From positions 4,250-68,249 of the forward strand of contig JAFGRB010000371.1 of the NCBI GenBank assembly GCA_016935365.1: a stretch of DNA of 64,000 nt, given 5' to 3'. The stretch comes from Deltaproteobacteria bacterium. Lineage in GTDB: Bacteria > Myxococcota > B64-G9. This document shows positions 1-64,000 of this stretch, piece by piece (position 1 is the first letter of the stretch; each line of letters begins with the position of its first letter). The notes under the pieces were generated by a model. It had not been told where the DNA came from and ran no database searches. It was given only the letters and a program-made list of their open reading frames with translations. The translations under genes were made by a program, and so were the position numbers.

Positions 1-1204
1 CCTGCTCGGCCACCTTGCGGGCCGCATTCACACCGGCTACCAGACCCTGACCTGCTGCCTCCTCGTACCCGCTTGTGCCGTTGATCTGACCCGCCAAGAA
101 CAGCCCATCCACCGCCCGAGTCTCAAGGCTGCAGCGCAGTTGGGTCGGGTAGACGAAGTCGTACTCGATCCCATATCCCGGCTGGAGCATCTCAGCCTCT
201 TCCAGCCCCTCGATGGAGCGGATGAGCTCGACCTGGACGTCCTCCGGCAAGCTGGTGGAGATCCCATTGGGATAGATCACCTGCTGGCTCATGTCTGTCG
301 GCTCGAGTATGACCTGGTGGCTGAGGCGATCGGGGAACTTGACGACCTTGTCCTCTATCGACGGGCAGTACCTGGCACCGACCCCCTCGATCCGACCGGA
401 GAAAAGCGGCGACCTGTCCAGGTTGGCTCGGATGATGTCGTGGGTTTTCTCATTGGTCCGCGTCAGGTAGCAGGGGAGATCCACCCCCTTCGGCCCTGAC
501 CATGCATGCGAGAACGGAAGCGCGGTCGGATCCGATCGCTGCTCGACCAAGCCGGATAGATTCACGCTCTCCGATGCCAGCCTGGCCGGCGTTCCGGTCT
601 TGAGCCTGCCCAGCTCGAAGCCCAGCCCGACAAGCGCATCGCTGAGATGCACGTCCGGTGGATCTCCCACCCTCCCTCCCGGCTCGGACCGCAGGCCGAT
701 ATGCATCAGGCCGCGAAGAAAGGTCCCGGTCGTGAGAACGACCTGGCTTGCCTCCAGACGCCGCCCGCCTTCGAGCTGCAGGCCTGTCACCGCACGCCGG
801 CCCCCCTCCAGCCGCGTGTCGATGTCGACGACCATCCCCTGGAGCAACGCGAGCCGCTCGCAGGCCTCGACCGCTGATCGCATGTGGGCCTGGTACCCGC
901 CCATGTCGCACTGGACCCTGCGCGCCCTTACCGCCGGGCCCTTGGATGCATTCAGTCGCCTGAACTGAATTGCGGATGCATCCGCAGCCCTCGCCATCTC
1001 TCCGCCGAGCGCATCCAGCTCGCGGACGATCTGGCTCTTTCCCAGCCCACCGATGGCCGGGTTGCACGACATCTCTGCAAGCCGTCGGACATCGATCGTG
1101 ATCAGACAGGTACGACAACCCAGTCGGGCAGCTGCCAGGGCGGCCTCGCAACCCGCATGACCCGCACCGACGACCAGCACATCCCAGCAATCCCCGCGTT
1201 CCAC
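1..1204 (-). CDS. mnmG: tRNA uridine 5-carboxymethylaminomethyl modification enzyme MnmG (GidA), N-terminal ~400 aa; C-terminus runs off window start
   Basis: Manual minus-strand translation from GTG at 1204 gives VERGDCWDVLVVGAGHAGCEAALAAARLG (FAD-binding GxGxxG), then ...GRIEGVGARYCPSIEDKVVKF... and LFLAGQINGTSGYEEAAGQGLVAGVNAA, all MnmG hallmarks. Open frame to position 1. Not on ORF track because it has no in-window stop. Confidence 0.85.
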   Translation of the reverse strand, partial: MERGDCWDVLVVGAGHAGCEAALAAARLGCRTCLITIDVRRLAEMSCNPAIGGLGKSQIVRELDALGGEMARAADASAIQFRRLNASKGPAVRARRVQCDMGGYQAHMRSAVEACERLALLQGMVVDIDTRLEGGRRAVTGLQLEGGRRLEASQVVLTTGTFLRGLMHIGLRSEPGGRVGDPPDVHLSDALVGLGFELGRLKTGTPARLASESVNLSGLVEQRSDPTALPFSHAWSGPKGVDLPCYLTRTNEKTHDIIRANLDRSPLFSGRIEGVGARYCPSIEDKVVKFPDRLSHQVILEPTDMSQQVIYPNGISTSLPEDVQVELIRSIEGLEEAEMLQPGYGIEYDFVYPTQLRCSLETRAVDGLFLAGQINGTSGYEEAAGQGLVAGVNAARKVAEQ

Positions 1205-1211
1205 GTGAAAC

Positions 1212-2513
1212 TCACTTTCCAATGCAGAACCGCGAGAAGATCGTATCCAGGACATCCGCTTCCACCGTCTCGCCGCCTAGCTGACCGAGACCATCCCAGG
1301 CCGTCTGCACATCCTCGGCAGCGAGCTCCACCCGTCCCTCGCGCAGCCTCTCGGCCGCCCTTTCCAGACCACTCACGACGAGCTGAAGCGCCCCGAACTG
1401 ACGAACCGAGACCGGAATGCCCTCGGCCGGCCCCAACTCTTCATCCAGCCGCGACGCAAGCGCCGCACGAAGACCCATAAGCCCCTCACCCGTCAAGGCC
1501 GAGCACAGCAGGGCTCCCCGAGCCTGTAAACGCCGGCCCATCTCCATGCGCTGGCTCGCAGTCCAGAGGTCGATCTTGTTGACCACCCAGATCCCCTCTC
1601 TCGAATCGCCGTCTTGCCCCTCGGTGATGCGGACCAAGAGGGTCGCCTTGGCGATGCGCTCTCTGGCCACACGCACAGCCTCGCGTGCGGGCGCCCCCGC
1701 GCAAGCATCTCCCTCTCCAGCGGTGTCCACTAGCCGGATCCTCCGGCCTTCGACCTCCAAGTCCGCACTCACCGCATCCCGGGTCGTCCCGGCCTCGGCG
1801 GTCACGATCGCGACCTGCCTGCCAGCGAGCCGGTTGATGAGGCTCGACTTGCCCACGTTGACGCGACCGCTCAGCACCACCTCGGGGACTCCGCTTGCAG
1901 CGTCTCTCCTCAGCGCGAGTGAAAACAAGCGCATTCGCCGGCAGAGCTCGTCGCAACGCGCTGCGCAGGGATCCTCCAGCCCCTCGTCCGGAAAATCAAT
2001 CCCGGCCTCGATCTCGGCCTGCAGGGAGACGATCTCGGTTCGCAGGAGCTCGAGCTCCAGAGCCAGCTCACCCTCCAGCGCGCGGGCCGCAGCCCTTATC
2101 TCGCATCGGCTCCCCGCCTCGATGATCCTCGACACCGCCTCTGCTCGGCTCAGATCGAGCTTGCCGGCCTCGAAGGCGCGCCGCGTGAACTCCCCTGGTC
2201 TCGCGAGCCGTGCGCCGCATTCCACCGCCCGCTCGAGCAGGGTATCGACCACGGCCACACCGCCGTGACAGTGAATCTCTACCATGTCGTCACCGGTGTA
2301 GCTCGCCGGCCCCGGCATCACCGCCCATAGAACGCGGTCGAGCGTCCATCCCGAAGAATCGCAGATCCTACCCAGATGCAGCTTCCTCGGCTCGAGGGCT
2401 CGAACACCACCCTGAGCCAGCAAGCGCGTGAGGACCTCGAAGGCCTCCACACCGCTGAGCCGGATCACGGCGATGGCCCCCTGCCCTTGCGGTGTCGACC
2501 TCGCGACGATGGT
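1212..2513 (-). CDS. mnmE: tRNA modification GTPase MnmE (TrmE)
   Basis: ORF 1212..2750 contains DTIVARSTPQGQGAIAVIRLSG (MnmE N-domain), G-domain GRVNVGKSSLINRL and TTRD, C-terminal FCIGK. True start probably GTG at 2513 (..AVPGRSLSERDTIVA), not the 2750 upstream extension. Classical mnmE-mnmG pairing. Confidence 0.85.
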   Translation of the reverse strand, partial: TIVARSTPQGQGAIAVIRLSGVEAFEVLTRLLAQGGVRALEPRKLHLGRICDSSGWTLDRVLWAVMPGPASYTGDDMVEIHCHGGVAVVDTLLERAVECGARLARPGEFTRRAFEAGKLDLSRAEAVSRIIEAGSRCEIRAAARALEGELALELELLRTEIVSLQAEIEAGIDFPDEGLEDPCAARCDELCRRMRLFSLALRRDAASGVPEVVLSGRVNVGKSSLINRLAGRQVAIVTAEAGTTRDAVSADLEVEGRRIRLVDTAGEGDACAGAPAREAVRVARERIAKATLLVRITEGQDGDSREGIWVVNKIDLWTASQRMEMGRRLQARGALLCSALTGEGLMGLRAALASRLDEELGPAEGIPVSVRQFGALQLVVSGLERAAERLREGRVELAAEDVQTAWDGLGQLGGETVEADVLDTIFSRFCIGK

Positions 2514-2524
2514 GTCCCGCTCGC

Positions 2525-2734
2525 TCAGCGATCTTCCAGGCACAGCGCCGATAGCTCCTCGCGGTTGTTCTCGATGTACTGGTCCACCTCCTGCTCGGAC
2601 AGCCGGAGATCCTCCAGCACCCCGTCGAAAACAACCTTGAAGCCCTTGTCCAGCCGGCCCGTCATCTGAAGATACTTCATCTTGACGATGGCCGCGCTGC
2701 GCAGACGCTCGTTCCTGCTCCGCTTGCTGCTCAC
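2525..2734 (-). CDS. small hypothetical protein (69 aa from GTG; 51 aa from internal ATG MKYLQMTGRLDKGFKVVFDGVLEDLRLSEQEVDQYIENNREELSALCLEDR)
   Basis: ORF fills the jag-mnmE gap exactly (GTGA overlap with jag stop, stop 11 nt before mnmE GTG). Amino-acid composition is protein-like (K/E/D/L), unlike GC-artefact ORFs, and third codon positions are strongly G/C as in neighbouring genes. No homolog recognised. Confidence 0.4.
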   Translation of the reverse strand: MSSKRSRNERLRSAAIVKMKYLQMTGRLDKGFKVVFDGVLEDLRLSEQEVDQYIENNREELSALCLEDR

Positions 2735-3468
2735 CTGCCAACCTCGGCATCTCCAGATCTAGGGCGAATGCAGATCACGCGGTATCTACCCGCTCCACAG
2801 CTGAACGTCTCGATCTTATCGTCATCCACAAGCGCAATGTGCAGCAGTCTGCGATCCTGGGAGTCCATCAGCTGAATCTGCAGCGTTTTCCCTATCCGGA
2901 TCGATCGGCTCGCCAGACTTGAGGCCAGGCCGTGCAGCTCGTCCTCGCGTTTCTCGAGCCCTCCTCCGATGTCGATGATGAAGCGCTGCTCGTTCTCCCT
3001 GCCGTTGTAAACGATGCGATTGACGAGATACTGCAAGGCGCTGCGAAGCTCTCTTCCCTCACCCCTCCGCAGGTCGATAGGCGAGCCTATCAACTCCACG
3101 GTCAGGACGATGAAGTCCTCCTTCTGCTCTGCGCGCACGCTCGCCTCGATCTCCATGTACTTCAGCAACTGCTCCAGCACCAACACCGAGCACTCCAGCG
3201 GTTGATCCTGCTTGGCCCGAACCCTGTCGAGCGACTCGCTGTCGTCCTCCTCGCTCGAGATCTCCTCCGGTTCGTACTCGACGATCACGGCGATCTTCTT
3301 TCCCTTGAACGCGGAGCCGAAGGGCTGATCCATGGGCATATAACGCATCCGGTCCCTCGGGATGCCCAACTTCCCTGAGGCCTTCTCCAGCGCCTCTGCC
3401 AGATCCTGACCGAAAAACTCTCGCCTCTCCATCGCTCGCCTCGCGTAAAACGAACCGGCTACAGACAC
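2731..3468 (-). CDS. jag: RNA-binding protein Jag/KhpB (Jag-N, KH and R3H domains)
   Basis: 245-aa ORF directly downstream of yidC in the conserved yidC-jag-mnmE order. Acidic linker followed by KH/R3H-like segment (..RFIIDIGGGLEKRED.. ..KTLQIQLMDSQDRRLLHIAL..). Confidence 0.75.
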   Translation of the reverse strand: MSVAGSFYARRAMERREFFGQDLAEALEKASGKLGIPRDRMRYMPMDQPFGSAFKGKKIAVIVEYEPEEISSEEDDSESLDRVRAKQDQPLECSVLVLEQLLKYMEIEASVRAEQKEDFIVLTVELIGSPIDLRRGEGRELRSALQYLVNRIVYNGRENEQRFIIDIGGGLEKREDELHGLASSLASRSIRIGKTLQIQLMDSQDRRLLHIALVDDDKIETFSCGAGRYRVICIRPRSGDAEVGR

Positions 3469-3471
3469 CGG

Positions 3472-5151
3472 TCAGGTTTCCGGACTCCTGTCTTCCACAG
3501 CCACAGAAGGCACGGACTTCATCCGATTGTAGAGCAGCTGGTGGCCGATAGACAGGAGGCTGTTTACGAAGATGTAGAGAACCAGGCCCGATGGGAGGTA
3601 GAGCATGATGAAGGTGAAGAAGGCCGGCATCATGTACATCATCATCTTCGCCTGCTGTGTATCCGCGGTCGTCGGCGAGAGCTTCTGCTGCAGGAACATC
3701 GTCCCGCCGAGCACCAGCGGCATGATGAAGTAGGGATCCCGATAGGACAGATCGTCGAGCCAGCCGGGAATGAACGGCGCCTGGTAGAGCTCGACCGAAG
3801 AGTAGAGGGTCCGGTACAGCGCAATCCAGATCGGCATCTGCAAGAGCATCGGGAAGCAACCGCCCATGGGGTTTATCTTGTGTGTCTTGTAGAGGTTCAT
3901 CATCTCCTGGTTGAGCCTCTGCTTGTCATCCCCGAAGCGCTTTTTCAGATCCTCCATGAGCGGCTTCAGCTTGGCCATCTCGCGCATGGACTGCATGCTC
4001 TTCTGCGTCAGCGGCAGCAGCAGGATCTTGACCACGATTGTCAGAAAGATGATGGCCAGACCATAGTTGCCCACCACGCTGTAGAAGACCTTCAGCAACC
4101 ACAGCATGGGATGGCACAGAAAGGAAAACCAGCCATAGTCCACCGAGGTAGTCAGCTTCGCGGGCCGCTTACCATCCTTGCCTCCCGTCACCTCTTCCAT
4201 GATCTTCATCTGCTTGGGGCCCGCATACACCCGGAATCGATGCTTGGCCGCACCCCCGGGTGGGATGACCGTGTCCGAATAGACCAGTGTGGAAGAGAGC
4301 ACCTTGTCATGGCTCGCCTCCAACTTGCAGATCGACTCCTCGACTCCGATCGGGATGATGGCCGTCAGGAAGTACTGCTCGTTGATCCCGGTCCACAGCA
4401 CGTTCGGCTTCCCGATCGAAGCCTCGCCCGGCTTCGGATCCACCTCCAACTTCTCCTCGCCCGCGAGACACATCGGCTGTCTCGGTGCGGACGGTGGTCC
4501 CATGCACCCCGTCGTAGCGGGAGCTTGGAAGCTGCCGAAAGTGCTCAAGCCCACCTGCTCGTCGATGCTCGACCCTGAACGGTTATGCAACTCCACTTCC
4601 ACATCGAGCTGATAAACCTGATCTGATAATCTATAAGTTTTTGTAATTACAGGTATATTTTGATCGCTTGGATGCTGGTAACGCATCCTCACGAAGCCCT
4701 TTCCCTCTTGCTCCACGGCCCAGTCCGTGACCTTCGGCCACTTGAAGCTGGTCTTTTCCGGATCGAAGACCAGTGTGAGGGGAAGAAGCGGCTCATCGGT
4801 GGTGGATACGAGATCCTCCCGTCCCAACTCCTCGGGCTTCTTGTTCTCGTCTCGTTCCTTGAACTCGAGGAGCTTCAAGCTCTTGAGCGCCGCTCCTCTC
4901 GTGGTGAAAGTCGCTTCGAAGAGCTCGGTCCTCAGGCTGACGAGCTTCTCTTCGAGCCTCTCGGTCTGCGGCTCCGTCTCCACGGCTTTCGCCTGATGGT
5001 CCTTTTTCTCCTGTGACTTGTCGACAGCTTCTGCGGCTGGCTGTCCTCCATCCGGTCTGGCGGGAGGCTTGGGCACCTCCATGAAGAAGTGTTGCCAGAC
5101 AAGCCAGATGGCCAGGCAGAGCAGGATGGCGACGATGGTTCTCTTTTCCAT
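3472..5151 (-). CDS. yidC: membrane protein insertase YidC (559 aa)
   Basis: N-terminal TM segment (MEKRTIVAILLCLAIWLVWQHFF), large periplasmic domain, C-terminal 5-TM 60-kDa insertase core (..MLWLLKVFYSVVGNYGLAIIFLTIVVKILLLPLTQKSMQSMREMAKLKPLMEDLKKRFGDDKQRLNQEMMNLYKTHKINPMGGCFPMLLQMPIWIALY..). Sits in the rnpA-yidD-yidC context. Confidence 0.9.
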   Translation of the reverse strand: MEKRTIVAILLCLAIWLVWQHFFMEVPKPPARPDGGQPAAEAVDKSQEKKDHQAKAVETEPQTERLEEKLVSLRTELFEATFTTRGAALKSLKLLEFKERDENKKPEELGREDLVSTTDEPLLPLTLVFDPEKTSFKWPKVTDWAVEQEGKGFVRMRYQHPSDQNIPVITKTYRLSDQVYQLDVEVELHNRSGSSIDEQVGLSTFGSFQAPATTGCMGPPSAPRQPMCLAGEEKLEVDPKPGEASIGKPNVLWTGINEQYFLTAIIPIGVEESICKLEASHDKVLSSTLVYSDTVIPPGGAAKHRFRVYAGPKQMKIMEEVTGGKDGKRPAKLTTSVDYGWFSFLCHPMLWLLKVFYSVVGNYGLAIIFLTIVVKILLLPLTQKSMQSMREMAKLKPLMEDLKKRFGDDKQRLNQEMMNLYKTHKINPMGGCFPMLLQMPIWIALYRTLYSSVELYQAPFIPGWLDDLSYRDPYFIMPLVLGGTMFLQQKLSPTTADTQQAKMMMYMMPAFFTFIMLYLPSGLVLYIFVNSLLSIGHQLLYNRMKSVPSVAVEDRSPET

Positions 5152-5167
5152 TTGAGGATCCGCGCCT

Positions 5168-5377
5168 TCAAGGAACCGGATCGATTCCCCCTGGGTGGAA
5201 AGGATGACAGCGTAGCAGACGTCTCACGGACAGGAATACACCTCGCCAAACGCCGTGCCTTTGAATGCTCTCGACAGCATACTCCGAGCAGCTTGGATGA
5301 AAGCGGCAACATGGACCGAACAGCGGCGAGAGGAGCAGCTGGTAGAGCCGGATCAGGATCACGAGAAGGGTCTTCAT
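5168..5377 (-). CDS. yidD: membrane protein insertion efficiency factor YidD
   Basis: 69 aa, [28 protein letters not shown] matches the YidD Cys motif. Overlaps rnpA stop by 4 nt. Confidence 0.85.
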
Positions 5378-5676
5378 CTCTTCTTTCCAGCCTGAGCGAG
5401 CTCATCGAGCAAGATCTGGTATGAAACGGGGTGTCGGACTCGTTTCGGGATGACCACCACATCCGCCGAGGCTGGAAAAAGCCATCTATTTTTGCGGAAT
5501 ACTTCCCGTATCAGGCGCTTGATACGATTTCGCGCCACGCTGCCTCCGTACTTGCGACTGACGGCAATTCCGAGCCTCGTGTTGCCGAGCTTGTTCTTCA
5601 GATGCAGTACGAGCAGGCTCCGGGTTCGAATCTTGGACCCACGCCCCTGTACACGAAGGAACTCGTGGCGTCTCAA
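5374..5676 (-). CDS. rnpA: ribonuclease P protein component RnpA (start uncertain; ORF track extends to 5790 but that overlaps rpmH)
   Basis: ..[27 protein letters not shown].. and NRIKRLIRE (RNR-box) are RnpA signatures. A TTG at 5676 lies just after the rpmH stop. The upstream 5677..5790 extension of the ORF is out of frame with, and overlaps, rpmH. Confidence 0.7.
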
Positions 5677-5713
5677 GATTCGCGCGCCCTTGGGGAACGA
5701 CTCTTCCTGGGGC

Positions 5714-5866
5714 TCACTTGTTGCTCGACAGCTCGACCGCGAGTCGGGAACGACCCTTTTGCCGCCGCCGCTTGATGACTTTCCGGCCACCGCTGGTCCT
5801 CATCCTTGCGAGGAAGCCGTGCTCCCGCCTGCGTTTCCTGCGGCTCGGTTGATACGTCCTCTTCAA
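5714..5866 (-). CDS. rpmH: 50S ribosomal protein L34 (TTG start, 50 aa with short C-terminal extension)
   Basis: Manual translation: (L/M)[49 protein letters not shown] is near-identical to the L34 consensus MKRTFQPS..KRxHGFRARM..GRxVLxRRRxKGRxRLTV. In-frame TGA three codons upstream forces the TTG start. Not on ORF track as annotated. Confidence 0.75.
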
Positions 5867-6039
5867 AGCGGATCACCCCTTTCCGATCGACGCTCCGGAC
5901 CGAATGGTCCGAGGCCGGCCATACAAAACACAGCCTCCAGTCGCTGTCAAGGAAAGAGTTCTCCAAGACGATCTCGCACCCAGAACCTCCATGGATGAGC
6001 CGCTACTTTTTCCTTGAAATGGTCCCCTTTCTCTGCTAA

Positions 6040-6215
6040 CGCTTCAGCTCACCCGCACCAGGACGTGTGGACAAAGTTAGAAATTCTGTGGATAAAAAAA
6101 TGTATTTCATTGATAAAAATGTGATTTTTCATTTTTCCACAAATGTGGATAAAGTGTTCCTCCAGCTCTCTTTTCACTTGCAAGAGCACATCCTTGGCAA
6201 GGATACCGATCTCTG
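6040..6215. promoter_or_regulatory. candidate oriC / dnaA promoter region: DnaA boxes plus AT-rich unwinding element
   Basis: Perfect DnaA boxes TGTGGATAA (complement of TTATCCACA) at 6087-6095 and 6144-6152, TTTTCCACA at 6133-6141, weaker TGTGGACA at 6067-6074. A ~45-nt stretch 6091-6135 is >80% A+T in a 68% GC genome. Lies between divergent rpmH and dnaA. Confidence 0.6.
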
Positions 6216-7580
6216 GTGGATCTCATGAATGATGTCTGGCCAGCGGTTCTCGACTCGATCGAAAGACGGGTCAGCACCAAGAGCTTCAACATCTGGTTCA
6301 AGTCCATCAAGTTCCTCGAGTCGGACGGATCCACCGTCTACCTGGGCGTCCCGGACAGCTTCACGCGCGACTGGATCAAGGATCATGGACTCAAGGACAT
6401 CATCCAAGAGGAGTTCGCCTCACAGACGGGCATGGACCTGAGGGTCATCCTACGAATCGTGGACATGCCCGAGCGCATGGCCGAGCTCGAGGCCATGCGC
6501 AGCAAGGCTCACGATGAGACGCAGAGCGACGAGAAGCAAACCACCGTCGAAGACGCCATCCGTGCAAGCGGGCTCAATCCCAGGTACGTCTTCGATGAAT
6601 TCGTGGTCGGTCCATCCAACCAGCTAGCTTATGCGGCTTCGGTCAATGTGGCTGAGAATCCAGGCACGGCCTACAACCCGCTCTTCCTCTACGGTGGTGC
6701 GGGGCTCGGCAAGACTCACCTACTCAACGCCATCGCACACAAGGTCCTGCAAGACAGGCCTTCGACTCTCGTCCTCTACACCTCGACCGAGACCTTCGTC
6801 AACGAGCTCATCAACTCCATACGAACCACGCGGATGGATTCTTTCAGAGACAAGTATCGCTCCAACTGCGACCTCCTGCTGCTCGACGACATCCAGTTCA
6901 TCTCCGGAAAAGTCCGCACACAAGAGGAGTTCTTCCACACATTCAACAGCCTCTATGAGTCGCATCGCCAGATCATCATCACCTCCGATCGGTACCCGCA
7001 GGAGATACCCGAACTCGAGGATCGTCTCAGAACCCGATTTCAGTGGGGGCTGATAGCGGACATCCAACCGCCGGAGATCGAGACTCGAATCGCCATTCTT
7101 CAAAGGAAGGCCGAGAGCGAAGGGCTCGACATCCCGGACGATGTAGCGATGTACATCGCATCGTCCGTCAAGACGAATGTTCGCGAGATCGAGGGATCCC
7201 TGAAACGCCTCGGCGCATTCGCCTCCATGTACGGCAAGCCCATCACTCTAGACTTTGCCAGGGACGTGCTCAAGGATACGCTTGGCTGTACAACCCCGCT
7301 CAACATCGAGGACGTCCAGAAGGCAGTCGGCTCTTTCTTCAACGTCAAGCTTTCAGAACTCAAGGGCAATCGGAGACACCGCTCCATCTCTAGACCCCGT
7401 CAGATCGCAATGTACATCTGCCGCAACTACCTGAACTCAACCTACCCCGACATCGGAAACCGCTTCAACAAGGACCATTCCACAGCCATCAGCGCCATCC
7501 GGAACGTCGAGAAACTCATCGAGACCGATCTCTCGATCCGCGAGGCCATCGAGGCCATCAAGAGGCAACTCGGACTATGA
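6216..7580 (+). CDS. dnaA: chromosomal replication initiator DnaA (GTG 6216 or ATG 6225 start)
   Basis: AAA+ Walker A GGAGLGKTHLLNAIAH, Walker B LLLDDIQF, sensor motifs, C-terminal domain IV helix-turn-helix (..HSTAISAIRNVEKL..). Confidence 0.95.
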   Translation: MDLMNDVWPAVLDSIERRVSTKSFNIWFKSIKFLESDGSTVYLGVPDSFTRDWIKDHGLKDIIQEEFASQTGMDLRVILRIVDMPERMAELEAMRSKAHDETQSDEKQTTVEDAIRASGLNPRYVFDEFVVGPSNQLAYAASVNVAENPGTAYNPLFLYGGAGLGKTHLLNAIAHKVLQDRPSTLVLYTSTETFVNELINSIRTTRMDSFRDKYRSNCDLLLLDDIQFISGKVRTQEEFFHTFNSLYESHRQIIITSDRYPQEIPELEDRLRTRFQWGLIADIQPPEIETRIAILQRKAESEGLDIPDDVAMYIASSVKTNVREIEGSLKRLGAFASMYGKPITLDFARDVLKDTLGCTTPLNIEDVQKAVGSFFNVKLSELKGNRRHRSISRPRQIAMYICRNYLNSTYPDIGNRFNKDHSTAISAIRNVEKLIETDLSIREAIEAIKRQLGL

Positions 7581-7823
7581 GCATCTCTGTGAATACCCTG
7601 TGTCCAGTCCTGTGGAAAGTCGGTGGAGACCGGGATCTCGCCCTTCTTCCTCACCCAGCTCACAGCTTCTCCACATGCCCTTGTTTTCATCTTCTTCTTT
7701 TGCTACTGTGGCTTATTGCCAATTCTTGCTTTTCACAGCCCTCTGCTATGACTTCTGTTCTTCTAATTAGATCCATATCTAAAACAGATCGAGCTCCAAA
7801 AATCCCCAGAGGAGATTCCTGAC

Positions 7824-8933
7824 ATGGAATTCGCCATACATACCTCCGAGCTGACGAAAGGTCTCTACAGAGCCCAAGGCATCGTCGAGAAGAAGACGGC
7901 GATGCCGATCCTTTCCAACGTGCTCGTCGAAGCCTTTGCCGATGGCAAGATATCCATCACGGCCACCGACCTCGAAGTGGGCATGACCGGCAAGCATGCT
8001 GCAGAGGTGATCAGTGCTGGTAGCATCACCATTCCAGCGAGACACCTCTATGACATCGTCCGTTCGCTTCCCAAGGGGCTCGTCAGCTTGAAGAAGATGC
8101 CGAACAACTGGACGGAGGTGCACTGCGAGAACATCGAGTACAAGATGCTGGGCATGGCACCGGAGGACTTCCAGGCCCTTCCAGATATCTCGAAGGCCAG
8201 CTTGTTCAAGGTCGACAGGGACCGGCTCAAGGAGATGATCGACAAGACCAGCTACGCCGTTTCCAACGACGAGACGCGATACAACCTCAACGGCGCTTTC
8301 CTGGAGATGACCGGTGATATCCGTTTCCGCATGGTGGCCACGGATGGTCACCGACTGTCGATGCTGGATGGCGATCTTGTCGAGAGCAAGACGGAATTCG
8401 GCGATGGCGTCATCATCCCTCGAAAAGGGCTGATGGAGATCAAGAGGCTCATCGAGTCGGAAGATGGAGAGTGCAAGCTGGGTCTCGACGGCAGCAACCT
8501 GGTCTTCAGCATGGACGAGGTCACGGTCGTCATGAGGCTTCTCGACGGGCAGTTCCCGGAGTATCGGCACGTCGTACCTGACAAGCAGAAGATCAAGCTG
8601 CAGCTCGATCGGAAGTCGTTTCTCGACAGTCTCAGACGGATCAGCATCCTTTCGAGCGATCGCTCTCTGGGCGTCAAGTTCATCCTTTCATCCGGAAAGC
8701 TCATCGTGACCACCTCCAACCCCGATCTCGGAGAGGCGAAGGAGGAGATCGGCATCGAGTACGACGGTGGTGAGGTCACGATCGGCTTCAATGCGCGCTA
8801 TCTCATCGATGCCCTGTCCAACATCGACTCGGAACGTGTCGACCTCTCACTCGAAGATGACCTGTCTCCTGGTGTCTTGAGGCCAGCTGACGACGAGCTC
8901 TACACCTGTGTGGTCATGCCGATGCGAATCTGA
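7824..8933 (+). CDS. dnaN: DNA polymerase III beta sliding clamp DnaN
   Basis: 369 aa, MEFAIHTSELTKGLYRAQGIVEKKTAMPILSNVLVEA.. typical DnaN N-terminus, three-domain length. Shine-Dalgarno-like GAGGAG 8 nt upstream. dnaA-dnaN synteny. Confidence 0.95.
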   Translation: MEFAIHTSELTKGLYRAQGIVEKKTAMPILSNVLVEAFADGKISITATDLEVGMTGKHAAEVISAGSITIPARHLYDIVRSLPKGLVSLKKMPNNWTEVHCENIEYKMLGMAPEDFQALPDISKASLFKVDRDRLKEMIDKTSYAVSNDETRYNLNGAFLEMTGDIRFRMVATDGHRLSMLDGDLVESKTEFGDGVIIPRKGLMEIKRLIESEDGECKLGLDGSNLVFSMDEVTVVMRLLDGQFPEYRHVVPDKQKIKLQLDRKSFLDSLRRISILSSDRSLGVKFILSSGKLIVTTSNPDLGEAKEEIGIEYDGGEVTIGFNARYLIDALSNIDSERVDLSLEDDLSPGVLRPADDELYTCVVMPMRI

Positions 8934-8939
8934 TCTCAC

Positions 8940-10058
8940 GTGATCGTACGATCCGTCAGAGTAGGACATTTTCGGAATCTCGTCTCTCAGACAATTCAGC
9001 TATCGTCTGGAATCAACCTGTTCGTGGGTGGAAACGGACAGGGCAAGACGAACTTCCTCGAAGCCATCTACTTCCAGTCGACCCTGAGATCGTTCCGATC
9101 GGCCAGGCTGAGGGATCTCATCCAGCATGGGAGCGAGAATGCAGAGGTCGAATCCGGAGTCGACTCGGAAGGGGTCCCAATCCGTCTTCGGGTTTTCATC
9201 GATGGGCAGGTCCGAAGGCTGTGGTTGGGAGGCAAGGCAGTACGCTCTGCTGGCGAGTATCTTGGTCTTCTCAGAGCAGTTGCGTTCACACCGGACGACC
9301 TCGCGATGGTCAAAGGGGCCCCGTCTCTCAGACGGCGTTTTCTCGACCGCGCCGCATTTCTTTTCCAGGCGTCTCACCTGGATGACGTGAGAGACTTCCA
9401 GACGGCTCTGAGAGCGCGCAATCGGCTGCTCCAGGATGCCTCGGGACGATCCTCGGATGTGGAGTTGGAGAGCTTCACGGAGACACTGGCAGCGTGTGGT
9501 GCGCGAGTTTCCACGAACCGTTCGCGTCTGCTGCAAAGGTTGGAATCTTCGGTGGCCTCGATACTGAATCGGATCTCGGAAGGCAGGTTGGAGGCACGGA
9601 TCCGATTCGAACCGGGCTGGAGAATGGGAGAAGGGACTGATTTGGAGGGGGAGACCCGAAGCCTGGCATGCCAGATGGAAAGCAAGCTGAGGCGGGACAG
9701 GAAGCGTGGATCCACGAGCATCGGACCTCAACTCGATGACTTCGAGGTGCTGCTGTCCGGCGACTCGGTGCGTCGACTTGCCTCGCAGGGCCAGCAGAGG
9801 GCTGTGGCTGTTGCCTTGATGCTATCGGTCGTGGAAGAAATCGTCTCTTCCGGAGGAGAGAGCCCTGTCATCCTCCTCGACGACGTGTCGAGCGAACTGG
9901 AATTAAGGAGGCGAGAGAGGCTCTTCGAACTCGTGTCCGAGTTCGGAAGCCAGGTTCTCGTGACCAGCACAGAGCTGGATCTCCTGGGTGCACTGGCAGA
10001 TGATGCTTCTGCCAGGTTCCAGATCGAGTCCGGGCGCATACTTCCGATTGGAGGTTGA
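8940..10058 (+). CDS. recF: DNA replication and repair protein RecF
   Basis: Walker A GGNGQGKTNFLEAIY, signature/Walker B LLLDDVSSELE, dnaA-dnaN-recF order. Confidence 0.9.
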   Translation: MIVRSVRVGHFRNLVSQTIQLSSGINLFVGGNGQGKTNFLEAIYFQSTLRSFRSARLRDLIQHGSENAEVESGVDSEGVPIRLRVFIDGQVRRLWLGGKAVRSAGEYLGLLRAVAFTPDDLAMVKGAPSLRRRFLDRAAFLFQASHLDDVRDFQTALRARNRLLQDASGRSSDVELESFTETLAACGARVSTNRSRLLQRLESSVASILNRISEGRLEARIRFEPGWRMGEGTDLEGETRSLACQMESKLRRDRKRGSTSIGPQLDDFEVLLSGDSVRRLASQGQQRAVAVALMLSVVEEIVSSGGESPVILLDDVSSELELRRRERLFELVSEFGSQVLVTSTELDLLGALADDASARFQIESGRILPIGG

Positions 10059-10061
10059 GCT

Positions 10062-11831
10062 TTGAGCACCTGGGACTGGCTCGTCGTGGGCTCCTACATC
10101 GCCATCTCATTGGGCATCGGAGTGTTCTTTTCACGAAGGGCCGGTCGCAGCGTCCAGGACTACTTTCTATCCAATCGAAGCCTTCCGTGGTGGCTGATCG
10201 GAAGCTCCATGGTGGCCACCACGTTTGCAGCCGATACACCTCTGGCCGTGACCGAGTTGGTACGAGAAGAAGGAATCTGGAAGAACTGGTTCTGGTGGGC
10301 TCTCGCCATCAGCCATGTGCTTGCGGCGATCGTGTTTTCCAGGCTCTGGAGAAGGTCCGGTGTCCTGACCGACAACGAGCTCATCGAGCTTCGATACGGG
10401 GGCAAGAAGGCCGCTTTTCTGCGTGGATTCAAAGCCTGCTACTTTTCCACGCTCTACAACTTCATCGTCATGGGTTGGGTCACGGCTGCCATGTCCACGG
10501 TTCTCAGCTCGTTCATCGACATACCGATGTGGACTGCCATCGCCGTGTGCATGCTGGTCGCCATCGTCTATTCGATGCTCGGCGGCTTCTGGGGGGTGGT
10601 GGTCACCGATCTCGTGCAGTTCATCGTGGCCATGGTCGGATCGGTCGTCTTCGCCGTGCTGGCCGTCGACAGAGTAGGCGGGCTGGACAAGCTCGTCGGA
10701 GAGGTGTCCGGGAGCCATCCGGAACTGCTCCAACTCATTCCCGGCACCAGCGCACCGGCAGGGACATGGGCTACGTTCACCGTCTTCGTGCTGGTGCTCT
10801 GGTGGTCCAGCCACAACGCAGACGGAGGCGGATACATCATCCAGCGCATGATGTCGGCTCGCGACGAGCGTCACGCGGTCTACGGCACGCTCTGGTTCGC
10901 TCTGGCTCACTACGTGCTGAGGGTCTGGCCGTGGGTCGTGGTGGCGCTCGTTTCCGTCGTCCTCTTGCCCGAGATCGGCCACCGGGAGGCCTATCCAGAG
11001 GTGATGTGCCGGATCCTGCCCGCGGGTCTGAGAGGTCTATTCGTGGCAGTGTTTCTGGCTGCCTTCATGTCCACAATCGACACCCATTTGAACTGGGGCG
11101 CATCGTATGTGGTCAACGACCTGTACAGACGGTTTTTGAAAAAAGAAGCTGACGAGAAACACTACGTACGCGTCTCTCGAATCGTCATGGTGATGCTGGG
11201 GCTCATCGCTGCGCTGGTGGCGTTTTTCCTGAAGAGCATTTCGGCGGCCTGGATATTCGTCTGGTCCATGGGGGCTGGTATCGGTGCGGTGCTCATCCTG
11301 CGCTGGTTCTGGTGGCGGATCAACGCATGGTCTGAGATTGCGGCCCTTTCCACCTCCGTGCTGATGACCATCGCCATCCTGATATACGAGAGCGCCAGAG
11401 GTCCGATCGAAGCTCTGGTCCCCATGTCCGTGGTCTTGCCTTTCCATGGAGGACTGGCTTTCGTATGGACGTCGATCGAGATGCCGTTCGAACTGCCCTT
11501 GTACTTCAAGGCGCTCATCGTGGTGGGAAGCTCCATCTGCGTTTGGCTACCGGTCACACTCCTCACACGGCCCGAGACGGAGCAGGTCCTGGACGCATTC
11601 TATCGACGGATCCGGCCAGGTGGCGCGTGGAAGCGCGAGGCGCGCAGGGGTTCGGTACTCTACAGCCTGGTCGCGTGGCTCGGGGGTGTGGCGCTTGTCT
11701 ATGGAGGTATGTTCTTGCTGGGATCCTGGGTGCTCAGACAGCCTGTCACGGCAGCCTGGAGCGCGGGTCTCACTCTGCTCGGTCTGCTCGTGCTCGTCCT
11801 GGGTATGCGAGGGATCAGTAGGGTGTCTTGA
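10062..11831 (+). CDS. sodium:solute symporter family (SSF/SLC5-like) transporter, 589 aa
   Basis: Multiple TM segments, N-terminal ..YFLSNRSLPWWLIGSSMVATTFAADTPLAVTELV.. typical of SSF. Function (possibly GlcNAc or other sugar uptake given adjacent nagA) is inference. Confidence 0.75.
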   Translation: MSTWDWLVVGSYIAISLGIGVFFSRRAGRSVQDYFLSNRSLPWWLIGSSMVATTFAADTPLAVTELVREEGIWKNWFWWALAISHVLAAIVFSRLWRRSGVLTDNELIELRYGGKKAAFLRGFKACYFSTLYNFIVMGWVTAAMSTVLSSFIDIPMWTAIAVCMLVAIVYSMLGGFWGVVVTDLVQFIVAMVGSVVFAVLAVDRVGGLDKLVGEVSGSHPELLQLIPGTSAPAGTWATFTVFVLVLWWSSHNADGGGYIIQRMMSARDERHAVYGTLWFALAHYVLRVWPWVVVALVSVVLLPEIGHREAYPEVMCRILPAGLRGLFVAVFLAAFMSTIDTHLNWGASYVVNDLYRRFLKKEADEKHYVRVSRIVMVMLGLIAALVAFFLKSISAAWIFVWSMGAGIGAVLILRWFWWRINAWSEIAALSTSVLMTIAILIYESARGPIEALVPMSVVLPFHGGLAFVWTSIEMPFELPLYFKALIVVGSSICVWLPVTLLTRPETEQVLDAFYRRIRPGGAWKREARRGSVLYSLVAWLGGVALVYGGMFLLGSWVLRQPVTAAWSAGLTLLGLLVLVLGMRGISRVS

Positions 11832-13008
11832 AGATCCGACGACCGCTCACGTAGGAGTAGAGCACGCGCATGTCGGTCCTGTCGAGCACGAGCAGATCGG
11901 CATGCTTTCCCACCTTGATGCTGCCGAGGCGATCGTCGATCTTGAGGACGCGTGCTGGATTGAGCGAAGCGCAGTGGACAGCGATGTATGGCGGTATCTT
12001 CAGCATGTCGATCATGCCGCGTACGGCGTCGATCATGGTCAGCGCACTGCCCGCCAGCATGTTCTCGTTGGAGTCGAGACGGGCGGAACCATCCAGGATG
12101 TGGATCGGCTGGTCGCCCAACTTGCCCTTTCCGTCTCCAGATCCGACCACGGAAGTCGCATCCGTGACCAGCACGAGCCGGTCCATTCCGATCAGCTGGT
12201 AGGCTATCTTGACGGCAGCCGGGTGGAGGTGGTGCTCGTCGACGACCAGTTCCGCGAAGATGCCATCTTCGGTCAGCACGGCTCCTGCGGCGTTCGGGTC
12301 TCGGTGGTGAAATGGCTTCATTCCGTTGTACAGATGGGTCGCCAGGATACAACCGCTCTGGATGGCATTCCGAGCCTGCTCGTATGTCGCTCCTGTGTGG
12401 GCGATGGCCGCCACGAGACCCATCTCCTTGGCAGTCCACTGGATGATCTGGTCGGCATCGGGTAGCTCAGGGGCCAGGGCGACGATGCGGAGCCATCCAC
12501 CAGCGGAGACGGCCAGGCTCTTCATGATGTCGAGATCGGGGTACAGGAGGTAATCGGGATGGTGTGCCCCGGCACGCGATGGGTTGATGAAAGGCCCTTC
12601 GAGGTATGCGCCCAGCAATCGGCAACCACCCGTTCCAGATGTGGCAAGCCGATAGATGGCGTTGAGGGCCTTCTTCGTCACCTCGATGGGAGAGGAGATG
12701 ACCGCCAGGCACATCGAGGTGGTGCCGAACGCCTCGTGGGTACGGCAGATTGTCTTGAGCGCCTCCGGATCTCCTACCGTGCAGTCGATCCCTCCTCCAC
12801 CGTGGACGTGGAGATCGATGAATCCTGGAGAGAGGTAGAATCCACCGAGATCGACGGTTTTGTCGGACGTGTCCTTACAGTCGGCTGTGGGGCCGACCCA
12901 AAAGATGACACCCTGGCGCACGGCCACGGCACCATCCTCCAGGACGGCGTCCTCGAGGATGATCGATCCGTGAATGAATGTGATGTCTTCCATTTCAGAA
13001 GCGTCCAT
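11815..13008 (-). CDS. nagA: N-acetylglucosamine-6-phosphate deacetylase NagA-like amidohydrolase
   Basis: GFIDLHVHGGGG metal-binding motif, ..HLYNGM.. and overall amidohydrolase layout consistent with NagA. Confidence 0.75.
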   Translation of the reverse strand: MDASEMEDITFIHGSIILEDAVLEDGAVAVRQGVIFWVGPTADCKDTSDKTVDLGGFYLSPGFIDLHVHGGGGIDCTVGDPEALKTICRTHEAFGTTSMCLAVISSPIEVTKKALNAIYRLATSGTGGCRLLGAYLEGPFINPSRAGAHHPDYLLYPDLDIMKSLAVSAGGWLRIVALAPELPDADQIIQWTAKEMGLVAAIAHTGATYEQARNAIQSGCILATHLYNGMKPFHHRDPNAAGAVLTEDGIFAELVVDEHHLHPAAVKIAYQLIGMDRLVLVTDATSVVGSGDGKGKLGDQPIHILDGSARLDSNENMLAGSALTMIDAVRGMIDMLKIPPYIAVHCASLNPARVLKIDDRLGSIKVGKHADLLVLDRTDMRVLYSYVSGRRIFKTPY

Positions 13009-13192
13009 GCTTTCTCATGGCAGACGCCTTGTCAAGATCCGACTGAATGGAAGCGGGCAGTGTCTATGATTATTCTTTTTTATTAGTAAGTTACGTACTA
13101 ATGAGGGCGCTCTTTTTGCTTTACTTGCAGCCCTGCTCATGCTAGGTTTTCCGAGTCGTCGGAAGTCGGATTGTTTCTTTTTTGACAGGTAG

Positions 13193-15649
<2,457 letters not shown>

Positions 15650-15660
15650 TCGGCAGGACG

Positions 15661-16680
15661 ATGCCTGATCACGGACGCGACATTCCGAAAAGGACCGTGC
15701 TCATGGGTGTCGGGCACTGTCTTCCAGAGCGAGTCGTGTCAAACGAGGACCTTACGCAGTGGATGGAGACGAACGCCGATTGGATACTGGAGCGCACCGG
15801 CATACGACAACGGCGTTGGATCGACGAGGATTGCGGTGCCAGCGACCTGGCTGCGGTGGCAGCCAGGGAAGCCTGTGAGAGGGCAGGGGTCGAGGTCTCC
15901 GAAATCGACTGCATCGTGCTGGCCACTTTATCGCCGGATCACACCTTCCCGGGAACCGGCTGCTTTCTTCAGGCCAAGCTGGACCTGCCCGGGATTCCGG
16001 CTCTGGACATTCGCAATCAGTGCTCGGGCTTCATCTACGGGCTGAGTGTCGCAGATGCCTGGATCCGCTGCGGACAGTATCGCCGGGTTCTGCTCGTGGG
16101 CGCCGAGATTCACTCAACTGGACTGGATGTCTCCACTCGGGGTCGTGATGTGGCCTGCTTGTTCGGAGATGGGGCCGGCGCGGTCGTGCTCGGCCCGGGA
16201 GATGGATCGCGGGGCGTGATTTCGACCCATCTACACGCGGACGGGCGTCATGCCGAGGATCTGTGGATCGAGGCTCCCGGATCGCGTTTTCACCCGCAGC
16301 GGGTGACCGAGGAGATGATCCGCGATGGGCGGCATTTCCCGAAGATGAGAAACCGCCGTGTGTTCACCGCAGCGGTCCAGAGAATGCCCGAGGTCATCCT
16401 CGAGGCGCTGGGGCACAGCGATCTGTCCCTGGATGATGTCGCGCTCTTCGTACCCCATCAGGCGAACCAGCGGATCACCGAGGCCGTCGCTCGACAGCTG
16501 GGAAGAGATCCGGAACGCTTCTACAGCAACATCGAGATGCTGGGCAACACGACGGCCGCCTCCATCCCGCTCGCCCTCTACGATGCGGAGCGAGAAGGGC
16601 GTCTGAAGAAGGACGATCTCGTCGTTCTGGTCTCTTTTGGCGCTGGCTTTACCTGGGCCGCTGCCGTGCTCCGATACTGA
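15661..16680 (+). CDS. fabH: 3-oxoacyl-ACP synthase III (FabH-like KAS III)
   Basis: ..ILERTGIRQRRW.., active-site Cys context NQCSGFIYGL, His/Asn region ..VPHQANQRI.., C-terminal GAGFTWAAAVLRY. Confidence 0.8.
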   Translation: MPDHGRDIPKRTVLMGVGHCLPERVVSNEDLTQWMETNADWILERTGIRQRRWIDEDCGASDLAAVAAREACERAGVEVSEIDCIVLATLSPDHTFPGTGCFLQAKLDLPGIPALDIRNQCSGFIYGLSVADAWIRCGQYRRVLLVGAEIHSTGLDVSTRGRDVACLFGDGAGAVVLGPGDGSRGVISTHLHADGRHAEDLWIEAPGSRFHPQRVTEEMIRDGRHFPKMRNRRVFTAAVQRMPEVILEALGHSDLSLDDVALFVPHQANQRITEAVARQLGRDPERFYSNIEMLGNTTAASIPLALYDAEREGRLKKDDLVVLVSFGAGFTWAAAVLRY

Positions 16681-16690
16681 TGCCCCGGGG

Positions 16691-17989
16691 CTAGTCTTCT
16701 TCTTCCGTCGCCTGGGGGTGCGTGTGCGTGGCGAGCACCGGGCGTGTCGCCTCGAGCTCCCGCAAAGAGGGTCGTCTGCCCGATGCATCCGAGTTGCCGG
16801 TCTCGTCCAGGTGGAGGGGAGCAAACACACAGCGAAGCGCAGGGGGTAAGGTCTGGATCTTCTCGAGGAGATCCGACTTGCGTATGTAGATCTCCTCTCG
16901 GCGGCCACCTTCGTGCTCGACTTTCAGGCACAGCTCGCTGGAAGCGGGGCTGCGGATCTGGATCTCGACGATGGTGGGAGCCAGGAAGTGAACCATCCGC
17001 TCGACGAGTTCGGGCAGACGTCTCGATGAGAGCACTTCCTGGCCTTCGATCCGCACGGCGGTCAGCGCGCTGCGGGCACGGTAGAGTTGGACCAGATGGG
17101 GTTGCAGGGACTTGAAGAGCTGAGTGAGTTGGGCGTCGTGCTCTGTGCCCAGCACATCTGGTTCGACAGGCAGTCGCGCTCCACCCGCATCGATTCGCCA
17201 GGCGAGAAAGCGTCCGGATGACTTGGGGCCGAGCAGGAAAACGCCTTCCTGGCCGCTTCCTCCGCGACGCAGCAGCTGGATCTGCACGGATGATTCATCA
17301 TCGCAAACGTAGCTCATCATCGCGTCGTCGATGCGCATGCATTCGACTACGGGATCCTTCTTCAACCAGGCCTTCCGGGTCCCGACCGGAAGGTCCCAGC
17401 GTCCGGGAACCAGGTCGGAGACCTTTCGCGGTGCGGAGAAGAAATTGGAGGCGCCTGCGTCCAACTTGTAGCTGCAATCCAGTCCGATGACATCCTGGAT
17501 CTCCGATTCAGCGTGGTAGCCGTCGCCTTCTGGGCGCAGATAGATCCGCAGGCTGTTGTTGCTGACCGGAACGCCGCTGCTCACGAAGAAGGCGCGCAGG
17601 TGCTTCTGGATCTGAGCCTGAAATTTCTGGATCTCTTGCTCGGTAGCCTTGATGCGAGCCTCCACCTTGCTGACGACACGGGATCGACCCTCTTTCATGT
17701 AGCGGGCGAAGTTGGAGATCGCACCTTCAGCCAGCACGGCCACGACATCCTCAGGCGCATAGCTGGAGGAGGCCGCCTCGATGCTGCTGACGACATGCTT
17801 CTCGAACTCCTCTATCTCGCTCAGGGCGTCTGCCACGAAGGCGCGATCCTCGTCGATCGACACCGTGCTCGAGGCGATGGCGGCATGTAGCTTCAGGGAG
17901 GACACCGCCATGTCCAGAAATCGCTGCAAGAGACCCAGCGTGTTGTCCTGGTGGGGAAATTCGCTCAGATCTCCATACAGATACCGCAT
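16691..17989 (-). CDS. hypothetical protein (432 aa), no recognised domain
   Basis: Long ORF with balanced, non-repetitive composition and GC3-rich codons. Occupies the whole fabH-gyrA interval on the opposite strand. Confidence 0.5.
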   Translation of the reverse strand: MRYLYGDLSEFPHQDNTLGLLQRFLDMAVSSLKLHAAIASSTVSIDEDRAFVADALSEIEEFEKHVVSSIEAASSSYAPEDVVAVLAEGAISNFARYMKEGRSRVVSKVEARIKATEQEIQKFQAQIQKHLRAFFVSSGVPVSNNSLRIYLRPEGDGYHAESEIQDVIGLDCSYKLDAGASNFFSAPRKVSDLVPGRWDLPVGTRKAWLKKDPVVECMRIDDAMMSYVCDDESSVQIQLLRRGGSGQEGVFLLGPKSSGRFLAWRIDAGGARLPVEPDVLGTEHDAQLTQLFKSLQPHLVQLYRARSALTAVRIEGQEVLSSRRLPELVERMVHFLAPTIVEIQIRSPASSELCLKVEHEGGRREEIYIRKSDLLEKIQTLPPALRCVFAPLHLDETGNSDASGRRPSLRELEATRPVLATHTHPQATEEED

Positions 17990-18092
17990 GCGGGGATGAT
18001 AGCCTCGTTACCCAGTGGGGTCAATGGCGGATCTGCGGTTGTAAGATTTTGAAAAATAAAGGCAAAAGGTGTTTCCCGCCCCAGTTTTTTCG

Positions 18093-18122
18093 TTGACACA
18101 TCGCTGCTCGAAGTGCTATTCA
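18093..18122 (+). promoter_or_regulatory. candidate sigma70-type promoter upstream of gyrA (TTGACA -35 at 18093-18098; weak TATTCA -10 about 18 nt downstream)
   Basis: Perfect -35 hexamer in an AT-richer intergenic stretch. The -10 is weak and spacing is approximate. Confidence 0.3.
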
Positions 18123-20608
18123 ATCCTGTCGGCTATCTCATGGACTCCCATATCTCTCAGTCTCAGCTAGGCGCACATCAAGTCAACATCGAAGACGAGA
18201 TGCGCGCGTCTTACCTCGATTACGCGATGAGCGTGATCATTGGCCGTGCGCTACCCGACGTGCGAGACGGGCTCAAGCCGGTGCACCGTCGCATCCTCTA
18301 CGCCATGTATACGGAGGGGCTGCTCCACAACCGGAAGTACTCCAAGTGTGCAGGTGTGGTCGGAGAGGTGCTCAAGAAGTACCACCCGCACGGAGATGCC
18401 GCCGTCTATGACACCCTGGTCCGACTGGCCCAGGAATGGAACCTGCGCTACCCGCTCGTGGACGGTCAGGGCAACTTCGGGTCCATCGACGGCGATCCGG
18501 CTGCTGCCTACCGCTACACCGAGTCCAGGCTGGAGAAGCTGGCCGAGGAGATGCTCGCCGACATCGAGAAGGACACGGTCGACTTCGTGCCCAACTTCGA
18601 CGGCGCGGCGCAGGAGCCATCGATCCTTCCGTCGAGGTTGCCGAACCTCCTCGTCAATGGCTCGACCGGGATCGCGGTCGGGATGGCCACGAACATCCCG
18701 CCCCACAACATGAAGGAGATCGTGAAGGCCTGTGTGTCACTGGCGCGCAATCCGGATACGGGCATCGAGGACTTGATGAAGATCGTGCCGGGCCCGGATT
18801 TCCCGACCGGCGGGATCATCTGTGGACGGGAGGGAATCTCGCAGGCCTATCACACCGGCAGAGGCATCCTGGTGGTACGCGGCCGGGCAGCCATCGACGT
18901 GAATCCAAAGACCAAGCGCGCGGCGATCGTGATCTCCGAGATCCCCTATCAGGTCAACAAGGCGAGGCTTGTCGAACGGATTGCGAATCTCGTTCGCGAG
19001 AGGAAGATCCAGAGCGTCTCCGACGTACGTGACGAGAGCGATCGCGATGGAATGCGGATCGTCGTCGAGCTGAAAAAGGACGCTACCTCTCAGGTGGTGT
19101 TGAACCAGTTGTTCAAGCACACGCCCCTGCAGAGCTCCTTCGGCATCATCATGTTGGCCATCGTGGGCGGGCAGCCCGTCGTGCTCAACTTGAAAGAGGC
19201 ACTGCAGCACTATCTGGATCACCGGCGAGAGGTCATTCGGCGTCGATGCGTGTTCGAGCTCGAGCAAGCTCGCGCCAGAGCGCATGTCCTGGAAGGGCTA
19301 CAGATAGCCCTGGATCACATCGACGAGGTGATCGAGATCATCCGGTCCTCTAAAGAGCCAGCCACAGCGCGGGATCGACTCATCGATCGTTTCGAGCTCA
19401 GTGAAAGGCAGGCCCAGGCCATCCTGGACATGCGTCTGCAGAGGCTGACAGGGCTGGAGCGCGAGAAGATCGCCAAGGAACTGGAAGAGCTGCTCATCGA
19501 GATCGCGCGGTTGACCGAGATCCTGGATGACGTCCGCAAGCTGATGGATCTCGTGGTGAAGGAGCTCGAGGAGATCGGACAAGCCTACGGAGACGCGCGC
19601 CGTACCGATATCATGTCCGCCCAGGACGAGCTGACCATCGAGGACTTGATCGAGGAAGAAGACCAGGTCGTCACCGTCAGCCATGCCGGGTACGTCAAGC
19701 GAACATCGCTGAATGCCTACAGGCGGCAGCGCAGGGGAGGTCGCGGACGCACGGGGATGAAAGCCCGTAGCGAGGACTTCGTCGAGGATGTCTTCATCGC
19801 TTCGACCCACTCCACGGTCCTCGTGATCACCCAGTCGGGACGGGCATATGCTCTGAAGGTGCACGAGGTGCCCGAGGCGGGGCCCGCCGCCAGGGGGACG
19901 CCCATCGTCAACCTCGTCCGGATGCAGGCGGAGGAGCAGATCGCTTCCATCGTTCCGATCCAGTCCTTCGAAGAGCAGCGAGGGCATTTCCTGGTGATGG
20001 TTTCGGAGGGCGGTTTCATCAAGAAGACCCAGCTGGACGCGTACGCCAACATCAACGTATCCGGAATCATCGCCATGGGAGTGGACGAGAAGGACCGGAT
20101 CATCTCGGCGCGGCTCACCCAGGGGCAGCAGGAGCTCCTGATCGGATCGCGCTTGGGCATGGCTGTGAGGTTCAGGGAGCAGGATGTGCGCTCGATGGGC
20201 AGGACGGCGCGGGGCGTGCGGGGCATCCGGCTCAAGGGCGGTGATCGGGTCGTGTCCATGGAGGTGATCGATCCCGGTGCCACGATTATCACGGTGACCG
20301 AGAAAGGCTACGGGAAGAGAACCGAGCTTGATGAGTACCGGCTGATCGCCCGTGGGGGAATGGGCGTCAAGACTTGTCGGGTGACCGAGAGAAACGGTCC
20401 GGTGGTGGGCTGCATGCAGGTCTCAACCGATGACGACTTGATCATGATCACTTCGGGAGGCATGGTCATCCGCACCGAGGTCAGGGGAATCTCTCTCATG
20501 GGTCGCGACACACAGGGCGTCAGGCTGATCGACTTGAAGGAAGGCGAGCGGGTCGTCGGTCTCGCGAGGCTCGTGGAGCGAGAAGAAGAGAATGGCCTGG
20601 ATGAGTAG
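18113..20608 (+). CDS. gyrA: DNA gyrase subunit A (likely true start ATG 18140)
   Basis: ..[31 protein letters not shown].. with active-site Tyr region, GyrA box, six C-terminal beta-pinwheel repeats, acidic tail. Confidence 0.95.
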
Positions 20609-21629
20609 CATGCACGGCCGGGCGATAGGCATCACGCTCGCGACCGCTTGGATCGCCGTCTTGTGTTCGGACTGCCTTTCGGAAAACGTCCAGGAGGACT
20701 TCGACCGCGGTGTGGATATGCTGTATTCGAATCGATACACCGAAGCGGAGGATCACTTCCTGGCTCTCGCGAGGCGACTGGACCGCTCGAAGCTGGCGGA
20801 TGCGGACCTATGGCGTGCACGCGCACTCTTCCAGGCAGGCCGGATAAGTCACCTCTACCTGAACCAACCCCAGCGGGCGATCCAGCGGATGAGAGAGGCC
20901 ATCAAGCTGCAACCCGAAGCGGATTTCTCGTTCGAGGCCCGGCTCGAGATAGCCGGGATATACCAGGATCGCATCCACGACCTCCGGGCGGCCGCGACCG
21001 AGTTCGAGCGTCTCGTTCACGACTACCCGAAGCAGGAGGGGATCGATGCCTATCAGTATCGGGTGGCACAGTGCTACTTGATGCTGCGAGACTACGAGCA
21101 GTCGAGGACCGAAGCGCGGCTCTTGCTCGAGCGCTGGCCAGACGGTAAGTTCGCTGGTGAGGCGCGCCTGCTGATCGCCAATGCCTTCTATCTCGAGGGC
21201 AAACGCACAGAGGCCATCGAGGCCCATCAGCGATTGCTGGACAGCCATCCCATCGCTGCCATCCGTTCGCGAGCCTACTTCGAGCTCGGGCTCTGCTATG
21301 CGGATCAGGCGGAGAACATCAAGGCCGAGCAAGCCTTCCTGGCCGCGCTGAAGGAGCATCCCAGGCCGGATCTGGTCCAGATACAGCTCTCCGCCATCCG
21401 GGAGCGGGTTCGACAGGAGGACGAAAAAGCCAAGCCACTATCCTACGCCACCGATGGCCGGACCTATGATGGCAGGGCCAACAATGCCCAAAAATCGGTC
21501 CAGACCGAGTCCAGCAAGGCGCAGGAGGAGCCAAGTGCCGAGAAGAAGGCCCCTGCGAGCCCCGAGCCGGCGAAGGACAAGGCTCCAGAGCCGGAGCCCC
21601 CCGAGCAGGAGAGTGGCGAGAAAGAGTGA
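20592..21629 (+). CDS. TPR-repeat lipoprotein (tetratricopeptide repeats; low-complexity PE/K-rich tail)
   Basis: Lipoprotein-type signal (..[13 protein letters not shown]..), several TPR-like helical repeats (..[14 protein letters not shown].., ..[13 protein letters not shown]..), C-terminal [17 protein letters not shown] tail. Overlaps gyrA stop. Confidence 0.6.
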
Positions 21630-21715
21630 TCTTCCTGTCGTGTGTGAAAAAGGTTGATTCGCGGGTCAAGAAAATATATATAGGCCGTGAGAACGAAGAG
21701 GAAGCCGGAGTGGAT

Positions 21716-21952
21716 ATGCCCAGATTCTCCTCTTCGCTCCGTCAGGTGGGGCCCTACCTCAACCTGGGCGCCATGCTGGCGGCCTGTGTGGCGATCGGGG
21801 TGGGCTTGGGGTATGGCTTGGATGAGAAACTCGGGACCCATCCTTGGCTCTTGCTCGCGGGCTCTGCCCTTGGGATCGGATCTGGATTCTACCATTTTTT
21901 CAAGACGATAAACCAGCAGCTGCGAAAGGCAGACAAGGGCGATGAATCCTGA
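21716..21952 (+). CDS. atpZ: AtpZ/AtpR-like small membrane protein preceding the F0 genes (ORF track alt start 21626)
   Basis: Two TM helices (..YLNLGAMLAACVAIGVGLGYGLD.. and ..WLLLAGSALGIGSGFYHFF..) typical of the atpZ family upstream of atpI/atpB. GGAG Shine-Dalgarno before ATG 21716. Confidence 0.5.
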   Translation: MPRFSSSLRQVGPYLNLGAMLAACVAIGVGLGYGLDEKLGTHPWLLLAGSALGIGSGFYHFFKTINQQLRKADKGDES

Positions 21953-22340
21953 AGCGAGCACGGCCCACCTGGGCATGGGCAGCCTGGTGCTCATGGCTGG
22001 CTTGCTCGTCTTCGGTGGGCTGGCCCTGGGCCTCTTCTGGCAGGCGGGAGCGGCCGCAGGCTGGATGGCGGCGGGCCTGCTGGGGCTGTGCGCCTGGTGG
22101 ACGGCCAGACTCGCCTTTCGCGCGAGTCCGCGAGCTTTCTTCAAGCTGGTCTTCGGCGGGATGCTCTTGCGGATGTGCTTGTTGGGGATCGCAGCTGTCC
22201 TGGTGCTGAGCTTCGGTTGGCTGGATCGCATCGGCTTCGTCGCCGGTCTCGCGGCTGGTGTGCTGGTCTTCCTCGGGCTCGAGATCGGGGTGCTGAACGC
22301 AGCCGGAAGGCGGTCCAAAGCCTTGAAAGGCGAGAGCTGA
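21942..22340 (+). CDS. atpI: ATP synthase protein I (AtpI-like), 132 aa, 4 TM
   Basis: Small hydrophobic protein immediately upstream of atpB. Overlaps atpZ stop. Confidence 0.5.
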   Translation: MNPEASTAHLGMGSLVLMAGLLVFGGLALGLFWQAGAAAGWMAAGLLGLCAWWTARLAFRASPRAFFKLVFGGMLLRMCLLGIAAVLVLSFGWLDRIGFVAGLAAGVLVFLGLEIGVLNAAGRRSKALKGES

Positions 22341-22341
22341 G

Positions 22342-23181
22342 ATGCCTGGGGAAGCCGAACTCGAAGCGCTCGAGGAAGCCTATGTGTCTGCTCGAGAGGT
22401 CGGCGACATGATCACCGACCACCTGCAGGACACCCCGTCGCTCTTCGGTCACGCCATCCACCTGCCCGGGCCGTTTCTCTCCTTCGACATCCTCGGGATT
22501 CACGTGGAGATCGGCCTTACCCAGAACGTGGTCATGATGCTCATGGCGGCTTTTTTACTCATCATCATGGGGATCCTGGTGCGGCGGCGCATCGCGCTGG
22601 TGCCAAAAGGGATCGGAAACCTGGTAGAGGCGTTCGTGCTCTTCATCCGAGACGAGATTGCCGCAGCCACCATGCCCGCCCGGGAGGCCTTTCGCTACAC
22701 CTCGTTCTTGTGCACCACCTTCTTCTTCATCCTGGTTTGCAACTTGCTCGGCCTGATCCCATACGGGGCCACGGCCACGGGCAACCTGGCGGTCACCGCC
22801 TCGCTCGCCTTCGCCGCTTTCTTGATGATCCAGTATGCGGGCATGCGCAAGATGGGGGTCCTGGGCTACTTCAGGCACCTGGTTCCCCCGGGTGTGCCGT
22901 GGTGGCTCGCTCCGCTGATGGTCGTGGTCGAGTTGATGGGCGTCTTCGCCAAGCCGTTTGCGCTCTGCGTCAGGCTCTTCGCCAACATGCTCGCAGGCCA
23001 CGCGGTCATCCTGAGCCTGATCGGGCTCATCTTCCTGGTGGGCTGGCTCATGGTCGTGCCCTCGGTCGCTTTCGGCGTCTTCATCTACTGCCTGGAGATC
23101 TTCGTTGCCTTCTTGCAGGCCTACATCTTCACCATGCTCACCTCGGTCTTCATCGGCCTGCTGGTGGCGGACACGCATTGA
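22342..23181 (+). CDS. atpB: F0F1 ATP synthase subunit a
   Basis: ..VRLFANMLAGHAVILSLIG.. contains the essential Arg helix motif of subunit a. 279 aa, multi-TM. Confidence 0.9.
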   Translation: MPGEAELEALEEAYVSAREVGDMITDHLQDTPSLFGHAIHLPGPFLSFDILGIHVEIGLTQNVVMMLMAAFLLIIMGILVRRRIALVPKGIGNLVEAFVLFIRDEIAAATMPAREAFRYTSFLCTTFFFILVCNLLGLIPYGATATGNLAVTASLAFAAFLMIQYAGMRKMGVLGYFRHLVPPGVPWWLAPLMVVVELMGVFAKPFALCVRLFANMLAGHAVILSLIGLIFLVGWLMVVPSVAFGVFIYCLEIFVAFLQAYIFTMLTSVFIGLLVADTH

Positions 23182-23229
23182 TTTGGAGCTTGTCTTGACG
23201 ATTGCATCTAACCACGAGGAGGAAACAGA

Positions 23230-23451
23230 ATGACCGGGCTTGCTTGGTTGGGAGCGGGGATCGGTGCCGGGATGGCGGTCATCGGCGGTGCGTACGGTAT
23301 CGGCAGGCTTGCCGAAGGAGCCATGCACGGCATCTCCAGACAGCCATCGGCCGGTGGGGATATCCGGACGGCCATGCTGATCGCTGCGGCGCTCATCGAG
23401 GGCGTGACCTTTTTTGCCGAGATCGTCTGCATCCTTCTGGCCATCAAGTGA
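23230..23451 (+). CDS. atpE: F0F1 ATP synthase subunit c
   Basis: 73 aa, two-helix hairpin with loop RQP (..GISRQPSAGGD..) and carboxylate helix ..LIEGVTFFAEIV... Confidence 0.9.
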   Translation: MTGLAWLGAGIGAGMAVIGGAYGIGRLAEGAMHGISRQPSAGGDIRTAMLIAAALIEGVTFFAEIVCILLAIK

Positions 23452-23494
23452 TCGCGCCGCTGACCAGCCCTGATCAACGGACCAGGAGATCGAC

Positions 23495-23998
23495 ATGGGA
23501 CTGATGAAGATCGATCCTGGGCTCATCATATGGACGCTCCTGATCTTCGGCGTCCTGCTCGTGATCCTGGGCAGGTTCGTCTGGAGGCCCGTCCTGGATG
23601 CGGTCCGAAAGCGGGAGGAGATGATCCGCGAGTCCGTCCAGCAGGCCGAGAGGATGCAGGCCGAGGCCACGGCGGCCATGGAGGAGCAGAAAGCCGCGCT
23701 CGAGCAGCAGCGCAGGGAGATGGCCGAGACGATCAAGCGCAGCAAGACAGATTCGGAGAAGCTCGCGGCAGAAGCCCGTGAGCGCGCCAAGCGCGAGGCT
23801 GCCGAGATGGTCGAGCAGGCGCGCCGGCAGATCGACGAGGAGCGCAAGCAGGCCATTCAGGCCGTGCGGACAGAGGCGGTGGAGATCGCCCTGGCCGCGG
23901 CCTCTCACTTGCTCCAGAAGAGCCTGGAAGAGGAATCCCATCGCCGGATCGTGGGGGAATTCCTGGACGCCCTCCCGGAGTCCCTGGACCGCCACTGA
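23495..23998 (+). CDS. atpF: F0F1 ATP synthase subunit b
   Basis: N-terminal TM (IIWTLLIFGVLLVILGRFVW), long charged coiled coil (..EQARRQIDEERKQAIQ..). Confidence 0.85.
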   Translation: MGLMKIDPGLIIWTLLIFGVLLVILGRFVWRPVLDAVRKREEMIRESVQQAERMQAEATAAMEEQKAALEQQRREMAETIKRSKTDSEKLAAEARERAKREAAEMVEQARRQIDEERKQAIQAVRTEAVEIALAAASHLLQKSLEEESHRRIVGEFLDALPESLDRH

Positions 23999-24049
23999 GA
24001 AGATGACAGCGCTTGCCGAAGCAGAGGCATGTCGCTATGATGTGCCCGC

Positions 24050-24961
24050 ATGCCAGGCCCCAGACTCCCTCCGGCCTTGCGGCCTGCTGACCGCATCCGC
24101 CTGATTGCACCGGCCAGCCCATTTGACCGGCGGCAGCTCCGTCGCGGGGTCGAGATCTTGCGCGCGCTCGGATTCGAGCCCCTGGTGGACCGGGAAGAGG
24201 AGGCCCGGCTGGGCTTTCTTGCAGGCCCGGACGCGAAACGGGCGCGAAGGTTGCAGCGGGCGCTCCTGGAGCAGGAGAGCCGGGCCGTCTGGTCGATCCG
24301 GGGCGGTTACGGCACGGTGCGGATCCTGCCTATGCTGGACCTGGACGAGATCAGCCGTCATCCCAAGATCCTGATCGGCTTCTCTGACTTGACCGGGCTG
24401 CTGGGCTGCCTGGCGGATCGTGGCGTGGTGTGCATCCATGGGCCAGTGGTGACCCAGCTCGCGCGAATTCCGGCCAGCCAGCGACGCTGGGCGGTGGACC
24501 TGCTCTGCGGCCATGCACTTGAAAGGATCCCTCTGGGACGGCTGCGCAAGCTGAGGACGGGGCGGACGACTGGTTGGCTCGCCGGAGGCAACCTGTCCGT
24601 GCTGGCATCCCTGATCGGTACGCCGTGGATGCCGCAGCTCGATGATCGCATCTTGATGATCGAGGACGTGGGAGAGCCTGCATATCGCCTGGATCGCGCC
24701 TGGCAGCAGCTGAAACAGAGCGGTGCATTGCGTTCGGTGCGTGGCGTCGTGATGGGACAGCTCGTCGGATGCACGCCCGATGGAGGTCGTCACGGCGCGC
24801 GGGCCGTGCTCGAGCGAGCCGTGCGCGAGCTGGACGTGCCGTCGGTCTCCGGCGCAGCGTTCGGGCATGGGACGCGGAATGTCTCATGGCCGTTGGGTGT
24901 CGAGGCGTGTCTGGATGCCGGTCGAGGCTGGCTTCGATTGCAGGCCGGAACGTTGGCCTGA
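24050..24961 (+). CDS. ldcA: LD-carboxypeptidase (muramoyltetrapeptide carboxypeptidase) LdcA
   Basis: ..IRLIAPASPFDRRQLRRGVEILRALGFEP.., ..IRGGYGTVRILPML.., ..GFSDLTGLL.. Ser-His-Glu triad context typical of peptidase S66. Confidence 0.8.
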   Translation: MPGPRLPPALRPADRIRLIAPASPFDRRQLRRGVEILRALGFEPLVDREEEARLGFLAGPDAKRARRLQRALLEQESRAVWSIRGGYGTVRILPMLDLDEISRHPKILIGFSDLTGLLGCLADRGVVCIHGPVVTQLARIPASQRRWAVDLLCGHALERIPLGRLRKLRTGRTTGWLAGGNLSVLASLIGTPWMPQLDDRILMIEDVGEPAYRLDRAWQQLKQSGALRSVRGVVMGQLVGCTPDGGRHGARAVLERAVRELDVPSVSGAAFGHGTRNVSWPLGVEACLDAGRGWLRLQAGTLA

Positions 24962-24971
24962 TCGGATCGAG

Positions 24972-26105
24972 ATGGAATCGGGCTACCTGGTCGGATTGAT
25001 GGAACAGGCTGTGCGCGAAGGCGTGTTCCCGGGTGCTGTGCTCTGCATACAGCATCGCAATGATGGGTTCTACAGCACGTGCTGCGGGCGTCTCTCGGTC
25101 CACAGGCCAACGGCCTGCGTCACGATGCGGACGGTCTACGATCTGGCCTCATTGACCAAGGTGCTGGCCATGACATCCGTGGTCCTGGATTGCATCCGCC
25201 GCCGCGAGTTCGATCTCGAGACCCCGGTGGCAGAGGCGATTCCAGACTTCGCGTATGGGCGAGTTCTCGTAGGACACCTGCTGCAGCACACGAGCGGGCT
25301 CGCGACCTGGAGACCGTACTTCGAAGAGGTGGCTGCTGCGGCCGGAGGCGGGTGGATCGCCACCGAGCGCGGAAAGGCGGCGCTGCGTTCCATGCTGCTC
25401 GCCGAGCCGCTGCAGAGCAAACCCGGAGTGCGGGTCGAGTACTCGGATCTCGGCTTCATCTTGCTGGACTGGTTCGTGGAGCGGCGCACGGGCGCACCCC
25501 TCGACCGCTTGTTCGACAGGCGCATTGCCAGGCGGCTCGGCTTGCGCCAGCTCTTCTTCGTCGACCTCAAGCGCCCGAGGCAAGCACGTCGACTGCGCCA
25601 GGGACGCAGCTTCGCAGACACGGAGAGGTGTGCCTGGCGGTTGCGAACGCTGTGCGCAGAGGTTCATGACGAGAACTGCTATGTCATGGGCGGTGTGAGC
25701 GGGCACGCGGGTCTTTTCGGGACCGCCGGCGACACGGTTCGGCTGGCCGCGGCGTGGCTGGACGCGGCTCGCGGGCGGAAATCGGTCTTCGATGGCGGGT
25801 TGGTCCGGCGGTTCTGGTCGCGTTCTTCGGGGCTCGGCTCGAGCCGTGCTCTGGGCTTCGATACGCCTTCGACCTCCGATTCCCAGGCCGGGGGCCGGAT
25901 GGGGCCCGCTACCGTGGGGCATCTCGGCTTCACGGGTACTTCGGTGTGGATCGATCCGGACCGTGAGCTGATCATCGCACTGTTGACCAACCGGATCAAC
26001 CCGAGCAGGGAAAACCAGGCGATCCGAGGCTTTCGACCCGTGCTACACGATGCGGTCGTCAGCGAGTTCGAGGCGGGAACGCTGCGCAGGAGCCTTCGCT
26101 CATGA
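24972..26105 (+). CDS. serine hydrolase, beta-lactamase/AmpH-like family (start at internal ATG; ORF track 24780 start overlaps ldcA)
   Basis: SxxK motif ..DLASLTKVLAMT.., ..GHLLQHTSGL.., ..HLGFTGTSVWIDP.. (KTG-like HxG). 377 aa from MESGYLVG. Confidence 0.75.
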   Translation: MESGYLVGLMEQAVREGVFPGAVLCIQHRNDGFYSTCCGRLSVHRPTACVTMRTVYDLASLTKVLAMTSVVLDCIRRREFDLETPVAEAIPDFAYGRVLVGHLLQHTSGLATWRPYFEEVAAAAGGGWIATERGKAALRSMLLAEPLQSKPGVRVEYSDLGFILLDWFVERRTGAPLDRLFDRRIARRLGLRQLFFVDLKRPRQARRLRQGRSFADTERCAWRLRTLCAEVHDENCYVMGGVSGHAGLFGTAGDTVRLAAAWLDAARGRKSVFDGGLVRRFWSRSSGLGSSRALGFDTPSTSDSQAGGRMGPATVGHLGFTGTSVWIDPDRELIIALLTNRINPSRENQAIRGFRPVLHDAVVSEFEAGTLRRSLRS

Positions 26106-27490
26106 AAGTCCACTTGGTGGCCGTGTGCGGTACGGGGATGGGCTCGCTGGCCGGTATGCTCGAGCAGCAGGGCCATCGGGTCCGAGGGACAGACAAGGCG
26201 TTCTACCCGCCCATGTCGGACAAGCTGCGCGAATGGGGCATCGAGCGCATCCGAGGTTTCGATCCGGCGCACATCGCAGCCGGGACCGAGCTCGTGGTGG
26301 TCGGCAATGCCTGCCGACGCACGAACCCCGAGGCCCGGGCCGCTGAGCGGCGGGGGATCCGCGTGATGAGCTTTCCTCAAGCCGTGGCCGAGATCTTCAT
26401 CCGCGACAAGCGCTCGATCGTCGTGGCCGGCACGCACGGAAAGACGACCACGACCGGTCTGATAGCATACCTCCTGCACGCTGCCGGGAAGGACCCCTCT
26501 TTCCTTGTCGGCGGGGTCCTGCTCGACTTCGAACGATCTTTCCGCCTCGGACAGGGAGAGGACTTCGTGATCGAAGGGGACGAGTACGACTCGGCTTTCT
26601 TCGACAATCGGCCCAAGTTCGTCCACTACCGCCCGCGGATCGCGGTGCTGACATCGGTCGAGTACGACCACGCGGACATCTATCCAGACATGGACGCCTA
26701 TCGGAGGAGCTTCGAGACGCTCGTGGAGATGCTTCCCGAGGACGGTCTGCTCATCGCCTGCGCGGACGACGAGGAGGTGATGCGTCTTGCTGGCAAGGCG
26801 CGCTGCGCGGTGTCTTCCTATGGACTCGATCCCGGGGCTGACTGGTGCGGGGCCGATCTGCGGCCGGATGGCCAGGGTATGCGATTCGTGCTCGATGGGA
26901 AGGAGCACCGCCTTCCGATGTCCGGACGCCACAACGTGGCCAATGCGCTCGCGGCGCTGGCCGTACTGGACCACCTGGGTGTCGGCCCGCAGCAGGCGGT
27001 CGCGAGCATGCAGGGCTTTGCGGGCCTCGCCAGGCGCATGCAGGAGCGCGGGAAGGTCGACGGGGTGTGCGTCGTGGATGACTTCGCGCACCACCCCACC
27101 GAGGTGCGCGAGACCGTGCGTGCGGCCAGGGGCCGCTACCCGGACCAGGAGCTGGTGGCGGTCTTCGAGCCGCGTACGAATACGAGCCGGAGGGCTGTTT
27201 TCCAGGACGCATACGTCACATCGTTCGACGGGGCGGATCGGGTCCTGATCGTGCCGCCCTTCGGCGTCTCGGGCATTCCGGAGAGAGAGCGATTCGACTC
27301 GGCGAAGCTTGTGGAATCCTTGCGAGAACAGTGCATCCCTGCCATGCTCATGCCGGATCCGGAGGCGGTGGTGGCCGATCTGTCGAGGACGCTTGCCGAG
27401 GGCGTGGTGCTCATCATGTCCAATGGCGCTTTCGGCGGCATCCACCACAAGCTGCTGCGGGCGCTGGAAGAGAGGGCGGCAACGAGGTGA
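26102..27490 (+). CDS. mpl: UDP-N-acetylmuramate:L-alanyl-gamma-D-glutamyl-meso-diaminopimelate ligase Mpl
   Basis: MKVHLVAVCGTGMGSLAGMLEQQGHRVRGTDKAFYPPM is the characteristic Mpl N-terminus. Mur ligase P-loop GTHGKTTTTGLIAYLL. 4-nt overlap with preceding gene. Confidence 0.85.
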   Translation: MKVHLVAVCGTGMGSLAGMLEQQGHRVRGTDKAFYPPMSDKLREWGIERIRGFDPAHIAAGTELVVVGNACRRTNPEARAAERRGIRVMSFPQAVAEIFIRDKRSIVVAGTHGKTTTTGLIAYLLHAAGKDPSFLVGGVLLDFERSFRLGQGEDFVIEGDEYDSAFFDNRPKFVHYRPRIAVLTSVEYDHADIYPDMDAYRRSFETLVEMLPEDGLLIACADDEEVMRLAGKARCAVSSYGLDPGADWCGADLRPDGQGMRFVLDGKEHRLPMSGRHNVANALAALAVLDHLGVGPQQAVASMQGFAGLARRMQERGKVDGVCVVDDFAHHPTEVRETVRAARGRYPDQELVAVFEPRTNTSRRAVFQDAYVTSFDGADRVLIVPPFGVSGIPERERFDSAKLVESLREQCIPAMLMPDPEAVVADLSRTLAEGVVLIMSNGAFGGIHHKLLRALEERAATR

Positions 27491-28596
27491 CGATCGTCTG
27501 GATCATCCTCTGGCTTGTCGCCGGGCTCGTGCTGCTGCGGATCCACACAGCCTTCTGGACAGCCATCTACAGGCGTCGTCGTTTCGGCGACGAGGTCCAT
27601 TTTGCCCGCACGGGCGATGGATGGCGGCTGGCGATCCACCGATTTCGACCGCAGAAGCGCCGTTTCCGCGAGGCGGTCCTGCTGTGCCACGGTCTGAGCG
27701 CCAATCGCTACAACTTCGATCTAGACGATGATCGCTCCCTGGCCCGGCACCTGGCCGAGGCGGGCTTCGACGTCTGGGTGCTGGAGCTGCGAGGATCGGG
27801 CCTGAGCGATCGCCCGCGCTGGCGTTCGGGGCGACGCTGGGACTTCGATTTCGACTCCCACCTGCGCTTCGACGCGCCGGCCGCGCTGGACGAGGTGCTT
27901 CAACGCAGCGATTGCCAGCAGCTGTTTTGGGTAGGGCATAGCATGGGCGGGATGCTCGGATACGGCCTGGCGAGCGGAGCCGGGAATCTGGACGCAGCCG
28001 GCTCGCTGCGCGGCCTGGTGACGGTGAGCTCGCCGGCGCGGCTCGACGGCTCCCGGGTCGCGCGGCTGGCTGCGCCTTTTCTGCGGCTGGCCTGCCTCGG
28101 CAGGGCTGTGCCGTTCCGCCCGCTGGCTCGGTTCTTCGCGCCTTTCATGGGGCGAGGGCCGATGACCGCCACGGTGCTCCATCCGGCCAACGTCGACAGA
28201 GGCGATATCCATCGGGCCATGGTCAACCTGGTGGAGAGCAGCTCGTCGGCGCTCATGCGCCAGTTCCTGAGCTGGGTTCGAAGCGGTCGCTTCGACTCCC
28301 GAGACGGTCGGGAAGACTACGCGGCTGGCCTGGTTCGGATCCGCGTCCCGCTGCTGCTGATGGCGGCCGACAGGGACCGGATCGCCCCCCCGAAGAGCGT
28401 CACGGCGGTCTACGAGCAGATCCAGATCGAGGACAAGCAGCTGCGGGTCTTCGGTGTGGACAGCGGCGACGACGTGGACTTCGGTCACGGGGACATCCTC
28501 CTTTCACGGGCAGCCTCAGAGCTCGTCTTCGTCGAGATCCGGCATTGGCTCGAGCAGCGGGCGACCGGAGCGGAAGAGGCGGACGACGATGGATGA
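27487..28596 (+). CDS. alpha/beta-fold hydrolase (GTG start overlapping mpl stop, GTGA)
   Basis: N-terminal TM, HGLSANRYNF (oxyanion region), nucleophile elbow GHSMGG, C-terminal His region. ORF-track start 27331 lies inside mpl. Confidence 0.7.
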   Translation: MTIVWIILWLVAGLVLLRIHTAFWTAIYRRRRFGDEVHFARTGDGWRLAIHRFRPQKRRFREAVLLCHGLSANRYNFDLDDDRSLARHLAEAGFDVWVLELRGSGLSDRPRWRSGRRWDFDFDSHLRFDAPAALDEVLQRSDCQQLFWVGHSMGGMLGYGLASGAGNLDAAGSLRGLVTVSSPARLDGSRVARLAAPFLRLACLGRAVPFRPLARFFAPFMGRGPMTATVLHPANVDRGDIHRAMVNLVESSSSALMRQFLSWVRSGRFDSRDGREDYAAGLVRIRVPLLLMAADRDRIAPPKSVTAVYEQIQIEDKQLRVFGVDSGDDVDFGHGDILLSRAASELVFVEIRHWLEQRATGAEEADDDG

Positions 28597-29719
28597 GGGT
28601 GCCGTGATCCGCCTGCGCCGCGCCCTGCACGCCTGCCCGGAGCTCGCGCACGAGGAGCACCGCACCCAGGAGATCCTCGCCGATGCGCTCGGAGGGCTGG
28701 GGCTCCAGGCAAGGCCGGTGGCTGGAACCGGGCTCCTGGCCGAGATAGGCAGGCCCGAAGGTCGGACGCTGCTGCTGCGGGCCGACATGGACGGCCTGCC
28801 CATCGATGAGCAGACCGGGCTGGGATTCGCCAGCCAGCACCCCGGGCGCATGCACGCCTGTGGCCACGATGCCCACATGGCCATGCTCGTGGGAGTGGCA
28901 GCCAGGCTCGCGGACCGGCCTCCGTCCCGGGGCCGAGTGAGGATCGTGTTCCAGCCGGCCGAGGAGCGTGGAGAAGGAGCCCAGGCGCTGATTCGAGACG
29001 GCGTGCTCGACGCGGTCGACGGCGCGCTGGCCCTGCATGTTTGGAGCCCGCTGCCGCTAGGTCAGGTGGGCGTCGTGACCGGGCCGGTCATGGCCGGCGT
29101 GGACTCTTTTCGCATCCGAATCTGCGGTCGGGCCTCTCACGCCGCCAGGCCAGAGCAGGGGGTCGATCCCATCCTGGCGGCGGCCTCGCTGGTCATGGCC
29201 GCCCAGACCCTGGTATCCAGGCGCATGCGTCCCGGGGACCGGGCGGTGTGCAGCATCTGCCGATTCCAGGCCGGGACGGCATCCAACGTCATCCCGGCCC
29301 AGGCCGAGCTCTCCGGTACTCTGCGTAGCTTCACCTCCGAGGCGCGGGATGGTCTCGTCCGGGGTCTGCAGGACCTGCTCAGGAATATCTCGACGGCCAT
29401 GCGAGTCGAGCCGGAGCTCGAAGCGCTCGAGTCGATTCCACCGACGCGTAACGACGCACAGGCCGCAGAGCGGGCCCGGCGGATCGTGGAGGCCATCGAG
29501 GGGCTGCGCTGCACCGAGGGCTTCGAGCCGTTGATGGTCGGAGAGGACTTCGGGCTGCTGCTCGCACGCGTGCCGGGCGCCATGCTCCTACTGGGGTGCG
29601 GCGATCCGCATGTACAGGCCTTTCCCCATCACCATCCGCGCTTCGACGTGGACGAGCGGTGTCTATCGTACGGGGTCGAGCTTCTCGAGCGCTACGCGCG
29701 GGACTTCCTCGACGCCTGA
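28589..29719 (+). CDS. M20D-family amidohydrolase (hippurate hydrolase/aminoacylase-like)
   Basis: ..LRRALHACPELAHEEHRTQE.., ..HACGHDAHMAM.., metal-binding ..QPAEE... 8-nt start/stop overlap with the alpha/beta hydrolase. Confidence 0.75.
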   Translation: MDEGAVIRLRRALHACPELAHEEHRTQEILADALGGLGLQARPVAGTGLLAEIGRPEGRTLLLRADMDGLPIDEQTGLGFASQHPGRMHACGHDAHMAMLVGVAARLADRPPSRGRVRIVFQPAEERGEGAQALIRDGVLDAVDGALALHVWSPLPLGQVGVVTGPVMAGVDSFRIRICGRASHAARPEQGVDPILAAASLVMAAQTLVSRRMRPGDRAVCSICRFQAGTASNVIPAQAELSGTLRSFTSEARDGLVRGLQDLLRNISTAMRVEPELEALESIPPTRNDAQAAERARRIVEAIEGLRCTEGFEPLMVGEDFGLLLARVPGAMLLLGCGDPHVQAFPHHHPRFDVDERCLSYGVELLERYARDFLDA

Positions 29720-29725
29720 GCGCGC

Positions 29726-32700
29726 TCAGCCCTGCGTGCGAAGCTTATAGCCGCAGTGGGGACAGAACTTGGCGTTCGGCGCGATGCTGCAGCGGCACTC
29801 CGGGCAGGTGGGCCGCTCGAGCTTGTAGCCGCAGTGGGGGCAGAACTTGGCCCCTTCCTTGACCTTGCGCTCGCAGCGGGGGCAGACACCCGGCTTGGCC
29901 GGCAGATGGGGTACGGGAGTCTGGGGCTCGGGCGGGGAGAGCAGCTCGCCTTCCTGCTCGATCCGACCCCGCTCGATCTCGGTCTCGATGGCGAGCTCGA
30001 TGGCGGCGCCGATGGCGCGCCCGGCGGCCCCGAATCCGAGCGCTTGGGCCGTCTGCTGGATGAGGTCTGCTCGCGACATGCCGAACTGGAGTTGCAGCAA
30101 GGTGACCGCGGCCTGCCCCAGCTCCTGGGGACAGATCAAGGAGGCCTCGCGGAGCAGCTCATCGTCGCGCCGGCGCACGGGAGGGACGGTCATGTCCTTG
30201 GGCCACAGGAAGTCGCCCCGCTGCGCGAAGAGCCCGGCCTGGAGCCCTCGGGCCACGGCCTTACGGCCGAACGAGCGGACCTTGGTGTAGACCCGATCGA
30301 TCCCGAATCCTTCTGCAGCCCGCCGGATGGCTTCGTCGACTTGGATGGGGCCCTCGACCTTGACGATGGCAGCCAACAGGCGCGATAGCTCGCCAGCGGA
30401 CTGGCTATGGAAACGCGTCGCCTGCTGCTGGCGCTCGTGCTGGAAGACCACATAGGGCTGGAAGCCGTACTGCTCTAGCCGCGCCTCGGCCTTGTGCAGG
30501 CGAGATGAATCATCCTGGGCGTCCTGCGGCTGGGATTCCTGCTCGGGTGGGGACGCGGCGATCTCGATCAGATCCTTCTCGTTCATGGATGGCATCCGGT
30601 ACCAGTCGGGGCTCCAAATCCGGTGAAGCCGCCAGCCCAGCCGTCGCAGGGCATCCTCCCAGCCCCGCTCCCGATCGCGGGCGGTCTGTGCGCGGGCGTA
30701 GGCCATCCCGTCCGTGGCGATGCCCAGGCGGTAGAGCCCGGTCTGCTCTGTGTCGCGCACGGCCAGGTCCAGGTAGAAGGAATCCCGGTCTCCGAGCCGG
30801 CGCTCGACATCCAGCCCGGCCTTGCGCAGCGAGCGGAAGACGAAGTGCTCGAAATCCGTCCCCTGCGCTTCTTGGCCCTGGGCGTCTCCGTCCTCTTCCA
30901 GCCCGAATGCGTACCGGAGAAAGCCGTGCAGGGCCACCACGCCGCGCGCACCCGAGGCGTCGAGCCGGAAGTCCTCCGGCCGGATGGAGCTGAAGACCAC
31001 GCAGCGCTCACGCGCCCGGGTGATGAGGACGTTGAGTCGCCGCCAGCCGCCGTCCTGGTTCAGGGGGCCGAAGTTCATCGACAGCTTCTCGTCGGCCGCG
31101 GGCTTTCCGTAACCGACGCTGAGCGCGATCACGTCCCGCTCGTCGCCCTGGATGGTCTCCAGGTTCTTGACGAAGAAGGGCTCTTCTCGCTCCTGCGAGA
31201 AGAAGGTCTCCAGGGAGTCGTCCTCGCGCCTCAGGCGTTCGATCTCGTCCAGGACGGCCTGCTGCTGGGCCTGGCTGAAGGTGCCCACCCCGATGCTCTT
31301 TTCGGGGTGGGCGCGAGCCTGCTCGAAGACCCAGCGGCCGATCCGCTCGGCCTGGCTCGGGTTCGTGCCGCGGCCCGGCTGATACCAGTCTGCGGGCTCG
31401 TAGGCCACCTGGAGACCCAGCACGCCCTCGCGCGCCTGACAGGCCGGGAAGACCACCAGCTGCTTCTCATAGAACTCCTTGTTGGAGTAAGAGATCAGCG
31501 AATCGTGGCGCGAGCGGTAGTGCCACCGGAGTCGTGTCCTGGCGAGCACCATGCCACCGCGGTCGAGGATGCTCTCCATGTCCTCGATGCCTGCAGCGCC
31601 CTGCGCGTCTTGCTCGTCGTCCGGATCGTCCTCGCCGCCGGCTGAGCGGAAGAAGCCGGTCGGTGGCAGCTGACGCGTGTCGCCCACCAGGACCAGCTGG
31701 CCCGCGCGGGCGATGGCGCCGAGGGCATCGGCCGGTTCGACCTGGCTCGCCTCGTCGAAGATGACCAGATCGAAGTCTACCTTGCCGGGGGCGAGAAACT
31801 GGGACACCGACAGAGGGCTCATCATCATGCAGGGCTTGAGCCGCTGGACGACCTCGCCCGCATCGGCGAGCAGGCGCCGGATGGATCGCCCGCCGCGCTT
31901 GCGGGCGATCTCGCCCTGCAGAAGCCCGAGCTTGGAGCTGGCCGCGACGCCGAAGGCGGTCACCGGCCGGTTCGCAGACAGCTTGGCATGCAGGCGGGCC
32001 GAGGTCTGGCGGGTCCACTCGCGGTCGAGACGGGCGAACTCCGCCCGGGCGGCCTCGTGGTCCCGAGCGTTGAAGGAGCTGAGCTCCGGCTTCTCGCTCA
32101 GGGCGGTCTCGACGAACAGCCGCAGCGCTTGCTTCTCGAGGGCCGGGCCGTAGAGATCGAACGCCAGCGTCTTGCTGCGGGACTTGTCGGCGAACTGAGA
32201 AAGCGGCCCGCTGCGGCACTCCTGCAGAGCATGCTGGAAGGCGATCCAGTCGTGGAGCTTCTCCTGTCCCGCCTGCAGCTCGCTCAAACGCTCGCTCCAT
32301 TCGGCGAAGCCGGCCTCTTGAGCCGGCAGGCCGGCCGAATCGAGCTGCAGGATCTCCACCAGCCTCTCTCGGGCGGCCTGCCACCGGCCCGTCAGGTCCT
32401 GGAACTGCGCCACGGCCTGCTTGATCGTCTTGCGATCGGCGCCTTCGAAGCAGAGCGCGATCCCCCTGGGGCCGATTCTGCCGGAGGTGAGCAGGCGGCG
32501 AGCGGTGTGCAGCCAGTCGGCCAGCCTCGAGATGGACCGAGGATCGGTGCGACTCCCGCGCCAGTAGACGCCGAAGGCCCGGCGGCCCTCCTCGTCCAGG
32601 GCCTTGATGTCGGCCAGAAGGGTCCTGTACGTGGCCAGCTGCTTCAGGTCCTCGAGGGCCTGGCTCGGCACAGGCTGGTGATCTCGGAGGCGGGCCTGCT

Positions 32701-34612
32701 TGAGCTGGCGGCGATCGGCCCAGTAGCTTGGCCGAAAGAAACGGAACACGCTGTGCCAGGTGCGGCGGCCCCGCTTGTAGATGGACTGCCAGTCTACACT
32801 CTTGGCCTCCTCCGGATCGTAACGTCCGATCAGCCAGCTGCGGAGCGCGTCGAGCTTCTCGAGGCTCTCGACGAGCTCCTTGCGCTCGACCGTGTAGTCG
32901 TCCCAGCAGGTGCTCTCGAGCAGGGACGCCGGCACGCCCACCGAGACCGCCAGGTGCTCGGCGGCCTGGAGCGTTTGGCGTGACTCTTCAGGGCCTTGCG
33001 GCATGGGGGCCTCGAGCTGCTTCGCGAGCCCGGAGGCCGCATTGCGGACCGCGGCCGTCAGCTCGTTCAGCGCCTCCAGCCCTTCCCTGGCGGCCTGGAG
33101 CGTGCCCGGGCCGATCTCTCCCAGGCCGGAGTGCCGCCAGAGATGCTGCTCGACGGGCGAGACCGCCTCGCAGCGGCGGCCGAGGCTTGCGGCCAGCTCG
33201 ATGAGCTCTCGGAGCCTTCCCGCGCTCCAGTCCCGGCTTCCAGGCAGCTCGCAGAAGATGTCCGGGCAGTCCGCCAGGGCGAGCATGCGGCCGATCGCCT
33301 CGTATGGGCTCAGTCCAAGAGGTTCTATCGGCGAGTGCAGGGCACTTGCGTAGCCGTTCAGCTGCCTGCGGAGCTGGCTCAGTCGCTCGCCGGTCTCCTC
33401 GTCCACCTCGGCCTCCAGGCGCCCCTCCTCGAGCACCCGGCCGATCTCCGCCAGCGTGGCCTTGCGGTTTGCCTTGGTGGAGTGGAGCTCGAGGCAGAAG
33501 TCGCCCAGCCCCACCCGGTCCAGCCGGCGCTTGACCACCTGCAGCGCGGCCAGCTTCTGGGAGACGAAGAGCACCCGCATATCGGCGCCCAGGCACTCCG
33601 CGATCATGTTGGCGATGGTCTGCGACTTGCCGGTGCCGGGGGGACCTTCGATGACGAAGCTCTTGCCGTGCTTGGCGGCCGCGATGGCTACCTGCTGGCT
33701 GGCATCGGCGTTCATGACCTGGAAGCAGTCGGCCGGCTCGACGCTGTCGGGTGCGGGCAGCCCGTCGAGCGGCCCGGCGGGCTCGCCGCTGCACAGCGTG
33801 CGCAGCAGGGGATGGGCGCAGAGATCGAGCCCGGCGGAGCTCCAGCGCTCCGGATCTAAATCCAGGTACATCAAGTACTTGGTGAAGGAGAACAAACCGA
33901 GCGCCATCTCGTCGGTCACCCGCCAGCCGTCCTGGTCCGAGATGAGCTCGGAGATGGCCGCGCAGCGGGCGGCCAGATCGAATGCCTCCCAGTCCTCTGG
34001 CTCTTCGGGGAGCCGGATGCCGTGGTCCTTCCCGAGCATGGCGGCCAGGCAGGGGTTGAGCAGCGGATCGTCGGGCAGGGCCTGTAGCTGGAACCGCCGC
34101 CTGGCCGAGCTGCGCGAGAGCTCCGCCGGTACGAGGATCAGCGGGGCCTTGAGAGGGTGATCGGGCCTGTCTGGCCGGCGCCACTCCAGAAAGCCCACCG
34201 CCAGGTGCAGGAGGTTGACGCCCTTCTCCTCCAGCGCGTCGCGGGCCGCTCGCTGGGTTCTGAGCAGGTTGGTCTGGAGGTTCTTGGCGTCCAACGGGGT
34301 CTGGAGGAAGCGGTCGCGGTGATGCTTCGGAAGCTCGTTTTCGCCCAGGGCGGTCTCGATCGGCGGCTGCCCTCTGGCGTCCGCCTCTTCGGCCCGGGCG
34401 CGCTCCGGCCTCTCCTCCGCGGACAGGAAGGCAAAGCTCCGCTCCTGCTGGACCAGCGACTGGAAGACGGCCGATGGGAGCTCGTCGCAGATGGGCACCG
34501 TGGTCCGGCGGGTGGGGCGGAAGTTGAGCAAGCGATTGCGGAGGGTCAGATCCAGCAGCAGCTCTCGCGCCCGGTCCAGCTCCTGCCTCACATCCGTCAT
34601 GGATGACTCCAC
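29726..34612 (-). CDS. 1628-aa multidomain SF1 (Upf1-like) helicase: DUF4011 N-domain, AAA_11/AAA_12 helicase core, REase/DUF559-like nuclease region, DUF3320, C-terminal double zinc ribbon
   Basis: N-term ..LLDLTLRNRLLNFRP.. (DUF4011-like). Walker A GPPGTGKSQTIANMI. Motif II DLVIFDEASQV. Motif VI-like ..LNVLITRARERCVVFSSI... ..GIATDGMAYARAQTARDRERGWEDALRRLGWRLHRIWSPDWY.. (DUF559/Vsr-like endonuclease fold). ..DRVYTKVRSFGRKAVARGLQAG.. (DUF3320-like). Tail CPRCERKVKEGAKFCPHCGYKL..CPECRCSIAPNAKFCPHCGYKL. Confidence 0.85.
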   Translation of the reverse strand: MESSMTDVRQELDRARELLLDLTLRNRLLNFRPTRRTTVPICDELPSAVFQSLVQQERSFAFLSAEERPERARAEEADARGQPPIETALGENELPKHHRDRFLQTPLDAKNLQTNLLRTQRAARDALEEKGVNLLHLAVGFLEWRRPDRPDHPLKAPLILVPAELSRSSARRRFQLQALPDDPLLNPCLAAMLGKDHGIRLPEEPEDWEAFDLAARCAAISELISDQDGWRVTDEMALGLFSFTKYLMYLDLDPERWSSAGLDLCAHPLLRTLCSGEPAGPLDGLPAPDSVEPADCFQVMNADASQQVAIAAAKHGKSFVIEGPPGTGKSQTIANMIAECLGADMRVLFVSQKLAALQVVKRRLDRVGLGDFCLELHSTKANRKATLAEIGRVLEEGRLEAEVDEETGERLSQLRRQLNGYASALHSPIEPLGLSPYEAIGRMLALADCPDIFCELPGSRDWSAGRLRELIELAASLGRRCEAVSPVEQHLWRHSGLGEIGPGTLQAAREGLEALNELTAAVRNAASGLAKQLEAPMPQGPEESRQTLQAAEHLAVSVGVPASLLESTCWDDYTVERKELVESLEKLDALRSWLIGRYDPEEAKSVDWQSIYKRGRRTWHSVFRFFRPSYWADRRQLKQARLRDHQPVPSQALEDLKQLATYRTLLADIKALDEEGRRAFGVYWRGSRTDPRSISRLADWLHTARRLLTSGRIGPRGIALCFEGADRKTIKQAVAQFQDLTGRWQAARERLVEILQLDSAGLPAQEAGFAEWSERLSELQAGQEKLHDWIAFQHALQECRSGPLSQFADKSRSKTLAFDLYGPALEKQALRLFVETALSEKPELSSFNARDHEAARAEFARLDREWTRQTSARLHAKLSANRPVTAFGVAASSKLGLLQGEIARKRGGRSIRRLLADAGEVVQRLKPCMMMSPLSVSQFLAPGKVDFDLVIFDEASQVEPADALGAIARAGQLVLVGDTRQLPPTGFFRSAGGEDDPDDEQDAQGAAGIEDMESILDRGGMVLARTRLRWHYRSRHDSLISYSNKEFYEKQLVVFPACQAREGVLGLQVAYEPADWYQPGRGTNPSQAERIGRWVFEQARAHPEKSIGVGTFSQAQQQAVLDEIERLRREDDSLETFFSQEREEPFFVKNLETIQGDERDVIALSVGYGKPAADEKLSMNFGPLNQDGGWRRLNVLITRARERCVVFSSIRPEDFRLDASGARGVVALHGFLRYAFGLEEDGDAQGQEAQGTDFEHFVFRSLRKAGLDVERRLGDRDSFYLDLAVRDTEQTGLYRLGIATDGMAYARAQTARDRERGWEDALRRLGWRLHRIWSPDWYRMPSMNEKDLIEIAASPPEQESQPQDAQDDSSRLHKAEARLEQYGFQPYVVFQHERQQQATRFHSQSAGELSRLLAAIVKVEGPIQVDEAIRRAAEGFGIDRVYTKVRSFGRKAVARGLQAGLFAQRGDFLWPKDMTVPPVRRRDDELLREASLICPQELGQAAVTLLQLQFGMSRADLIQQTAQALGFGAAGRAIGAAIELAIETEIERGRIEQEGELLSPPEPQTPVPHLPAKPGVCPRCERKVKEGAKFCPHCGYKLERPTCPECRCSIAPNAKFCPHCGYKLRTQG

Positions 34613-34731
34613 TCGACCTGTCGTCTCGTGATCTGGATTGTGGCACGGGGCGGGGGCGAGGTGAATGAAAAAAACAGACAGCTATGCTAGACTGCGCCCA
34701 GGATTCGAGGGGGCTGGAACAGGAGAAGGAC

Positions 34732-37197
34732 ATGAAGACGCTTCGCGGAATCTGGGTGGTCTTTCTGGCCTGCACCCTGCTGGCCTTTATCTCATGCGCC
34801 CCGGGCGACCTGCCGGGCAAGCCGGTCCACGTATCGCAGCCCATCGTGGGCGGCTGGCAGACCAGCGACTGGCCTGCTGTCGGGGCACTGGTGCTGGACT
34901 ACGGGAGCTACTGGCAGCAGTTCTGCTCCGGGACCCTGGTCGACAGCGAGTGGGTGCTGACCGCCGGCCACTGCCTGGACCCCGATACCACCGGGATCGA
35001 GGACTATCAGACGAGCTTCTACATCGGGCCCGACGCCCGGAGCGAGTCCGGCGGGGTGGCTTTCCAGGCCGAGTCCTTCCACCTCCACGGCGACTGGGAG
35101 AACAACGACATCGGCCTGATCCACCTGAGCAGCCCGGTGCCCTCTGGCACCGCGACCCCCATCCCCTACAACGACTATAACCTCCAGAACTACGTCCACA
35201 ACCAGATCACCTGGGTGGGCTACGGGGTCAACAATGGCTACAACCAGACCGGCAGCGGCATCAAGCGCTACGGAACCGGATACATCGGCGAGCTCTACTA
35301 CTACCAGTTCACCTACCCGGTCGACGGCGGCCAGATGCCCTGCTCCGGGGACTCGGGCGGCGCCACCCTGATGACCATCGCCTCGGTCGAGCGCGTGGTG
35401 GGCGTCATCTCCGCGGGCGACCAGTACTGCGTCCAGAGCGGTGTGGACACCCGGGTGGACGCCTACAGCAGCTGGATCCACGACGAGATAGAGGGCGGCG
35501 GGACCACCGAATGCGACATCACCGGCGGGGACTGCGGCAACCAGGCCTGCTACCCGGTCGACGTGGACGAGCTGGCCTGCGTGCCCTCGGACGGCATTCG
35601 CATCGGCCAGGCCTGCGACGAGGAGGGCCAGGAATCCTCGGTGGCCTGCGCGGACGGCGGCATATGCATCGACATCCCGGAGGCGAGCGGTGGCTACGGC
35701 GAGGTCTGCTACCAGTTCTGCGTGGACGACTCGGTCTGCGAGCAGGACGAGATGTGCACCTTGCCCATCTTCGAGGACATCGACGACATCGGCATCTGCC
35801 TGCCCGAGCCCGAGACCTGCCGCATCAGCGGCGGCGACTGCGATGCGGGCTCGGCCTGCTACCCGACCACCAGCGGCGAGTTCTACTGCTTCCCGAGCGC
35901 CGGCGCGGGTCTCGGCGCTGCCTGCAACCCGAGCCAGGTCGATCCGCTTCCCTGCGGCGACGGCCTGGTCTGTCTGGGCTCGGGCACGTCGGGCAACTGC
36001 TATGACTTCTGCCAGCGCGATGCAGACTGCCCTTCGCAGTACGAGTGCAGCATCTTTCAGGGCGAGGAGGACCTCGGCTACTGCAGCTGCGTCGACGACG
36101 ACAACGACAACTGGTGCGCCTACGACGACTGCGACGACAACGACCGGAACACCCACCCGGGCGCGACCGAGCTGTGCGGAGACAACAAGGACAACGACTG
36201 CGATAACTTGACCGACGAGGATTGCACATGCACGGACCTGGACGGGGACGGCTACTGCGCGGATGTGGACTGCGACGATCGCGATCGCAACACCCACCCG
36301 GGGGCGACCGAGATCTGCGGTGACGGCAGGGACAACGACTGCGACGGCCAGACCGATGAGAGCTGCGGGTGCACGGATCAAGACGGGGACGGCTACTGCG
36401 CTGAAGAGGACTGCGACGACGGCGATCGGAACACCCACCCGGGGGCGACGGAGCTCTGCGGCGACAACAAGGACAATGACTGCGACGGGAGCACCGACGA
36501 GGGCTGCGGCTGCACGGATCTGGACGGAGACGGCTACTGCGCCGGGGTGGACTGCGACGACAGGAACAAGAACAACCACCCGGGTGCGACCGAGCGCTGC
36601 GGGGACGGGATGGACAACGACTGCGATGGTCAGACCGACGAGAACTGCGGCACCTGCTACGACCTGGATGGAGACGGCTATTGCCAGGGAGATGACTGCA
36701 ACGACATCGACGCCAGCGTCAACCCGGGTGCGACCGAGCGCTGCGGGGACGGGAAGGACAACGACTGCGACGGTAGCACCGACGAGGGCTGCGGCACCTG
36801 CACGGACAGCGACGGGGACGGGTACTGTCTGCCCGCCGATTGCAACGATGGCAACGCGAGCGTCCACCCTGACGGCCAGGAGATCTGCGGAGACGGCGTG
36901 GACAACGACTGCAGCGGCCAGACGGACGAGGGCTGCGCCGAGTGCGTCTCGGACGGCGACTGCGACGACGGCAACCCCTGCACCCGGGACACGTGCAGCG
37001 GTGGGATCTGCGCGCACGAGGACGAGCCGGACGGTATGATCTGCGGGGAGGGCATGGCCTGCCAGATCGGCGAGTGCTTCCCCTGGACCGATCCGGAGAG
37101 CTCCGGCTGTCAGGTGGCGGCCGGCCGCGGCGCGCCGGCGACGCTTTGGCTCGCGCTGGTCGGCGTGCTGTGGGGGATTCGCCGGCGAAGGGCCTGA
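34732..37197 (+). CDS. secreted trypsin-like (S1) serine protease with ~7 MopE-type Cys/Asp-rich repeats and MYXO-CTERM-like tail (821 aa)
   Basis: Signal peptide MKTLRGIWVVFLACTLLAFISCAP. IVGGWQ..LTAGHC (His), GDSGG (Ser). Repeats DGDGYCA.VDCDD.DRNTHPGATE.CGDG.DNDCDG.TDE.C. C-term ..SSGCQVAAGRGAPATLWLALVGVLWGIRRRRA (Cys + TM + Arg cluster). AGGAGA Shine-Dalgarno 5 nt upstream of ATG 34732. Confidence 0.8.
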   Translation: MKTLRGIWVVFLACTLLAFISCAPGDLPGKPVHVSQPIVGGWQTSDWPAVGALVLDYGSYWQQFCSGTLVDSEWVLTAGHCLDPDTTGIEDYQTSFYIGPDARSESGGVAFQAESFHLHGDWENNDIGLIHLSSPVPSGTATPIPYNDYNLQNYVHNQITWVGYGVNNGYNQTGSGIKRYGTGYIGELYYYQFTYPVDGGQMPCSGDSGGATLMTIASVERVVGVISAGDQYCVQSGVDTRVDAYSSWIHDEIEGGGTTECDITGGDCGNQACYPVDVDELACVPSDGIRIGQACDEEGQESSVACADGGICIDIPEASGGYGEVCYQFCVDDSVCEQDEMCTLPIFEDIDDIGICLPEPETCRISGGDCDAGSACYPTTSGEFYCFPSAGAGLGAACNPSQVDPLPCGDGLVCLGSGTSGNCYDFCQRDADCPSQYECSIFQGEEDLGYCSCVDDDNDNWCAYDDCDDNDRNTHPGATELCGDNKDNDCDNLTDEDCTCTDLDGDGYCADVDCDDRDRNTHPGATEICGDGRDNDCDGQTDESCGCTDQDGDGYCAEEDCDDGDRNTHPGATELCGDNKDNDCDGSTDEGCGCTDLDGDGYCAGVDCDDRNKNNHPGATERCGDGMDNDCDGQTDENCGTCYDLDGDGYCQGDDCNDIDASVNPGATERCGDGKDNDCDGSTDEGCGTCTDSDGDGYCLPADCNDGNASVHPDGQEICGDGVDNDCSGQTDEGCAECVSDGDCDDGNPCTRDTCSGGICAHEDEPDGMICGEGMACQIGECFPWTDPESSGCQVAAGRGAPATLWLALVGVLWGIRRRRA

Positions 37198-37217
37198 GGG
37201 ACAGAGGAGACAGACCG

Positions 37218-39296
37218 ATGATCCGTCGAACAGCAGGCCTGGCCGCACTGCTCCTTCTGGCGAGCTGCGGAAAGGAGACGGAGGGCCTGGCCGAGAGGGC
37301 GAGCCCGGTCATCGCCGGGATCGAGACCTCGGCCTGGCCCTCGATCGGGGCGCTGGTCCTGGACGACTATGGTTACTTCGAGAACTTCTGCTCGGGCACC
37401 CTGATCGCCTCGCGCTGGGTGTTGACCGCCGCGCATTGCCTCGATGGCACTTACCCGGCCAGCCAGGTCAGCTTCTACACCGGGCCCGACGTCCACAATC
37501 CGTCCAGCCAGTACACGTTCAGCGCGCAGCGCTACTACATCCACTCGCGCTGGGACACCGATCTCATGATCAACGACATCGGGCTGGTCTATCTGGCGGA
37601 GAGCGCCTCGCCCACGCCCATGACCTACAACCGCAACAACATCGCCGGGAGCACCGGCGATCCCATCACCTGGGTGGGCTACGGCGTCAACTGGGTCAAC
37701 CCCAACAACCCGAACGACCAGCGCGGCAGCGGGCTCAAGCGCTACGGGACAAGTTACATGGGCGCGGTGGCGCTAACCTGGGTGGACTACGAGGCCTCGG
37801 GCGGGCAGATGACCTGCTTCGGGGACTCGGGCGGCGCGACCCTGATGGACGTCGGCGGCCAGGAGCGGCTGGTGGGAATCAACTCGGGCGTCTCCGACAG
37901 CTACTGCACCGGCGTGGGCGTGAGCACCCGGGTGGACGCCTACTCCGACTGGATCCAGGACATCATGCAGAACGGCTCCAGCCCGACCAACTGCGACATC
38001 ACCGGCGGCACGTGTCGCAACAACGCCTGCTATCCACTCCAGGACGGGGTCTACCAGTGCCTGCCGACCCAGGGCATCCCGCAGGGCCAGCCCTGCGAGC
38101 CCTCGATCGTGGAGTCGCTGGCCTGTGAGGATGGCAGCCTGTGCCTGGACCTCGATCCCGCCGAGGGAGGCAGCGGACAGATCTGCTACCCGCTCTGTCT
38201 TGTGGACCAGCACTGCGGGGCGGGCGAGCGTTGCCTGACGCCCGTGCTCCACGGCCTGAGCGTGGGCGCCTGCGTCGATCGGCTCACCACCTGCGAGATC
38301 ACGGGTGGAGACTGCGGGACGGGCCAGGCCTGCCATCCGGTGGATGAGCACGAGGCCTACTGCTATGCGAGCAATGGGGCCGGCGAGGGTACGAGCTGCA
38401 ACCCGAACGTGTCGCCCGGTGAAGCGCCGCTGCCCTGCGCCGACGGGCTGGGCTGTATTCGGATCTCCGGTGCGAACGGCCGCTGTGCCGCCTACTGCGA
38501 GACAGCGGCCGACTGCCCGGACGGATTCGACTGCATCATGCTGTCGTCGTGGCACGGCTTCTGCAATTGCACCGATCGAGATGAAGACGGCTACTGCGAA
38601 GGTGCCGACTGCGACGATGGGGATGAGCATGTCCATCCGGGTGCCGAGGAGATCTGCGGGGACGGTGTGGACAACGACTGCGACCAGCTCACCGACGAGG
38701 GCTGCACCTGCACCGATCTCGATGGGGACGGCTACTGCGCCGATGAGGACTGCGACGATCGCAACCGCCAGAACCACCCCGGTGCCACGGAGCGATGCGG
38801 GGACGGGGTGGACAACGACTGCGACCAGCTCACCGACGAGGGCTGCTCGAGCTGCACGGATCGGGACGGGGACGGCTACTGCGCCGAGAGCGGCGACTGC
38901 GATGATCGCAACTCGACCGTGAGCCCGGCCGCGGATGAGCGCTGCTTCGACGGCATCGACAACGACTGCGACGATCTCACCGACGAGGACTGCGGCTCGG
39001 GCGATTGCGCCCAGGACAGCGACTGCGACGATGACAATCCTTGCAGCCGGGACTGGTGCGAGGCGAGCTTCTGTTTCCATGAGGACGAGCCGGACGGCAT
39101 GCTGTGCGGGGAGGGCATGGCCTGTCAGATCGGCGAGTGCTTCCCCTGGGGAGATCCGCAGGCCGGAGGCTGTCAGGTGGCTTCCAGACGGGGCCGGGAC
39201 GGGGCTTCGGGCTCGCTCGTGCTCCTTCCGCTCGCTGTGACCTGCATCCTTCGCAGGCGCAGGAAGTTACTTGCCTTGCCGGACCGCCGGGGCTAG
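37218..39296 (+). CDS. paralogous secreted S1 serine protease with MopE-type repeats and MYXO-CTERM-like tail (692 aa)
   Basis: Lipoprotein-type signal MIRRTAGLAALLLLASCGK. LTAAHC / GDSGG triad. Repeats ..DEDGYCEGADCDDGDEHVHPGAEEICGDGVDNDCDQLTDEGC... C-term ..GGCQVASRRGRDGASGSLVLLPLAVTCILRRRRK. Domain order matches the preceding gene. Confidence 0.8.
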   Translation: MIRRTAGLAALLLLASCGKETEGLAERASPVIAGIETSAWPSIGALVLDDYGYFENFCSGTLIASRWVLTAAHCLDGTYPASQVSFYTGPDVHNPSSQYTFSAQRYYIHSRWDTDLMINDIGLVYLAESASPTPMTYNRNNIAGSTGDPITWVGYGVNWVNPNNPNDQRGSGLKRYGTSYMGAVALTWVDYEASGGQMTCFGDSGGATLMDVGGQERLVGINSGVSDSYCTGVGVSTRVDAYSDWIQDIMQNGSSPTNCDITGGTCRNNACYPLQDGVYQCLPTQGIPQGQPCEPSIVESLACEDGSLCLDLDPAEGGSGQICYPLCLVDQHCGAGERCLTPVLHGLSVGACVDRLTTCEITGGDCGTGQACHPVDEHEAYCYASNGAGEGTSCNPNVSPGEAPLPCADGLGCIRISGANGRCAAYCETAADCPDGFDCIMLSSWHGFCNCTDRDEDGYCEGADCDDGDEHVHPGAEEICGDGVDNDCDQLTDEGCTCTDLDGDGYCADEDCDDRNRQNHPGATERCGDGVDNDCDQLTDEGCSSCTDRDGDGYCAESGDCDDRNSTVSPAADERCFDGIDNDCDDLTDEDCGSGDCAQDSDCDDDNPCSRDWCEASFCFHEDEPDGMLCGEGMACQIGECFPWGDPQAGGCQVASRRGRDGASGSLVLLPLAVTCILRRRRKLLALPDRRG

Positions 39297-39297
39297 C

Positions 39298-39606
39298 ATG
39301 GCCGCCATGCTAAAGTGGATCACGCCTCTCATCTGCTCGCTGGCCTGCCTGCTCTCCTGGGGCTGCGGCAGCGCCTGCCGAGATCTGGCCAACAAGGTCT
39401 GCGATTGCCAGCCCACCCGGGCCAAGAAGGAGCGCTGCGAGATCGCCGTCAGCGTAGCCGACGACAACCTGGACGCGTCGGACGCCGAGGAGGAGGCCTG
39501 CCAGCAGATCCTCGACTCCGGCTCCTGCACATGTGATGCGGTCCTGACGGGAGACCTGGCCGCCTGCGGCCTGGCCCACAGCACCCTGGACCTCTCCGAA
39601 GACTGA
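39298..39606 (+). CDS. small Cys-rich putative lipoprotein (102 aa, 8 Cys in mature part)
   Basis: ATG 1 nt after the protease stop (TAGcATG). Signal MAAMLKWITPLICSLACLLSWGC. Mature part CGSACRDLANKVCDCQ..CEIAV..ACQQILDSGSCTCDAV..LAACG. Confidence 0.45.
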   Translation: MAAMLKWITPLICSLACLLSWGCGSACRDLANKVCDCQPTRAKKERCEIAVSVADDNLDASDAEEEACQQILDSGSCTCDAVLTGDLAACGLAHSTLDLSED

Positions 39607-39773
39607 TGGACTCGTAAAAAGTCCATCAACGGCCGGCGCTGACAGGCGCCGGCCGCCAAGAGGGGGGTGGAACCACTTGAATTCACTTCAAGTGGCGGGG
39701 GAGGGAAGATCCCTCCCCCGCCGAGCAGAAGTCGCGAAGCGACTTTTTGCGAGGTCAACAAGACTAGCCCTAA

Positions 39774-39805
39774 AACAAGCGCGGCTTCCAAACCGCGTTT
39801 GTTTG
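39774..39805. terminator. candidate bidirectional intrinsic terminator between convergent genes
   Basis: Extended imperfect palindrome cccTAAAACAAGCGCGG-cttccaaa-CCGCGTTTGTTTgaggg (12-17 bp stem), T-runs on both strands at the stem base. Lies between the + gene ending 39606 and the - gene ending 39855. Confidence 0.4.
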
Positions 39806-39854
39806 AGGGCTGGCCGCCCGAAGGGCGGTCGTTTTAGGGTGAAGCTGCTGGAAT

Positions 39855-41183
39855 TCAGCGCCCGCTTCTCGGGACGAAGGTGGCCTGGTTCGCCTTCCAC
39901 CACGCTCGCCAGGCGGGCTGCATCTTGCGGCCCTCGGCCAGGCTGGGGCGCTTCCAGTCGTAGCCGTCTCCCCAGGAGCGGAAGAAGGACTGGCCGGTCC
40001 AGACGTGGAGGCGCATCTCGGCCTGGGCGCGCACCTGGTGATCCGAATGGGTCAGGGCATCGATGCAGACCGGGATGGCCTTCGGGATGTGGCCCTCGGC
40101 CAGATAGTACATGGCCGAAAAGACTTCCCAGCGCGGCTTTGCAGCCAGGATCTCGAAGGCGGCCCGGCTCGGACGCATGGCGAGCCCGGTCCAGACCTCC
40201 GGGTGATCCGCGGACCCCCAGGACGCGAGCAGGGGCAGGAAGTCGTCCTGGCGGGCGAAGACGATCGCCTCGCGGGCCGCGGTCATGCGGGAGCTGGGCC
40301 AATCGTGGCGGGCCCGGCGGGCGAGCCGTTTCTTCCAGTCGGACTGCATGCGGGCGCGCTCGGCAGGGCTGCCGTGGCGGATCGTGAGATCCAGCCTGGC
40401 GTAGTCGGTAAGTCCCTGGAAAGCCCAGCGCTCGACGCGCACGCGGAGCGACTGGGGCACGTGGTTCAAGACCGGCGAGTCGGGGCCCTGCTCGTGGATC
40501 ACGCGCACGCGGACCGGCTTGTCATCGCGCCGGTCGAAGGGATGGCCGTGGCGGTCGACGCGGATGCGCGCACGCTCGGACTCGGGCAGGGCCGCCACCG
40601 CGGCCCGGACGGCAGGGGCCTGGCGAGGCAGCTCGAATCCGCTGTGGGCGTGGAAGCAGTGCAGCTCGTAGCGCCCCGGCTGCGCGATGGCCGCCCAGCG
40701 CTGAAGCGCGAGCCAGTACGAGCGGGGCTTACCGGGCCGCACGTCGTAGCTGCTGGACAGACCGCCCATGTAGACGAGGGACGCGGGGTCTCCGTAGGGA
40801 TCCAACACCGCCTTGCCCTCGGCATCCAGCAGCACGAAGAGGAAGTTGTCATCCCGGCCGCGGGCGCGGTAGTTGCCCCCGATGTGCTCTGTCCACTTGC
40901 CCGCCTGCACCTCGATCCGGAACTCCACCGGGATGGGTTCGCCCAGGAGGAAATCGTGGCGCTCGAGCCGGAAGGAGCGCGCAAGCCCTTGGGGGATGTC
41001 CGGGGCGGGGGACTCGACGGCCTCCGCTTCGATCGCCCGGTTGAATCGAAGCGCAGAGCGGGTAGCGCCAGCGGGTGGCAGCTCGAGCCAGTACGGCTTG
41101 ATCCGGATCTCGATCTCTAGGCCTTCGGCCCAGGCGAGGCACGGGATGGCGATCAGCCCTAACGCAAGCGCGGATCGAAGCAT
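39855..41183 (-). CDS. secreted hypothetical protein (442 aa) with C-terminal HEAT/PBS-like repeats
   Basis: Signal peptide MLRSALALGLIAIPCLAWAEG. C-terminal ..AIPVCIDALTHSDHQVRAQAEMRL.. resembles HEAT-type repeats. No catalytic motif recognised. Confidence 0.55.
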   Translation of the reverse strand: MLRSALALGLIAIPCLAWAEGLEIEIRIKPYWLELPPAGATRSALRFNRAIEAEAVESPAPDIPQGLARSFRLERHDFLLGEPIPVEFRIEVQAGKWTEHIGGNYRARGRDDNFLFVLLDAEGKAVLDPYGDPASLVYMGGLSSSYDVRPGKPRSYWLALQRWAAIAQPGRYELHCFHAHSGFELPRQAPAVRAAVAALPESERARIRVDRHGHPFDRRDDKPVRVRVIHEQGPDSPVLNHVPQSLRVRVERWAFQGLTDYARLDLTIRHGSPAERARMQSDWKKRLARRARHDWPSSRMTAAREAIVFARQDDFLPLLASWGSADHPEVWTGLAMRPSRAAFEILAAKPRWEVFSAMYYLAEGHIPKAIPVCIDALTHSDHQVRAQAEMRLHVWTGQSFFRSWGDGYDWKRPSLAEGRKMQPAWRAWWKANQATFVPRSGR

Positions 41184-41198
41184 CGTCGGCCCGGATGC

Positions 41199-42515
41199 TC
41201 AGGTGCCCGAGAACTGAACCGGCTCGAAGCGCATGCTGGGCGTACGCCAGGAGGAGTAGACATACGCGTCCTTGCCCATCTCGGCCAGCTTCTTCCAGAA
41301 CTCGAGGTGGTTGCCGGCCAGGTTCATCTCTGCCAGGGGACGGGCCCTTCGGCCCTTCTCGATCCAGTAGCCGCGGATGCCGATCGAAAAGTCGCCGGTG
41401 GCCGGGTTGGAGTTGCCGCCCGAGAAGCCCGTGATCAGAATCCCCGTCCCCATGGCGGCGAGCAGGCCGTCGAGGTCCCGCTCTCCGGCCTCGAAGACCA
41501 GGTTGGACGTCCCGGCTGTGGTGGGTTCCTTGCCCAGCTTGGACGCGTAGTAGGTGTCGAGGAAGAAGGTTTCGAGCTTGCCGCGCGTGAAGATGGGCCG
41601 CTTGATCGTGGACATGCCCTCGCCGTCATAGGTCCTGGAGGACAGCCCTCGCGGCAGGAGGGGATCGTCGACGATGGTCAGAGCCGCAGAGCCGATGTCC
41701 TGCCCGAGACGGTCGGCCAAGAAGGAGCGCTTCTGCTGGATGTCCTGGCCGTGCAGCGGCCCGATCAGGTCACCGAGCAGCCGGCCAGCCACGGCGTTCT
41801 CGATCGCGCAGGCGTACTGGCCGCTCTTCTCCGGCTTCGCACCCCGCATGCCCAGCGCCCGGCGCGTGGCCTCCTGGCCAATGGTGGCGATCGGCGGAAG
41901 ATCGGCCTTGTGCCGCTGGACCGCGTACCACCAGCCTTCCGGCTTGCGGTCGCCCTCATCCTTGACCGAGGTCTCGGCGAACAGCGCAAAGGTGGAGCGC
42001 CGGCGCTGGCCCTCCATGCCGTTGGAACAGACCATGGCGCTCTCGCTGGTCGAGTTGGAGCAGGATGAGGTCACCGAGATGATCTCGCCTGCGTCCGGGT
42101 TGGCGCGAGCGGCTTCCTCCAGGGACCTCGCGAGCTTGCGCCTTTCGGACGGGCTCATGGACGCCGTGTCGAAGACCTCCAGATCGCCCTGGAACCGGCT
42201 CGCATATCGGGCGGGGTCCGGCAGCTTGCGATGGGGATCGGCCGCCAGCACGCGGGTGGTGGCCACGGTGTCGTCCAGGAAGTGCTCGATGGCCGAGTCG
42301 CGCAGATCGCTCGTGGAGTTGGACGAGTAGCGTCCGTCCACGTAGAGCGTGACGCCCACGCCCATACGGGTGGACTCGCGCAGCCTGTCGATCTTGCCAT
42401 CTCGCCACTCCAGCTCTGAGTCCCGCGAACGGTAGACCGAGGCCTGCACGCCCTGCGCCCCGCGCGCCTTGGCCTTGTGCGCGACCTTGCGCGCCATCTC
42501 CAGCAGATCGCTCAT
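41199..42515 (-). CDS. pmbA: TldE/PmbA-family metallopeptidase partner subunit
   Basis: 438 aa with TldD/PmbA fold features (..GVGVTLYVDGRYSSNSTSD.., C-terminal ..RFEPVQFSGT). Lacks the HExxxH of TldD and has no signal peptide. 4-nt overlap with tldD. Confidence 0.8.
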   Translation of the reverse strand: MSDLLEMARKVAHKAKARGAQGVQASVYRSRDSELEWRDGKIDRLRESTRMGVGVTLYVDGRYSSNSTSDLRDSAIEHFLDDTVATTRVLAADPHRKLPDPARYASRFQGDLEVFDTASMSPSERRKLARSLEEAARANPDAGEIISVTSSCSNSTSESAMVCSNGMEGQRRRSTFALFAETSVKDEGDRKPEGWWYAVQRHKADLPPIATIGQEATRRALGMRGAKPEKSGQYACAIENAVAGRLLGDLIGPLHGQDIQQKRSFLADRLGQDIGSAALTIVDDPLLPRGLSSRTYDGEGMSTIKRPIFTRGKLETFFLDTYYASKLGKEPTTAGTSNLVFEAGERDLDGLLAAMGTGILITGFSGGNSNPATGDFSIGIRGYWIEKGRRARPLAEMNLAGNHLEFWKKLAEMGKDAYVYSSWRTPSMRFEPVQFSGT

Positions 42516-44068
42516 GACGCCCTCCCGCCGATGGAGATGGCCCCGACCCGGACCGTGGGCAGCCCGAAGCCCACCGGTACACGCTGGCCGTCCTTGCCGC
42601 AGGAGCCGCCGCCGGAGAACAGAAGCATGTCGTTGCCCACCATCTCCACGTGCTCCAGCACCTTGGGCCCGGAGCCGATCAAGTTGGCGTCCTTGACCAC
42701 CCGGGTCAGCTTGCCCTTCTCGATGAGCCGGCCGTGCTTGAGGTAGAAGGTGAAGTCGCCTGCGCCGATGTGGACCTGCCCGTTGGAGAAGACCTCGGCA
42801 TACAGCCCCTTGTCGACCGAGGCGATGATCTCTGCGGGGTCGTGCGGCCCGGAGACCATGTAGGTGTTCCGCATGCGGGGCACGGGCGGGTAGCGGAACG
42901 ACTGGCGGCGCCCGGAGCCGGTGGAGGCGACCGAGTAGTGCTTGGCCGAGATCCGATCGTGCATGTAGGAGCGCAGAATCCCCTTCTCGACCAGGACGGT
43001 GCGCTGGGCCGGGGCGCCCTCGTCGTCGATGTTGATAGAGCCGCGCATGCGATCGCAGGTCCCGTCGTCGCAGATCGTGACCTCGTCGGGGGCGACGCGC
43101 TTGCCGATCCGGTCGGCGTAGATGGAGACGCCCTTGCGGTTGAAGTCGGCCTCCATGCCGTGCCCCATGGCCTCGTGCAGCAGGATGCCGCTCACCCCCG
43201 GCGCGAGCACCACCGGCAGCTCTCCGACCGGGGCGCTGACCGCATCGAAGAGCTTGGTGGTGTAGTCGGCCGCCTCGTTCGAGAGCTTGTCGAGCACCTC
43301 GGGGCTGAAGAAGCGCAGCCCGTCTCGAGACGATACGCTCTGGTATCCGGTCTCGATCTGCTTGTCCTTGGCCGCCACGCAGGTGACGTACATCACGGCC
43401 ATGGGCTGCTCATCCTCGACCAGCAGGCCTTCGGAGTTGGCCACCAGGATGTGCGAGGTCTGATCGGCCAGGAAGATCGTCACCTTGATGATGCGCGGAT
43501 CCCGGCCGCGCGCCTTCGCGTTGGCCCGCTCGATCAAGGGCAGCTTCTTGTCGATGCCCACCTCGCTCCAGGGCAGCTCGACGGTGTAGCGGCTTTCTAT
43601 TTTGCGCGCGGCGAGCGGGGCTGCACGGATGCCGGGTGCGGCCGCATCGGCCACCGAGGCTGCGGTCTCAGCCGTCTCCAGCATGGCCTGCTCGGTCAGA
43701 TCCTCACAGTAGGCGAAGCCCGTGGCGTCCCCTTTGAGCACGCGTATGCCGGCGCCCAGATCGACGTTGGAGTAGGCGCGGTTGATCGCGGCATCCTCCA
43801 TGCCGACCCAGTGGCTGATCTTGTGCTGAAGGAAGACGTCGCAGAAGTCACCGCCGCGCGTCAGGCCCTTGCGGATGACCTTGCCGATCAGGCCGCCGTC
43901 CACCCCGAAGCCGTCGAAGTAGGTGCTGTGGGCCCCAGCTTCCCGGCCTGCTGCTCGGTGCAGACCGGTGCTGCCTCCGGTCGCACAACCCAGGGCCGGG
44001 ACCGACGCTGCGGCGGTGCCAGCTCCGATCCACTTGAGAAAGTCTCGACGATTGATGCCTTTTTGCAT
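42512..44068 (-). CDS. tldD: TldD-family metallopeptidase with twin-arginine (Tat) signal peptide (518 aa from ATG 44068; ORF track extends to 44353)
   Basis: MQKGINRRDFLKWIGAGTAAASVPALGCA is a canonical Tat signal (RRDFLK, AxA site) with GGAAGGAG Shine-Dalgarno upstream. Catalytic HEAMGHGMEAD (HExxxH) and C-terminal ..TVRVGAISIGG... Confidence 0.85.
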   Translation of the reverse strand: MQKGINRRDFLKWIGAGTAAASVPALGCATGGSTGLHRAAGREAGAHSTYFDGFGVDGGLIGKVIRKGLTRGGDFCDVFLQHKISHWVGMEDAAINRAYSNVDLGAGIRVLKGDATGFAYCEDLTEQAMLETAETAASVADAAAPGIRAAPLAARKIESRYTVELPWSEVGIDKKLPLIERANAKARGRDPRIIKVTIFLADQTSHILVANSEGLLVEDEQPMAVMYVTCVAAKDKQIETGYQSVSSRDGLRFFSPEVLDKLSNEAADYTTKLFDAVSAPVGELPVVLAPGVSGILLHEAMGHGMEADFNRKGVSIYADRIGKRVAPDEVTICDDGTCDRMRGSINIDDEGAPAQRTVLVEKGILRSYMHDRISAKHYSVASTGSGRRQSFRYPPVPRMRNTYMVSGPHDPAEIIASVDKGLYAEVFSNGQVHIGAGDFTFYLKHGRLIEKGKLTRVVKDANLIGSGPKVLEHVEMVGNDMLLFSGGGSCGKDGQRVPVGFGLPTVRVGAISIGGRAS

Positions 44069-44216
44069 CCGGCTCCTTCCTTTCCAGCGCAATGGACGAC
44101 TTCGGCTCCTTCTCAAGATAGGGGGCTTGCCCGGCACGGTCAAGACGTGAAACTGGAACCCGTTAGAGACCTGTGCTATCTCGAGAAACAGGTGCAGATG
44201 GCGGAGCGGAGGACCG

Positions 44217-44633
44217 ATGGACAAGCAGGAGTATCTCCATGAGTTGAATCGCTTGCGCAAGGAGTTCGCCTCGGCGACCGTCAACCCCGGCTCGTTCGAG
44301 TGCTCGGGCTGCGGGCAGTGCACCAGCTGCATGTTCTGCAAGGACTGCCGCAACTGCTACAAGTGCACCCACTGCAATACCTGTGAGCAGTGCTCCCATT
44401 CCAGCCACTCGGTCCAGTGCCGGCAGTGCCACAACTGCGCCTACTGCACCGACAGCGTCAACTGCTCGAGCTCTTCCTATCTGGTCATGTGCGAGAGCTG
44501 CGTGGACTGCACGTACTGCTTCGGGTGCGTGGGCCTCGGCAAGAGGGACTTCCATATCCTCAACCAGGCCTACGACCGCCAGACCTACTTCGAGATCACG
44601 ACCAAGCTCAAGCGGGCCCTGGGGATCCGCTAG
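44217..44633 (+). CDS. cysteine-rich small protein (138 aa; 26 Cys, mostly period-3 CxxC spacing)
   Basis: MDKQEYLHELNRLRKEFASATVNPGSFE-CSGCGQCTSCMFCKDCRNCYKCTHCNTCEQC-SHSSHSVQ-CRQCHNCAYCTD-SVNCSSSSYLVM-CESCVDCTYCFGCVGLG-KRDFHILNQAYDRQTYFEITTKLKRALGIR. Cys-free ~28-aa N-terminal and ~25-aa C-terminal helix-like regions flank the core. Protein-like codon usage. Confidence 0.6.
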   Translation: MDKQEYLHELNRLRKEFASATVNPGSFECSGCGQCTSCMFCKDCRNCYKCTHCNTCEQCSHSSHSVQCRQCHNCAYCTDSVNCSSSSYLVMCESCVDCTYCFGCVGLGKRDFHILNQAYDRQTYFEITTKLKRALGIR

Positions 44634-45394
44634 CTGCCGGACGTCGAGCAGGACGCGATCACGGTCTCGCTCTGTTCGTCGAAGGACCGGCCGTCGAAGT
44701 CGCCCAAGAGCTCGATATCCCTCAGGCCGGCGCTCCGCAGCAGGGCTTCGAGCTGTTCGGGAAAGAGATAGCGCTGGGGGATGCAGAACGCCTGCTCGTG
44801 CATCCGTCCATCGGGCTCCCGAATACGATAGAGGTATCTGGCCACCAGGATCTGGTTCGCTGGAATCCAGTCGCAGCGCTCCAGCACCTCGATGCGCCGG
44901 CCCTCGCTCTCGATGGTGCAGGTCGGGGAGAATTCCTCTTCGAGGTCGAGATCGGGCGCGGGCGTGAAGACCCGGTAGACATCGAAGATCAACCGGCCGC
45001 CGGGCGCCAGGTGCGCCCTTGTACAGCGCAGGCAGGAGAGCACGGCCGCCTCGCTCAGCAGACAGTACAATCCGTTGTATGGGATGATGATCCTGTCGAA
45101 GCACTCGCCGAGAGCGAATCCGGCCATGTCTGCGAGCACGAGCTGGGTGCGTTCGGACATGGCGCTCGAAAGCCGCGAAAGGCGCTGCTCGAACAGCGCC
45201 AGCATGCCGGGGTGGGTGTCCAGACCGACGAAGCGGTGTCCAGCCCGGACCAGCCCGAGACCCATCCGGCCACTTCCGCAACCGAGCTCCAGCACGGAGC
45301 CGGTGCCGCGGCAGGCGGCCAGATAGAAGCCCACGTCTCCGGGGCTGCCGCGGTGGACGAGGTCGTAGAGGTCGGGATCGTAGAGCGGTTCCAC
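44630..45394 (-). CDS. class I SAM-dependent methyltransferase
   Basis: Motif I VLELGCGSGRMGLGL, motif II-like ..FDRIIIPYNGLY... 254 aa. Convergent with the Cys-rich gene (stops overlap). Confidence 0.8.
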   Translation of the reverse strand: MEPLYDPDLYDLVHRGSPGDVGFYLAACRGTGSVLELGCGSGRMGLGLVRAGHRFVGLDTHPGMLALFEQRLSRLSSAMSERTQLVLADMAGFALGECFDRIIIPYNGLYCLLSEAAVLSCLRCTRAHLAPGGRLIFDVYRVFTPAPDLDLEEEFSPTCTIESEGRRIEVLERCDWIPANQILVARYLYRIREPDGRMHEQAFCIPQRYLFPEQLEALLRSAGLRDIELLGDFDGRSFDEQSETVIASCSTSGS

Positions 45395-45442
45395 GGCGAA
45401 AAGTTATACCACGCCGGCGGAGGCCGGAGTAGACTGCGCCGC

Positions 45443-46531
45443 GTGAAGGACCTGCGCGTGCTGCATATCGCCCCGCGGTGGAGCGCCCGGGGCGGCGCCG
45501 ATCAGTACCTGTTGGCCACGATGGATAGCCTGGCGCGCGAGGGCGTGGAGCAGCGCCTGGCCGTGGGAGCCGTGGATGGCAGCGCGGCGGGCGGGCGCTT
45601 TCCACTCGTGCGATGCGAGGGTCTGGATGCCCGCACAGCGATGGCCGCTGCGGAGATCGATCCCGTTGCTCGCGCATTCGCGCCCGATCGGATCCACCTC
45701 CACGCGGTGGTCAATCCCTGGGTGCTGGAGTGGGCCGCCGGTCTTGGAACACCTGCCGTGCTCTCCGTGCAGGACCATCGGTTTTTCTGCCCAGGGCGCG
45801 GAAAATGGACGCGGAGCGGCGAGGTCTGCTCCGCGCCCATGGGGGAGCATTGCGGGGACTGCTTCAGCGATGAAGCGTATTGCCGTTCCATCCTCGCGCT
45901 GACCCGCAGGCGCTTGCGGGCAGCGTGCGGGCTCTCTCACCTGCACGTCCTTTCGCGCTACATGCGCCGCGAGCTCGAAGCGGTCGGAGTGGACGGAGCG
46001 CAGATCGAGGTCCTCCCGCCTTGTGTGCATGGGCTCGATGTGGATGCAGAGGAGGTGCCGCGCGACGGCGTGCTCTTCGCCGGTCGTCTGGTGGCCGCCA
46101 AGGGTGTGGCGGACGCGGTGGCCGCCTGGCGGGAGAGCGAAGTCGGCGCGCGGCTGGTCTTCGCCGGGACGGGCAGCGCGAGGGCCGAGCTCGAGCGAGA
46201 GGGCTTCGAGGTCACGGGCTGGCTCGACCGGGAGCGACTCGCCCATGCATATCGGCGCTGCAGGGTCCTCGTCATGCCGTCCCGCTGGCAGGAGCCGTTC
46301 GGCATCGCCGGCCTCGAGGCGCTCGAGCTGGGTGCGCAGGTGGCGGCCTGGCGCAGCGGTGGCGTGGAGGAGTGGCACCCGGGGCCGCTGGCCGAATGGG
46401 GCGACGTGGAGGGGCTGGCTGCGATTCTGCGAGAGCTCTGGGCTCGGCCCCGCCGTGAAGAGGCCCGGATCTCGGTCAGCCCGCATGGCTTCGCATACGC
46501 GCTGCTCGCGCTGTACGCGAGAGTGACCTGA
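45443..46531 (+). CDS. glycosyltransferase family 4 (GT-B, GT1/GT4-like), GTG start
   Basis: N-term VKDLRVLHIAPRWSARGGADQYLLATMDSLAREGVE (GT4 N-domain). C-domain ..VLFAGRLVAAKGVADAV.. and E-x7-E region ..PSRWQEPFGIAGLEALELGAQVAA... ORF-track 44390 start is an antisense-frame extension. Confidence 0.75.
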   Translation: MKDLRVLHIAPRWSARGGADQYLLATMDSLAREGVEQRLAVGAVDGSAAGGRFPLVRCEGLDARTAMAAAEIDPVARAFAPDRIHLHAVVNPWVLEWAAGLGTPAVLSVQDHRFFCPGRGKWTRSGEVCSAPMGEHCGDCFSDEAYCRSILALTRRRLRAACGLSHLHVLSRYMRRELEAVGVDGAQIEVLPPCVHGLDVDAEEVPRDGVLFAGRLVAAKGVADAVAAWRESEVGARLVFAGTGSARAELEREGFEVTGWLDRERLAHAYRRCRVLVMPSRWQEPFGIAGLEALELGAQVAAWRSGGVEEWHPGPLAEWGDVEGLAAILRELWARPRREEARISVSPHGFAYALLALYARVT

Positions 46532-46541
46532 CGAGCGGCTA

Positions 46542-47171
46542 TCAGGCGGAGGTCTTGCCGCCGTCGGTGCCTGACCCGAGGCTGGAGTCGGGCCCGGAGC
46601 TGGAATCGGGCCCGGGGCCGGAATCGGGCTCGGGGCCGGAATCGGGCTCGGGGCCGGAATCGGGCTCGGGGCCGGAATCGGGCTCGGGGCTGGAATCGGG
46701 CTGGGGTTCGAGCTCGGCAGCCAGATCGTCGACCTCGCTGTGCGTATCGGCCAGGCCGCGCAGCATGAAGAAGACGCCGAGCAGCAAAAGGAGGATCGCG
46801 CCATCGCGGCACAGCGCGGCGACGGCCGCAGGCGTGAGCATCTCCGAGCCCACCGGCCGGAGCATGGCGTAGCAAAGCCACAGAAACGCCATGTAGCCGA
46901 TCTGGACGAAGCAGCGCAGGCGCGTGATCTCGATCGCCCAAGCCGCGAGAAAGACCAGCCCGACGACCAGCCCCGCATCGGCGGCGATCTGGATCCACAC
47001 GATGGTGCTTGCGGCGAGATCGAAGGTCAGCCCTCGCGCGGTCTCCGAGAAGGCGGCCAGGGAGATCAGATCCACAGCGACCAGCAGTACGATGACCAGG
47101 CGGGGTCTGAGGCTGCTCTCGGGGTCTCGATCTCTGCTCATGGCGCTCGTATAGCGCGTTCGGGCCCGCAA
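46542..47171 (-). CDS. membrane protein (4 TM) with C-terminal hexapeptide tandem repeat (PEPDSG)n
   Basis: TM helices (..LVIVLLVAVDLISLAAF.., ..IVWIQIAADAGLVVGLVFLAAWAI.., ..IGYMAFLWLCYAML.., ..AILLLLLGVFFML..). Tail ..EPQPDSSPEPDSGPEPDSGPEPDSGPEPDSGPGPDSSSGPDSS... Confidence 0.55.
   Translation of the reverse strand: MRARTRYTSAMSRDRDPESSLRPRLVIVLLVAVDLISLAAFSETARGLTFDLAASTIVWIQIAADAGLVVGLVFLAAWAIEITRLRCFVQIGYMAFLWLCYAMLRPVGSEMLTPAAVAALCRDGAILLLLLGVFFMLRGLADTHSEVDDLAAELEPQPDSSPEPDSGPEPDSGPEPDSGPEPDSGPGPDSSSGPDSSLGSGTDGGKTSA
46581..46706. repeat. 18-bp direct tandem repeat, ~7 copies (4 perfect GGCCGGAATCGGGCTCGG units plus degenerate flanking copies)
   Basis: Read directly: ..ggctggagtcgggcccgg agctggaatcgggcccgg ggccggaatcgggctcgg x4 ggctggaatcgggctggg... 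Encodes the PEPDSG repeats of the minus-strand membrane protein. Confidence 0.8.
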
Positions 47172-47203
47172 GGCAACAGACAGGAATCAGGGCCTCGGAG
47201 CGA

Positions 47204-50200
47204 TCAGGCCCTCAGCTCGGGCTGGCCGCGCGCCTCGCGCGCTTCCTCGCGTGGCTGCTCCCCCCGTTCGACCGCGTTGTTCAAGAAGACCGACAGGCGA
47301 TCGTTTTGCTTCCCCTCGCCGTCGTAGAACATGCCGACGACCGGAATCTTCAGCTCGGGCGCGAGCTTGCGGAAGATGGCCGTGGTCAGCGTACCGGGCA
47401 TGCAGCCGAAGGGCGCGCAGTTGACCACCAGCGCCGCGCCCTGCTCGGCGAACTTCATGGCCCGACCCAGGGTCAGAAGCGCCTCGCCCTCGAACTGCAC
47501 CGGCAGAAGCCGGCGGCCCGCATCGATCACGTCGTGGATGTCGGGCTCGCGCCGGTCGGCCAGGAAGGGCCCTGCCGCCTCCGTCATCTTGCGGTCTTGC
47601 TGGAAGACGTAGAGGTTCTTCAGGTCGGCGATCCACTTGGCAACGGGATTCCGGTTCCGGTCCCAGAAGGAGACCGACTGCATGACCGCCGTGTAGAGGA
47701 TCCATTCTCCCATAGGGGCCAGCCAGGCCTCCCCGCCGAAGCGTTCGATGGCTCCGACGACATCCTCGTTGGAGAAGGTGTTGCAGCGCACGTAGATCTC
47801 GCCCACGATACCCACCAGCGGCTTGGGCGCTCCCCTGCGAGGGATGGAGCGGAAGCGCTCGATCGACCCTGTGAGCGCCCTGCGAATGTCTCCCCGACCC
47901 TCCAGCACCTCGACGAGTCGCTGGGTCTCCTGCTCGAGCACGCGGTTCGTCTCGCCGGGTGTCACCTCGTACGGTCGGACCTTGCAGGTCGCCTTGAAGA
48001 GCCAGTCGGCCGCCAGCAAGGCCTTCCACAGATCCCGCCTCACGGGCTCGTCGATGCCCTGGTAGCTGTTGTAGGAAGAGGGGGACAGGAGGGCGGCTTC
48101 ACGCATGCCGATCTTGTCCAGTGCCTGGCGGTGCAGCGTGCGGTACTGCCCGAAGCGGCAGGGCCCCTCGGCGGTGGGCATGAACTCGGCGTGTCGGCGA
48201 GGGGGCAGCCCGCTCTCTCTCACCGCCTTGATGAAGGCACCCAGCGTGAGGCAGGTGGGCAGGCACTCGCTTCCGCGGGTCAGCGAGCGTCCGAGCTCGA
48301 AGGTCTCCTTGTCTTCCGGCGGAAGCGGCTGGGCCTCGTAGCCATGGCGCCGGAAGGCCGCCGCGAACAAGGGTGTGTTGACCGGATGCAGAGGTGGGAT
48401 CCAGATGATCCGATCCCGCATCTTCGTGGGCTCCGGGACGAAGCGAGGCCGGACGGACGGCTCGCTGTGGTTACGGCGCAGCACGTCGAAGTAGGCCTCG
48501 ATGCGGGTCATGTAGCCCGCATCGGCTCCATGTTCGTCGAGCTCCAATGCCAGAAATGGGCGGGTGGAGAAGACCTCCTCGGCAAAGGACTGCAGGAAGC
48601 TGTCCGGACCGCAGCTGAAGTTGGTCAGGTAGACCGCGTCCAGCAAGGGATCTGCGGCCACCCGCTCACAGGCGGACAGGATCTTCTGTCCATACGACCA
48701 GTAGGTATTGCGATACCGCTCCCCCAGGTCCTCGAGCTCGAAGTCCAGAAAGTCGAGCGGCAGCACGGTGCGGCCCTGCTCGGCGAGCTTGTGGGGCAGG
48801 TCCAGGTTCAGGCCGCTGTCGAAGCTGTTGTAGGGTCGACCGAGCAGCACCAGCAGCTTCTCGCCTTTTTGCCTCGCCTGCGAGAGGATCTTCTGGCCTT
48901 CGGCCCTGCAGGCCTGCTCGAACTCGCGCTGGGCCCGTAGCCCTTCCTGCCAGGCGATCCGAATCTGCTTCCGGTTCACACCCAGCGGCTTGCCGAGATC
49001 CCGTTCGAGCTGGGCGATCATGCGGCTGTGCCGCAGGCGCATGTCGATGACCGGGGAGAGGATATGGGCGGTGCGCAGGCCGTTCATGGCGAGCGCGCTC
49101 TTGCAGTACGAAGGCATGGCCTGGACATAGGGGCAGAACTTCGCCGCGGTCGTGTGCTCGTTCTGCTTCGCGGAGACCATGTGCGGCAGGAAGACGAAGT
49201 CCGCGCCCTCGTCGCTGGCCAGGCGAGCGGCGTGGCCGATGGCCACCTTGGCCGGAAAGCAGAACTCCGCGCCCGTGAGCTGGTTGGCGATCTCCTTGAC
49301 GATCTCGTCGGTCTGGCCCGAGAGCTGGATCCGGAAGCCGAGCGAGTTGAAGAAGCGCCTCCAGAGCGGCAGGTAGCTGAATGTGGTCAGCGCCTGGGGG
49401 ATGCCGATGACCGGTGCGTGCTCGTCCACCTCGAGGCCCCCACCCGATTGTCTCCAGAGACGCATCCTGGTCCTCAGCGGCTTGTCGTGTCGGTTGACCC
49501 GCATGCGCGTCTCTTCCGGATCGCGGCCGCACATGTAGCCCCAGGACGGCTTTTCATCCAATCCCTCGATGTCCGCAAAGGCGATCTTGCAGTTGTTCTG
49601 GCAGAGGGAGCAGGTCTCGTAGCGGATCTCGATCTTGCGACGGTCCAAGTCCAGCCCGAGAAAGGAACTTTTTTCGCTCCGCCGGCTCTCGAGCAACTGG
49701 CGGGTCAGCATGGCGACGCCGTAGGAGCCCATGACGTGACAGTAAGGCGATACGACCACCTGGACGCCCAGCAAGCGCTCGAACGCTGCCACCAGCGCCG
49801 GGTTGCGGGCCGTCGCGCCCTGGAAGAATATCTTCTCGCGGCTGTAGTGGCGGTTGCCCACGACCCGATTGAGGTAGTTCTTGACCACCGAGACCATCAC
49901 GCCCGCCAGCGCCTCCTCGGCGGGCATGCCGGACTGGACCATCTTCTCGACGTCCTGCTCCATGAAGACCGTGCAGCGGTCCGAGGTTCGCGGCGGTCGG
50001 ATGCCCAGCACGACCGAGCCGACTTTCTGCACCGGGTAGCCCAGCTTGCTGGAGACCTCCTCGACGAAGGAGCCGGTGCCCGCTGCGCAGACGTAGTTCA
50101 TGTTGGAGTCGCGGATGTGGCCGTCGACCACGTGCATGTACTTGGCGTCCTGACCGCCGATCTCGAAGATGGTGTCCACCTCGGGATCGGTCTGGACCGC

Positions 50201-51433
50201 GCCGGCCACGTGGGCCGAGATCTCGTTGATGATCGCGTCTGCGCCGATGACCTTTCCCACCAGCTTGCGGCCCGAGCCGGTGGTGCCCACCCCTCGGATG
50301 TCGAAGCGGACGTTCTTGTCGCGCTCGATCGCCAGCATGGCCCGAAACAAGCACTTGGTGGCCTCGATGGGATCGCCGGCCGTCTTGCGATAGATGTCCA
50401 GCACGACCCGGTTCGCCTCGTCGACGAGCGCGAGCTTGGTGCTGGTCGAACCGATGTCGATGCCCAGCACGCCGCGTATGGTACTGGCTCCTTCGGGCCA
50501 GGCCACGAGGCGGACCTCGTTTTCCATGTCGTCGACGTAGCTCTCCCGAGTCTCGAAGGAGGGGTAGATAGAGCGCTCCAGGGTGAGCGGCCAGTCGTGG
50601 TGGAGATCGGAGTCGATGTGCGCCTGCTTCACGTGGATGGCGCGGGGCATCTTGCGGTCGAGCGCCCGGGCGAGCTGGGCGGCTCCGTAGGCTGCAGCCA
50701 GGTGCGGGTCGGCGGGTATCCGGACGAGGGACGGGTAGCGATGGCGCAGCCAGCGCATCACTTCCTGGTTCAGCGCCACCCCGCCGATGATGGCCACCGG
50801 CGTGTTCAGCGGGCGCCCGTTGAGCAGCGTGCTCAGCAGCGTGCGCGTCATGCCCCGGCACAGCCCGCTCCACATCGCATCCTTGGAGTATCCCTCCTGC
50901 TGGCGGTGGATCAGGTCGCTCTTGGCGAAGACCGTGCAGCGGGTGGCGATGGTCGGCGGCTCCTCGATGTGATCGAAGGCGGCCATGTCCTCGAAGGAGA
51001 TGCCCAGCCGCCGGGCCTGCTCGTCGAGGAAGGAGCCGGTGCCGGCCGCGCACAGCGAGTTGGTCGTGTAGCCCTGGAAGCGGCCAGCGGAGTCCAGCTG
51101 CACCAGCGTGGAGGAGCCGCCGCCGATGTCGATGATCTGGCGGGCCTCGGGGCACAACGACCGCATGGCCTCGATCTGGCAGCGCGAGATGTCCAGAAGC
51201 TCCAGGCCCAGGATATCGGCGAACAGGCCGGCTGCCGAGCCGGTCATCCCCAGGGCCGAGCGGTCCGAGGCGCCGAGATCGGCCAGGGCCGTCTCGAGCG
51301 CTTTGCCCGGGTCGCCCTGGTGGGCCCGGTAGAAGCGTCCGGTGATCTGCCCTCGCTCGTCGATGCGGACCGCCTTGCAGAACAGCGCACCGATGTCGAT
51401 TCCAATCCTGGTTGCGAGCATGACATCTCCCAT
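47204..51433 (-). CDS. 1409-aa acyl-CoA dehydratase activase-related fusion protein (two BadF/BadG/BcrA/BcrD-type ATPase domains plus two HgdB/DUF2229-like dehydratase-component domains)
   Basis: N-terminal ..IGIDIGALFCKAV.. (ASKHA phosphate-1), ..CAAGTGSFLDEQAR.. (ADENOSINE motif) repeated ..LGIDIGSTSTKLALVD.., ..CAAGTGSFVEEVS... Cys-containing ..ETCSLCQNNCKI.. Fe-S ligands. Large C-terminal 2-hydroxyacyl-CoA-dehydratase-like regions. Confidence 0.75.
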   Translation of the reverse strand: MGDVMLATRIGIDIGALFCKAVRIDERGQITGRFYRAHQGDPGKALETALADLGASDRSALGMTGSAAGLFADILGLELLDISRCQIEAMRSLCPEARQIIDIGGGSSTLVQLDSAGRFQGYTTNSLCAAGTGSFLDEQARRLGISFEDMAAFDHIEEPPTIATRCTVFAKSDLIHRQQEGYSKDAMWSGLCRGMTRTLLSTLLNGRPLNTPVAIIGGVALNQEVMRWLRHRYPSLVRIPADPHLAAAYGAAQLARALDRKMPRAIHVKQAHIDSDLHHDWPLTLERSIYPSFETRESYVDDMENEVRLVAWPEGASTIRGVLGIDIGSTSTKLALVDEANRVVLDIYRKTAGDPIEATKCLFRAMLAIERDKNVRFDIRGVGTTGSGRKLVGKVIGADAIINEISAHVAGAVQTDPEVDTIFEIGGQDAKYMHVVDGHIRDSNMNYVCAAGTGSFVEEVSSKLGYPVQKVGSVVLGIRPPRTSDRCTVFMEQDVEKMVQSGMPAEEALAGVMVSVVKNYLNRVVGNRHYSREKIFFQGATARNPALVAAFERLLGVQVVVSPYCHVMGSYGVAMLTRQLLESRRSEKSSFLGLDLDRRKIEIRYETCSLCQNNCKIAFADIEGLDEKPSWGYMCGRDPEETRMRVNRHDKPLRTRMRLWRQSGGGLEVDEHAPVIGIPQALTTFSYLPLWRRFFNSLGFRIQLSGQTDEIVKEIANQLTGAEFCFPAKVAIGHAARLASDEGADFVFLPHMVSAKQNEHTTAAKFCPYVQAMPSYCKSALAMNGLRTAHILSPVIDMRLRHSRMIAQLERDLGKPLGVNRKQIRIAWQEGLRAQREFEQACRAEGQKILSQARQKGEKLLVLLGRPYNSFDSGLNLDLPHKLAEQGRTVLPLDFLDFELEDLGERYRNTYWSYGQKILSACERVAADPLLDAVYLTNFSCGPDSFLQSFAEEVFSTRPFLALELDEHGADAGYMTRIEAYFDVLRRNHSEPSVRPRFVPEPTKMRDRIIWIPPLHPVNTPLFAAAFRRHGYEAQPLPPEDKETFELGRSLTRGSECLPTCLTLGAFIKAVRESGLPPRRHAEFMPTAEGPCRFGQYRTLHRQALDKIGMREAALLSPSSYNSYQGIDEPVRRDLWKALLAADWLFKATCKVRPYEVTPGETNRVLEQETQRLVEVLEGRGDIRRALTGSIERFRSIPRRGAPKPLVGIVGEIYVRCNTFSNEDVVGAIERFGGEAWLAPMGEWILYTAVMQSVSFWDRNRNPVAKWIADLKNLYVFQQDRKMTEAAGPFLADRREPDIHDVIDAGRRLLPVQFEGEALLTLGRAMKFAEQGAALVVNCAPFGCMPGTLTTAIFRKLAPELKIPVVGMFYDGEGKQNDRLSVFLNNAVERGEQPREEAREARGQPELRA

Positions 51434-51505
51434 CCTGTGTGTGGGGAATCAGGCGACTAAACTGACATGTCAGTCTAGTTGGGGCTCGGTTCCTGTCAAG
51501 GCTTT

Positions 51506-52789
51506 TTATATCGGCCCAGTGCGCTTGAAGGCGATCGCCCCGGCCAGGTTGACCGCGATCGAGACCAGGATCAGGCCCTTGGTCCAGCGGTTCATGGGTA
51601 TCCGGCCCACCGCGAGCAGCATGACGAGGTAGGGGGTGACGTCGAGGCTAAAGCGATAGCCGAACTGGACATAACCCGAGTTCTGATAGAACAGCGGGGG
51701 CAGGATGCCGGCGATCGCCGCAGCCCAGAGCACGGGGTAGAGCCAGGGCCTTTCTCGGGGCCAGAAGAGGCGGACGAAGACCGGGGTGGTCAAGAAGATG
51801 CTCATGCCGTCCGCGTTGTAGCCCAGGTAGGGGAAGTCCTCCAGCAGCACGGGCAGTCTGAGCAGCATGGCCCGGAGGTTCCACTCGAGGTAGTGATAGG
51901 CGAACAGGCCGTGCTTTGCGATCCGGGTTCCGGCCGGACCGGCCAGGTAGGAGTGACCGAACTCGAACACGGAGTGAAAGCGGATGTGGTTGAAGGCCAT
52001 CTGGGCGGCGCCCATGCACAGGATGGGCAAGCAGAACAGCGCGAGCTTCTCAGCGAGCTGGGAGAGCCGGCCCGCGGCCGGCTGTCCGTCGCGCAGCGGG
52101 AAGACCAGCTGCAGGCCGAAGTAGATCGCGGTGAAGGCCAGGTTCACCCGCGTGTCGAAGGCCAATGCCAGGAAGATGCCCGCCAGCAATGGATGCCGCG
52201 CGCGGGTCGCGCACAGGATGTAACTCAGGGTGAAGGTCACGCCGAGGATCTGGGCGGTGAACCATACCTCGCCGAGCACCGCGCAGCAGTAATGGAGGGT
52301 GCCGAATCCGAACAGGGCGGTCATCCAGAGCCGCTCGGAAGCCGACAGGCTCGCCAGGCCCTCGGCCACCAGCATCTCGAGGACGCAGAGCATGAGCAGG
52401 ACGTTGAGCGCCGCGAAGATCAGGGTGAAGAGCACATCGTTGAAGGACAATCCGAACAGCGCCACGCCCGGCATCATCAGCACGGCGGGCCCGGGCGGAA
52501 AGGACACATAGTCCTTGCCCTCATAGCGGATCCAGTCGTTGTTGTTGGGCGGCTTGACGCGCAGCTCCGCCATGCCGTGCAGGAAGGCGTCCGCCTGGTA
52601 GACGAAGTGCGGGCCCTGGGACTGCCTCAGCATGCGGTCGGCGCTGGTGGCGGCGAAGATGCACAGCGAGATACCGAACACGGCCAGATGATGCCGGTGT
52701 CGGGCGAACCAAGAGGTTTTGCCGATCTCCTGTCGGGTCGCCGCGCTGGCAGCCGGGTCGAGCTCTCCCATCGCCCGCGTGTTTCCCAC
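51506..52789 (-). CDS. polytopic integral membrane protein (427 aa, ~10 TM), possible GT-C-like glycosyltransferase/DUF2079-type
   Basis: Hydrophobic helices throughout, conserved-looking ..YVSFPPGPAVLMMP.. loop. No precise family assignment possible by eye. Confidence 0.5.
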   Translation of the reverse strand: MGNTRAMGELDPAASAATRQEIGKTSWFARHRHHLAVFGISLCIFAATSADRMLRQSQGPHFVYQADAFLHGMAELRVKPPNNNDWIRYEGKDYVSFPPGPAVLMMPGVALFGLSFNDVLFTLIFAALNVLLMLCVLEMLVAEGLASLSASERLWMTALFGFGTLHYCCAVLGEVWFTAQILGVTFTLSYILCATRARHPLLAGIFLALAFDTRVNLAFTAIYFGLQLVFPLRDGQPAAGRLSQLAEKLALFCLPILCMGAAQMAFNHIRFHSVFEFGHSYLAGPAGTRIAKHGLFAYHYLEWNLRAMLLRLPVLLEDFPYLGYNADGMSIFLTTPVFVRLFWPRERPWLYPVLWAAAIAGILPPLFYQNSGYVQFGYRFSLDVTPYLVMLLAVGRIPMNRWTKGLILVSIAVNLAGAIAFKRTGPI

Positions 52790-52865
52790 GCCAGCCGGCT
52801 TGAGTCAATAGCCCGTCGCAGCAGAGCATTCGCGGTTTGCGTGCCCGCGGCCAGGAGATACACAC

Positions 52866-55187
52866 TTGCCAAGCAGGCCTGTCGATGGCATATCCTGCCA
52901 GGGCAGAGGAATGGACATGCACCTGGACCGCTTGCAGCAGCTCCTGGCGCAGGCCGAGGCGAGTCGAGGCCCGCTTGCCGATCTGGGGCGGGCGCTCTCG
53001 GCCGAGATCGAGGCCATCATCAGCGCGGTCGAGCCGGGGAGAGAAGATCCCGTCCTGGTACAGCTGCTCGGTCCGGAGCTCTCCGGACTGGTCCGAAAGG
53101 TGCGCTGGAGCACGCTGGTACTCAATCCGGGTTCCACGTCCACCAAGGTCGCGGTATACGACGGGCTCATCCTCCTGGCCGAGGAGGAGATCCATCTGGC
53201 GCCCGATGCGAAGGACGGATTGCAGACCCGCGTGGCCCAGGTTCTCGACTGGCTGGAGCGGCGCGGTCTGAGCGTCCAGGAGCTGGCCGGCATCGCGGCC
53301 CGCGGAGGCCTGATGGCTCCGGTGGAGTGCGGGACGTACTGCATCTCGGAGAGTATGTTGGAGGATCTGGAGCGGCCACCCCACTTCCATCCCTCCAACC
53401 TGGCCGCGCCGATGGCCGTGCGGATCGCCGAGCAGGCCGGTCCCGATATCCTTCTGACCACCACGGATCCGGTGACGGTCGACGAGGTGGAGCTGGTCTG
53501 CCGCCTGACGGGCTCGGCTCGGATACTCAACGATGGGGTCGCGGTCCACTACCTCAACCACCGCGCCGTGACGGATCTGTGCGCGCAGGTGCTGGGCACG
53601 CAACGCGAGGCCCTGCGGCTGGTCTCCTGCCACATGGGAGGCGGGATGTCCGCTGCCCGGCACGAACAGGGCTGCATGGTCCAGGTGGTCCAGGGCTTCG
53701 GCGGGATACCCTCGGCGAATCGCTCGGGGGCCCTGCCCCTGCACCGCGTCATCGCCATGATGGAGTCCCACCAGTACACGCTCAACGACCTGCGGCGAGA
53801 TGTGACGAGCCACGGGGGGCTGCTCGCCCTGGCCGGGACCAATGACTTCAAGGCCTTCTTCCAGTTCGCCGAAGAAGCCAGCTCGACGCAGAGGCAGAAG
53901 ATCGAGCTCGTGACCGAGTTCTTCGCCCGCCGGGTGGCGTCCGCGATCATGCAGCTGGCCGCCGGGCCCAAGAGCCCGGACCTCGTGCTGCTGACCGGGG
54001 GCCTGGCCAGGGACCGAAGCTTCTGCGAGCGGGTCTCCGCCCGCCTCTGCTTGCCAACACCCGTGGTCCGCATACCCGGCGCCCTGGAGCACGCAGCCCT
54101 GGCCGCGGGGCTCTTGCGCGTGTGCGCGGAACCCGCCGCGTGCAAGGACTACGCGAGCGCGCGAGCGCGCACGGTGGATCGGCGCCACGTAGAGGAGCGA
54201 GTCCTCAGGGCCGAGATCTTCGGCCCGCCCCCGGAGCACGATCCTCGCCCGCCGGAGGGCCTGGAGCAGATCGTTCGCGCAGCCTGCCAAGGCGCGTCGC
54301 CCATCATCGCCCTGGTGGGAGCGGACAACGAGGAGGCCCTGCTCGCGGTCAAGAGCGCCAACGAGCAGCCCCATGGTCCGCTGGCTCGCTTTTTGCTGCT
54401 CGGCCCCTACAACCGGGTCTCCCGCCTCGCCTGGGAGCTGGACGTGCCCGTCGACGGCCATCAGGTCTTGATCGTGGACTGCACGGCCCCGGTGTCGCAC
54501 GCGGCCGAGCTGCTCCAGGCCGGGCTGGCCGACATCGTCATGAAGGGCAGCGTGACCACCGCCGACTTGCTCAAGGGCTACCTCGGGGTCCTCAAGCAGC
54601 GGGGTCTGCTCGCCAGGGGCGGGATCCTGCTCAGCCATGTCTCCTTCTTCGAGATCCCGGGCAGAGCCAGGCTGCTGGCCATCACCGACGCTGCCATCAA
54701 TCCCTATCCGGACGTGGAGACCCGGAGCCGGATCCTGCAGAACGCGCTCGACGTGCTCCACCTGCTCGGCTTCGTGCGCCCGCGGGTGGCGGTCATCTCG
54801 GCCGTGGAGAAGCCATCCAGGGCCGTGGCCTCGTCGGTCGAGGGCCGCGCGATCGCAGAGCGATTCGCGGATCGGGATGATCTGATCATCGAGGGACCGC
54901 TGTCGGTCGACCTCTCTCTCTCCCCGCTGGCCGCAAGGGAGAAAGGCTACACCGGCAAGATCCAGGGGGATGCCGACCTGCTGCTCGTGCCGGACATCGA
55001 TGCGGGCAACGCCATCTACAAGGCCTTCACGATCACGTCTGGAGCCAGCACGGCCGGAGTGGTCATCGGTGGGGAGAAACCTCTCGTCTTGACATCGCGT
55101 GGCGACAGCGCGCGCAGCAAGCTGGCCTCGCTCGCGCTGGCGGTGCTGCTGGCCAACCTGAAGAGAGGCGAGGGAGAGCCTAGATGA
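52866..55187 (+). CDS. fused butyrate kinase - phosphate butyryltransferase (Buk-Ptb) bifunctional protein, 773 aa (possible later start at ATG 52911)
   Basis: N-half ..LVLNPGSTSTKVAVYDG.. (acetokinase-family phosphate-1), ..VSCHMGGGMSAARHEQG.., ..LLTGGLARD... C-half PTA_PTB ..LAITDAAINPYPDVETRSRILQNA.., ..PRVAVISAVEKPS.., ..DADLLLVPDIDAGNAIYK... Confidence 0.8.
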   Translation: MPSRPVDGISCQGRGMDMHLDRLQQLLAQAEASRGPLADLGRALSAEIEAIISAVEPGREDPVLVQLLGPELSGLVRKVRWSTLVLNPGSTSTKVAVYDGLILLAEEEIHLAPDAKDGLQTRVAQVLDWLERRGLSVQELAGIAARGGLMAPVECGTYCISESMLEDLERPPHFHPSNLAAPMAVRIAEQAGPDILLTTTDPVTVDEVELVCRLTGSARILNDGVAVHYLNHRAVTDLCAQVLGTQREALRLVSCHMGGGMSAARHEQGCMVQVVQGFGGIPSANRSGALPLHRVIAMMESHQYTLNDLRRDVTSHGGLLALAGTNDFKAFFQFAEEASSTQRQKIELVTEFFARRVASAIMQLAAGPKSPDLVLLTGGLARDRSFCERVSARLCLPTPVVRIPGALEHAALAAGLLRVCAEPAACKDYASARARTVDRRHVEERVLRAEIFGPPPEHDPRPPEGLEQIVRAACQGASPIIALVGADNEEALLAVKSANEQPHGPLARFLLLGPYNRVSRLAWELDVPVDGHQVLIVDCTAPVSHAAELLQAGLADIVMKGSVTTADLLKGYLGVLKQRGLLARGGILLSHVSFFEIPGRARLLAITDAAINPYPDVETRSRILQNALDVLHLLGFVRPRVAVISAVEKPSRAVASSVEGRAIAERFADRDDLIIEGPLSVDLSLSPLAAREKGYTGKIQGDADLLLVPDIDAGNAIYKAFTITSGASTAGVVIGGEKPLVLTSRGDSARSKLASLALAVLLANLKRGEGEPR

Positions 55188-56962
55188 CGGCTCCGCACGA
55201 TATCGAGCGGCTTCTGGGGACGGGGCGTTTCGATCCACCTCCCGATCTGCGCCGGGGGGCCTGCTTCGATGACGAGGCCTCCTACCTGGCCTTCATCGAG
55301 GCCGCCGCCAGCGATCCGGACTCATTCTGGATGCGCATGGCTGGCGAGATCGACTGGATCGACATGCCCGCCCGAGCGGGCGGCGCGCCCCGCTGGTTTC
55401 CCGGCGGCCGTCTGAACCTGGCCGCCACCTGCCTGGGGCGGGGCGCTCCGGCCGATGTCCTGCTCTCCGGTGTGCGGAGCTCGAGCGAATGGATGACGCG
55501 CGGGGACCTGTTGGGCTGCGTGGGGGCGCTGTGCGAGATGCTCTCGGCCTGGTCGCTCCCGCTCGGCGCGCCCGTGCTGATCGCCTTTCCGCGCGGTGCG
55601 GAGATCTTGCCGGCCTCCCTGGCCTGCCTCTGGCGCGGCTGGATCTGCGTCCCCGTCGATCCGGACCGGGCCGATCCGGGCCGGGTATCGCGCCGGGCGC
55701 AGGCCGCGGGCTGTCGGGCCGTGCTGACGAGCCGCTCGGTCGTCGATGCGGGACACCTGCCCGGCGATCTGCCGAGCCCGCGGCTCGCGCTTTCGCCGGA
55801 CTGGACTGCGCTGCGGAGCGAGCCCCCCCCGGCGGAGGCCGTCGACGCCATGCATCCGGCCTTCATGCTGGCGGACTCTGCAGGCCGGCTCTACTCGCTG
55901 CCCTGTGCGGGCTTCGCGGTCCAGGCGCTCTCGAGCTATCGGTACCTGCTGGATGGTCGGGGCGAGAAGGACCTGCACTGGCTGCAGATGGCCTCTCACC
56001 ACGCGTCGTTTCTGGCGGGCAGCCTCGGGGCCTGGCTGGGCGGGGGGCGGGTCGTGGTTCCGCCGGGCGGCGATCTGCAGGATCTGTCCGCATGGCTGGA
56101 TGCGATCGGCAGGACTTCTCCGCGGGTCGTCGTGATACAGGCTGGCGAGCTCGAGAAGCTGCTCATGGATGGCTCGGGATCCGCACAGCGCGGGCCGGCG
56201 CTCATCGTGCTGGAGGGAGATGCGGTCTCTCCAGGTCTGTATCGCCAGGCCCGCGATCTCTTCGAGGGCCGCACCCACGTGGTCCAGGCCATCTCCCGGC
56301 CCGAGGGCGGGGGATATCTGGTGGGGCCCCAGCCGGGGGCCGTCTCCGTTCAGCCGGCATCGGCCGGACTGGCGGCACCGGGTGTGGGTCTCATCATCGT
56401 CGACGAGGAAGGCAAGACCTGCCCACCCGGCTACGGAGGGAGGGCAGCGCTGCGGCGTCCGCTGCCAGGGTTGGCGATCGAGCTGCAGGAGCACGAGCCG
56501 CCCATCCAGATCGGGCTGCATGCCCGCGTCGACCCCGCGGGATGCGTCTGGAGCATGGGCGAGGGCAAGGTGGCGAGAACCAAGGCGCGCACGCCGGTGG
56601 CCACGGCAGAGCTGGAGACCATGATCGCATCGCTGGATGGCGTACAGCAGGTGGCCGTGGTGCGCCACGAAGCGCCCGGGGGACCGGGCCGTGCCTGGGC
56701 TTTCGTGCAGCCGGCCCCGGACGCCCGGCTCGAGGCGAAGCACATCGGCGCGCAGATCGCAGACCGATTTGGACGAGAGGCCGTACCCGAGAGCATCCAA
56801 CTCGTCAGCCAGCTGCCCTTCAGCCGGACGGGCAAGGTGCTTCGCTCGGTCCTTCGGCGGATTGCCAGCGGGGATGCGAGCGGGCTGGGCGATCTGGAGG
56901 TCGGAGACCGGGAGGTCATCCAGCGCCTCATCGGCGAGTGCCAGGACGAAAACAGCGGCTGA
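55184..56962 (+). CDS. acetyl-CoA synthetase (AMP-forming)-like protein with degenerate P-loop (592 aa)
   Basis: N-terminal ..SYLAFIEAAASDPDSFWMRMAGEIDWI.. matches the Acs N-domain pattern (Y..LY..S..DP..FW...A..L.W). The position of the TSGSTGKPKG ATP/AMP motif reads ..LADSAGRLYSLP... C-terminal ..PFSRTGKVLRSVLRRIASG.. resembles the Acs A10 lysine region. ATGA overlap with buk-ptb. Confidence 0.55.
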   Translation: MTAPHDIERLLGTGRFDPPPDLRRGACFDDEASYLAFIEAAASDPDSFWMRMAGEIDWIDMPARAGGAPRWFPGGRLNLAATCLGRGAPADVLLSGVRSSSEWMTRGDLLGCVGALCEMLSAWSLPLGAPVLIAFPRGAEILPASLACLWRGWICVPVDPDRADPGRVSRRAQAAGCRAVLTSRSVVDAGHLPGDLPSPRLALSPDWTALRSEPPPAEAVDAMHPAFMLADSAGRLYSLPCAGFAVQALSSYRYLLDGRGEKDLHWLQMASHHASFLAGSLGAWLGGGRVVVPPGGDLQDLSAWLDAIGRTSPRVVVIQAGELEKLLMDGSGSAQRGPALIVLEGDAVSPGLYRQARDLFEGRTHVVQAISRPEGGGYLVGPQPGAVSVQPASAGLAAPGVGLIIVDEEGKTCPPGYGGRAALRRPLPGLAIELQEHEPPIQIGLHARVDPAGCVWSMGEGKVARTKARTPVATAELETMIASLDGVQQVAVVRHEAPGGPGRAWAFVQPAPDARLEAKHIGAQIADRFGREAVPESIQLVSQLPFSRTGKVLRSVLRRIASGDASGLGDLEVGDREVIQRLIGECQDENSG

Positions 56963-56978
56963 TCGGAGGACGACGCAG

Positions 56979-59057
56979 ATGAGGCGCCTGCTCTTTCCGG
57001 AACGCGTGGCCGTGATCGGTGAGTCCTTCGAGCAGGGCTGCCTCGGTCGCGTCGTGGCGGACAACCTGCTCGACTGCGGATTCGGAGGAGATGTACAGCT
57101 CGTCTGCCTCGATGGCCCGCGTGAGCTGCGCGGCCGGACCTGCCGAGAGAGCCTGGGGCCTTCGGACAGGGTGGATCTGGCGCTGGTCGCGACGGCGGCG
57201 GCAAGGCTCAAGCAGGCCGTGGATGCGGCCCTGCGAGCCCGACCGGGGCACCTGGTGGTGCTGACGCCGCTCGACCGGGAGGGCCGCCCCGAAGCCCACT
57301 CGCTGCATTCGGAGATTCTCCGCCGATGCAGGGATGGCCATGTGCGGCTCCTCGGACCCGGCAGCCTCGGGGTCATCAACGTCCACCACCACCTCCATGC
57401 ATCCTATCTGCCGAAGATCCCCGTTCCCGGAGGCATATCGGCCCTCTTCCGCTCCAGCGCGCTGGCCAGCGCACTCATCGACTGGCTCGTCCATCGAGGC
57501 CAGGGCGCGTCCGTCCTGATCGGCCTCGGTGACAGGAGCGATGTGGATGAGAGCGATCTGTTCGAGGCGCTGAAGCAGGAGGAGCAGACCCGGGTGGTGA
57601 TCGGATACCTGGAGCGCATCCGCTCCGGGGAGGACTTCGTCAAGCACGCAGAATCTCTTTCTTCCACGAAGCCGGTGGTGCTGCTCAAGGCGGGCGCCAC
57701 CGAGGCTGGCGAGCAGGCGGTCCTGGCCCACACCGGCCAGCGCGTCGCTTCGGAAGTGGCATTTGGGGCGGCGTTCAAGCGCTCGGGCGTGATCCAGGCT
57801 CACGCTTACCATGAACTGCTCGATTATTCCCGCGTCTTTGCCGCGCAGCCCCTGCCCAGGGGCGATCGCGTGGGCGTGGTCACCAATGCCGGAGGCGCCG
57901 GTATCCTGGCCGCCGACGCGGCGGAGCGCGCCGGGCTGAAGATGGCTCGCCTGGAAGAGGCCACCATCCGCAGCCTGAAGCATGTCCTGCCGGCCGAGAC
58001 ACGAATCGACAACCCGGTCGACTTGCTGGGCGATGCCGACGCGCAGCGCTTTGCCGCAGCGACCGATGCGCTCCAGGCCGACCCGGGTGTGGATGCGCTG
58101 CTGCTGGTCTTTACCCCTCACGTGCTCGTCGATGCGGCAGAGATCGTGCGCGGCACGCTGGCGGTGCTATCGGGCGAAAAGCCCGTCCTGGCCTCCTTCA
58201 TGGGGGGCACCAGCGTGGTCGACGCACGCGCGGCGCTGGTGGCCGCAGGCGTTCCCGACTATCCCTCGCCCGAGCGTGCCGTGGCTGCACTGGGCGCACT
58301 TTGCGAGTACGCGGCCTGGCGGCGAAGGCCCCCGCGGGTGGTGACCCGCTTTCGGGTCAACCGGCGCCGGGTCGAGCGCATCATCCGCCGACATCAGAGA
58401 CAGAATCGTCTGGACATCGAGGAGTTCCAGGCCAAGGAGCTGCTGGAGGCCTACGGCTTCAACATCCCCGAGGGAGCGCTCGTCGCGAGCCCCGAAGAGG
58501 CGGTGGAGACGGCGGAGCGGATCGGCTACCCGGTGGCCATGAAGATCGTCTCCGCCGATATCGTGCGCAAGTCGACCGTCGGGGGCGTGCGCCTGGACCT
58601 GACCACGCCCGACATGGTTCGCGATGCCTACGATCTGATCATGTTGCGCATCGCGCGCCGGCTGCCCGATGCGCACGTGGAGGGTGTCTACGTCGAGAAG
58701 ATGTGCCGGGGTGGCGGCGAGGTCGTCATCGGGATGCACCGGGACCCGCAGTTCGGGCCGATGCTGATGTTCGGCCTCGGAGGAATCGCGGTGGAGGTGA
58801 TGGAGGACGTCGCCTTCCACCTCGCGCCGATCACGTTCGAGGAGGCCATGCAGATGCTCGCCAGCACGCGCTCCTACGCCCAGCTGGAGGCATCCAGGGA
58901 CAGGGTGGACATGGGCGCCATTGCCACAGGGCTCCAGCTCATCAGCCAGCTGGCGACCGATTTTCCCCAGATCCTGGAGCTGGAGATCCATCCCTATATC
59001 GTGGGCCGGACAGGCACGGAGTCCGTGGCGGCCGATGCGCGCATCCTGCTGGCCTGA
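56979..59057 (+). CDS. ADP-forming acetyl-CoA synthetase-like protein (CoA-binding plus succinyl-CoA-synthetase-like plus ATP-grasp; Pat-N-domain-like), 692 aa
   Basis: ..RVAVIGESFEQGCLGRVVADNLLDCGFGGDV.. (CoA-binding Rossmann), ..VGVVTNAGGAGILAADA.. (CoA-ligase domain), ATP-grasp ..AKELLEAYGFNIPEGALVASPEEAVETAERIGYPVAMKIVSADIVRKSTVGGVRL... ORF-track 56637 start is an upstream extension. Confidence 0.8.
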   Translation: MRRLLFPERVAVIGESFEQGCLGRVVADNLLDCGFGGDVQLVCLDGPRELRGRTCRESLGPSDRVDLALVATAAARLKQAVDAALRARPGHLVVLTPLDREGRPEAHSLHSEILRRCRDGHVRLLGPGSLGVINVHHHLHASYLPKIPVPGGISALFRSSALASALIDWLVHRGQGASVLIGLGDRSDVDESDLFEALKQEEQTRVVIGYLERIRSGEDFVKHAESLSSTKPVVLLKAGATEAGEQAVLAHTGQRVASEVAFGAAFKRSGVIQAHAYHELLDYSRVFAAQPLPRGDRVGVVTNAGGAGILAADAAERAGLKMARLEEATIRSLKHVLPAETRIDNPVDLLGDADAQRFAAATDALQADPGVDALLLVFTPHVLVDAAEIVRGTLAVLSGEKPVLASFMGGTSVVDARAALVAAGVPDYPSPERAVAALGALCEYAAWRRRPPRVVTRFRVNRRRVERIIRRHQRQNRLDIEEFQAKELLEAYGFNIPEGALVASPEEAVETAERIGYPVAMKIVSADIVRKSTVGGVRLDLTTPDMVRDAYDLIMLRIARRLPDAHVEGVYVEKMCRGGGEVVIGMHRDPQFGPMLMFGLGGIAVEVMEDVAFHLAPITFEEAMQMLASTRSYAQLEASRDRVDMGAIATGLQLISQLATDFPQILELEIHPYIVGRTGTESVAADARILLA

Positions 59058-59074
59058 GAACCGAGGCGCAGAAC

Positions 59075-60958
59075 ATGAGCCAGATGAGTCGCAAGCCGAG
59101 CTACGATCCCGCCTGGCAGGAGAAGTACAGCAAGATGATCACCACGGCCGAGGAGGCGGTTTCGCATATTCGTCCTGGCCAGCGAGTCTTCATCGGCACA
59201 GGCTGCGCGCAGCCCCAGGAGCTGGTCAGGGCGCTGACCGCCCGCTCCTACGAGCTGGCCGATACCCAGCTGGTCCACCTCTTGACCATGGGGGATGCGC
59301 CGTATGCCCACAAGGAGCTGTCGCAGTACTTCTCGGTCAACTCGTTCTTCATCTCGGACAACGTGCGCGACATCATCCAGGAGGGCCTGGGGCAGTACAC
59401 CCCCATCTTTCTGTCCGACATTCCGGGCCTGTTCGACTCCGGGCAACTCCCGCTCGACGCCGCCCTGATCCACGTCAGCCCTCCGGACGAGCGGGGCATG
59501 GTCTCGCTGGGCATCTCGGTCGACATCGTCAAGAGCGCAGCCGAGAACGCCGCCCTGGTCATCGCCCAGGTGAACCCCCGCATGCCCCGCACCCTCGGCG
59601 ACAGCTTCCTGTCGGTCCACGATCTGGACTACCTGGTGCCGGTGGACGCTCCGCTGCTCGAGGCGGCCGCGCCGGAGCCGGACGAGGTGACCCGGAAGAT
59701 CGGCGAGTACGTCGCCGGGCTGGTCGAAGACGGCTCCACACTGGAGCTGGGTATCGGGCGGATCCCGCACGCGGTGCTCGAGAAGCTGGGAGACAAGCAG
59801 GACCTGGGCATCCACACCGAGATGCTCAACGATGCGATCATCGACATGGTCGAGTCGGGGGTAGTCTCCGGCAGGCAGAAGTCCATCGATCGCGGCAAGG
59901 TGGTGGCCAGCTTCTGCACGGGCACGCGTCGCCTCTACGATTACATCGACAACAATCCGGTCTTTGCCTTTCACCCGACCGAGTACGTCAACGACCCGTT
60001 CCTGATCGCCCAGCAGCACAAGATGGTGGCCATCAACGTGGCTCTGGAGATCGATCTGACCGGCCAGGTCTGCGCCGACTCGCTGGGCACGCGCTTCTTC
60101 TCGGGCATTGGCGGACAGGTCGACTTCAACCGCGGTGCCGCGCGGGCCGAGGGTGGCAAGGCCATCATCGCACTGCCCTCGACGGCCAAGGGCGGCTCGG
60201 TCTCGCGCATCGTGGCCCAGCTGAGCGCCGGTGCCGGTGTGGTGACCACGCGGGGGGATGTCTACTACGTAGTGACCGAGTACGGGGTGGCCTATCTGCA
60301 CGGAAAGAGCGTCGGCGAACGCGCCCTGGCCCTGATCGGCATCGCCCATCCCAGTTTCAGAGAGGAGTTGCTCCACCGGGCGATCGAGTTCAAGCTCCTG
60401 CGGCCCGAGATGGCCGACGTGGAAGGCAAGCTGCGCATCGAGCCTCCCGAGATGCGCACGACGTACTTGCTCGACGACGGGACCCAGATCAACTTCCGGC
60501 CCATGCTGCCCACCGACGAGCCCCGCTTCAAGGACCTCTTCTACGCGCTCAGCCAGCAGACCGTGTACTACCGCTTCATGTCGCACTTGAAGCGGATTCC
60601 CCTGAAGCAGATCCAGAACTTCGTCTACGTGGATCACCGCAACGACGTGGCGATCGCCGGGACGGTGCCCGAGGCGCATGGAGACGAGATCGTGGCCATC
60701 GGTCGCTACTACCTCGATCCGCAGACCAACCGCGCCGAGGTGGCCTTCGTGGTCCGGGACGAGTGGCAGGGGCGCGGGATCGGCAAGTTCCTCTTGCGCT
60801 ACCTGGCCACGATCGCGCGCCGAAACGGCATCCGGGGCTTCACCGCCGAGACGCTGCGCGACAACAAGGCCATGCAGGCCGTTTTCTACAAGAGCGGTTT
60901 CGACGTCAAGAGCAGGCTGAACGACGACGTCTACTCGTTCACGATCGACTTCGCCTGA
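59075..60958 (+). CDS. acetyl-CoA hydrolase/transferase (4-hydroxybutyrate CoA-transferase-like) fused to C-terminal GNAT acetyltransferase, 627 aa
   Basis: AcetylCoA_hydro N/C domains (..GQRVFIGTGCAQPQELV.., ..VAINVALEIDLTGQVCADSLGTRFFSGIGGQVDF..). After ~aa 440, GNAT core ..VAFVVRDEWQGRGIGKFLLRYLATIARRNGIRGFTAETLRDNKAMQAVFYKSGF.. (Q/RxxGxG/A acetyl-CoA site). Confidence 0.8.
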   Translation: MSQMSRKPSYDPAWQEKYSKMITTAEEAVSHIRPGQRVFIGTGCAQPQELVRALTARSYELADTQLVHLLTMGDAPYAHKELSQYFSVNSFFISDNVRDIIQEGLGQYTPIFLSDIPGLFDSGQLPLDAALIHVSPPDERGMVSLGISVDIVKSAAENAALVIAQVNPRMPRTLGDSFLSVHDLDYLVPVDAPLLEAAAPEPDEVTRKIGEYVAGLVEDGSTLELGIGRIPHAVLEKLGDKQDLGIHTEMLNDAIIDMVESGVVSGRQKSIDRGKVVASFCTGTRRLYDYIDNNPVFAFHPTEYVNDPFLIAQQHKMVAINVALEIDLTGQVCADSLGTRFFSGIGGQVDFNRGAARAEGGKAIIALPSTAKGGSVSRIVAQLSAGAGVVTTRGDVYYVVTEYGVAYLHGKSVGERALALIGIAHPSFREELLHRAIEFKLLRPEMADVEGKLRIEPPEMRTTYLLDDGTQINFRPMLPTDEPRFKDLFYALSQQTVYYRFMSHLKRIPLKQIQNFVYVDHRNDVAIAGTVPEAHGDEIVAIGRYYLDPQTNRAEVAFVVRDEWQGRGIGKFLLRYLATIARRNGIRGFTAETLRDNKAMQAVFYKSGFDVKSRLNDDVYSFTIDFA

Positions 60959-60964
60959 GCCGCG

Positions 60965-61774
60965 CTACTTCTTCATCTGCTGGCCGAACTCGTCCGCGCT
61001 GAAAAAGCCCTTTTCGATCAGCATCTTCGTGAGGTTGGTGATGATCGTGGTGGCCTTGCGCTGGTTGCGCATCAGCCGGTCCAGCCACGCATCCAGCTCG
61101 GCCGGGATCTCGGGGGATGCGTCCCGCGCGGGCAGGGGGGGCTCTGGCATCTCGGACGGGAGTGGCGGGGCGGGCGGGACCTCGAGCGCGCCCTCCTGCC
61201 GGACGCCGCCCACATGCTTGACGAGGGTCTTGCCGGACATCAGCGAGACCACCTTGAACTCCTCTTCCTCCTCCTCCTCGGACAGAGACAGATCGATGGC
61301 GTTCTCGGAGAAGGGATTGACCTCGGTCAGCGCGCTGCCGTATTCACGCTCGATGTACTCGCGGATTTCGCTGGGCCGGCCCACGAGGGGGCGCAGCAGG
61401 CGCAGGCCGCTGAGGATGCGGGCCTCGTTCTTGATGTCGTTGTCGAGCGGATCGGCCATGGCCAGCCAGAGCGTCGTGCCGCCCTCGCGGATGGCGCAGG
61501 GAAAGACGCAGTTCTTGGAACAGAACTCGGCCGGGAGCTTCTGGAGCGCGAGCGGGTCGATCTGCATCTTGGCGAGCGATATCAGCGGCAGGTTGCTGAC
61601 CGAGGCCAGGATGCCGGCAACCTGCTCCTCGGTCACGAAGCCCATCTTGACCACCATCAGGTGGAAACGCCCACCCCACTGGACCAGGTGATCCTGCACG
61701 GCGCGGAACTGCTCGTTGTCGATCAGGCGTCGGGTGACGAGTACCCTGGCTACTTTCGAGTCGATCGGATCCAT
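60965..61774 (-). CDS. MshEN/T2SSE_N-domain protein (GspE N-terminal-like) with acidic linker and Pro-rich C-terminal region, 269 aa
   Basis: ..VARVLVTRRLIDNEQFRAVQ.., ..VTEEQVAGILASVSNLPLISLAKMQIDPLALQKLPAEF.., ..LWLAMADPLDNDIKNEARILSGL... Then EEEEEEE and PPAPPLPSEMPEPPLP. No ATPase domain. Confidence 0.6.
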   Translation of the reverse strand: MDPIDSKVARVLVTRRLIDNEQFRAVQDHLVQWGGRFHLMVVKMGFVTEEQVAGILASVSNLPLISLAKMQIDPLALQKLPAEFCSKNCVFPCAIREGGTTLWLAMADPLDNDIKNEARILSGLRLLRPLVGRPSEIREYIEREYGSALTEVNPFSENAIDLSLSEEEEEEEFKVVSLMSGKTLVKHVGGVRQEGALEVPPAPPLPSEMPEPPLPARDASPEIPAELDAWLDRLMRNQRKATTIITNLTKMLIEKGFFSADEFGQQMKK

Positions 61775-61859
61775 GGCCGGTCTCGGTCTCCGCAGCCCAG
61801 AGTATACGATGTCTTCCGCCCGGCGGCCAGTATCTGCCCGCAGGCTCTCATTTGCCTGC

Positions 61860-62696
61860 TCATCGATTCGCGTAGCAGTACACGCAGCCGTGTCCGCACG
61901 TGCCGTTCGTGCCGATGTCCCGGCTCCGGGCGCACAGGCAGTGCGGCCGCTGGCCCGGATCCTTGGTGCCGTCGAGCTCGATGCCCCAGATGGCGCGGAT
62001 GAGGTCCGCGTCGATGCAGGCGCCGGCGGGGATGCCCGCAGCGCTGAAGTCCCACTCCGAGGCGCAGGACTGCATCTGGACGCCGCGGGCATTGGCCATG
62101 GCCGCGAGATCGGCGAGCAAGGCGGTCGCCTTGCCGCTCTGGGCGACGTCGCGCTCGAAATGCACGCCCTGCTGCTCCAGGCCGCGGAGCCTGCGGTCCA
62201 CCTTGCGATAGTAGGTGAGCAGGCTGATGATGACGCGGCGGGTATGGCCTTCGAGGGCCGCGCACAGCCGCTCGAAGGCCCGGCGGTGAAAGTCCGGATC
62301 CGTGCGGTTCGACAGCACGATGGGATCGTATCGCCAGCACACCCGCTGCGGTCCCAGCCGGTCGGACAGGCGCAGGAACGAACCGATCCGCGCATCGAGC
62401 GCCGGCAGGCCCGGCTCCAGATCCCGGCCATAGGCGTTGAGCGTGAACAGGAAGTAGTAACGATCCTGCCTTTCGTCCAGCATCGCGAGCCGCTCGAAGA
62501 ACGGCGCCGGATCCTTGGTCCAGAACACGAAGGCATACACATCTCGGCGCCGCAGAGAGAGGGTCGAGACCTGGCGCGGGTTGAAAGGGTTGGCCACCTG
62601 CACCGAGCCCGCCCGCAGGCGCTCTGCGAACCAGGCGCCTAAAAACGCGGGGATGTCGGTCCTTCTGGATGCGGAGATGATCACGGCGGCTGGCAT
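61860..62696 (-). CDS. DUF1848-like protein (278 aa) with C-terminal Cys cluster
   Basis: ..AVIISASRRTDIPAF.., ..FWTKDP.., C-terminal ..HCLCARSRDIGTNGTCGHGCVYCYANR. Family assignment from memory only. Overlaps mutM 3' end by 16 nt. Confidence 0.45.
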   Translation of the reverse strand: MPAAVIISASRRTDIPAFLGAWFAERLRAGSVQVANPFNPRQVSTLSLRRRDVYAFVFWTKDPAPFFERLAMLDERQDRYYFLFTLNAYGRDLEPGLPALDARIGSFLRLSDRLGPQRVCWRYDPIVLSNRTDPDFHRRAFERLCAALEGHTRRVIISLLTYYRKVDRRLRGLEQQGVHFERDVAQSGKATALLADLAAMANARGVQMQSCASEWDFSAAGIPAGACIDADLIRAIWGIELDGTKDPGQRPHCLCARSRDIGTNGTCGHGCVYCYANR

Positions 62697-63487
62697 CTCG
62701 GGCAGAGGTGCGTGCTGCGCTGGCCCGCCATGATCCGCTGGATGGGCGTGCCGCAGCGCGGGCACGGCTCGCCCGCCCGGCCGTAAACCCGGAGGTAGTC
62801 TTGCATGCGGCCTCCGGGGTAGATCCAGTCGATCGACGTGCCGCAGCGGCGGATGCCATCTCGGAGCACGCTGCGAATGGCCCGCCGGAGCCGGCGCACC
62901 TCATTCGGATCCAGATCGCAGGCGCGGCGCAGGGGATGCAGGCCGGCCCGGAAGAGCGCCTCGTCGGTGTAGATGTTGCCCAGCCCGGCCACAAAGGCCT
63001 GATCGAGCAGCAAGGGCTTGATGCGCCGACGTCGCTCGCCGAGCATGCGCAGCAGGCGCGCCGCGTCGAAGCCGGCGGACAGCGGCTCCGGCCCGAGCGC
63101 GTCCAGGGCTGCCTCGACGTCTCGCACGTGCCGGATGCGCCCGAACTTGCGCGCATCGCAAAACAGCAGGCGCTCGCCGCCCTGCATAATAAGCCGGGCT
63201 CTCTCGTGGGGTTCTGGGAGCCGGACACCGCTCCGGTCGACCCAGGCCAGCCGGCCGCTCATCTTGAGGTGCAAGAGAAGCGCACTGCCGTCGTCGAGGT
63301 GGATGACGATCAGCTTGCCCCGCCTGGCCAGCTCCAGGATCCGCCGCCCGCACACGGCTCGCCGCACCCGCGCGACGGACGGGGAGATCTGCCGCGGCCA
63401 GCTCGCCTCGAAGCCCGCGATTCGCTTGCGAAGCAAACGGGGCCGAAAACGCCGAACGATCGTCTCCACCTCGGGCAGCTCGGGCAT
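62681..63487 (-). CDS. mutM: formamidopyrimidine-DNA glycosylase MutM/Fpg
   Basis: MPELPEVETIVRR (N-terminal Pro-Glu catalytic dyad), H2TH region, C-terminal zinc finger CPRCGTPIQRIMAGQRSTHLCPRCQ. Confidence 0.85.
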   Translation of the reverse strand: MPELPEVETIVRRFRPRLLRKRIAGFEASWPRQISPSVARVRRAVCGRRILELARRGKLIVIHLDDGSALLLHLKMSGRLAWVDRSGVRLPEPHERARLIMQGGERLLFCDARKFGRIRHVRDVEAALDALGPEPLSAGFDAARLLRMLGERRRRIKPLLLDQAFVAGLGNIYTDEALFRAGLHPLRRACDLDPNEVRRLRRAIRSVLRDGIRRCGTSIDWIYPGGRMQDYLRVYGRAGEPCPRCGTPIQRIMAGQRSTHLCPRCQPP

Positions 63488-63734
63488 GGCGAGCGCGATC
63501 CTCACACGTCTCGAAGGTGTGCACAAGCGCGGGTGCACGATGATTGACCAAGCTATGCGTCCCCCTCCCTCGGCCTTCGGCCGGTCCCTCCCGCCAGGGG
63601 AGGGATGGATAACACTCTGTGCACATTGGAAAATCAACCTCCCCCTGACGGGTGGGGGTAAAACGCGACAGCGGATGCCTCGGGAAGATGGGGGATGACA
63701 CGCCCGCGCGGTCTGGGATAGGCTGCGGGTCTGG

Positions 63735-64000
63735 AGGTGCGTTCGTGTGGCGTTCTGGCAGCGGGGTGCTCGTCGGTGCGGCGTTTGTCTTTCTGGCCTG
63801 TCCAGCCAGGTCGCAGGAGCAGCCCCTGGCGCTGGTCACCGATCGGCCCAGCTTCTCGGAGTCCAGCGCGACGGTGCCCCAGGGGCACCTGCAGCTCGAG
63901 TTCGGTCTCGAGTACAGCCACACCCGGGAGACCGAGACGGCCTCGGCGATCTTCCCCATGCTGCGCTATGGGCTGACCGAGGGGACGGAGATCAGGATCG
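63735..64000 (+). CDS. outer-membrane beta-barrel protein, MetA-pathway/transporter-like (N-terminal fragment, continues past window)
   Basis: Manual frame: V-WRSGSGVLVGAAFVFLACPARSQEQPLALVTDRPSFSESSATVPQGHLQLEFGLEYSHTRETE..IFPMLRYGLTEGTEIRI. Signal peptide then TDRP..ES..V..G..Q.E.G pattern. Not the frame shown on the ORF track (63737..63976). Confidence 0.5.

What the first reader, a model, noticed from the sequence alone, without database searches (positions are those of the whole stretch)
29726..34612. 1628-aa SF1 helicase-nuclease fusion (DUF4011 / Upf1-like core / REase-DUF559-like / DUF3320 / double zinc ribbon): candidate nucleic-acid defence or repair enzyme
A single protein combines an Upf1-like 5'-3' helicase core with an endonuclease-fold segment (..GWEDALRRLGWRLHRIWSPDWY..) and a terminal pair of CxxC-x10-CxxC zinc ribbons. 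Helicase-nuclease fusions of this type resemble Nhi-like bacterial immunity enzymes. It is located between housekeeping peptidoglycan genes and secreted proteases without obvious mobile-element markers, so a chromosomal repair or R-loop role is equally possible.
Basis: partly seen in the sequence, partly recalled or inferred. Interest (0 to 1): 0.55.

Follow-up and report, generated by a model that had tools for sequence, protein, structure and literature searches.

The report
Hhe-like helicase with crippled nuclease site
This giant single gene belongs to a catalogued family of anti-phage-type helicase-nuclease proteins (Hhe / ProA / PDC-S37), but its nuclease-like domain lacks the glutamate that Hhe needs to work, so it is a real but fairly ordinary family member with an unusual, probably non-cutting, variant domain.

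Summary
These are DUF4011, a split Upf1-like SF1B helicase core, a Vsr-type MTES_1575 nuclease fold, DUF3320 and two CxxC-x10-CxxC zinc ribbons.

The protein matches PADLOC candidate family PDC-S37 over its full length (1477 bits). It scores below the NCBIfam cut-offs for anti-phage ProA and Hhe. No model named Nhi matched.

It is not a core gene. It lies in a variable segment between an M20 peptidase gene and pmbA/tldD, about 24 kb from oriC. Four related metagenomic genomes carry it there. About a dozen equally related genomes with the same flanking synteny lack it, and one shows a clean empty site.

All helicase motifs are intact. In the nuclease fold, the Glu of the family motif GIECDG is Ala (A1299). 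This is the same residue as Hhe E1731, and E1731A abolished Hhe defence. The partner Arg and the His are also lost. The domain is nevertheless under strong purifying selection (dN/dS 0.04).

Close relatives outside this clade are coupled to a retron-type reverse transcriptase, which supports a defence origin.

Verdict: a new variant of a known kind, most likely a defence-type translocase whose nuclease fold no longer cuts in the usual way. Interest is moderate to low.

The parts
29726..34612 (-). Whole ORF, 1628 aa from GTG (probable start ATG at 34600, 1624 aa). PDC-S37-type protein with DUF4011, SF1B helicase, Vsr-fold domain, winged helices and zinc ribbons.
34034..34558 (-). DUF4011 N-terminal domain (residues 19-193; the modelled domain spans about 1-290). 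Confident alpha/beta model with no structural match in the PDB.
   Evidence: Pfam 5e-41. AlphaFold2 pLDDT 90.6, pTM 0.86. Best Foldseek PDB hit E = 0.3, TM <= 0.15.
33353..33715 (-). First part of helicase domain 1A. Walker A GPPGTGKS is at residues 323-330 (nt 33623-33646).
31913..33352 (-). Insert of about 480 aa that splits the helicase core between Walker A and motif II. It is family-typical and is covered by the PDC-S37 profile in one stretch.
30908..31795 (-). Helicase motifs II-VI: DEASQ 953-957, GDTRQLPPT 977-985, TIQGDERD 1153-1160 and LNVLITRAR 1193-1201. All are intact.
   Evidence: The window differs at only 4 of 144 family-conserved helicase positions, and none of them lies in a motif.
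30563..30853 (-). Vsr / EDxHD-type nuclease-fold domain (MTES_1575, residues 1254-1350). D1282, D1301 and D1313 are kept. The family Glu is Ala (A1299, nt 30716-30718), the His is Ala (A1306) and the partner Arg is Trp (W1318).
   Evidence: Pfam 1e-20. Profile against PDB: RAP domain 2e-4, 3HRL 0.01, Vsr 0.2. Foldseek: 3R3P TM 0.77, 3HRL TM 0.70. Residue analysis.
29933..30511 (-). Linker helices plus a tandem winged-helix array (the DUF3320 Pfam hit covers residues 1400-1447).
   Evidence: Pfam 6e-10. The model has pLDDT above 90 here, and Foldseek finds AlkX/YcaQ, SelB WH2-4 and the cullin WHB domain. DUF3320 was described as a wHTH in PMC3710099.
29750..29884 (-). C-terminal double zinc ribbon, 2 x CxxC-x10-CxxC (residues 1577-1620). 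Among the 120 best homologs only P0001-P0003 and P0039 carry a zinc-ribbon tail.
29726..41183 (.). Variable chromosomal segment holding the helicase gene, two trypsin/MopE genes and a 442-aa ORF. It lies between the conserved M20 peptidase gene (28454-29719) and pmbA (41199-42515). The whole segment is missing from the empty site in relative L093.

Best explanation
The gene encodes a solitary, single-protein member of the DUF4011 helicase / Vsr-fold nuclease superfamily. That superfamily contains the anti-phage proteins Hhe and ProA and the PADLOC candidate PDC-S37, and PDC-S37 is the type to which this protein belongs.

Shown here:
- The Upf1-like SF1B ATPase/translocase core is intact.
- The N-terminal DUF4011 domain has no solved structural relative.
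- A Vsr / EDxHD-fold domain, a tandem winged-helix array and two zinc ribbons follow the helicase.
- The gene is accessory. It sits in a variable segment, and equally related genomes lack it.
- All domains are under purifying selection.

Inferred:
- The protein is a nucleic-acid surveillance or defence enzyme that translocates 5'-3' on single-stranded nucleic acid produced by invading or aberrant replicons. Hhe appears to respond to phage DNA-metabolism functions in a comparable way.
- In this clade the nuclease centre has lost the Glu that Hhe requires, together with its partner Arg and the motif His. I therefore predict that the domain no longer cleaves by the canonical mechanism.
- It more likely serves as a nucleic-acid-binding or clamping module. 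The output would be helicase-driven, by displacing proteins, by unwinding intermediates or by recruiting a partner through the zinc ribbons.

Rough probabilities for the components: family assignment about 0.95, defence-type role about 0.55, canonical nuclease activity lost about 0.55.
For: - Family: PADLOC PDC-S37 scores 1476.6 bits, with residues 6-1559 matching profile positions 4-1545 of 1550. Hhe scores 600 bits. NCBIfam ProA scores 1321.8 bits and Hhe 865 bits.
- Helicase: all motifs are present, and only 4 of 144 conserved helicase positions differ.
- Nuclease fold.
- Glu loss: E is found in 115 of 120 homologs, and Ala only in the window clade P0001-P0003. A direct alignment puts A1299 opposite the Glu of Hhe GIECDG (residue 1727, or 1731 counted from the ATG four codons upstream). 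E1731A abolished Hhe defence (bioRxiv 10.1101/2022.06.16.496414).
- Still functional: dN/dS between P0002 and P0003 is 0.114 overall, 0.038 in the nuclease fold and 0.047 in the helicase C-terminal half.
- Accessory status: same locus in L001, L005 and L006, but no helicase hit in any of 80 Mpl-anchored loci. About 12 of these have the same synteny and at least 7 kb of downstream sequence. L093 is an empty site.
- Defence origin: 6 of 7 examined close relatives are adjacent to or fused with a retron-type RT.
- Hhe itself is accessory. It occurs in 302 of 5426 E. coli genomes, in the two loci examined is flanked by IS elements, and is countered and triggered by phage genes.
- Distribution is patchy across more than 12 phyla.
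Against: - No phage, plasmid, integrase, tRNA or defence gene lies next to it. None of the 7 neighbour proteins scanned (3 from this variable segment, the flanking M20 peptidase, and 3 from L001/L006) matches a PADLOC defence model; the only hit was a weak generic TPR model on one L006 protein.
- GC content equals that of the surroundings.
- In 36 distant homolog loci the neighbours are mostly housekeeping, with only about 5% defence-model hits.
- Some branches of the family behave as species-conserved genes. These include the P. aeruginosa DUF4011 gene that flanks hotspot cDHS1 (PMC10250203) and a homolog on more than 100 Ralstonia megaplasmid records.
- Against loss of nuclease activity: the domain is the most constrained part of the protein. 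D1282, D1301 and D1313 are kept. E. coli Vsr itself has Phe at the Glu position (my alignment). All three clade members gained an acidic residue at position 1319 that might compensate.
- The E1731A result comes from one preprint, in which Hhe gave only weak protection.
Confidence: 0.5

Rival explanations
1. It is a fully active Hhe-type helicase-nuclease. The active site is rewired but still cuts DNA, using D1282, D1301 and D1313, possibly with the new acidic residue at 1319. The protein then defends by degrading invading DNA, or the host chromosome in an abortive infection.
For: - The nuclease fold has the lowest dN/dS in the protein, 0.038.
- Three conserved Asp residues are kept.
- Position 1319 is Glu or Asp in all three clade members, against Gln in 85 of 120 homologs.
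- 22 of 79 distant homologs also lack the Glu yet remain full-length.
- Vsr itself works without an acidic residue at that position (alignment by eye, general knowledge).
Against: - The same Glu-to-Ala change abolished Hhe defence.
- The equivalent of Vsr H69 is also lost. H69 is essential in Vsr, which I state from memory.
- The near-invariant partner Arg is replaced by Trp or Phe.
- RAP domains, the best PDB sequence match, are to my knowledge (from memory) usually non-catalytic RNA binders; in the alignment they lack the family's ExDG motif.
Confidence: 0.25
2. It is a domesticated housekeeping helicase. A former defence gene was fixed in this lineage, its nuclease was inactivated and it gained zinc ribbons. 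It now works in repair, R-loop removal or transcription-replication conflict resolution.
For: - It occupies the same locus in four diverged genomes. Protein identity of about 49% is like that of its least conserved neighbours.
- GC content is fully ameliorated.
- There are no mobile-element markers.
- The nuclease centre is degenerate while the helicase is intact.
- Upf1-like relatives such as Sen1 and IGHMBP2 act on RNA and R-loops (general knowledge).
- Some family branches are species-conserved.
Against: - It is absent from about 12 equally related genomes with the same flanking synteny, including a clean empty site. It is therefore dispensable and variably present.
- It sits in a segment whose other content also varies: trypsin/MopE genes, CHAT-TPR genes and unknown ORFs.
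- The clade has long branches.
- No LexA-box-like CTGT-N8-ACAG site was seen by eye in the 72-nt upstream spacer.
Confidence: 0.17
3. It is an Nhi-like nuclease-helicase immunity enzyme.
For: The only support is the general theme of an SF1 helicase plus a nuclease in one polypeptide.
Against: No model named Nhi is among the PADLOC hits at E <= 0.1, whereas PDC-S37, Hhe and Mokosh helicases do hit. The domain order and the nuclease type (a C-terminal Vsr fold) are those of Hhe.
Confidence: 0.02
4. It is a decaying relic, a pseudogene in the making.
For: Conserved nuclease residues are lost, and the clade has long branches.
Against: The 4.9-kb reading frame is uninterrupted. dN/dS is 0.11 overall and below 0.05 in the helicase and the nuclease fold.
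Confidence: 0.03

Closest known systems
PADLOC phage-defence candidate PDC-S37 (PDLC05009)
   Same: End-to-end profile match in a single stretch: 1476.6 bits, residues 6-1559 against profile positions 4-1545 of 1550. It is likewise a single-gene unit with no recurrent partner.
   Different: The profile ends before the C-terminal double zinc ribbon. PDC-S37 is a computational candidate, and I found no paper that mentions it.
Hhe (single-gene anti-phage system of E. coli / Klebsiella; NCBIfam NF042953)
   Same: Shared order of DUF4011, split SF1 helicase and C-terminal Vsr-type domain. Identity is 40% over the helicase C-terminal half plus the nuclease, and 36% over a 357-column N-terminal alignment.
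   Different: - It scores 865 bits against a cut-off of 2000.
- The middle region differs; Hhe is 1911 aa long.
- In one search the BLASTP alignments to the window's tandem winged-helix/DUF3320 region and to its zinc ribbons are missing, so Hhe was not seen to match them; Hhe's own domains were not scanned.
- The Hhe catalytic Glu (E1731) is Ala here.
- In the two Hhe loci examined (a conjugative Klebsiella plasmid and an E. coli chromosome) the gene is flanked by IS elements. This gene lies in an ameliorated chromosomal segment.
ProA (NCBIfam NF058533, 'anti-phage protein ProA')
   Same: Scores 1321.8 bits over profile positions 353-1901 of 1903, which cover DUF4011 through DUF3320.
   Different: It is below the 1500-bit cut-off and lacks the first roughly 350 profile positions, which form a ProA-specific N-terminal region. 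I could not trace the primary source of the name in the held literature.
Vsr / EDxHD-type endonucleases (E. coli Vsr, I-Bth0305I 3R3P, DUF559 3HRL) and RAP domains
   Same: The fold is the same. Foldseek gives TM 0.77 to 3R3P and 0.70 to 3HRL, and the profile hits RAP, 3HRL and Vsr. The Asp residues equivalent to Vsr D51 and D97 are kept.
   Different: It lacks the Glu and the His of the family signature. In that respect it resembles the non-catalytic RAP-type use of this fold.
Upf1-like SF1B helicases (IGHMBP2, Sen1, DNA2)
   Same: The motor core has all motifs. The 5'-3' polarity is inferred from this family.
   Different: The core is split by an insert of about 480 aa (about 620 aa between Walker A and motif II) and is flanked by DUF4011, the Vsr fold, the winged helices and the zinc ribbons.
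Retron-type RT systems
   Same: The closest relatives outside the window clade, at 45-50% identity, are fused or adjacent to a retron-type RT with a conserved structured non-coding region. The chassis therefore appears to serve as a retron-like effector.
   Different: The window has no RT, no PLD gene and only 72 nt upstream of the gene.

Membership tests
PDC-S37 (PADLOC candidate) | Full-length match to the family HMM | tested here: met
   1476.6 bits, E = 0, residues 6-1559 against profile positions 4-1545 of 1550
PDC-S37 (PADLOC candidate) | Single-gene system with no obligatory partner gene | tested here: met
   No recurrent neighbour family among 139 flanking genes of 36 homolog loci. The window neighbours are unrelated.
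PDC-S37 (PADLOC candidate) | Anti-phage activity | not testable with these tools
   No experiment is available, and no paper mentions PDC-S37.
Hhe | NCBIfam equivalog score of at least 2000 bits | tested here: not met
   865 bits
Hhe | Architecture of DUF4011, SF1 helicase and C-terminal Vsr-type nuclease domain | tested here: met
Hhe | Catalytic Glu of the Vsr-type domain (E1731), required for defence | tested here: not met
   Window A1299 aligns with that Glu. E1731A abolishes Hhe defence.
ProA (NF058533) | NCBIfam equivalog score of at least 1500 bits | tested here: not met
   1321.8 bits
ProA (NF058533) | N-terminal region of about 350 aa (profile positions 1-352) | tested here: not met
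   The match starts at profile position 353, and the window protein starts directly with DUF4011.
Upf1-like SF1B helicase | Motifs I, II, III, V and VI intact | tested here: met
   GPPGTGKS, DEASQ, GDTRQLPPT, TIQGDERD and LNVLITRAR are all present. IGHMBP2, Sen1 and DNA2 hits.
Upf1-like SF1B helicase | ATP-dependent 5'-3' unwinding | not testable with these tools
   Inferred from family membership only.
Vsr / EDxHD nuclease | Vsr-like fold | tested here: met
   Pfam MTES_1575 1e-20. Foldseek 3R3P TM 0.77 and 3HRL TM 0.70. PDB profile hits.
Vsr / EDxHD nuclease | Complete catalytic signature (Asp, Glu-x-Asp, His, Asp) | tested here: not met
   D1282, D1301 and D1313 are present. Glu is replaced by A1299 and His by A1306.
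Nhi | Match to a family model outside the generic helicase core | tested here: not met
   No Nhi-named model is among the 13 PADLOC hits at E <= 0.1. I did not check whether the library holds an Nhi model.
Retron-type RT system | Adjacent or fused reverse transcriptase plus non-coding RNA | tested here: not met
   No RT hit in the window (best E = 0.84) and only a 72-nt upstream spacer. The feature is met in relatives L002, L007, L090 and L171-L173.
   No helicase hit in any of 80 Mpl-anchored loci. L093 is an empty site.

The most novel reading that the evidence does not exclude
This clade records a defence-to-host exaptation. An Hhe/PDC-S37-type helicase-nuclease was captured at a chromosomal hotspot near oriC. 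It lost nuclease catalysis (E1299A, R1318W, H1306A) but kept the fold under strong constraint, and it gained a double zinc ribbon. It now acts as a non-cutting, helicase-driven factor. Possible roles are removing R-loops or stalled complexes, or defending by displacement rather than cleavage.
Probability: 0.15. Interest if true: 0.6.

Novelty: new variant of a known kind. Interest (0 to 1): 0.38.

Why it matters
Hhe-type single-protein helicase-nucleases are validated anti-phage genes, but their mechanism is unknown.

This clade is a natural variant. The motor is intact, yet the residue Hhe needs for defence is already Ala, and the fold is still under strong selection. That makes it a ready-made separation-of-function case. 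It could show whether these proteins can act without cutting, and what the Vsr-type fold contributes besides catalysis.

Glu-less variants make up about a quarter of distant homologs (22 of 79), so the question applies to a large part of a family with thousands of members.

The by-product may be of wider interest. Close relatives are coupled to a retron-type RT, a conserved structured non-coding RNA and a small PLD-like protein. I found no description of such an RT-plus-Hhe-like effector combination in the held literature.

Tried and rejected
- **Literature on names.** The name ProA could not be traced to a paper, and PDC-S37 appears in none. Gao et al. 2020, the original Hhe paper, is not held. 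The statement that Hhe was first validated there rests on the citing preprint and on memory.
- **Nhi.** No profile support.
- **Defence island around homologs.** Of 139 immediate neighbours in 36 GTDB loci, only about 6-8 hit PADLOC models. The pVip hits are MoaA-type radical SAM enzymes. No partner gene recurs. This is not informative either way for a single-gene system. I did not run a distal-gene control.
- **Window neighbours.** None of the neighbours from the window segment or its syntenic counterparts matches a PADLOC defence model.
- **M20 adjacency.** An M20 peptidase gene also follows the helicase in L172 and L173, but it has no detectable similarity to the window M20. I treat this as coincidence.
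- **DUF4011 fold.** A confident model has no PDB analogue, so it gives no functional lead.
- **Rfam.** The region upstream of the RT in L002 gave only a chance-level hit.
- **Phage origin.** The family is essentially absent from 50,697 phage records.
- **Compensating acidic residue at 1319.** I could not test whether it reaches the active site, because model coordinates are not returned.
Full report
**Observation.** An ATG four codons downstream, at 34600, has GGAG 7 nt upstream. It gives the 1624-aa protein that NCBI annotates as 'MAG: DUF3320 domain-containing protein [Deltaproteobacteria bacterium]'.
- DUF4011, residues 19-193, 5e-41
- the two halves of an SF1 helicase (AAA_11 / AAA_19 / AAA_12)
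- the Vsr-type REase MTES_1575, residues 1254-1350, 1e-20
- DUF3320, residues 1400-1447
- a double zinc ribbon, residues 1577-1621

The helicase is Upf1-like, with hits to IGHMBP2, Sen1 and DNA2. All motor motifs are present.

**Family.** The protein matches PADLOC's phage-defence candidate PDC-S37 from end to end (1476.6 bits). It also matches the anti-phage protein Hhe (600 bits in PADLOC, 865 bits in NCBIfam) and NCBIfam 'anti-phage protein ProA' (1321.8 bits). It stays below both curated cut-offs (2000 and 1500) and lacks the first roughly 350 positions of the ProA profile. No model named Nhi matched. The family is large and widely scattered:
- At least 6931 proteins score E <= 1e-10 in a capped search.
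- Species representatives come from more than 12 phyla plus one archaeon, all at most 39% identical to the window protein.
- The family is essentially absent from phage records.
- On plasmids it occurs mostly on chromids, plus true Hhe on conjugative Klebsiella plasmids.

**Fold checks.** A model of residues 1240-1628 (pLDDT 86.7) shows three parts. The first is a Vsr / EDxHD-type nuclease fold (I-Bth0305I 3R3P TM 0.77, DUF559 3HRL TM 0.70, RAP domain). The second is a tandem winged-helix array (AlkX/YcaQ, SelB, cullin WHB). The third is a set of beta-hairpin zinc ribbons. A sequence profile of the nuclease region also finds RAP, 3HRL and Vsr in the PDB. The DUF4011 domain gives a confident model (pLDDT 90.6, pTM 0.86) with no structural match in the PDB.

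**The nuclease centre is not canonical.** In 120 homologs the motif is G-I-E-C-D-G-x-x-Y-H. The Glu is present in 115 of them and is Ala only in the window protein and its two nearest relatives, P0002 and P0003. I fetched PGAP-annotated Hhe from a Klebsiella plasmid. This Hhe is at least 99% identical to E. coli Hhe over the 3' 1.7 kb compared, which includes the nuclease domain. Its motif Glu is residue 1727, or 1731 when counted from an in-frame ATG four codons upstream. BLASTP aligns window A1299 with that Glu. A preprint reports that E1731A abolishes Hhe's anti-phage activity (10.1101/2022.06.16.496414). The window protein therefore naturally carries the inactivating change.

The motif His is also Ala (A1306). 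It is equivalent to Vsr H69, which I recall from memory to be essential. The near-invariant Arg at position 1318 is Trp here and Phe in P0002 and P0003. Of 219 positions that are at least 93% conserved in the other 117 homologs, the window differs at 10. Four of these fall among 144 helicase positions and none lies in a motif. Four fall among 24 nuclease positions.

Even so, the domain is the most constrained part of the protein. dN/dS between P0002 and P0003 is 0.038 in the nuclease fold and 0.114 overall. D1282, D1301 and D1313 are retained, and all three clade members gained an acidic residue at 1319. Loss of the Glu also recurs elsewhere. Of 79 GTDB homologs, 22 lack it, usually together with the Arg and the His. 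I conclude that canonical cleavage is probably lost (about 0.55) but that the fold still has a function.

**Core or accessory?** The window carries the replication-origin region. The gene order is mnmE-yidC, then a low-GC gap where GC skew changes sign, then dnaA-dnaN-recF, gyrB and gyrA. The helicase gene lies about 24 kb away on the opposite strand to dnaA, gyrB and gyrA. It is convergent with an M20 peptidase gene (6-bp gap) and divergent from a trypsin/MopE gene (72-nt spacer).

The same arrangement occurs in two metagenomic relatives, L001 and L005. It runs TldD-PmbA, two trypsin/MopE genes, the helicase, M20, a hydrolase and Mpl. A third relative, L006, shares the M20 side. The helicase is 49% identical between the window and L001, like the least conserved neighbours (M20 47%, hydrolase 49%, against AtpB 79%). 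The syntenic copies form one clade.

I then fetched 80 loci anchored on Mpl. About a dozen share the gyrA..Mpl-hydrolase synteny, have Mpl 58-65% identical to the window (L001 is 66%), and extend at least 7 kb downstream. None has any helicase hit. L093 is a clean empty site where M20 is followed by a small ORF and then pmbA-tldD.

The gene therefore sits in a variable segment whose other content also differs between genomes. That content includes trypsin/MopE genes, a pair of CHAT-TPR genes, and unknown ORFs. The gene is old and ameliorated but dispensable. This rules out a universally conserved housekeeping gene for this clade. Other branches of the family are species-conserved, such as the P. 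aeruginosa DUF4011 gene flanking hotspot cDHS1 and a Ralstonia megaplasmid homolog.

**Evidence on function from relatives.**
- Hhe is accessory. It occurs in 302 of 5426 E. coli genomes, and in the two loci examined it is flanked by IS elements.
- Hhe is toxic together with a Bas63 phage gene, appears to respond to T7 class II DNA-metabolism genes, and is countered by phage genes.
- The closest relatives of the window clade, at 45-50% identity, are coupled to a retron-type reverse transcriptase in 6 of 7 cases examined. The RT is adjacent in L002, L007, L171, L172 and L173, and fused in P0028 / L090.
- Upstream of these RT genes lies a conserved structured non-coding region of about 190 nt, and often a small PLD-like gene.
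- This use as a retron-like effector supports a defence origin for the chassis. The window itself has no RT or PLD gene.
- Immediate neighbours of 36 distant homologs are mostly housekeeping, with no recurrent partner. That fits a self-contained single-gene unit but does not prove defence.

**Most likely mechanism.**
- *Shown:* the SF1B motor is intact. The nucleic-acid-binding modules are the Vsr fold, the winged helices and the zinc ribbons. The gene is accessory. All domains are under purifying selection.
- *Inferred:* the protein loads on single-stranded nucleic acid generated by foreign or aberrant replication and translocates 5'-3'. Because the catalytic Glu, Arg and His are gone, it acts by helicase-driven disruption or by recruiting a partner rather than by Vsr-type cleavage.
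- *Rivals:* a rewired but active nuclease (0.25), a domesticated housekeeping helicase (0.17), a decaying relic (0.03) and Nhi-like (0.02).

**Verdict.** The protein is a new variant of a known kind, namely PDC-S37-type and related to Hhe and ProA. It has a non-canonical nuclease centre and an added double zinc ribbon. Interest is 0.38. The RT-coupled sister clade, which lies outside the window, is the more novel lead.

Noticed in passing
L002:6453-14794; L007:1-5683; L171:869-9803; L172:754-7306; L173:3297-9794; L090:6465-13727: Six of seven examined close relatives of the window protein (45-50% identity) are coupled to a retron-type reverse transcriptase. The RT is adjacent upstream in five cases and fused in P0028, which also has a second RT gene nearby. 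A PLDc_2 gene of about 176 aa (70-79% identical between loci) lies divergently upstream in four loci. I found no description of an RT plus Hhe-like helicase-nuclease combination in the held literature.
   Followed up: partly
L172:1291-1575; L173:3825-4105; L002:8700-9010; L171:2780-3072 (alignment A7): A conserved non-coding region of about 190 nt lies between a promoter-like TTGACG-N17-TAnnAT and the RT start. An 8-bp closing stem (CTGCCTTG / CAAGGCAG) encloses four hairpins, two with compensatory changes, followed by a 12-bp GC hairpin. This resembles a retron msr/msd RNA. No Rfam family matches. Only four sequences were compared.
   Followed up: partly
window 1-18000 (gap about 5150-6215): The window contains the chromosomal replication-origin region. 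The gene order is mnmE and yidC, then a low-GC gap (54%) where GC skew changes sign, then dnaA, dnaN, recF, gyrB and gyrA. The helicase gene is about 24 kb from it, on the strand opposite to dnaA, gyrB and gyrA.
   Followed up: partly
window 33743-34612 (residues 1-290): DUF4011 gives a confident AlphaFold2 model (pLDDT 90.6, pTM 0.86) with no structural match in the PDB (best Foldseek E = 0.3, TM <= 0.15). The fold appears to have no solved representative.
   Followed up: yes
L010-L089 (GTDB homolog loci): Of 79 distant homologs, 22 lack the Glu of the GIECDG motif, most having Leu instead. This usually comes with Arg1318 changed to Gln and no His. Many of these are from rumen or gut Firmicutes MAGs and Bacteroidota. 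Glu and Arg seem to co-vary, so a Glu-less nuclease fold is a recurrent state in the family.
   Followed up: partly
window 34684-41183; L006:5608-11988; L001:13436-14941: The junction next to the M20 peptidase gene holds different cargo in different relatives. The window, L001 and L005 have two tandem secreted trypsin/MopE-repeat paralogs. L006 has two large TPR-CHAT proteins. L001 has a 501-aa unknown ORF. L093 has almost nothing. It looks like a small chromosomal hotspot.
   Followed up: partly
L008:1209-4695; L009:1-1854: Bona fide hhe is preceded by DUF262-domain genes in both loci examined: two on the Klebsiella plasmid, and at least one at the edge of the fetched E. coli chromosomal stretch. 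In E. coli TW10598 hhe is interrupted by an IS100 insertion. The DUF262 genes may be a linked partner or a neighbouring defence gene.
   Followed up: no
window 34600-34612: The longest ORF starts at GTG 34612. The ATG at 34600 has a GGAG 7 nt upstream and matches the NCBI annotation (1624 aa), so it is probably the real start.
   Followed up: yes
L172:7361-8743; L173:9844-11223: In two RT-linked relatives an M20 peptidase gene also follows the helicase gene, as in the window clade. That M20 shows no detectable similarity to the window M20, so this is probably coincidence.
   Followed up: yes

Follow-up and report, generated by a model that had tools for sequence, protein, structure and literature searches.

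The window, by which we mean the whole 64-kb stretch of DNA that was analyzed, carries two neighboring genes for S1 serine protease precursors, followed directly by a small gene for a Cys-rich lipoprotein precursor (Table 1). Gene 1 is preceded by a ribosome-binding site (GGAGAAGG), and a 20-nt spacer containing a second such site (GAGGAGA) separates it from gene 2 on the same plus strand; the gene 2 product has exactly the sequence of a MAG protein that NCBI lists as "trypsin-like serine protease." Both proteases share one domain order, from a lipoprotein-type signal peptide through an S1 domain, two Cys-rich beta modules, MopE repeats and a Cys knot to a tail made of Cys, a transmembrane (TM) helix and an Arg cluster. 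A sequence-only reading of this DNA had described tandem paralogous secreted S1 proteases with MopE repeats and Cys-TM-Arg tails, and the open reading frames (ORFs), the Pfam matches and the identity of the two products (50% across the protease and middle region and 62% across repeats and tail) bear this description out. It had overlooked a Cys-rich middle region of roughly 200 aa that the two proteins share, and the putative lipobox that each protease carries.

Table 1. Features of the protease pair, the small lipoprotein gene and their flanking signals (positions in the window)
Feature	Position	Strand	Evidence
Gene 1, S1 serine protease precursor, 821 aa	34732..37197	+	ORF, RBS, Pfam, motif positions, chymotrypsin-family PDB alignment
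Gene 1 middle region, two tandem ~100-aa Cys-rich all-beta modules	35494..36096	+	Homologue alignment, AF2
Gene 1, six MopE-type Cys/Asp-rich repeats	36130..36930	+	Pfam PF11617, TRF
Gene 1, 30-aa MopE cores	Starts 36130, 36271, 36412, 36553, 36697, 36841	+	
Gene 1 C-terminal Cys knot (CAECVSDGDCDDGNPCTRDTC...ECFPW)	36934..37086	+	Nucleotide identity to gene 2, motif positions
Gene 1 tail GCQVAAGRGAPATLWLALVGVLWGIRRRRA, MYXO-CTERM-like tripartite sorting signal	37105..37194	+	TIGR03901
Gene 2, paralogous S1 protease precursor, 692 aa	37218..39296	+	ORF, Pfam, motif positions
Gene 2 middle region	37986-38567	+	
Gene 2, three MopE cores	Starts 38610, 38751, 38898	+	
Gene 2 counterpart of the Cys knot	39006-39149	+	
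Gene 2 tail GCQVASRRGRDGASGSLVLLPLAVTCILRRRRK plus 10-aa extension	39168..39293	+	TIGR03901, codon mapping
Gene 2 tail extension KLLALPDRRG	39264-39293	+	Overlaps the small gene's promoter
Sigma-70-type promoter of the small gene (putative)	39271..39299	+	Conserved pattern in related loci
Small gene, 99-aa Cys-rich lipoprotein precursor	39307..39606	+	Homologues, family clusters, AF2
Two adjacent strong hairpins just 3' of the small gene's stop codon	39604..39655	.	MFE, terminator-like call

The Pfam scan that had been proposed matched Trypsin and Cu-binding_MopE in both proteins. Trypsin (PF00089; cutoff 20.6 bits) scored 79.5 bits in gene 1 and 91.6 bits in gene 2, and 242 chymotrypsin-family chains in the PDB matched at an E value of 1e-5 or lower. 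The S1 motif set (TAxHC, NDIxL, GDSGG) is present, TAxHC and GDSGG align to tryptase, and the H/D/S triad is intact in both proteases, as had been read from the sequence (H80/D126/S208 in gene 1, H73/D120/S204 in gene 2). Residue "189" is Met rather than Asp, and P1 specificity is therefore probably not trypsin-like. A putative IVGG activation motif at residue 38 of gene 1 aligns to the N terminus of mature tryptase, and gene 2 has the variant VIAG at residue 31. Each precursor also carries a putative lipobox, relaxed in gene 1 (FISC, Cys22) and canonical in gene 2 (LASC, Cys17) under the rule [LVI][ASTVI][GAS]-C. A lipobox-like N terminus is found in 44 of 62 long homologues and a Cys-TM-RR tail in 48, with 40 having both.

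The middle region had no Pfam match at an E value of 10 or lower, and its best PDB fold match reached only E = 0.02. It was found in more than 50 homologues, 12 of which share 34 invariant columns, mostly Cys, and its AF2 model is all-beta with a pLDDT of 88.9. A Cys-rich beta module that is confidently modelled and has no relative among solved structures may be of interest to specialists. The Cys-knot region, with 76% nucleotide identity between the two genes (36924-37131 versus 38987-39194), gave a weak, sub-threshold match to Dicty_CTDC.

Each protease is closer to its orthologue at locus L011 (57% and 55% identity) than the paralogues are to each other (45-50%), which places the duplication before these lineages separated. 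The same tandem pair lies between a DUF4011 helicase and PmbA/TldD in two other genomes (L011/L013 and L026). More widely, uncharacterized proteins of Myxococcota and Bradymonadales MAGs annotated as "trypsin-like serine protease" or "S1 family peptidase" (Trypsin plus PF11617) are 28-57% identical with the same domain order and differ only in repeat number and in the presence or loss of the middle modules; among them, the two genomes just named have the pair at this chromosomal position. The architecture is already known: dozens of Myxococcota proteins have the same layout and are named trypsin-like proteases in databases.

The MopE repeats depart in several ways from how they had been described. 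PF11617 (cutoff 27 bits) scored 207 bits over six stretches of gene 1 and 87 bits over three stretches of gene 2, and of the six to seven copies proposed for each gene the count fits gene 1 alone. The module length of about 38 aa gives way to a period of 141 nt, or 47 aa (TRF on gene 1, 76-79% matches). Repeat DNA that had been called nearly identical is 66-83% identical over the 90-nt cores within gene 1 and 66-79% between the genes, and exact matches extend to at most 33 nt inside gene 1, 39 nt inside gene 2 and 21-24 nt from one gene to the other. The Pfam name comes from MopE of Methylococcus capsulatus, with which these proteins have in common only the ~30-aa Cys/Asp-rich "putative metal-binding motif"; the metal-binding function of PF11617 is itself only "putative" in Pfam. 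Nothing here points to copper binding, and the Asp-rich pattern (DxDxDG, DNDCD) may rather be that of a Ca2+-binding spacer.

These measurements bear on the proposal that the locus is an active recombination hotspot, in which repeat modules are now being gained, lost or swapped between the genes. Repeat number does vary (six in gene 1, four in protA of L011, three in L012), protB of L011 lacks the middle region that gene 2 carries, the repeats of gene 1 resemble one another (mean 76%) somewhat more than those of the orthologue (67.5%), and exact runs of 33-39 nt occur inside each gene. However, no pair of repeats exceeds 83% identity over 90 nt, repeats in different genes average 72% with no exact run above the 21-24 nt already mentioned, and the two genes have been distinct since before the split from L011. 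Diverged repeats in genes so long distinct point to slow repeat turnover, and we regard a current hotspot as unlikely; what holds of the proposal is the variation in repeat number.

Both tails have a tripartite layout consisting of a Cys motif (GC), a hydrophobic stretch for the TM helix and an Arg cluster (RRRR), and in gene 2 ten residues follow RRRR, as comparable extensions do in homologues. TIGR03901 (TIGR03901.2, MYXO-CTERM; cutoff 20 bits), membership in which needs curator review according to the model's authors (bioRxiv 10.1101/2023.06.07.544157), gave gene 1 16.7 bits at full length and 24.5 bits for the tail scanned alone, had no match to full-length gene 2 and gave 17.1-17.5 bits on the gene 2 tail with or without its extension. 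With 24.3 and 35.9 bits the tails of the L011 orthologues pass, and among 44 tails of homologues 39 are matched at an E value of 1 or lower. The Cys-TM-Arg tails of the earlier reading are supported by this layout and by the orthologues; under the MYXO-CTERM model itself gene 1 is borderline and gene 2 below the threshold. The MAG that holds the identical proteins is labelled Deltaproteobacteria, and the syntenic relatives are labelled Myxococcota, Myxococcales or Bradymonadales, which agrees with the host phylum of MYXO-CTERM. No myxosortase, CPBP or type II secretion system (T2SS) gene was found among the scanned ORFs, which were part of those in the window.

Like the start site of the small gene discussed below, the propeptide, the Ca2+ binding and the substrates in the following pathway are what we infer. 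The protease precursor would be exported by Sec via its lipoprotein-type signal peptide and would fold in the periplasm with many disulfides. Removal of a short N-terminal propeptide would then expose the IVGG or VIAG N terminus, by analogy with chymotrypsin-family zymogens. The catalytic domain would be held off the cell by a stalk of two Cys-rich beta modules, three to six MopE repeats and the Cys knot, and the repeats, being rich in Asp and Cys, would probably bind Ca2+. A myxosortase would cleave the Cys-TM-Arg tail, which would be lipidated, and the T2SS would carry the protease to the outer surface, where it would likely degrade extracellular protein for nutrition or predation. Published work on MYXO-CTERM describes a tripartite signal, cleavage by MrtX and T2SS-dependent surface display (PMC11980579). 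The proteases may represent a further example of enzymes on the Myxococcota surface, probably placed there via myxosortase and T2SS, and are thus of interest for predation and for digestion outside the cell.

An S1 protease that is anchored at the cell surface and bears a sorting tag at its C terminus has a precedent in VesB of Vibrio cholerae (PDB 4lk4; sequence match E = 1.1e-10), whose GlyGly-CTERM tag is sorted by rhombosortase and the T2SS (PMC11980579; bioRxiv 10.64898/2026.02.05.703148). VesB and the proteases of the window have in common the chymotrypsin family, a noncatalytic domain and a tripartite C-terminal signal for retention at the surface (predicted here), and the N-terminal propeptide of VesB would have its counterpart in the window. 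In contrast to VesB, the tag here is Cys-based and MYXO-CTERM-like, so that the sorting enzyme is expected to be a myxosortase of the CPBP type and not a rhomboid; the stalk is built of Cys-rich beta modules and MopE repeats where VesB has an Ig-fold domain; the N terminus is a lipoprotein-type signal; and residue "189" is Met. An exported head, a Cys-rich stalk and an invariant Cys with TM helix and Arg cluster are shared with MYXO-CTERM surface proteins such as TraA, and the same layout recurs in hydrolases that NCBIfam calls "myxosortase-dependent" (M36 metallopeptidase NF038112, phytase-like NF045638). The tails of homologues hit TIGR03901 and TIGR03382, as well as the tail sections of the NF038112 and NF045638 models. 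Unlike these proteins and hydrolases, the family described here has an S1 protease head, has borderline or sub-threshold tails in the window (genes 1 and 2, respectively) and in most members also has an N-terminal lipobox. NCBIfam has no dedicated model for the combination of S1 protease, MopE repeats and tail.

The small protein has a putative lipobox (LSWGC) with an unusual Trp at -2, followed by eight further invariant Cys. Ten homologues at 55-67% identity keep nine invariant Cys, and eight are invariant across 41 diverse members of a family that comprises at least 293 clusters (50% identity) at an E value of 1e-3 or lower. The lipobox Cys is kept in at least 90% of the family, mostly preceded by Gly or Ala. 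The sequence-only reading had allowed that the small ORF might prove unconserved; the breadth of the family and its invariant Cys speak for the opposite. The gene has a GC3 of 0.84, and the AF2 model of its product is helical (pLDDT 72). The family is without a Pfam, NCBIfam or PDB relative.

A conserved promoter-like pattern accompanies this family. The motif TTGACW-N17/18-TAGMRT occurs in exactly one copy in 23 of 25 related loci, always just upstream of the small gene, and in those 23 loci the -10 box ends 6-11 nt before the start codon (ATG or GTG). The copy in the window consists of a weakened -35 box (TTGCCT, 39271-39276), a 17-nt spacer and a -10 box (TAGCAT, 39294-39299) 7 nt before the start; it has one mismatch, is one of two matches in 64 kb where 0.37 would be expected, and went unreported by a generic promoter scanner. 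So short a distance implies a leaderless mRNA, and the small gene would be transcribed from its own promoter as a leaderless or near-leaderless message. The unusual conservation of this near-consensus leaderless promoter may point to an abundant constitutive envelope component or a metal- or redox-active protein, and a broad uncharacterized lipoprotein family with such a promoter may interest specialists.

The promoter lies inside the end of gene 2, whose TAG stop codon (39294-39296) forms the first half of the -10 box. The earlier reading had placed a 102-aa ORF 1 nt after that stop. An ATG does stand there (39298), and eight Cys do follow the lipobox Cys, but this ATG lies within the conserved -10 hexamer, which makes ATG 39307, 10 nt after the gene 2 stop, the most likely start; the NCBI record likewise has 99 aa. 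The in-frame ATG within the -10 box is not conserved, being out of frame in L001 and L011. Database start codons of the small family can be wrong: in the window and in L004, start calling would pick, or has picked, an ATG that lies within the -10 box.

The published model of MYXO-CTERM assumes an ordinary signal peptide and has no place for a lipoprotein signal on a protein that is also lipid-anchored at its C terminus, which speaks against the pathway outlined above. Two further readings are tentative, and we hold them to be possible rather than probable. The eight-Cys helical lipoprotein may be a new, widespread Myxococcota envelope protein family, and the S1 protease family may consist of doubly lipid-anchored zymogens (N-terminal lipobox, C-terminal MYXO-CTERM). 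If the zymogens were doubly anchored, activation at IVGG would sever the N-terminal anchor.

We think it probable that genes 1 and 2 form a two-gene operon of old paralogues for cell-surface S1 serine proteases, and that the small gene is an independent gene with its own promoter that a local inversion placed beside them. The orientation of the small gene matches that of BcrAD/MT/TldD/PmbA in every relative and is reversed only in the window. Where the protease pair flanks it elsewhere, in only two other genomes (L011/L013, L026), it lies on the opposite strand and is convergent, and the arrangement in the window is therefore a lineage-specific inversion. The gene would have been inverted together with its promoter and so come to touch gene 2, whose reading frame as a result now runs across the promoter to end at the TAG within the -10 box. 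The case illustrates how a coding sequence can be lengthened across a promoter by a small inversion.

The sequence-only reading instead saw a coupled cognate partner, that is, a dedicated inhibitor, folding chaperone, metal donor or cargo of the proteases kept in fixed proportion by translational coupling. The stop and start codons are indeed 1 nt apart if ATG 39298 is used, the small gene adjoins the protease pair in L011/L013 and L026 as well, and the small protein and the proteases are all exported and Cys-rich. No terminator lies between gene 2 and the small gene, and read-through cotranscription with re-initiation at ATG 39298 or 39307 is therefore possible. However, a 1-nt gap does not show coupling here, where the stop codon is part of the promoter of the gene that follows, and that promoter is conserved. 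In none of the related loci do the small gene and a protease adjoin on the same strand, an S1 protease is absent within about 6 kb at 11 of 13 genome loci with the small gene and is not nearby in the remaining metagenome loci, and the single-protease homologue loci L012 and L027 lack the small gene. Ecotin and other small inhibitors that act on S1 proteases in the periplasm could in principle be encoded beside protease genes; compared with these, the small protein, predicted to be helical with four disulfides, has no detectable similarity in sequence or fold to any inhibitor (ecotin, Kazal, Kunitz) or other family, and its gene neighborhood is not tied to proteases. A stand-alone family with its own promoter leaves a dedicated protease partner very improbable.

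Also very improbable is a role of the small lipoprotein alongside the exported metallopeptidases TldD and PmbA, for example as substrate, regulator or envelope partner: its gene follows PmbA directly, in the same orientation, in L005, L007, L008, L011/L013 and L026, and the TAT signal of the TldD in the window would put both proteins outside the cytoplasm, but TldD/PmbA is missing from the surroundings of the small gene at most genome loci (BcrAD/methyltransferase on one side, Mur ligase/M20 on the other), the gene always has its own promoter, and in the window a 442-aa gene and the inversion separate it from TldD/PmbA.

This 442-aa gene converges on the small gene, and the two hairpins between them (MFE of -38.8 kcal/mol with z = -7.0 on one strand, -39.5 kcal/mol with z = -7.3 on the other), with a terminator-like call and T run on the minus strand, are probably a bidirectional terminator common to both genes.

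The interval, read from sequence alone as two tandem protease genes with a translationally coupled lipoprotein, was partly confirmed as an observation, and its interpretation was supported for the protease pair but not for the small gene. Three plus-strand ORFs occupy it, each as GC-rich at third codon positions as real genes are in this window of ~68% GC. Long antisense ORFs across the locus, such as 34792-37248 (-), were set aside as high-GC artefacts, and a search of 34000-41500 for Rfam families and tRNAs returned none.

Features of the protease locus and its surroundings, in window coordinates
Feature	Position	Strand	Details
yidC	3472-5223	-
gyrB	13193-15649	+
gyrA	18053-20608	+
ATP synthase a and b subunits	22327-23998	+
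DUF4011/AAA_11/AAA_12/MTES_1575 nuclease-like/DUF3320 helicase-like gene	29726-34612	-	1628 aa, double zinc-ribbon; upstream of gene 1
Gene 1	34732-37197	+	821 aa; GGAGAAGG just upstream
Gene 1 lipoprotein-type signal	34732-34797		FIS-C
Gene 1 middle region	35494-36096		two tandem ~100-aa Cys-rich modules, after protease domain, ahead of repeats
Gene 2	37218-39296	+	692 aa; 20-nt spacer from gene 1 with GAGGAGA
Gene 2 lipoprotein-type signal	37218-37268		LAS-C (canonical)
Gene 2 middle region	37986-38567		two tandem ~100-aa Cys-rich modules, placed as in gene 1
Cys knot, both proteases			…CDDxNPCxRDxC…ECFPW; conserved; between MopE repeats and tail
Small-gene promoter	39271-39299	+	TTGCCT (39271-39276), 17 nt, TAGCAT (39294-39299), 7 nt, ATG 39307
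19-nt palindrome	39294-39312		TAGCATGGC-C-GCCATGCTA; 9-bp arms; spans gene 2 stop and both small-gene ATGs
Small ORF	end 39606	+	in-frame ATGs at 39298 (102 aa) and 39307 (99 aa)
Two adjacent perfect hairpins	39604-39655	both	begin at small gene's stop; z about -7 on each strand; T run on - strand
442-aa ORF	39855-41183	-	convergent with small gene; GC3 0.88; signal-peptide-like N-terminus
PmbA/TldD metallopeptidase pair	41199-42515 and 42512-44356	-	beyond the 442-aa ORF as seen from the small gene
BcrAD_BadFG/DUF2229 activase-like protein	47204-51448	-	1414 aa
Acetate kinase-phosphotransacetylase ORF	52812-55187	+	791 aa

The reading of genes 1 and 2 as paralogous S1 proteases with MopE repeats holds. 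Both match Pfam Trypsin far over threshold, both carry the MopE putative metal-binding motif (PF11617), and both keep intact catalytic triads in canonical motifs (H80/D126/S208 in gene 1, H73/D120/S204 in gene 2). The protease domain aligns with chymotrypsin-family structures including human tryptase, with the IVGG of gene 1 lining up with the mature tryptase N-terminus and TAGHC and GDSGG with tryptase motifs, and it resembles VesB of Vibrio cholerae (4lk4; protease-domain sequence match, E = 1.1e-10). Because the '189' residue, placed by that alignment six before the catalytic Ser, is Met in both proteases, trypsin-like P1 specificity would be unlikely for either. Identity between the two proteins is 50% across the protease and middle regions and 62% across repeats and tail, and each begins with a lipoprotein-type signal.

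Missing from the original description was the middle region, ~200 aa in total, whose modules share the motif CxITGGDC…ACYP…C.PS…C.DG..C… and keep their Cys pattern strongly among homologues, more than 50 of which have at least one module. It gave no meaningful Pfam match at E <= 10. AlphaFold models it confidently (pLDDT 88.9) as an all-beta structure, for which Foldseek returned no convincing solved-structure relative (best E = 0.02); EGF, Dkk and colipase-like folds, at probabilities <= 0.54, were not accepted. We regard this uncharacterised Cys-rich beta module as a candidate new domain family and a point of modest interest.

Both tails consist of GC, ~12-15 residues, a hydrophobic stretch and RRRR, the tripartite layout described for MYXO-CTERM signals (PMC11980579). 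Scored against the sorting-signal model TIGR03901.2 (cutoff 20 bits), where a lack of match would have counted against the original reading, they were borderline and gave no clean pass: the isolated gene 1 tail reached 24.5 bits (16.7 bits for the full-length protein), whereas the gene 2 tail stayed at 17.1-17.5 bits with or without its last 10 residues and the full-length protein did not match. The orthologous tails of L011, a related locus with its own protease pair, scored 24.3 and 35.9 bits, and 39 of 44 homologue tails matched at E <= 1. Because the model is short and divergent, with members that need curator review according to its authors (bioRxiv 10.1101/2023.06.07.544157), we call the tails only MYXO-CTERM-like, probably so for gene 1 and in degenerate form for gene 2.

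The domains, the motifs, the synteny and the conservation, including that of the promoter, are observed. For the route we propose for the proteases, we infer the steps by analogy with the published MYXO-CTERM pathway (PMC11980579), chymotrypsin-family zymogens and VesB. Precursors would undergo Sec export and then lipoprotein processing, and the propeptide would be cut off at IVGG/VIAG. The stalk would be disulfide-rich and probably Ca2+-stiffened; the tail Cys would be lipidated, with myxosortase cleavage and display at the surface dependent on a type II secretion system, and the enzymes would serve extracellular proteolysis. Among the 62 homologues of at least 500 aa, a lipobox-like N-terminus occurs in 44, a Cys-TM-RR tail in 48 and both in 40. 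This double-anchor combination of N-terminal lipobox and C-terminal Cys-TM-Arg tag lies outside the published MYXO-CTERM model and is of modest interest.

Neither the architecture nor the tandem pair is new to databases, and the genes described here add members to an annotated kind. The first 450 aa of gene 2, used as a query, retrieved 180 proteins, among them the gene 2 protein itself at 100% identity and dozens with Trypsin and PF11617 domains, annotated as 'trypsin-like serine protease', 'S1 family peptidase' or 'MYXO-CTERM domain-containing protein' and hosted by Deltaproteobacteria, Myxococcota and Bradymonadales MAGs. A tandem pair also lies between helicase and PmbA/TldD in two other genomes (L011/L013 and L026). 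Gene 1 is closest to protA, its L011 counterpart (57%), and the gene 2 protease domain to protB (55%), with cross-comparisons at 45-50%; since each paralogue is nearer its counterpart, the sequences point to an old duplication with both copies retained. Elsewhere, a single-copy homologue (L027, 1-7900) sits beside a bacterial microcompartment cluster (BMC, EutN, aldehyde dehydrogenase, RnfC-like), so the family is not tied to the helicase-PmbA/TldD position.

Gene 1 has six MopE repeats and gene 2 has three; they recur every 141 nt (47 aa). Their DNA had been thought nearly identical and the locus a likely recombination hotspot. The 90-nt cores are at most 83% identical, with means of 76% within gene 1 (range 66-83%), about 75% within gene 2 (69-80%) and 72% between the genes (66-79%); the longest exact runs are 33 nt in gene 1, 39 nt in gene 2 and 21-24 nt between them. 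Orthologues vary in repeat number (six in gene 1, four in protA, three in the L012 protease), and repeats therefore do turn over on evolutionary time scales; protB of L011 is without the middle modules. Though counts vary in this way, the repeats have diverged and we saw no sign of a hotspot that is currently active.

The proposal that the small lipoprotein is a coupled partner of the proteases was not supported by comparison with related loci: the gene has its own promoter, lies mostly in loci with no S1 protease nearby and is on the opposite strand in L011/L013 and L026. Every close relative carries a sigma-70-type promoter that reads TTGAC[A/T], 17-18 nt, TAG[C/A][A/G]T, with the start codon 6-11 nt beyond it. 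This pattern occurs exactly once in 23 of 25 loci, always at the small-gene position, and the exceptions are L012, which has no small gene, and L025, a relative at 38% identity. The window site differs from the family pattern by one mismatch; the 64 kb hold two sites that fit this well, where 0.37 would be expected. Its -35 box (TTGCCT) is weaker than those of relatives, and a generic promoter scanner reported nothing in 34400-39900 because the site fits only 8 of 12 consensus positions.

Placed there, the promoter uses the TAG stop of gene 2 as the first three bases of its -10 box, and the ATG at 39298, 1 nt past that stop, lies inside the box. An ATG within the -10 box is also found in L001, L004 and L011; because in L001 and L011 it falls in another reading frame, 39298 is not the conserved start, and the NCBI protein record begins at the equivalent of 39307. 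In L004 (8001-8318, P0004) the database start falls inside the TAGCAT -10 box, and the second ATG, which follows the box by 7 nt just as in the window, is the conserved start. Mis-called start codons are likely in this family. With the -10 hexamer 6-11 nt from the start codon, standard spacing to the transcription start leaves a predicted 5' UTR of roughly 0-5 nt, which implies a leaderless or near-leaderless mRNA. We found no directly relevant literature on leaderless transcription in Myxococcus or on PF11617.

With no terminator between gene 2 and the small gene, some transcripts probably read through, and ribosomes may re-initiate at 39298 or 39307. A role for the palindrome in masking start codons on such transcripts was dismissed and the palindrome taken as incidental, since it folds with nothing unusual in its energy (z = -0.8) and is not conserved in relatives. 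The paired hairpins at the small gene's stop probably act as a bidirectional terminator ending both convergent transcripts. Three further hairpins lie in the spacer up to 39855; the idea that this hairpin-rich spacer (39607-39855) is a repeated element was rejected, with no other copy in the window or loci.

In 11 of 13 genome loci and all metagenome loci examined, no S1 protease lies within about 6 kb of the small gene. There it sits between PmbA and the helicase, in several relatives directly after PmbA, or between BcrAD/methyltransferase and Mur ligase/M20, genes also found in the wider surroundings of the locus in the window. Outside the window, the protease pair adjoins the small gene only in L011/L013 and L026. 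In both, the small gene is convergent with the second protease, the gaps being 3 and 11 nt, points the same way as PmbA/TldD and has retained a promoter of its own. The single-protease loci L012 and L027 have no small gene. In all relatives the small gene is oriented like BcrAD/methyltransferase/TldD/PmbA, and only in the window is it reversed. This comparison is most simply explained by a lineage-specific inversion that took in both the small gene and its promoter. The last ten codons of gene 2 (KLLALPDRRG, 39264-39293) lie exactly over the promoter, which fits a reading frame that now continues through imported sequence until it meets a stop. Because homologues often have short extensions past the Arg cluster, KLLALPDRRG alone is no proof of inversion. 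The promoter-in-stop-codon arrangement and the proposed inversion behind it are of modest interest.

Lack of conservation, which would have counted against the small ORF, was not what we found. Ten close homologues of 102-106 aa share 55-67% identity with its product, and a profile run against 1.84 billion representative proteins identified 293 family clusters at E <= 1e-3, nearly all of 85-125 aa. All 8 Cys are invariant in 41 diverse members, and the lipobox Cys is present in at least 90%. For the genome scan we used a closer alignment (A1), the 41-member alignment being too diverged. The protein matched nothing meaningful in Pfam at E <= 10, the NCBIfam scan of the 41 members gave two chance matches only, and the family profile had zero matches among PDB sequences. 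Its model is helical with moderate confidence (pLDDT 72); Foldseek found no fold match (best E 2.5), and a saposin-like fold was rejected at TM scores of 0.26-0.35. We read the product as no more than a disulfide-bonded envelope lipoprotein unrelated to the proteases, independently expressed and probably strongly so; a metal-binding or redox role is possible, if speculative. This broad family with its putative leaderless mRNA is of modest interest. One metagenomic member (P0278, 208 aa) has two tandem 8-Cys domains within a single lipoprotein, and the longer 'members' P0135 and P0200 resemble N-terminally over-extended gene calls.

The DUF4011 helicase gene is a conserved neighbour: it adjoins the small gene in L005-L009, and in L011 and L026 it is next to the protease pair. 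The 442-aa ORF, which starts 15 nt downstream of PmbA, had no meaningful Pfam match at E <= 10 and no counterpart in the seven related loci checked (L004-L012); it may have arrived with the rearrangement that inverted the small gene. TldD bears a TAT signal, so the PmbA/TldD pair is probably exported. With yidC, gyrB, gyrA and ATP synthase subunits in the window, the locus belongs to the core chromosome and not to a mobile element, and it probably lies close to the replication origin. Many relatives have the gene of the activase-like protein in synteny with the small gene, and farther along, acetate kinase and phosphotransacetylase domains are fused in one protein.

Follow-up and report, generated by a model that had tools for sequence, protein, structure and literature searches.

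An apparently dead Acs homologue coupled to a Buk-Ptb fusion beside a widespread, putatively protein-acylating gene module

Why should an Acs homologue that appears to have lost catalysis, and has retained an acetylation motif, be encoded among enzymes of short-chain acyl-CoA metabolism and close to a GNAT acetyltransferase? The locus lies in a stretch of 64,000 nucleotides (hereafter the window) of contig JAFGRB010000371.1 from a Deltaproteobacteria bacterium, in which profile, PDB and fold searches confirmed four open reading frames, all on the + strand and each with a coding signature (GC3 0.83-0.90, GC2 0.40-0.55). The initial annotation of this DNA had described co-directional genes with short junctions, and its coordinates proved correct; measurement gave a 4-nt overlap (55184-55187) in which ATGA is common to the Buk-Ptb stop and the pAcs start, 16 nt separating pAcs from the ACD (start 56979, RBS GGAGGA) and 17 nt separating the ACD from the CoAT::GNAT fusion (start 59075). 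Its domain calls were all correct on Pfam and NCBIfam profiles and PDB matches, with statistics far beyond chance, and its interpretation overall was partly supported. We found no description of this four-gene cassette in the searchable literature. Taken as a whole, the region is best explained, if only tentatively, as one operon made of two evolutionary modules, module A being ACD with CoAT::GNAT and module B being Buk-Ptb with pAcs.

The first gene of module B (52917-55187, + strand; alternative starts TTG 52866 and ATG 52911) encodes a butyrate kinase::phosphate butyryltransferase fusion of 756 aa, composed of an N-terminal extension of ~65 aa, Buk (residues ~66-419) and Ptb (residues ~458-750). 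Pfam assigns Acetate_kinase and PTA_PTB domains, the butyrate kinase model NF002834 is matched at 252 bits (cut-off 222), PDB matches include Ptb 7vg9 (E 9e-48) and Buk2 1saz (E 7e-43), and the Buk motifs NPGSTSTK, HMGGG and TGGLA are all found. Both catalytic domains thus carry their family motifs as in the clostridial Ptb-Buk butyrate pathway, but the window protein differs in its Buk-Ptb order, in its N-terminal extension and in being coupled to a seemingly dead Acs. Fused homologues form ~90 clusters, and the searchable literature yielded no account of such a fusion.

Its partner pAcs (55184-56962, + strand) is identified as an Acs homologue by profile matches (ACAS_N, AMP-binding and AMP-binding_C), alignments and an AF2 model, and it scores only 103 bits against the acetate--CoA ligase model, whose cut-off is 657. 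The remnant of the A3 phosphate-binding loop (55862-55903, + strand; residues 227-240, FMLADSAGRLYSLP) aligns with FILYTSGSTGKPKGVLHT of S. enterica Acs and contains no T/S-G-x-x-G-x-P-K-G; when pAcs is aligned with genuine Acs proteins, that of S. enterica among them, a deletion of 4-6 residues falls here and no intact AMP-binding P-loop emerges, in agreement with the degeneration first proposed. The likewise predicted A10-type lysine is kept, Lys551 (codon 56834-56836, + strand) lying in the A10 region LPFSRTGKVLRSVL (56813-56854, + strand), which corresponds to PX4GK, defined as an acetylation motif (PMC11619455). The P-loop deletion and the loss of the A7 Asp and the A8 motif are found in all members of the pAcs family, which comprises ~25 clusters at 50% identity. 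Among its 27 invariant columns, 7 belong to the 14 residues that make up the A10 motif (L544, P545, R548, G550, K551, R554 and L557), and the A5 Glu374 is also invariant. Since the A10 region also belongs to the structural framework of the ANL C-terminal domain, it could be conserved in pAcs for another reason, e.g. phosphate or acyl-phosphate binding. Modelling confidently predicts the Acs fold for pAcs (AF2 pLDDT 89.6), with Acs structures as the best Foldseek matches (TM 0.64-0.69, 19-22% identity), and the dN/dS of 0.26 for the closest pair indicates purifying selection. Judged by its motifs, pAcs is a conserved pseudo-enzyme family, a catalytically dead Acs.

In module A, the CoAT::GNAT fusion (59075-60958, + strand) begins with a CoA-transferase domain of the 4-hydroxybutyrate / butyryl-CoA:acetate type (59075-60394, + strand; residues 1 to ~440), which matches AcetylCoA_hydro and AcetylCoA_hyd_C (E 1e-65), 9vag (E 6e-147) and 3gk7 (E 8e-116), and scores 298 bits against TIGR03948, under the cut-off of 675. 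The putative catalytic Glu249 (codon 59819-59821, + strand) lies within DLGIHTEM, a GGQVDF motif is present, and comparison of 83 fusions found the HTE glutamate and GGQxDF conserved. The 4-hydroxybutyrate CoA-transferase AbfT and butyryl-CoA:acetate CoA-transferases of the AcetylCoA_hydro family match these first ~440 residues over their full length; unlike them, the window protein bears a C-terminal Pat-type GNAT of ~185 residues behind a linker (linker and GNAT together 60395-60958, + strand; residues ~441-627). The presence of this GNAT, already proposed, was confirmed by Acetyltransf_1 (E 5e-12) and by the match of residues 443-626 to full-length PatZ (9isq/9it0; E 2e-21); the segment also matches M. 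tuberculosis Pat (4ava) and the GNAT of S. lividans PatA (4nxy/4u5y), a domain crystallised together with the C-terminal part of an Acs, and scores 92 bits against NCBIfam ActPatMycb56. Alignment extends across the entire GNAT of PatZ (9isq) and PatA (E ~2e-21), and with a catalytic-Glu motif (AEVAFVV) and an acyl-CoA phosphate-binding QGRGIG (QxxGxG) kept, the domain looks active.

The ACD (56979-59057, + strand; 692 aa) is a fused alpha-beta homologue of ADP-forming acyl-CoA synthetases with CoA_binding_2, Succ_CoA_lig, Ligase_CoA_2 and ATP-grasp_5 (E 5e-75) domains. Its best PDB match, at 389 bits, is Nmar_0206 of Nitrosopumilus maritimus (8WZU), a true 4-hydroxybutyrate-CoA ligase, to which it is nearer than to PatZ (280 bits), and its NCBIfam equivalog score of 450 falls far short of the 1300 cut-off. 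H256 and H535 of Nmar_0206 have roles in catalysis (PMC11494057). The domain order is the same in the window ACD and its His251 (codon 57729-57731, + strand) corresponds to H256, within an atypical loop, QAVLAHTGQRVASE, where Gln and Arg occur in an otherwise small-residue swinging loop; unlike Nmar_0206, it has Arg530 (codon 58566-58568, + strand) in place of site-II H535. While the identity assigned by the initial annotation stands, this change of the ATP-site motif from HKSD to RKST had been missed. Among eight cassette ACDs, the second His is lost in four, HKSD is altered in seven and the swinging loop is degraded, and His251 is kept in all cassettes. These ACDs form one clean split in a neighbour-joining tree, in which long-branch effects are possible, and they lie 0.47-0.54 from canonical ACDs, which are 0.345 apart among themselves. 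Canonical module-A ACDs evolve more slowly, with dN/dS of 0.05-0.14 in four pairs against 0.22 for the cassette side, represented by one unsaturated pair; the CoAT::GNAT of the cassettes displays no comparable acceleration, and its dN/dS is below those of pAcs and the cassette ACD. The cassette ACD appears to be fast-evolving and has lost site-II catalytic residues, but since His251 is kept throughout and selection is purifying, it may retain some activity.

The initial annotation had presented the ACD with CoAT::GNAT as a locally rewired Pat. This view does not hold, because the pair is a very widespread and strongly conserved two-gene module: the fusion has at least 583 matching places in many phyla in a one-genome-per-species collection, 77 of 80 loci have ACD as the gene directly upstream, and that ACD is normally canonical with both catalytic histidines. 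Genuine acs adjoins module A in 10/80 loci, usually transcribed divergently from ACD in the manner of acsA-acuABC, HDAC-type deacetylase homologues occur within 10 kb in ~22/80 (directly adjacent in six), and long-form Buk-Ptb genes are found in CoAT::GNAT-HDAC-Buk-Ptb clusters. These neighbours favour the Pat/Acs logic suggested for the locus; the primary coupling of the dead Acs, however, is to Buk-Ptb. The Buk-Ptb and pAcs pair is rare (~25 clusters), with Buk-Ptb directly upstream in 15 of 15 distinct loci that have upstream DNA and the 4-nt overlap present in all eight loci whose junctions were called or read, and the two genes are apparently translationally coupled. Conservation of the neighbourhood was borne out, the four genes recurring in relatives at 37-48% pAcs identity: of 14 informative loci, 11 have module A next to pAcs, with the genes arranged in three different ways. 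No GNAT pair is nearby in the other three (L001, L003 and L008), thus pAcs may work with Buk-Ptb alone. Searches found no deacylase gene in the window or adjoining any pAcs cassette, and likewise no genuine acs in the window or near such a cassette.

Type I Pat/PatZ of S. enterica and E. coli, which acts on Acs Lys609, resembles the window system in several respects: the GNATs are homologous over their whole length with catalytic Glu and CoA-phosphate motif, an ACD-type protein accompanies the GNAT, an Acs-type protein with a PX4GK lysine adjoins, and the phosphoryl-transfer machinery is partly lost from the ACD. In contrast to PatZ, the window ACD is a separate gene and keeps the swinging-loop His that PatZ is missing, an apparently active CoA-transferase carries the GNAT as a fusion, and the neighbouring Acs seems dead. 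The CoAT::GNAT architecture is not among the five GNAT types of a 2021 review or the types analysed in a 2025 PatZ paper. In B. subtilis acsA-acuABC, the GNAT AcuA, the Zn-deacetylase AcuC and AcsA go together with acetyl-phosphate-dependent acetylation in an AcsA-AcuA complex (PMC11255334). Related module-A loci share its layout of divergent acs, GNAT writer and HDAC-type eraser, and in both systems a kinase/phosphotransacylase branch appears functionally linked to Acs-type acylation. By contrast, AcuA stands alone as a GNAT and belongs to a different subfamily, AcsA is catalytically active, and in the window the operon encodes kinase and phosphotransacylase as one polypeptide, with no deacetylase gene anywhere in the stretch.

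With somewhat less than even confidence, we propose that the cassette controls the interconversion of short-chain acyl-CoA and ATP through reversible lysine acylation, the dead Acs being both the protein acylated and a regulatory subunit. Module A, widespread but unstudied, would be a protein-lysine acyltransferase unit in which a GNAT whose usual clients would be AMP-forming acyl-CoA synthetases is tied to an enzyme converting acyl-CoA + ADP + Pi to acid + ATP; Buk-Ptb would perform the same net conversion via acyl-phosphate. Buk-Ptb and the CoA-transferase may set local acyl-CoA/acyl-phosphate pools (C2-C4, possibly 4-hydroxybutyryl), which the GNAT would sense and then acylate Lys551 of pAcs. 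As pseudo-substrate or regulatory subunit, pAcs might bind the GNAT fusion and/or Buk-Ptb in a manner switched by acylation, a proposal for which the AcsA-AcuA complex is the precedent, since it comes apart upon acetylation and ties the kinase/phosphotransacylase branch to Acs control (PMC11255334). The cassette ACD, released from constraint on its ATP-site residues, would probably partner the GNAT mainly in a regulatory, Pat-like role. We infer this function, including acylation of pAcs by the GNAT, the complexes, the regulatory outcome and the substrates, and the cassette suggests a new bacterial route linking energy-yielding acid metabolism with protein acylation.

On the other hand, the locus might be a plain catabolic or fermentative operon, in which Buk-Ptb, ACD and CoA-transferase offer parallel ways of interconverting short-chain acyl-CoA and acid + ATP. 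The GNAT would then regulate genuine Acs enzymes encoded elsewhere, and pAcs, itself no acylation target, would be a structural subunit of Buk-Ptb without catalytic function. The three enzyme types do share the acyl-CoA/acid node, genuine acs does neighbour module A in some loci, and all informative loci link pAcs with Buk-Ptb, even where the GNAT pair is missing; we nevertheless consider this reading rather unlikely, as it explains neither why the only kept and invariant Acs catalytic motif of pAcs is the acetylation motif, nor why the modules stay together through three rearrangements, nor why ACD site II is lost precisely in these cassettes. It is less likely still that pAcs, without ATP binding, handles acyl-phosphate, binding that of Buk by Lys551 and Glu374 and channelling it to Ptb, CoA or the GNAT. 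Acyl-phosphate is a mixed anhydride like acyl-AMP, both residues are invariant in pAcs, and in genuine Acs the A5 Glu and A10 Lys of ANL enzymes contact phosphate or carboxylate; pAcs is obligately, and apparently translationally, coupled to Buk-Ptb, and such a partner would hard-wire the kind of phosphotransacetylase activity that the AcsA-AcuA complex is reported to have (PMC11255334). However, Ptb already catalyses the reaction of acyl-phosphate with CoA, and the A8 hairpin and CoA-contacting residues are not conserved in pAcs. ANL enzymes are not known to use acyl-phosphate, which also counts against this role.

That pAcs is a decoy or buffer, soaking up or sequestering the GNAT so that genuine Acs stays active until acyl-CoA is very high, fits a protein that retains the recognition motif with no activity to lose, and the tight AcsA-AcuA complex is a precedent (PMC11255334); the strict coupling to Buk-Ptb is left unexplained and no genuine acs was found near any pAcs cassette or in the window, which makes this very unlikely. 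Finally, pAcs and the cassette ACD could be decaying remnants without function, as their lost catalytic motifs, their dN/dS above that of CoAT::GNAT and an in-frame stop in the ACD of one assembly (L004) might suggest. We find this extremely improbable, and it is largely refuted by family conservation and dN/dS: the stop is missing from the otherwise identical L005, dN/dS of 0.22-0.26 is well under 1, the AF2 model of pAcs is confident, and pAcs is full-length and intact in ~25 divergent clusters that share family-specific invariant residues.

We hold with high confidence that the cassette in the window is composed of two modules of two genes each. Module B comprises a butyrate kinase::phosphate butyryltransferase fusion (Buk-Ptb, 52917-55187, + strand) and a catalytically dead Acs homologue (pAcs, 55184-56962, +), and module A comprises an ADP-forming acyl-CoA synthetase homologue (ACD, 56979-59057, +) and a CoA-transferase fused to a Pat-type GNAT (CoAT::GNAT, 59075-60958, +). 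Alternative starts of Buk-Ptb lie at TTG 52866 and ATG 52911, and a 756-aa database protein identical to it begins at 52917. The initial annotation had described co-directional genes with short junctions, and these were found as a 4-nt ATGA overlap between Buk-Ptb and pAcs, a 16-nt gap before ACD and a 17-nt gap before CoAT::GNAT, with a purine-rich ribosome-binding site preceding each of the two gaps; Pfam and NCBIfam also agreed on every domain it had named. All four ORFs show the codon-position pattern of real genes (GC3 0.83-0.90, GC2 0.40-0.55, in a genome of 66% GC). No RNA family of Rfam matched 51000-62000, the scan of 52400-61400 returned no sigma-70-like promoter, and the two terminator-like sites in the latter interval were within shuffled expectation, both the sigma-70 and the terminator scan being uninformative for this organism. 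The gene next downstream of CoAT::GNAT is convergent.

The pAcs protein is almost certainly unable to adenylate. In alignment with genuine Acs, that of S. enterica included, its A3 phosphate-binding loop (T/S-S/G-G-T/S-T/S-G-x-P-K-G) has a deletion and reads ADSAGRLYSLP, the A4 motif is altered, the A7 Asp contacting ribose is lost (GDxA to GLHA) together with about 20 residues ahead of it, and the A8 Arg/Gly hairpin is missing (GRVDDVINVSGHR to GEGKVARTKART), a site that is not conserved in the pAcs family. The degenerate loop, first noticed in the window, is shared by all 26 aligned family members, and the NCBIfam acetate--CoA ligase models score pAcs at 103 bits against a cut-off of 657 and at 86 against 725. 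While pAcs thus lacks the defining catalytic features of ANL enzymes, it keeps their fold and A10. Pfam matches ACAS_N, AMP-binding and AMP-binding_C, which make up the two-domain ANL fold with the Acs-specific N-terminal extension, and the AlphaFold2 model is confident and two-domained (pLDDT 89.6, pTM 0.79), its top Foldseek matches being Acs structures (TM 0.64-0.69, 19-22% identity). The A10 catalytic/acetylated lysine in its PX4GK motif, which had been recognized as an A10-lysine-like tail, is present as P545-x4-G550-K551 and invariant in 26 sequences. Seven of the 27 invariant columns in the 26-member alignment sit in the 14-residue stretch LPxSR(S/T)GKLLRSVL, which is the PX4GK acetylation motif of AMP-forming synthetases (PMC11619455). 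The single Acs functional motif left in pAcs is thus the site modified by Pat-type enzymes. A word-indexed search with pAcs found ten relatives only, at 37-47% identity, followed by a gap to genuine Acs at ~25%, and an exhaustive profile search of 1.84 billion representatives delimited a family of ~25 clusters, beyond which only giant NRPSs score. The dN/dS of pAcs was 0.26 in the closest unsaturated pair, which together with the confident fold indicates that it is folded and under selection. A pseudogene was rejected because of this value and because the family is conserved and shares an invariant motif.

The initial annotation had also placed a GNAT at the C-terminus of a CoA-transferase, and a profile search bore this out. 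Residues 1 to ~440 of the fusion match solved 4-hydroxybutyrate CoA-transferases (9vag, E 6e-147), and both Pfam domains, a putative catalytic Glu and GGQxDF identify a family I CoA-transferase of the AcetylCoA_hydro / 4-hydroxybutyrate type. Among 83 fusions, at least 95% retain HTE and GGQxDF. The catalytic residue is presumably Glu249, given the alignment offset to what we take to be Glu238 of AbfT. Residues 443-626 match the GNATs of PatZ, S. lividans PatA and M. tuberculosis Pat, with the general-base Glu in AEVAFVV and the CoA-phosphate loop as QGRGIG, and the alignment to PatZ and S. lividans PatA reaches E ~2e-21 over ~180 residues. The GNAT is probably a protein acyltransferase for Acs-type proteins.

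The domain set of ACD (CoA-binding, CoA-ligase and ATP-grasp) is complete by Pfam, and among PDB entries ACD matches the Nitrosopumilus 4-hydroxybutyrate-CoA ligase best (8WZU, 389 bits, E 4e-115), with PatZ behind at 280 bits. The swinging-loop His (His251) is present in the window as in 77/77 module ACDs. Since PatZ has a deletion at this site, the cassette ACD is not a Pat domain, and its origin as a split-off Pat regulatory domain was rejected on this ground and on its higher score against a true ACD. In Nmar_0206, H256 and H535 are the two phosphoryl-transfer histidines, and the swinging loop is composed of small residues (PMC11494057). The equivalent of H535, the site-II His, is kept in 74 of the 77 module ACDs and is Arg530 in the window, where HKSD reads RKST, so the window ACD departs from ACD enzymes in carrying one of the two histidines. 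The 70 canonical ACDs of module A have KAASSHTGSLAGAD as their phosphohistidine swinging loop and HKSD as their ATP-grasp motif. The eight distinct ACDs linked to pAcs all retain the loop His, their loop sequences being unlike the canonical one and unlike one another, with a small-residue fraction of 0.23-0.62 versus 0.73; the second His is replaced in four of the eight (by Arg in the window) and HKSD is altered in seven. They form one clean split in a neighbour-joining tree (unrooted split test), at a distance of 0.47-0.54 to canonical ACDs compared with 0.345 among the latter, and the fusions that partner them show no acceleration (0.31-0.35 vs 0.34). For the pair of cassette loci L005/L096, dN/dS was 0.06 for CoAT::GNAT, 0.22 for ACD, 0.23 for Buk-Ptb and 0.26 for pAcs; four canonical ACD pairs with similar dS gave 0.05-0.14. 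From these sequence comparisons, the cassette ACD looks to have lost constraint on ATP-linked catalysis, perhaps since Buk-Ptb provides an identical net conversion, and to have stayed a partner of the GNAT fusion. Separately, one in-frame stop splits the ACD of locus L004 (~7314-9455; GCA_964561025.1, an NCBI MAG) into two called genes and is absent from the otherwise identical Logan contig L005 (7298-9439), which points either to a faulty assembly or to a cassette ACD inactivated at strain level.

The Buk domain passes the curated butyrate kinase score (NF002834, 252 bits vs a cut-off of 222), and the Ptb domain is recognized by Pfam (E 8e-35), yet falls under the TIGR02706 cut-off (228 vs 410); the curated family scores and ASKHA motifs identify a butyrate kinase and a phosphate butyryltransferase, and the top PDB matches are Ptb 7vg9 and Buk2 1saz. 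Buk-Ptb lies directly upstream of pAcs in 15/15 distinct loci having upstream DNA, namely the window, the homologous loci L001-L004, L006, L008, L009, L089, L090, L094-L096 and L098, and the contig of P0005, with L005, L007 and L091 being second copies of L004, L006 and L003, respectively. The 4-nt overlap recurs in all eight distinct loci whose junction coordinates were called or read. Conservation of the neighbourhood had been set as a check, and of the 14 pAcs loci that are informative, 11 have modules A and B side by side, in one of three arrangements: B followed by A (window, L002, L004, L006, L009, L090, L092 and L096), A followed by B (L095 and L098) or convergent (L099). Module B stands alone in L001, L003 and L008. 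A second, longer Buk-Ptb subfamily (~812 aa) occurs in Krumholzibacteriota and other MAGs; it belongs to a CoAT::GNAT - HDAC - Buk-Ptb cluster on two independent contigs and stands alone on a third. In these two clusters (L101 4857-10439 and L103 4776-10436), which lack ACD and pAcs, the long Buk-Ptb is accompanied by an HDAC-family deacetylase and a divergently oriented CoAT::GNAT, and they are independent evidence tying Buk-Ptb fusions to a lysine acylation writer/eraser pair. Both subfamilies have an N-terminal extension ahead of the kinase domain, ~65 aa in the window (52917-53110) and ~115 aa in the long form, which matched no family and could be a docking or regulatory segment.

Module A is a very common, uncharacterised module and is not peculiar to the genome of the window. 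The fusion is present in many phyla at 60-85% identity and was matched in at least 583 places of a one-genome-per-species collection, cultured Desulfurivibrio dismutans among them. Among the 80 best loci, an ACD gene lies immediately upstream of the fusion in 77, a contig end truncating two of the other three; a genuine acs, sharing 50-57% identity with bona fide Acs, adjoins the module in 10, mostly divergent from ACD as in the acsA-acuABC geometry; and HDAC-family deacetylase homologues lie within 10 kb in ~22, directly adjoining the module in L014, L015, L017, L035, L049 and L051. The module-A and long-Buk-Ptb neighbourhoods show that the CoAT::GNAT writer recurs together with ACD or Buk-Ptb, each an enzyme that makes acid + ATP from acyl-CoA + ADP + Pi, and that Acs-type proteins and deacetylases are recurrent neighbours too. 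In L014, L015, L017, L022, L030, L035, L040 and L059 the genuine acs lies within ~2-6 kb of the ACD start, usually divergent from it, and such acs-bearing loci come from Verrucomicrobiia, Kiritimatiellae, PVC-group, Chloroflexota-like and other MAGs, some also with an HDAC-type gene.

Among the ways in which bacteria control metabolism by protein acylation, the best understood is the reversible acylation of lysines in acyl-CoA synthetases, and it is conceivable, if a little less than probable, that the cassette falls within this control of acyl-CoA synthetase-type proteins. In Pat/PatZ type I enzymes an ACD-like domain without the catalytic His and a GNAT form one polypeptide, whereas in the window they are separate genes, the GNAT follows a CoA-transferase, and ACD keeps His251 and loses the site-II His (Arg530); common to both is a GNAT catalytic domain with the general-base Glu and the Q/R-x-x-G-x-G/A motif. 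Given two polypeptides, a loop His and fusion of the GNAT to a CoA-transferase, the cassette is not a member of Pat type I, and by analogy it may, on a tentative view, work like Pat-Acs and AcuA-AcsA. Of the three parts that acsA-acuABC loci encode together, a writer GNAT, an eraser deacetylase and an Acs target, the window has a writer and an Acs-like protein; the search for an eraser covered the HDAC type, whose probes matched neither the window nor any pAcs cassette. Related module-A loci carry HDAC-type homologues (~22 of 80) and acs (10 of 80). A 2021 review distinguished five GNAT acetyltransferase types, and a 2025 structural paper on PatZ analysed types I-IV across bacteria, neither including a CoA-transferase-linked type. 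The initial annotation had proposed an undescribed, rewired Pat-like configuration. Full-text literature, with most subscription journals outside its coverage, gave no description of a CoA-transferase+GNAT fusion, a Buk-Ptb fusion, a dead Acs or an ACD/GNAT/deacetylase operon, an absence that is no proof. The proposal is partly supported: the pair of fusion and ACD is common, and what is special in the window is the addition of Buk-Ptb and a dead Acs, with the ATP-site motif of ACD decaying alongside.

We propose, as a reading that may be right but that we would not call probable, that the cassette is a reversible-lysine-acylation control unit with pAcs as its target or regulatory subunit. Buk-Ptb would interconvert short-chain acyl-CoA, acyl-phosphate and acid + ATP, and the CoA-transferase domain would swap CoA between acids and thus set or sense which acyl-CoA is on hand. 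The Pat-type GNAT would then move an acyl group onto Lys551 of pAcs, a substrate assignment that we regard as plausible and still somewhat doubtful, and pAcs, apparently translationally coupled to Buk-Ptb, would be a pseudo-substrate or regulatory subunit that alters its associations when acylated; that Buk-Ptb itself is regulated in this way seems rather unlikely. A precedent for such a switch is B. subtilis AcsA-AcuA, a pair whose tight complex keeps AcsA silent and comes apart upon acetylation, and that also takes acetyl-phosphate + CoA as donor (PMC11255334), which ties the kinase/phosphotransacylase branch to Acs control. As for the general logic of module A, established enzymology suggests that AMP-forming synthetases would be kept off while the ATP-yielding route runs the opposite way, thus avoiding a futile cycle.

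The main points against acylation are that module B stands by itself in three loci and that the HDAC probes revealed no deacylase gene near pAcs cassettes. An unlikely alternative is a purely catabolic operon in which pAcs serves Buk-Ptb as a structural subunit; the constant Buk-Ptb/pAcs pairing is consistent with it, as it is with acylation control, and the retained PX4GK motif points to the latter. The same motif and the lost phosphate-binding loop bear on two further roles for pAcs, an acyl-phosphate-binding or channelling partner, which we consider distinctly improbable, and a decoy, which we consider very improbable. Gene decay, suggested by the lost motifs, is largely refuted by the conservation of the family and is scarcely credible. 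In its broadest form, our acylation reading would add ACD + CoAT::GNAT to the protein lysine acyltransferases of bacteria as a sixth class, unrecognised so far and very widespread, whose GNAT is fed or gated by a working CoA-transferase and not by a dead synthetase domain, and in the Myxococcota-like lineage of the window a dead Acs would have been recruited as dedicated, acylation-switched regulatory subunit of Buk-Ptb, with ACD turning into a Pat-like regulatory protein; we put this forward as speculative and rather doubtful. If true, the pseudo-substrate switch would let substrate-level phosphorylation respond directly to acyl-CoA/acyl-phosphate levels.

The pair CoAT::GNAT + ACD fits none of the five architectural types, although hundreds of species spread over many phyla carry it, and its characterisation would fill a large gap, possibly a missing acyltransferase class. 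The cassette is also a natural experiment in pseudo-enzymes, with an Acs that has no catalysis but a modification site and an ACD losing ATP-site residues. Should the dead Acs prove to be an acylation target with a regulatory role, bacteria would have a clear example of a pseudo-enzyme retained as signalling substrate, and the cassette would offer a plausible route for Pat-type regulatory domains from active ACDs. The module sits at the butyrate / 4-hydroxybutyrate / acetate node, which is important in anaerobic carbon flow.

Divergent from the cassette, the window encodes a 1409-aa BcrAD_BadFG + DUF2229 protein of the 'CoA enzyme activase' type (47204-51433, -) and a 427-aa membrane protein without Pfam match (51506-52789, -). 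This pair also flanks the cassette in L002 and L090 (67-75% identity) and is absent at more distant cassette loci; it probably reflects lineage synteny, a link to acyl-CoA chemistry being suggestive. Downstream and convergent lie genes for an MshEN-domain protein (60965-61783, -), a DUF1848 protein (61860-62765, -) and an Fpg DNA glycosylase (62681-63637, -), the maximal ORFs of the last two overlapping by ~85 nt; elsewhere, L002 and L006 have MshEN genes close to the cassette, and L006 has Fpg there as well. At 41199-44353 (-) lie two metallopeptidase genes of the PmbA/TldD family in tandem, and a gene of this family is also near the cassette in L004; the second one has a twin-arginine signal ~100 residues into the maximal ORF, thus its true start is probably later. 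The first 8 kb of the window (1-8000) have a GC of 0.54-0.65, with the minimum at 6001-8000, compared with 0.63-0.70 in most of the window beyond ~22 kb, and could be a horizontally acquired segment.
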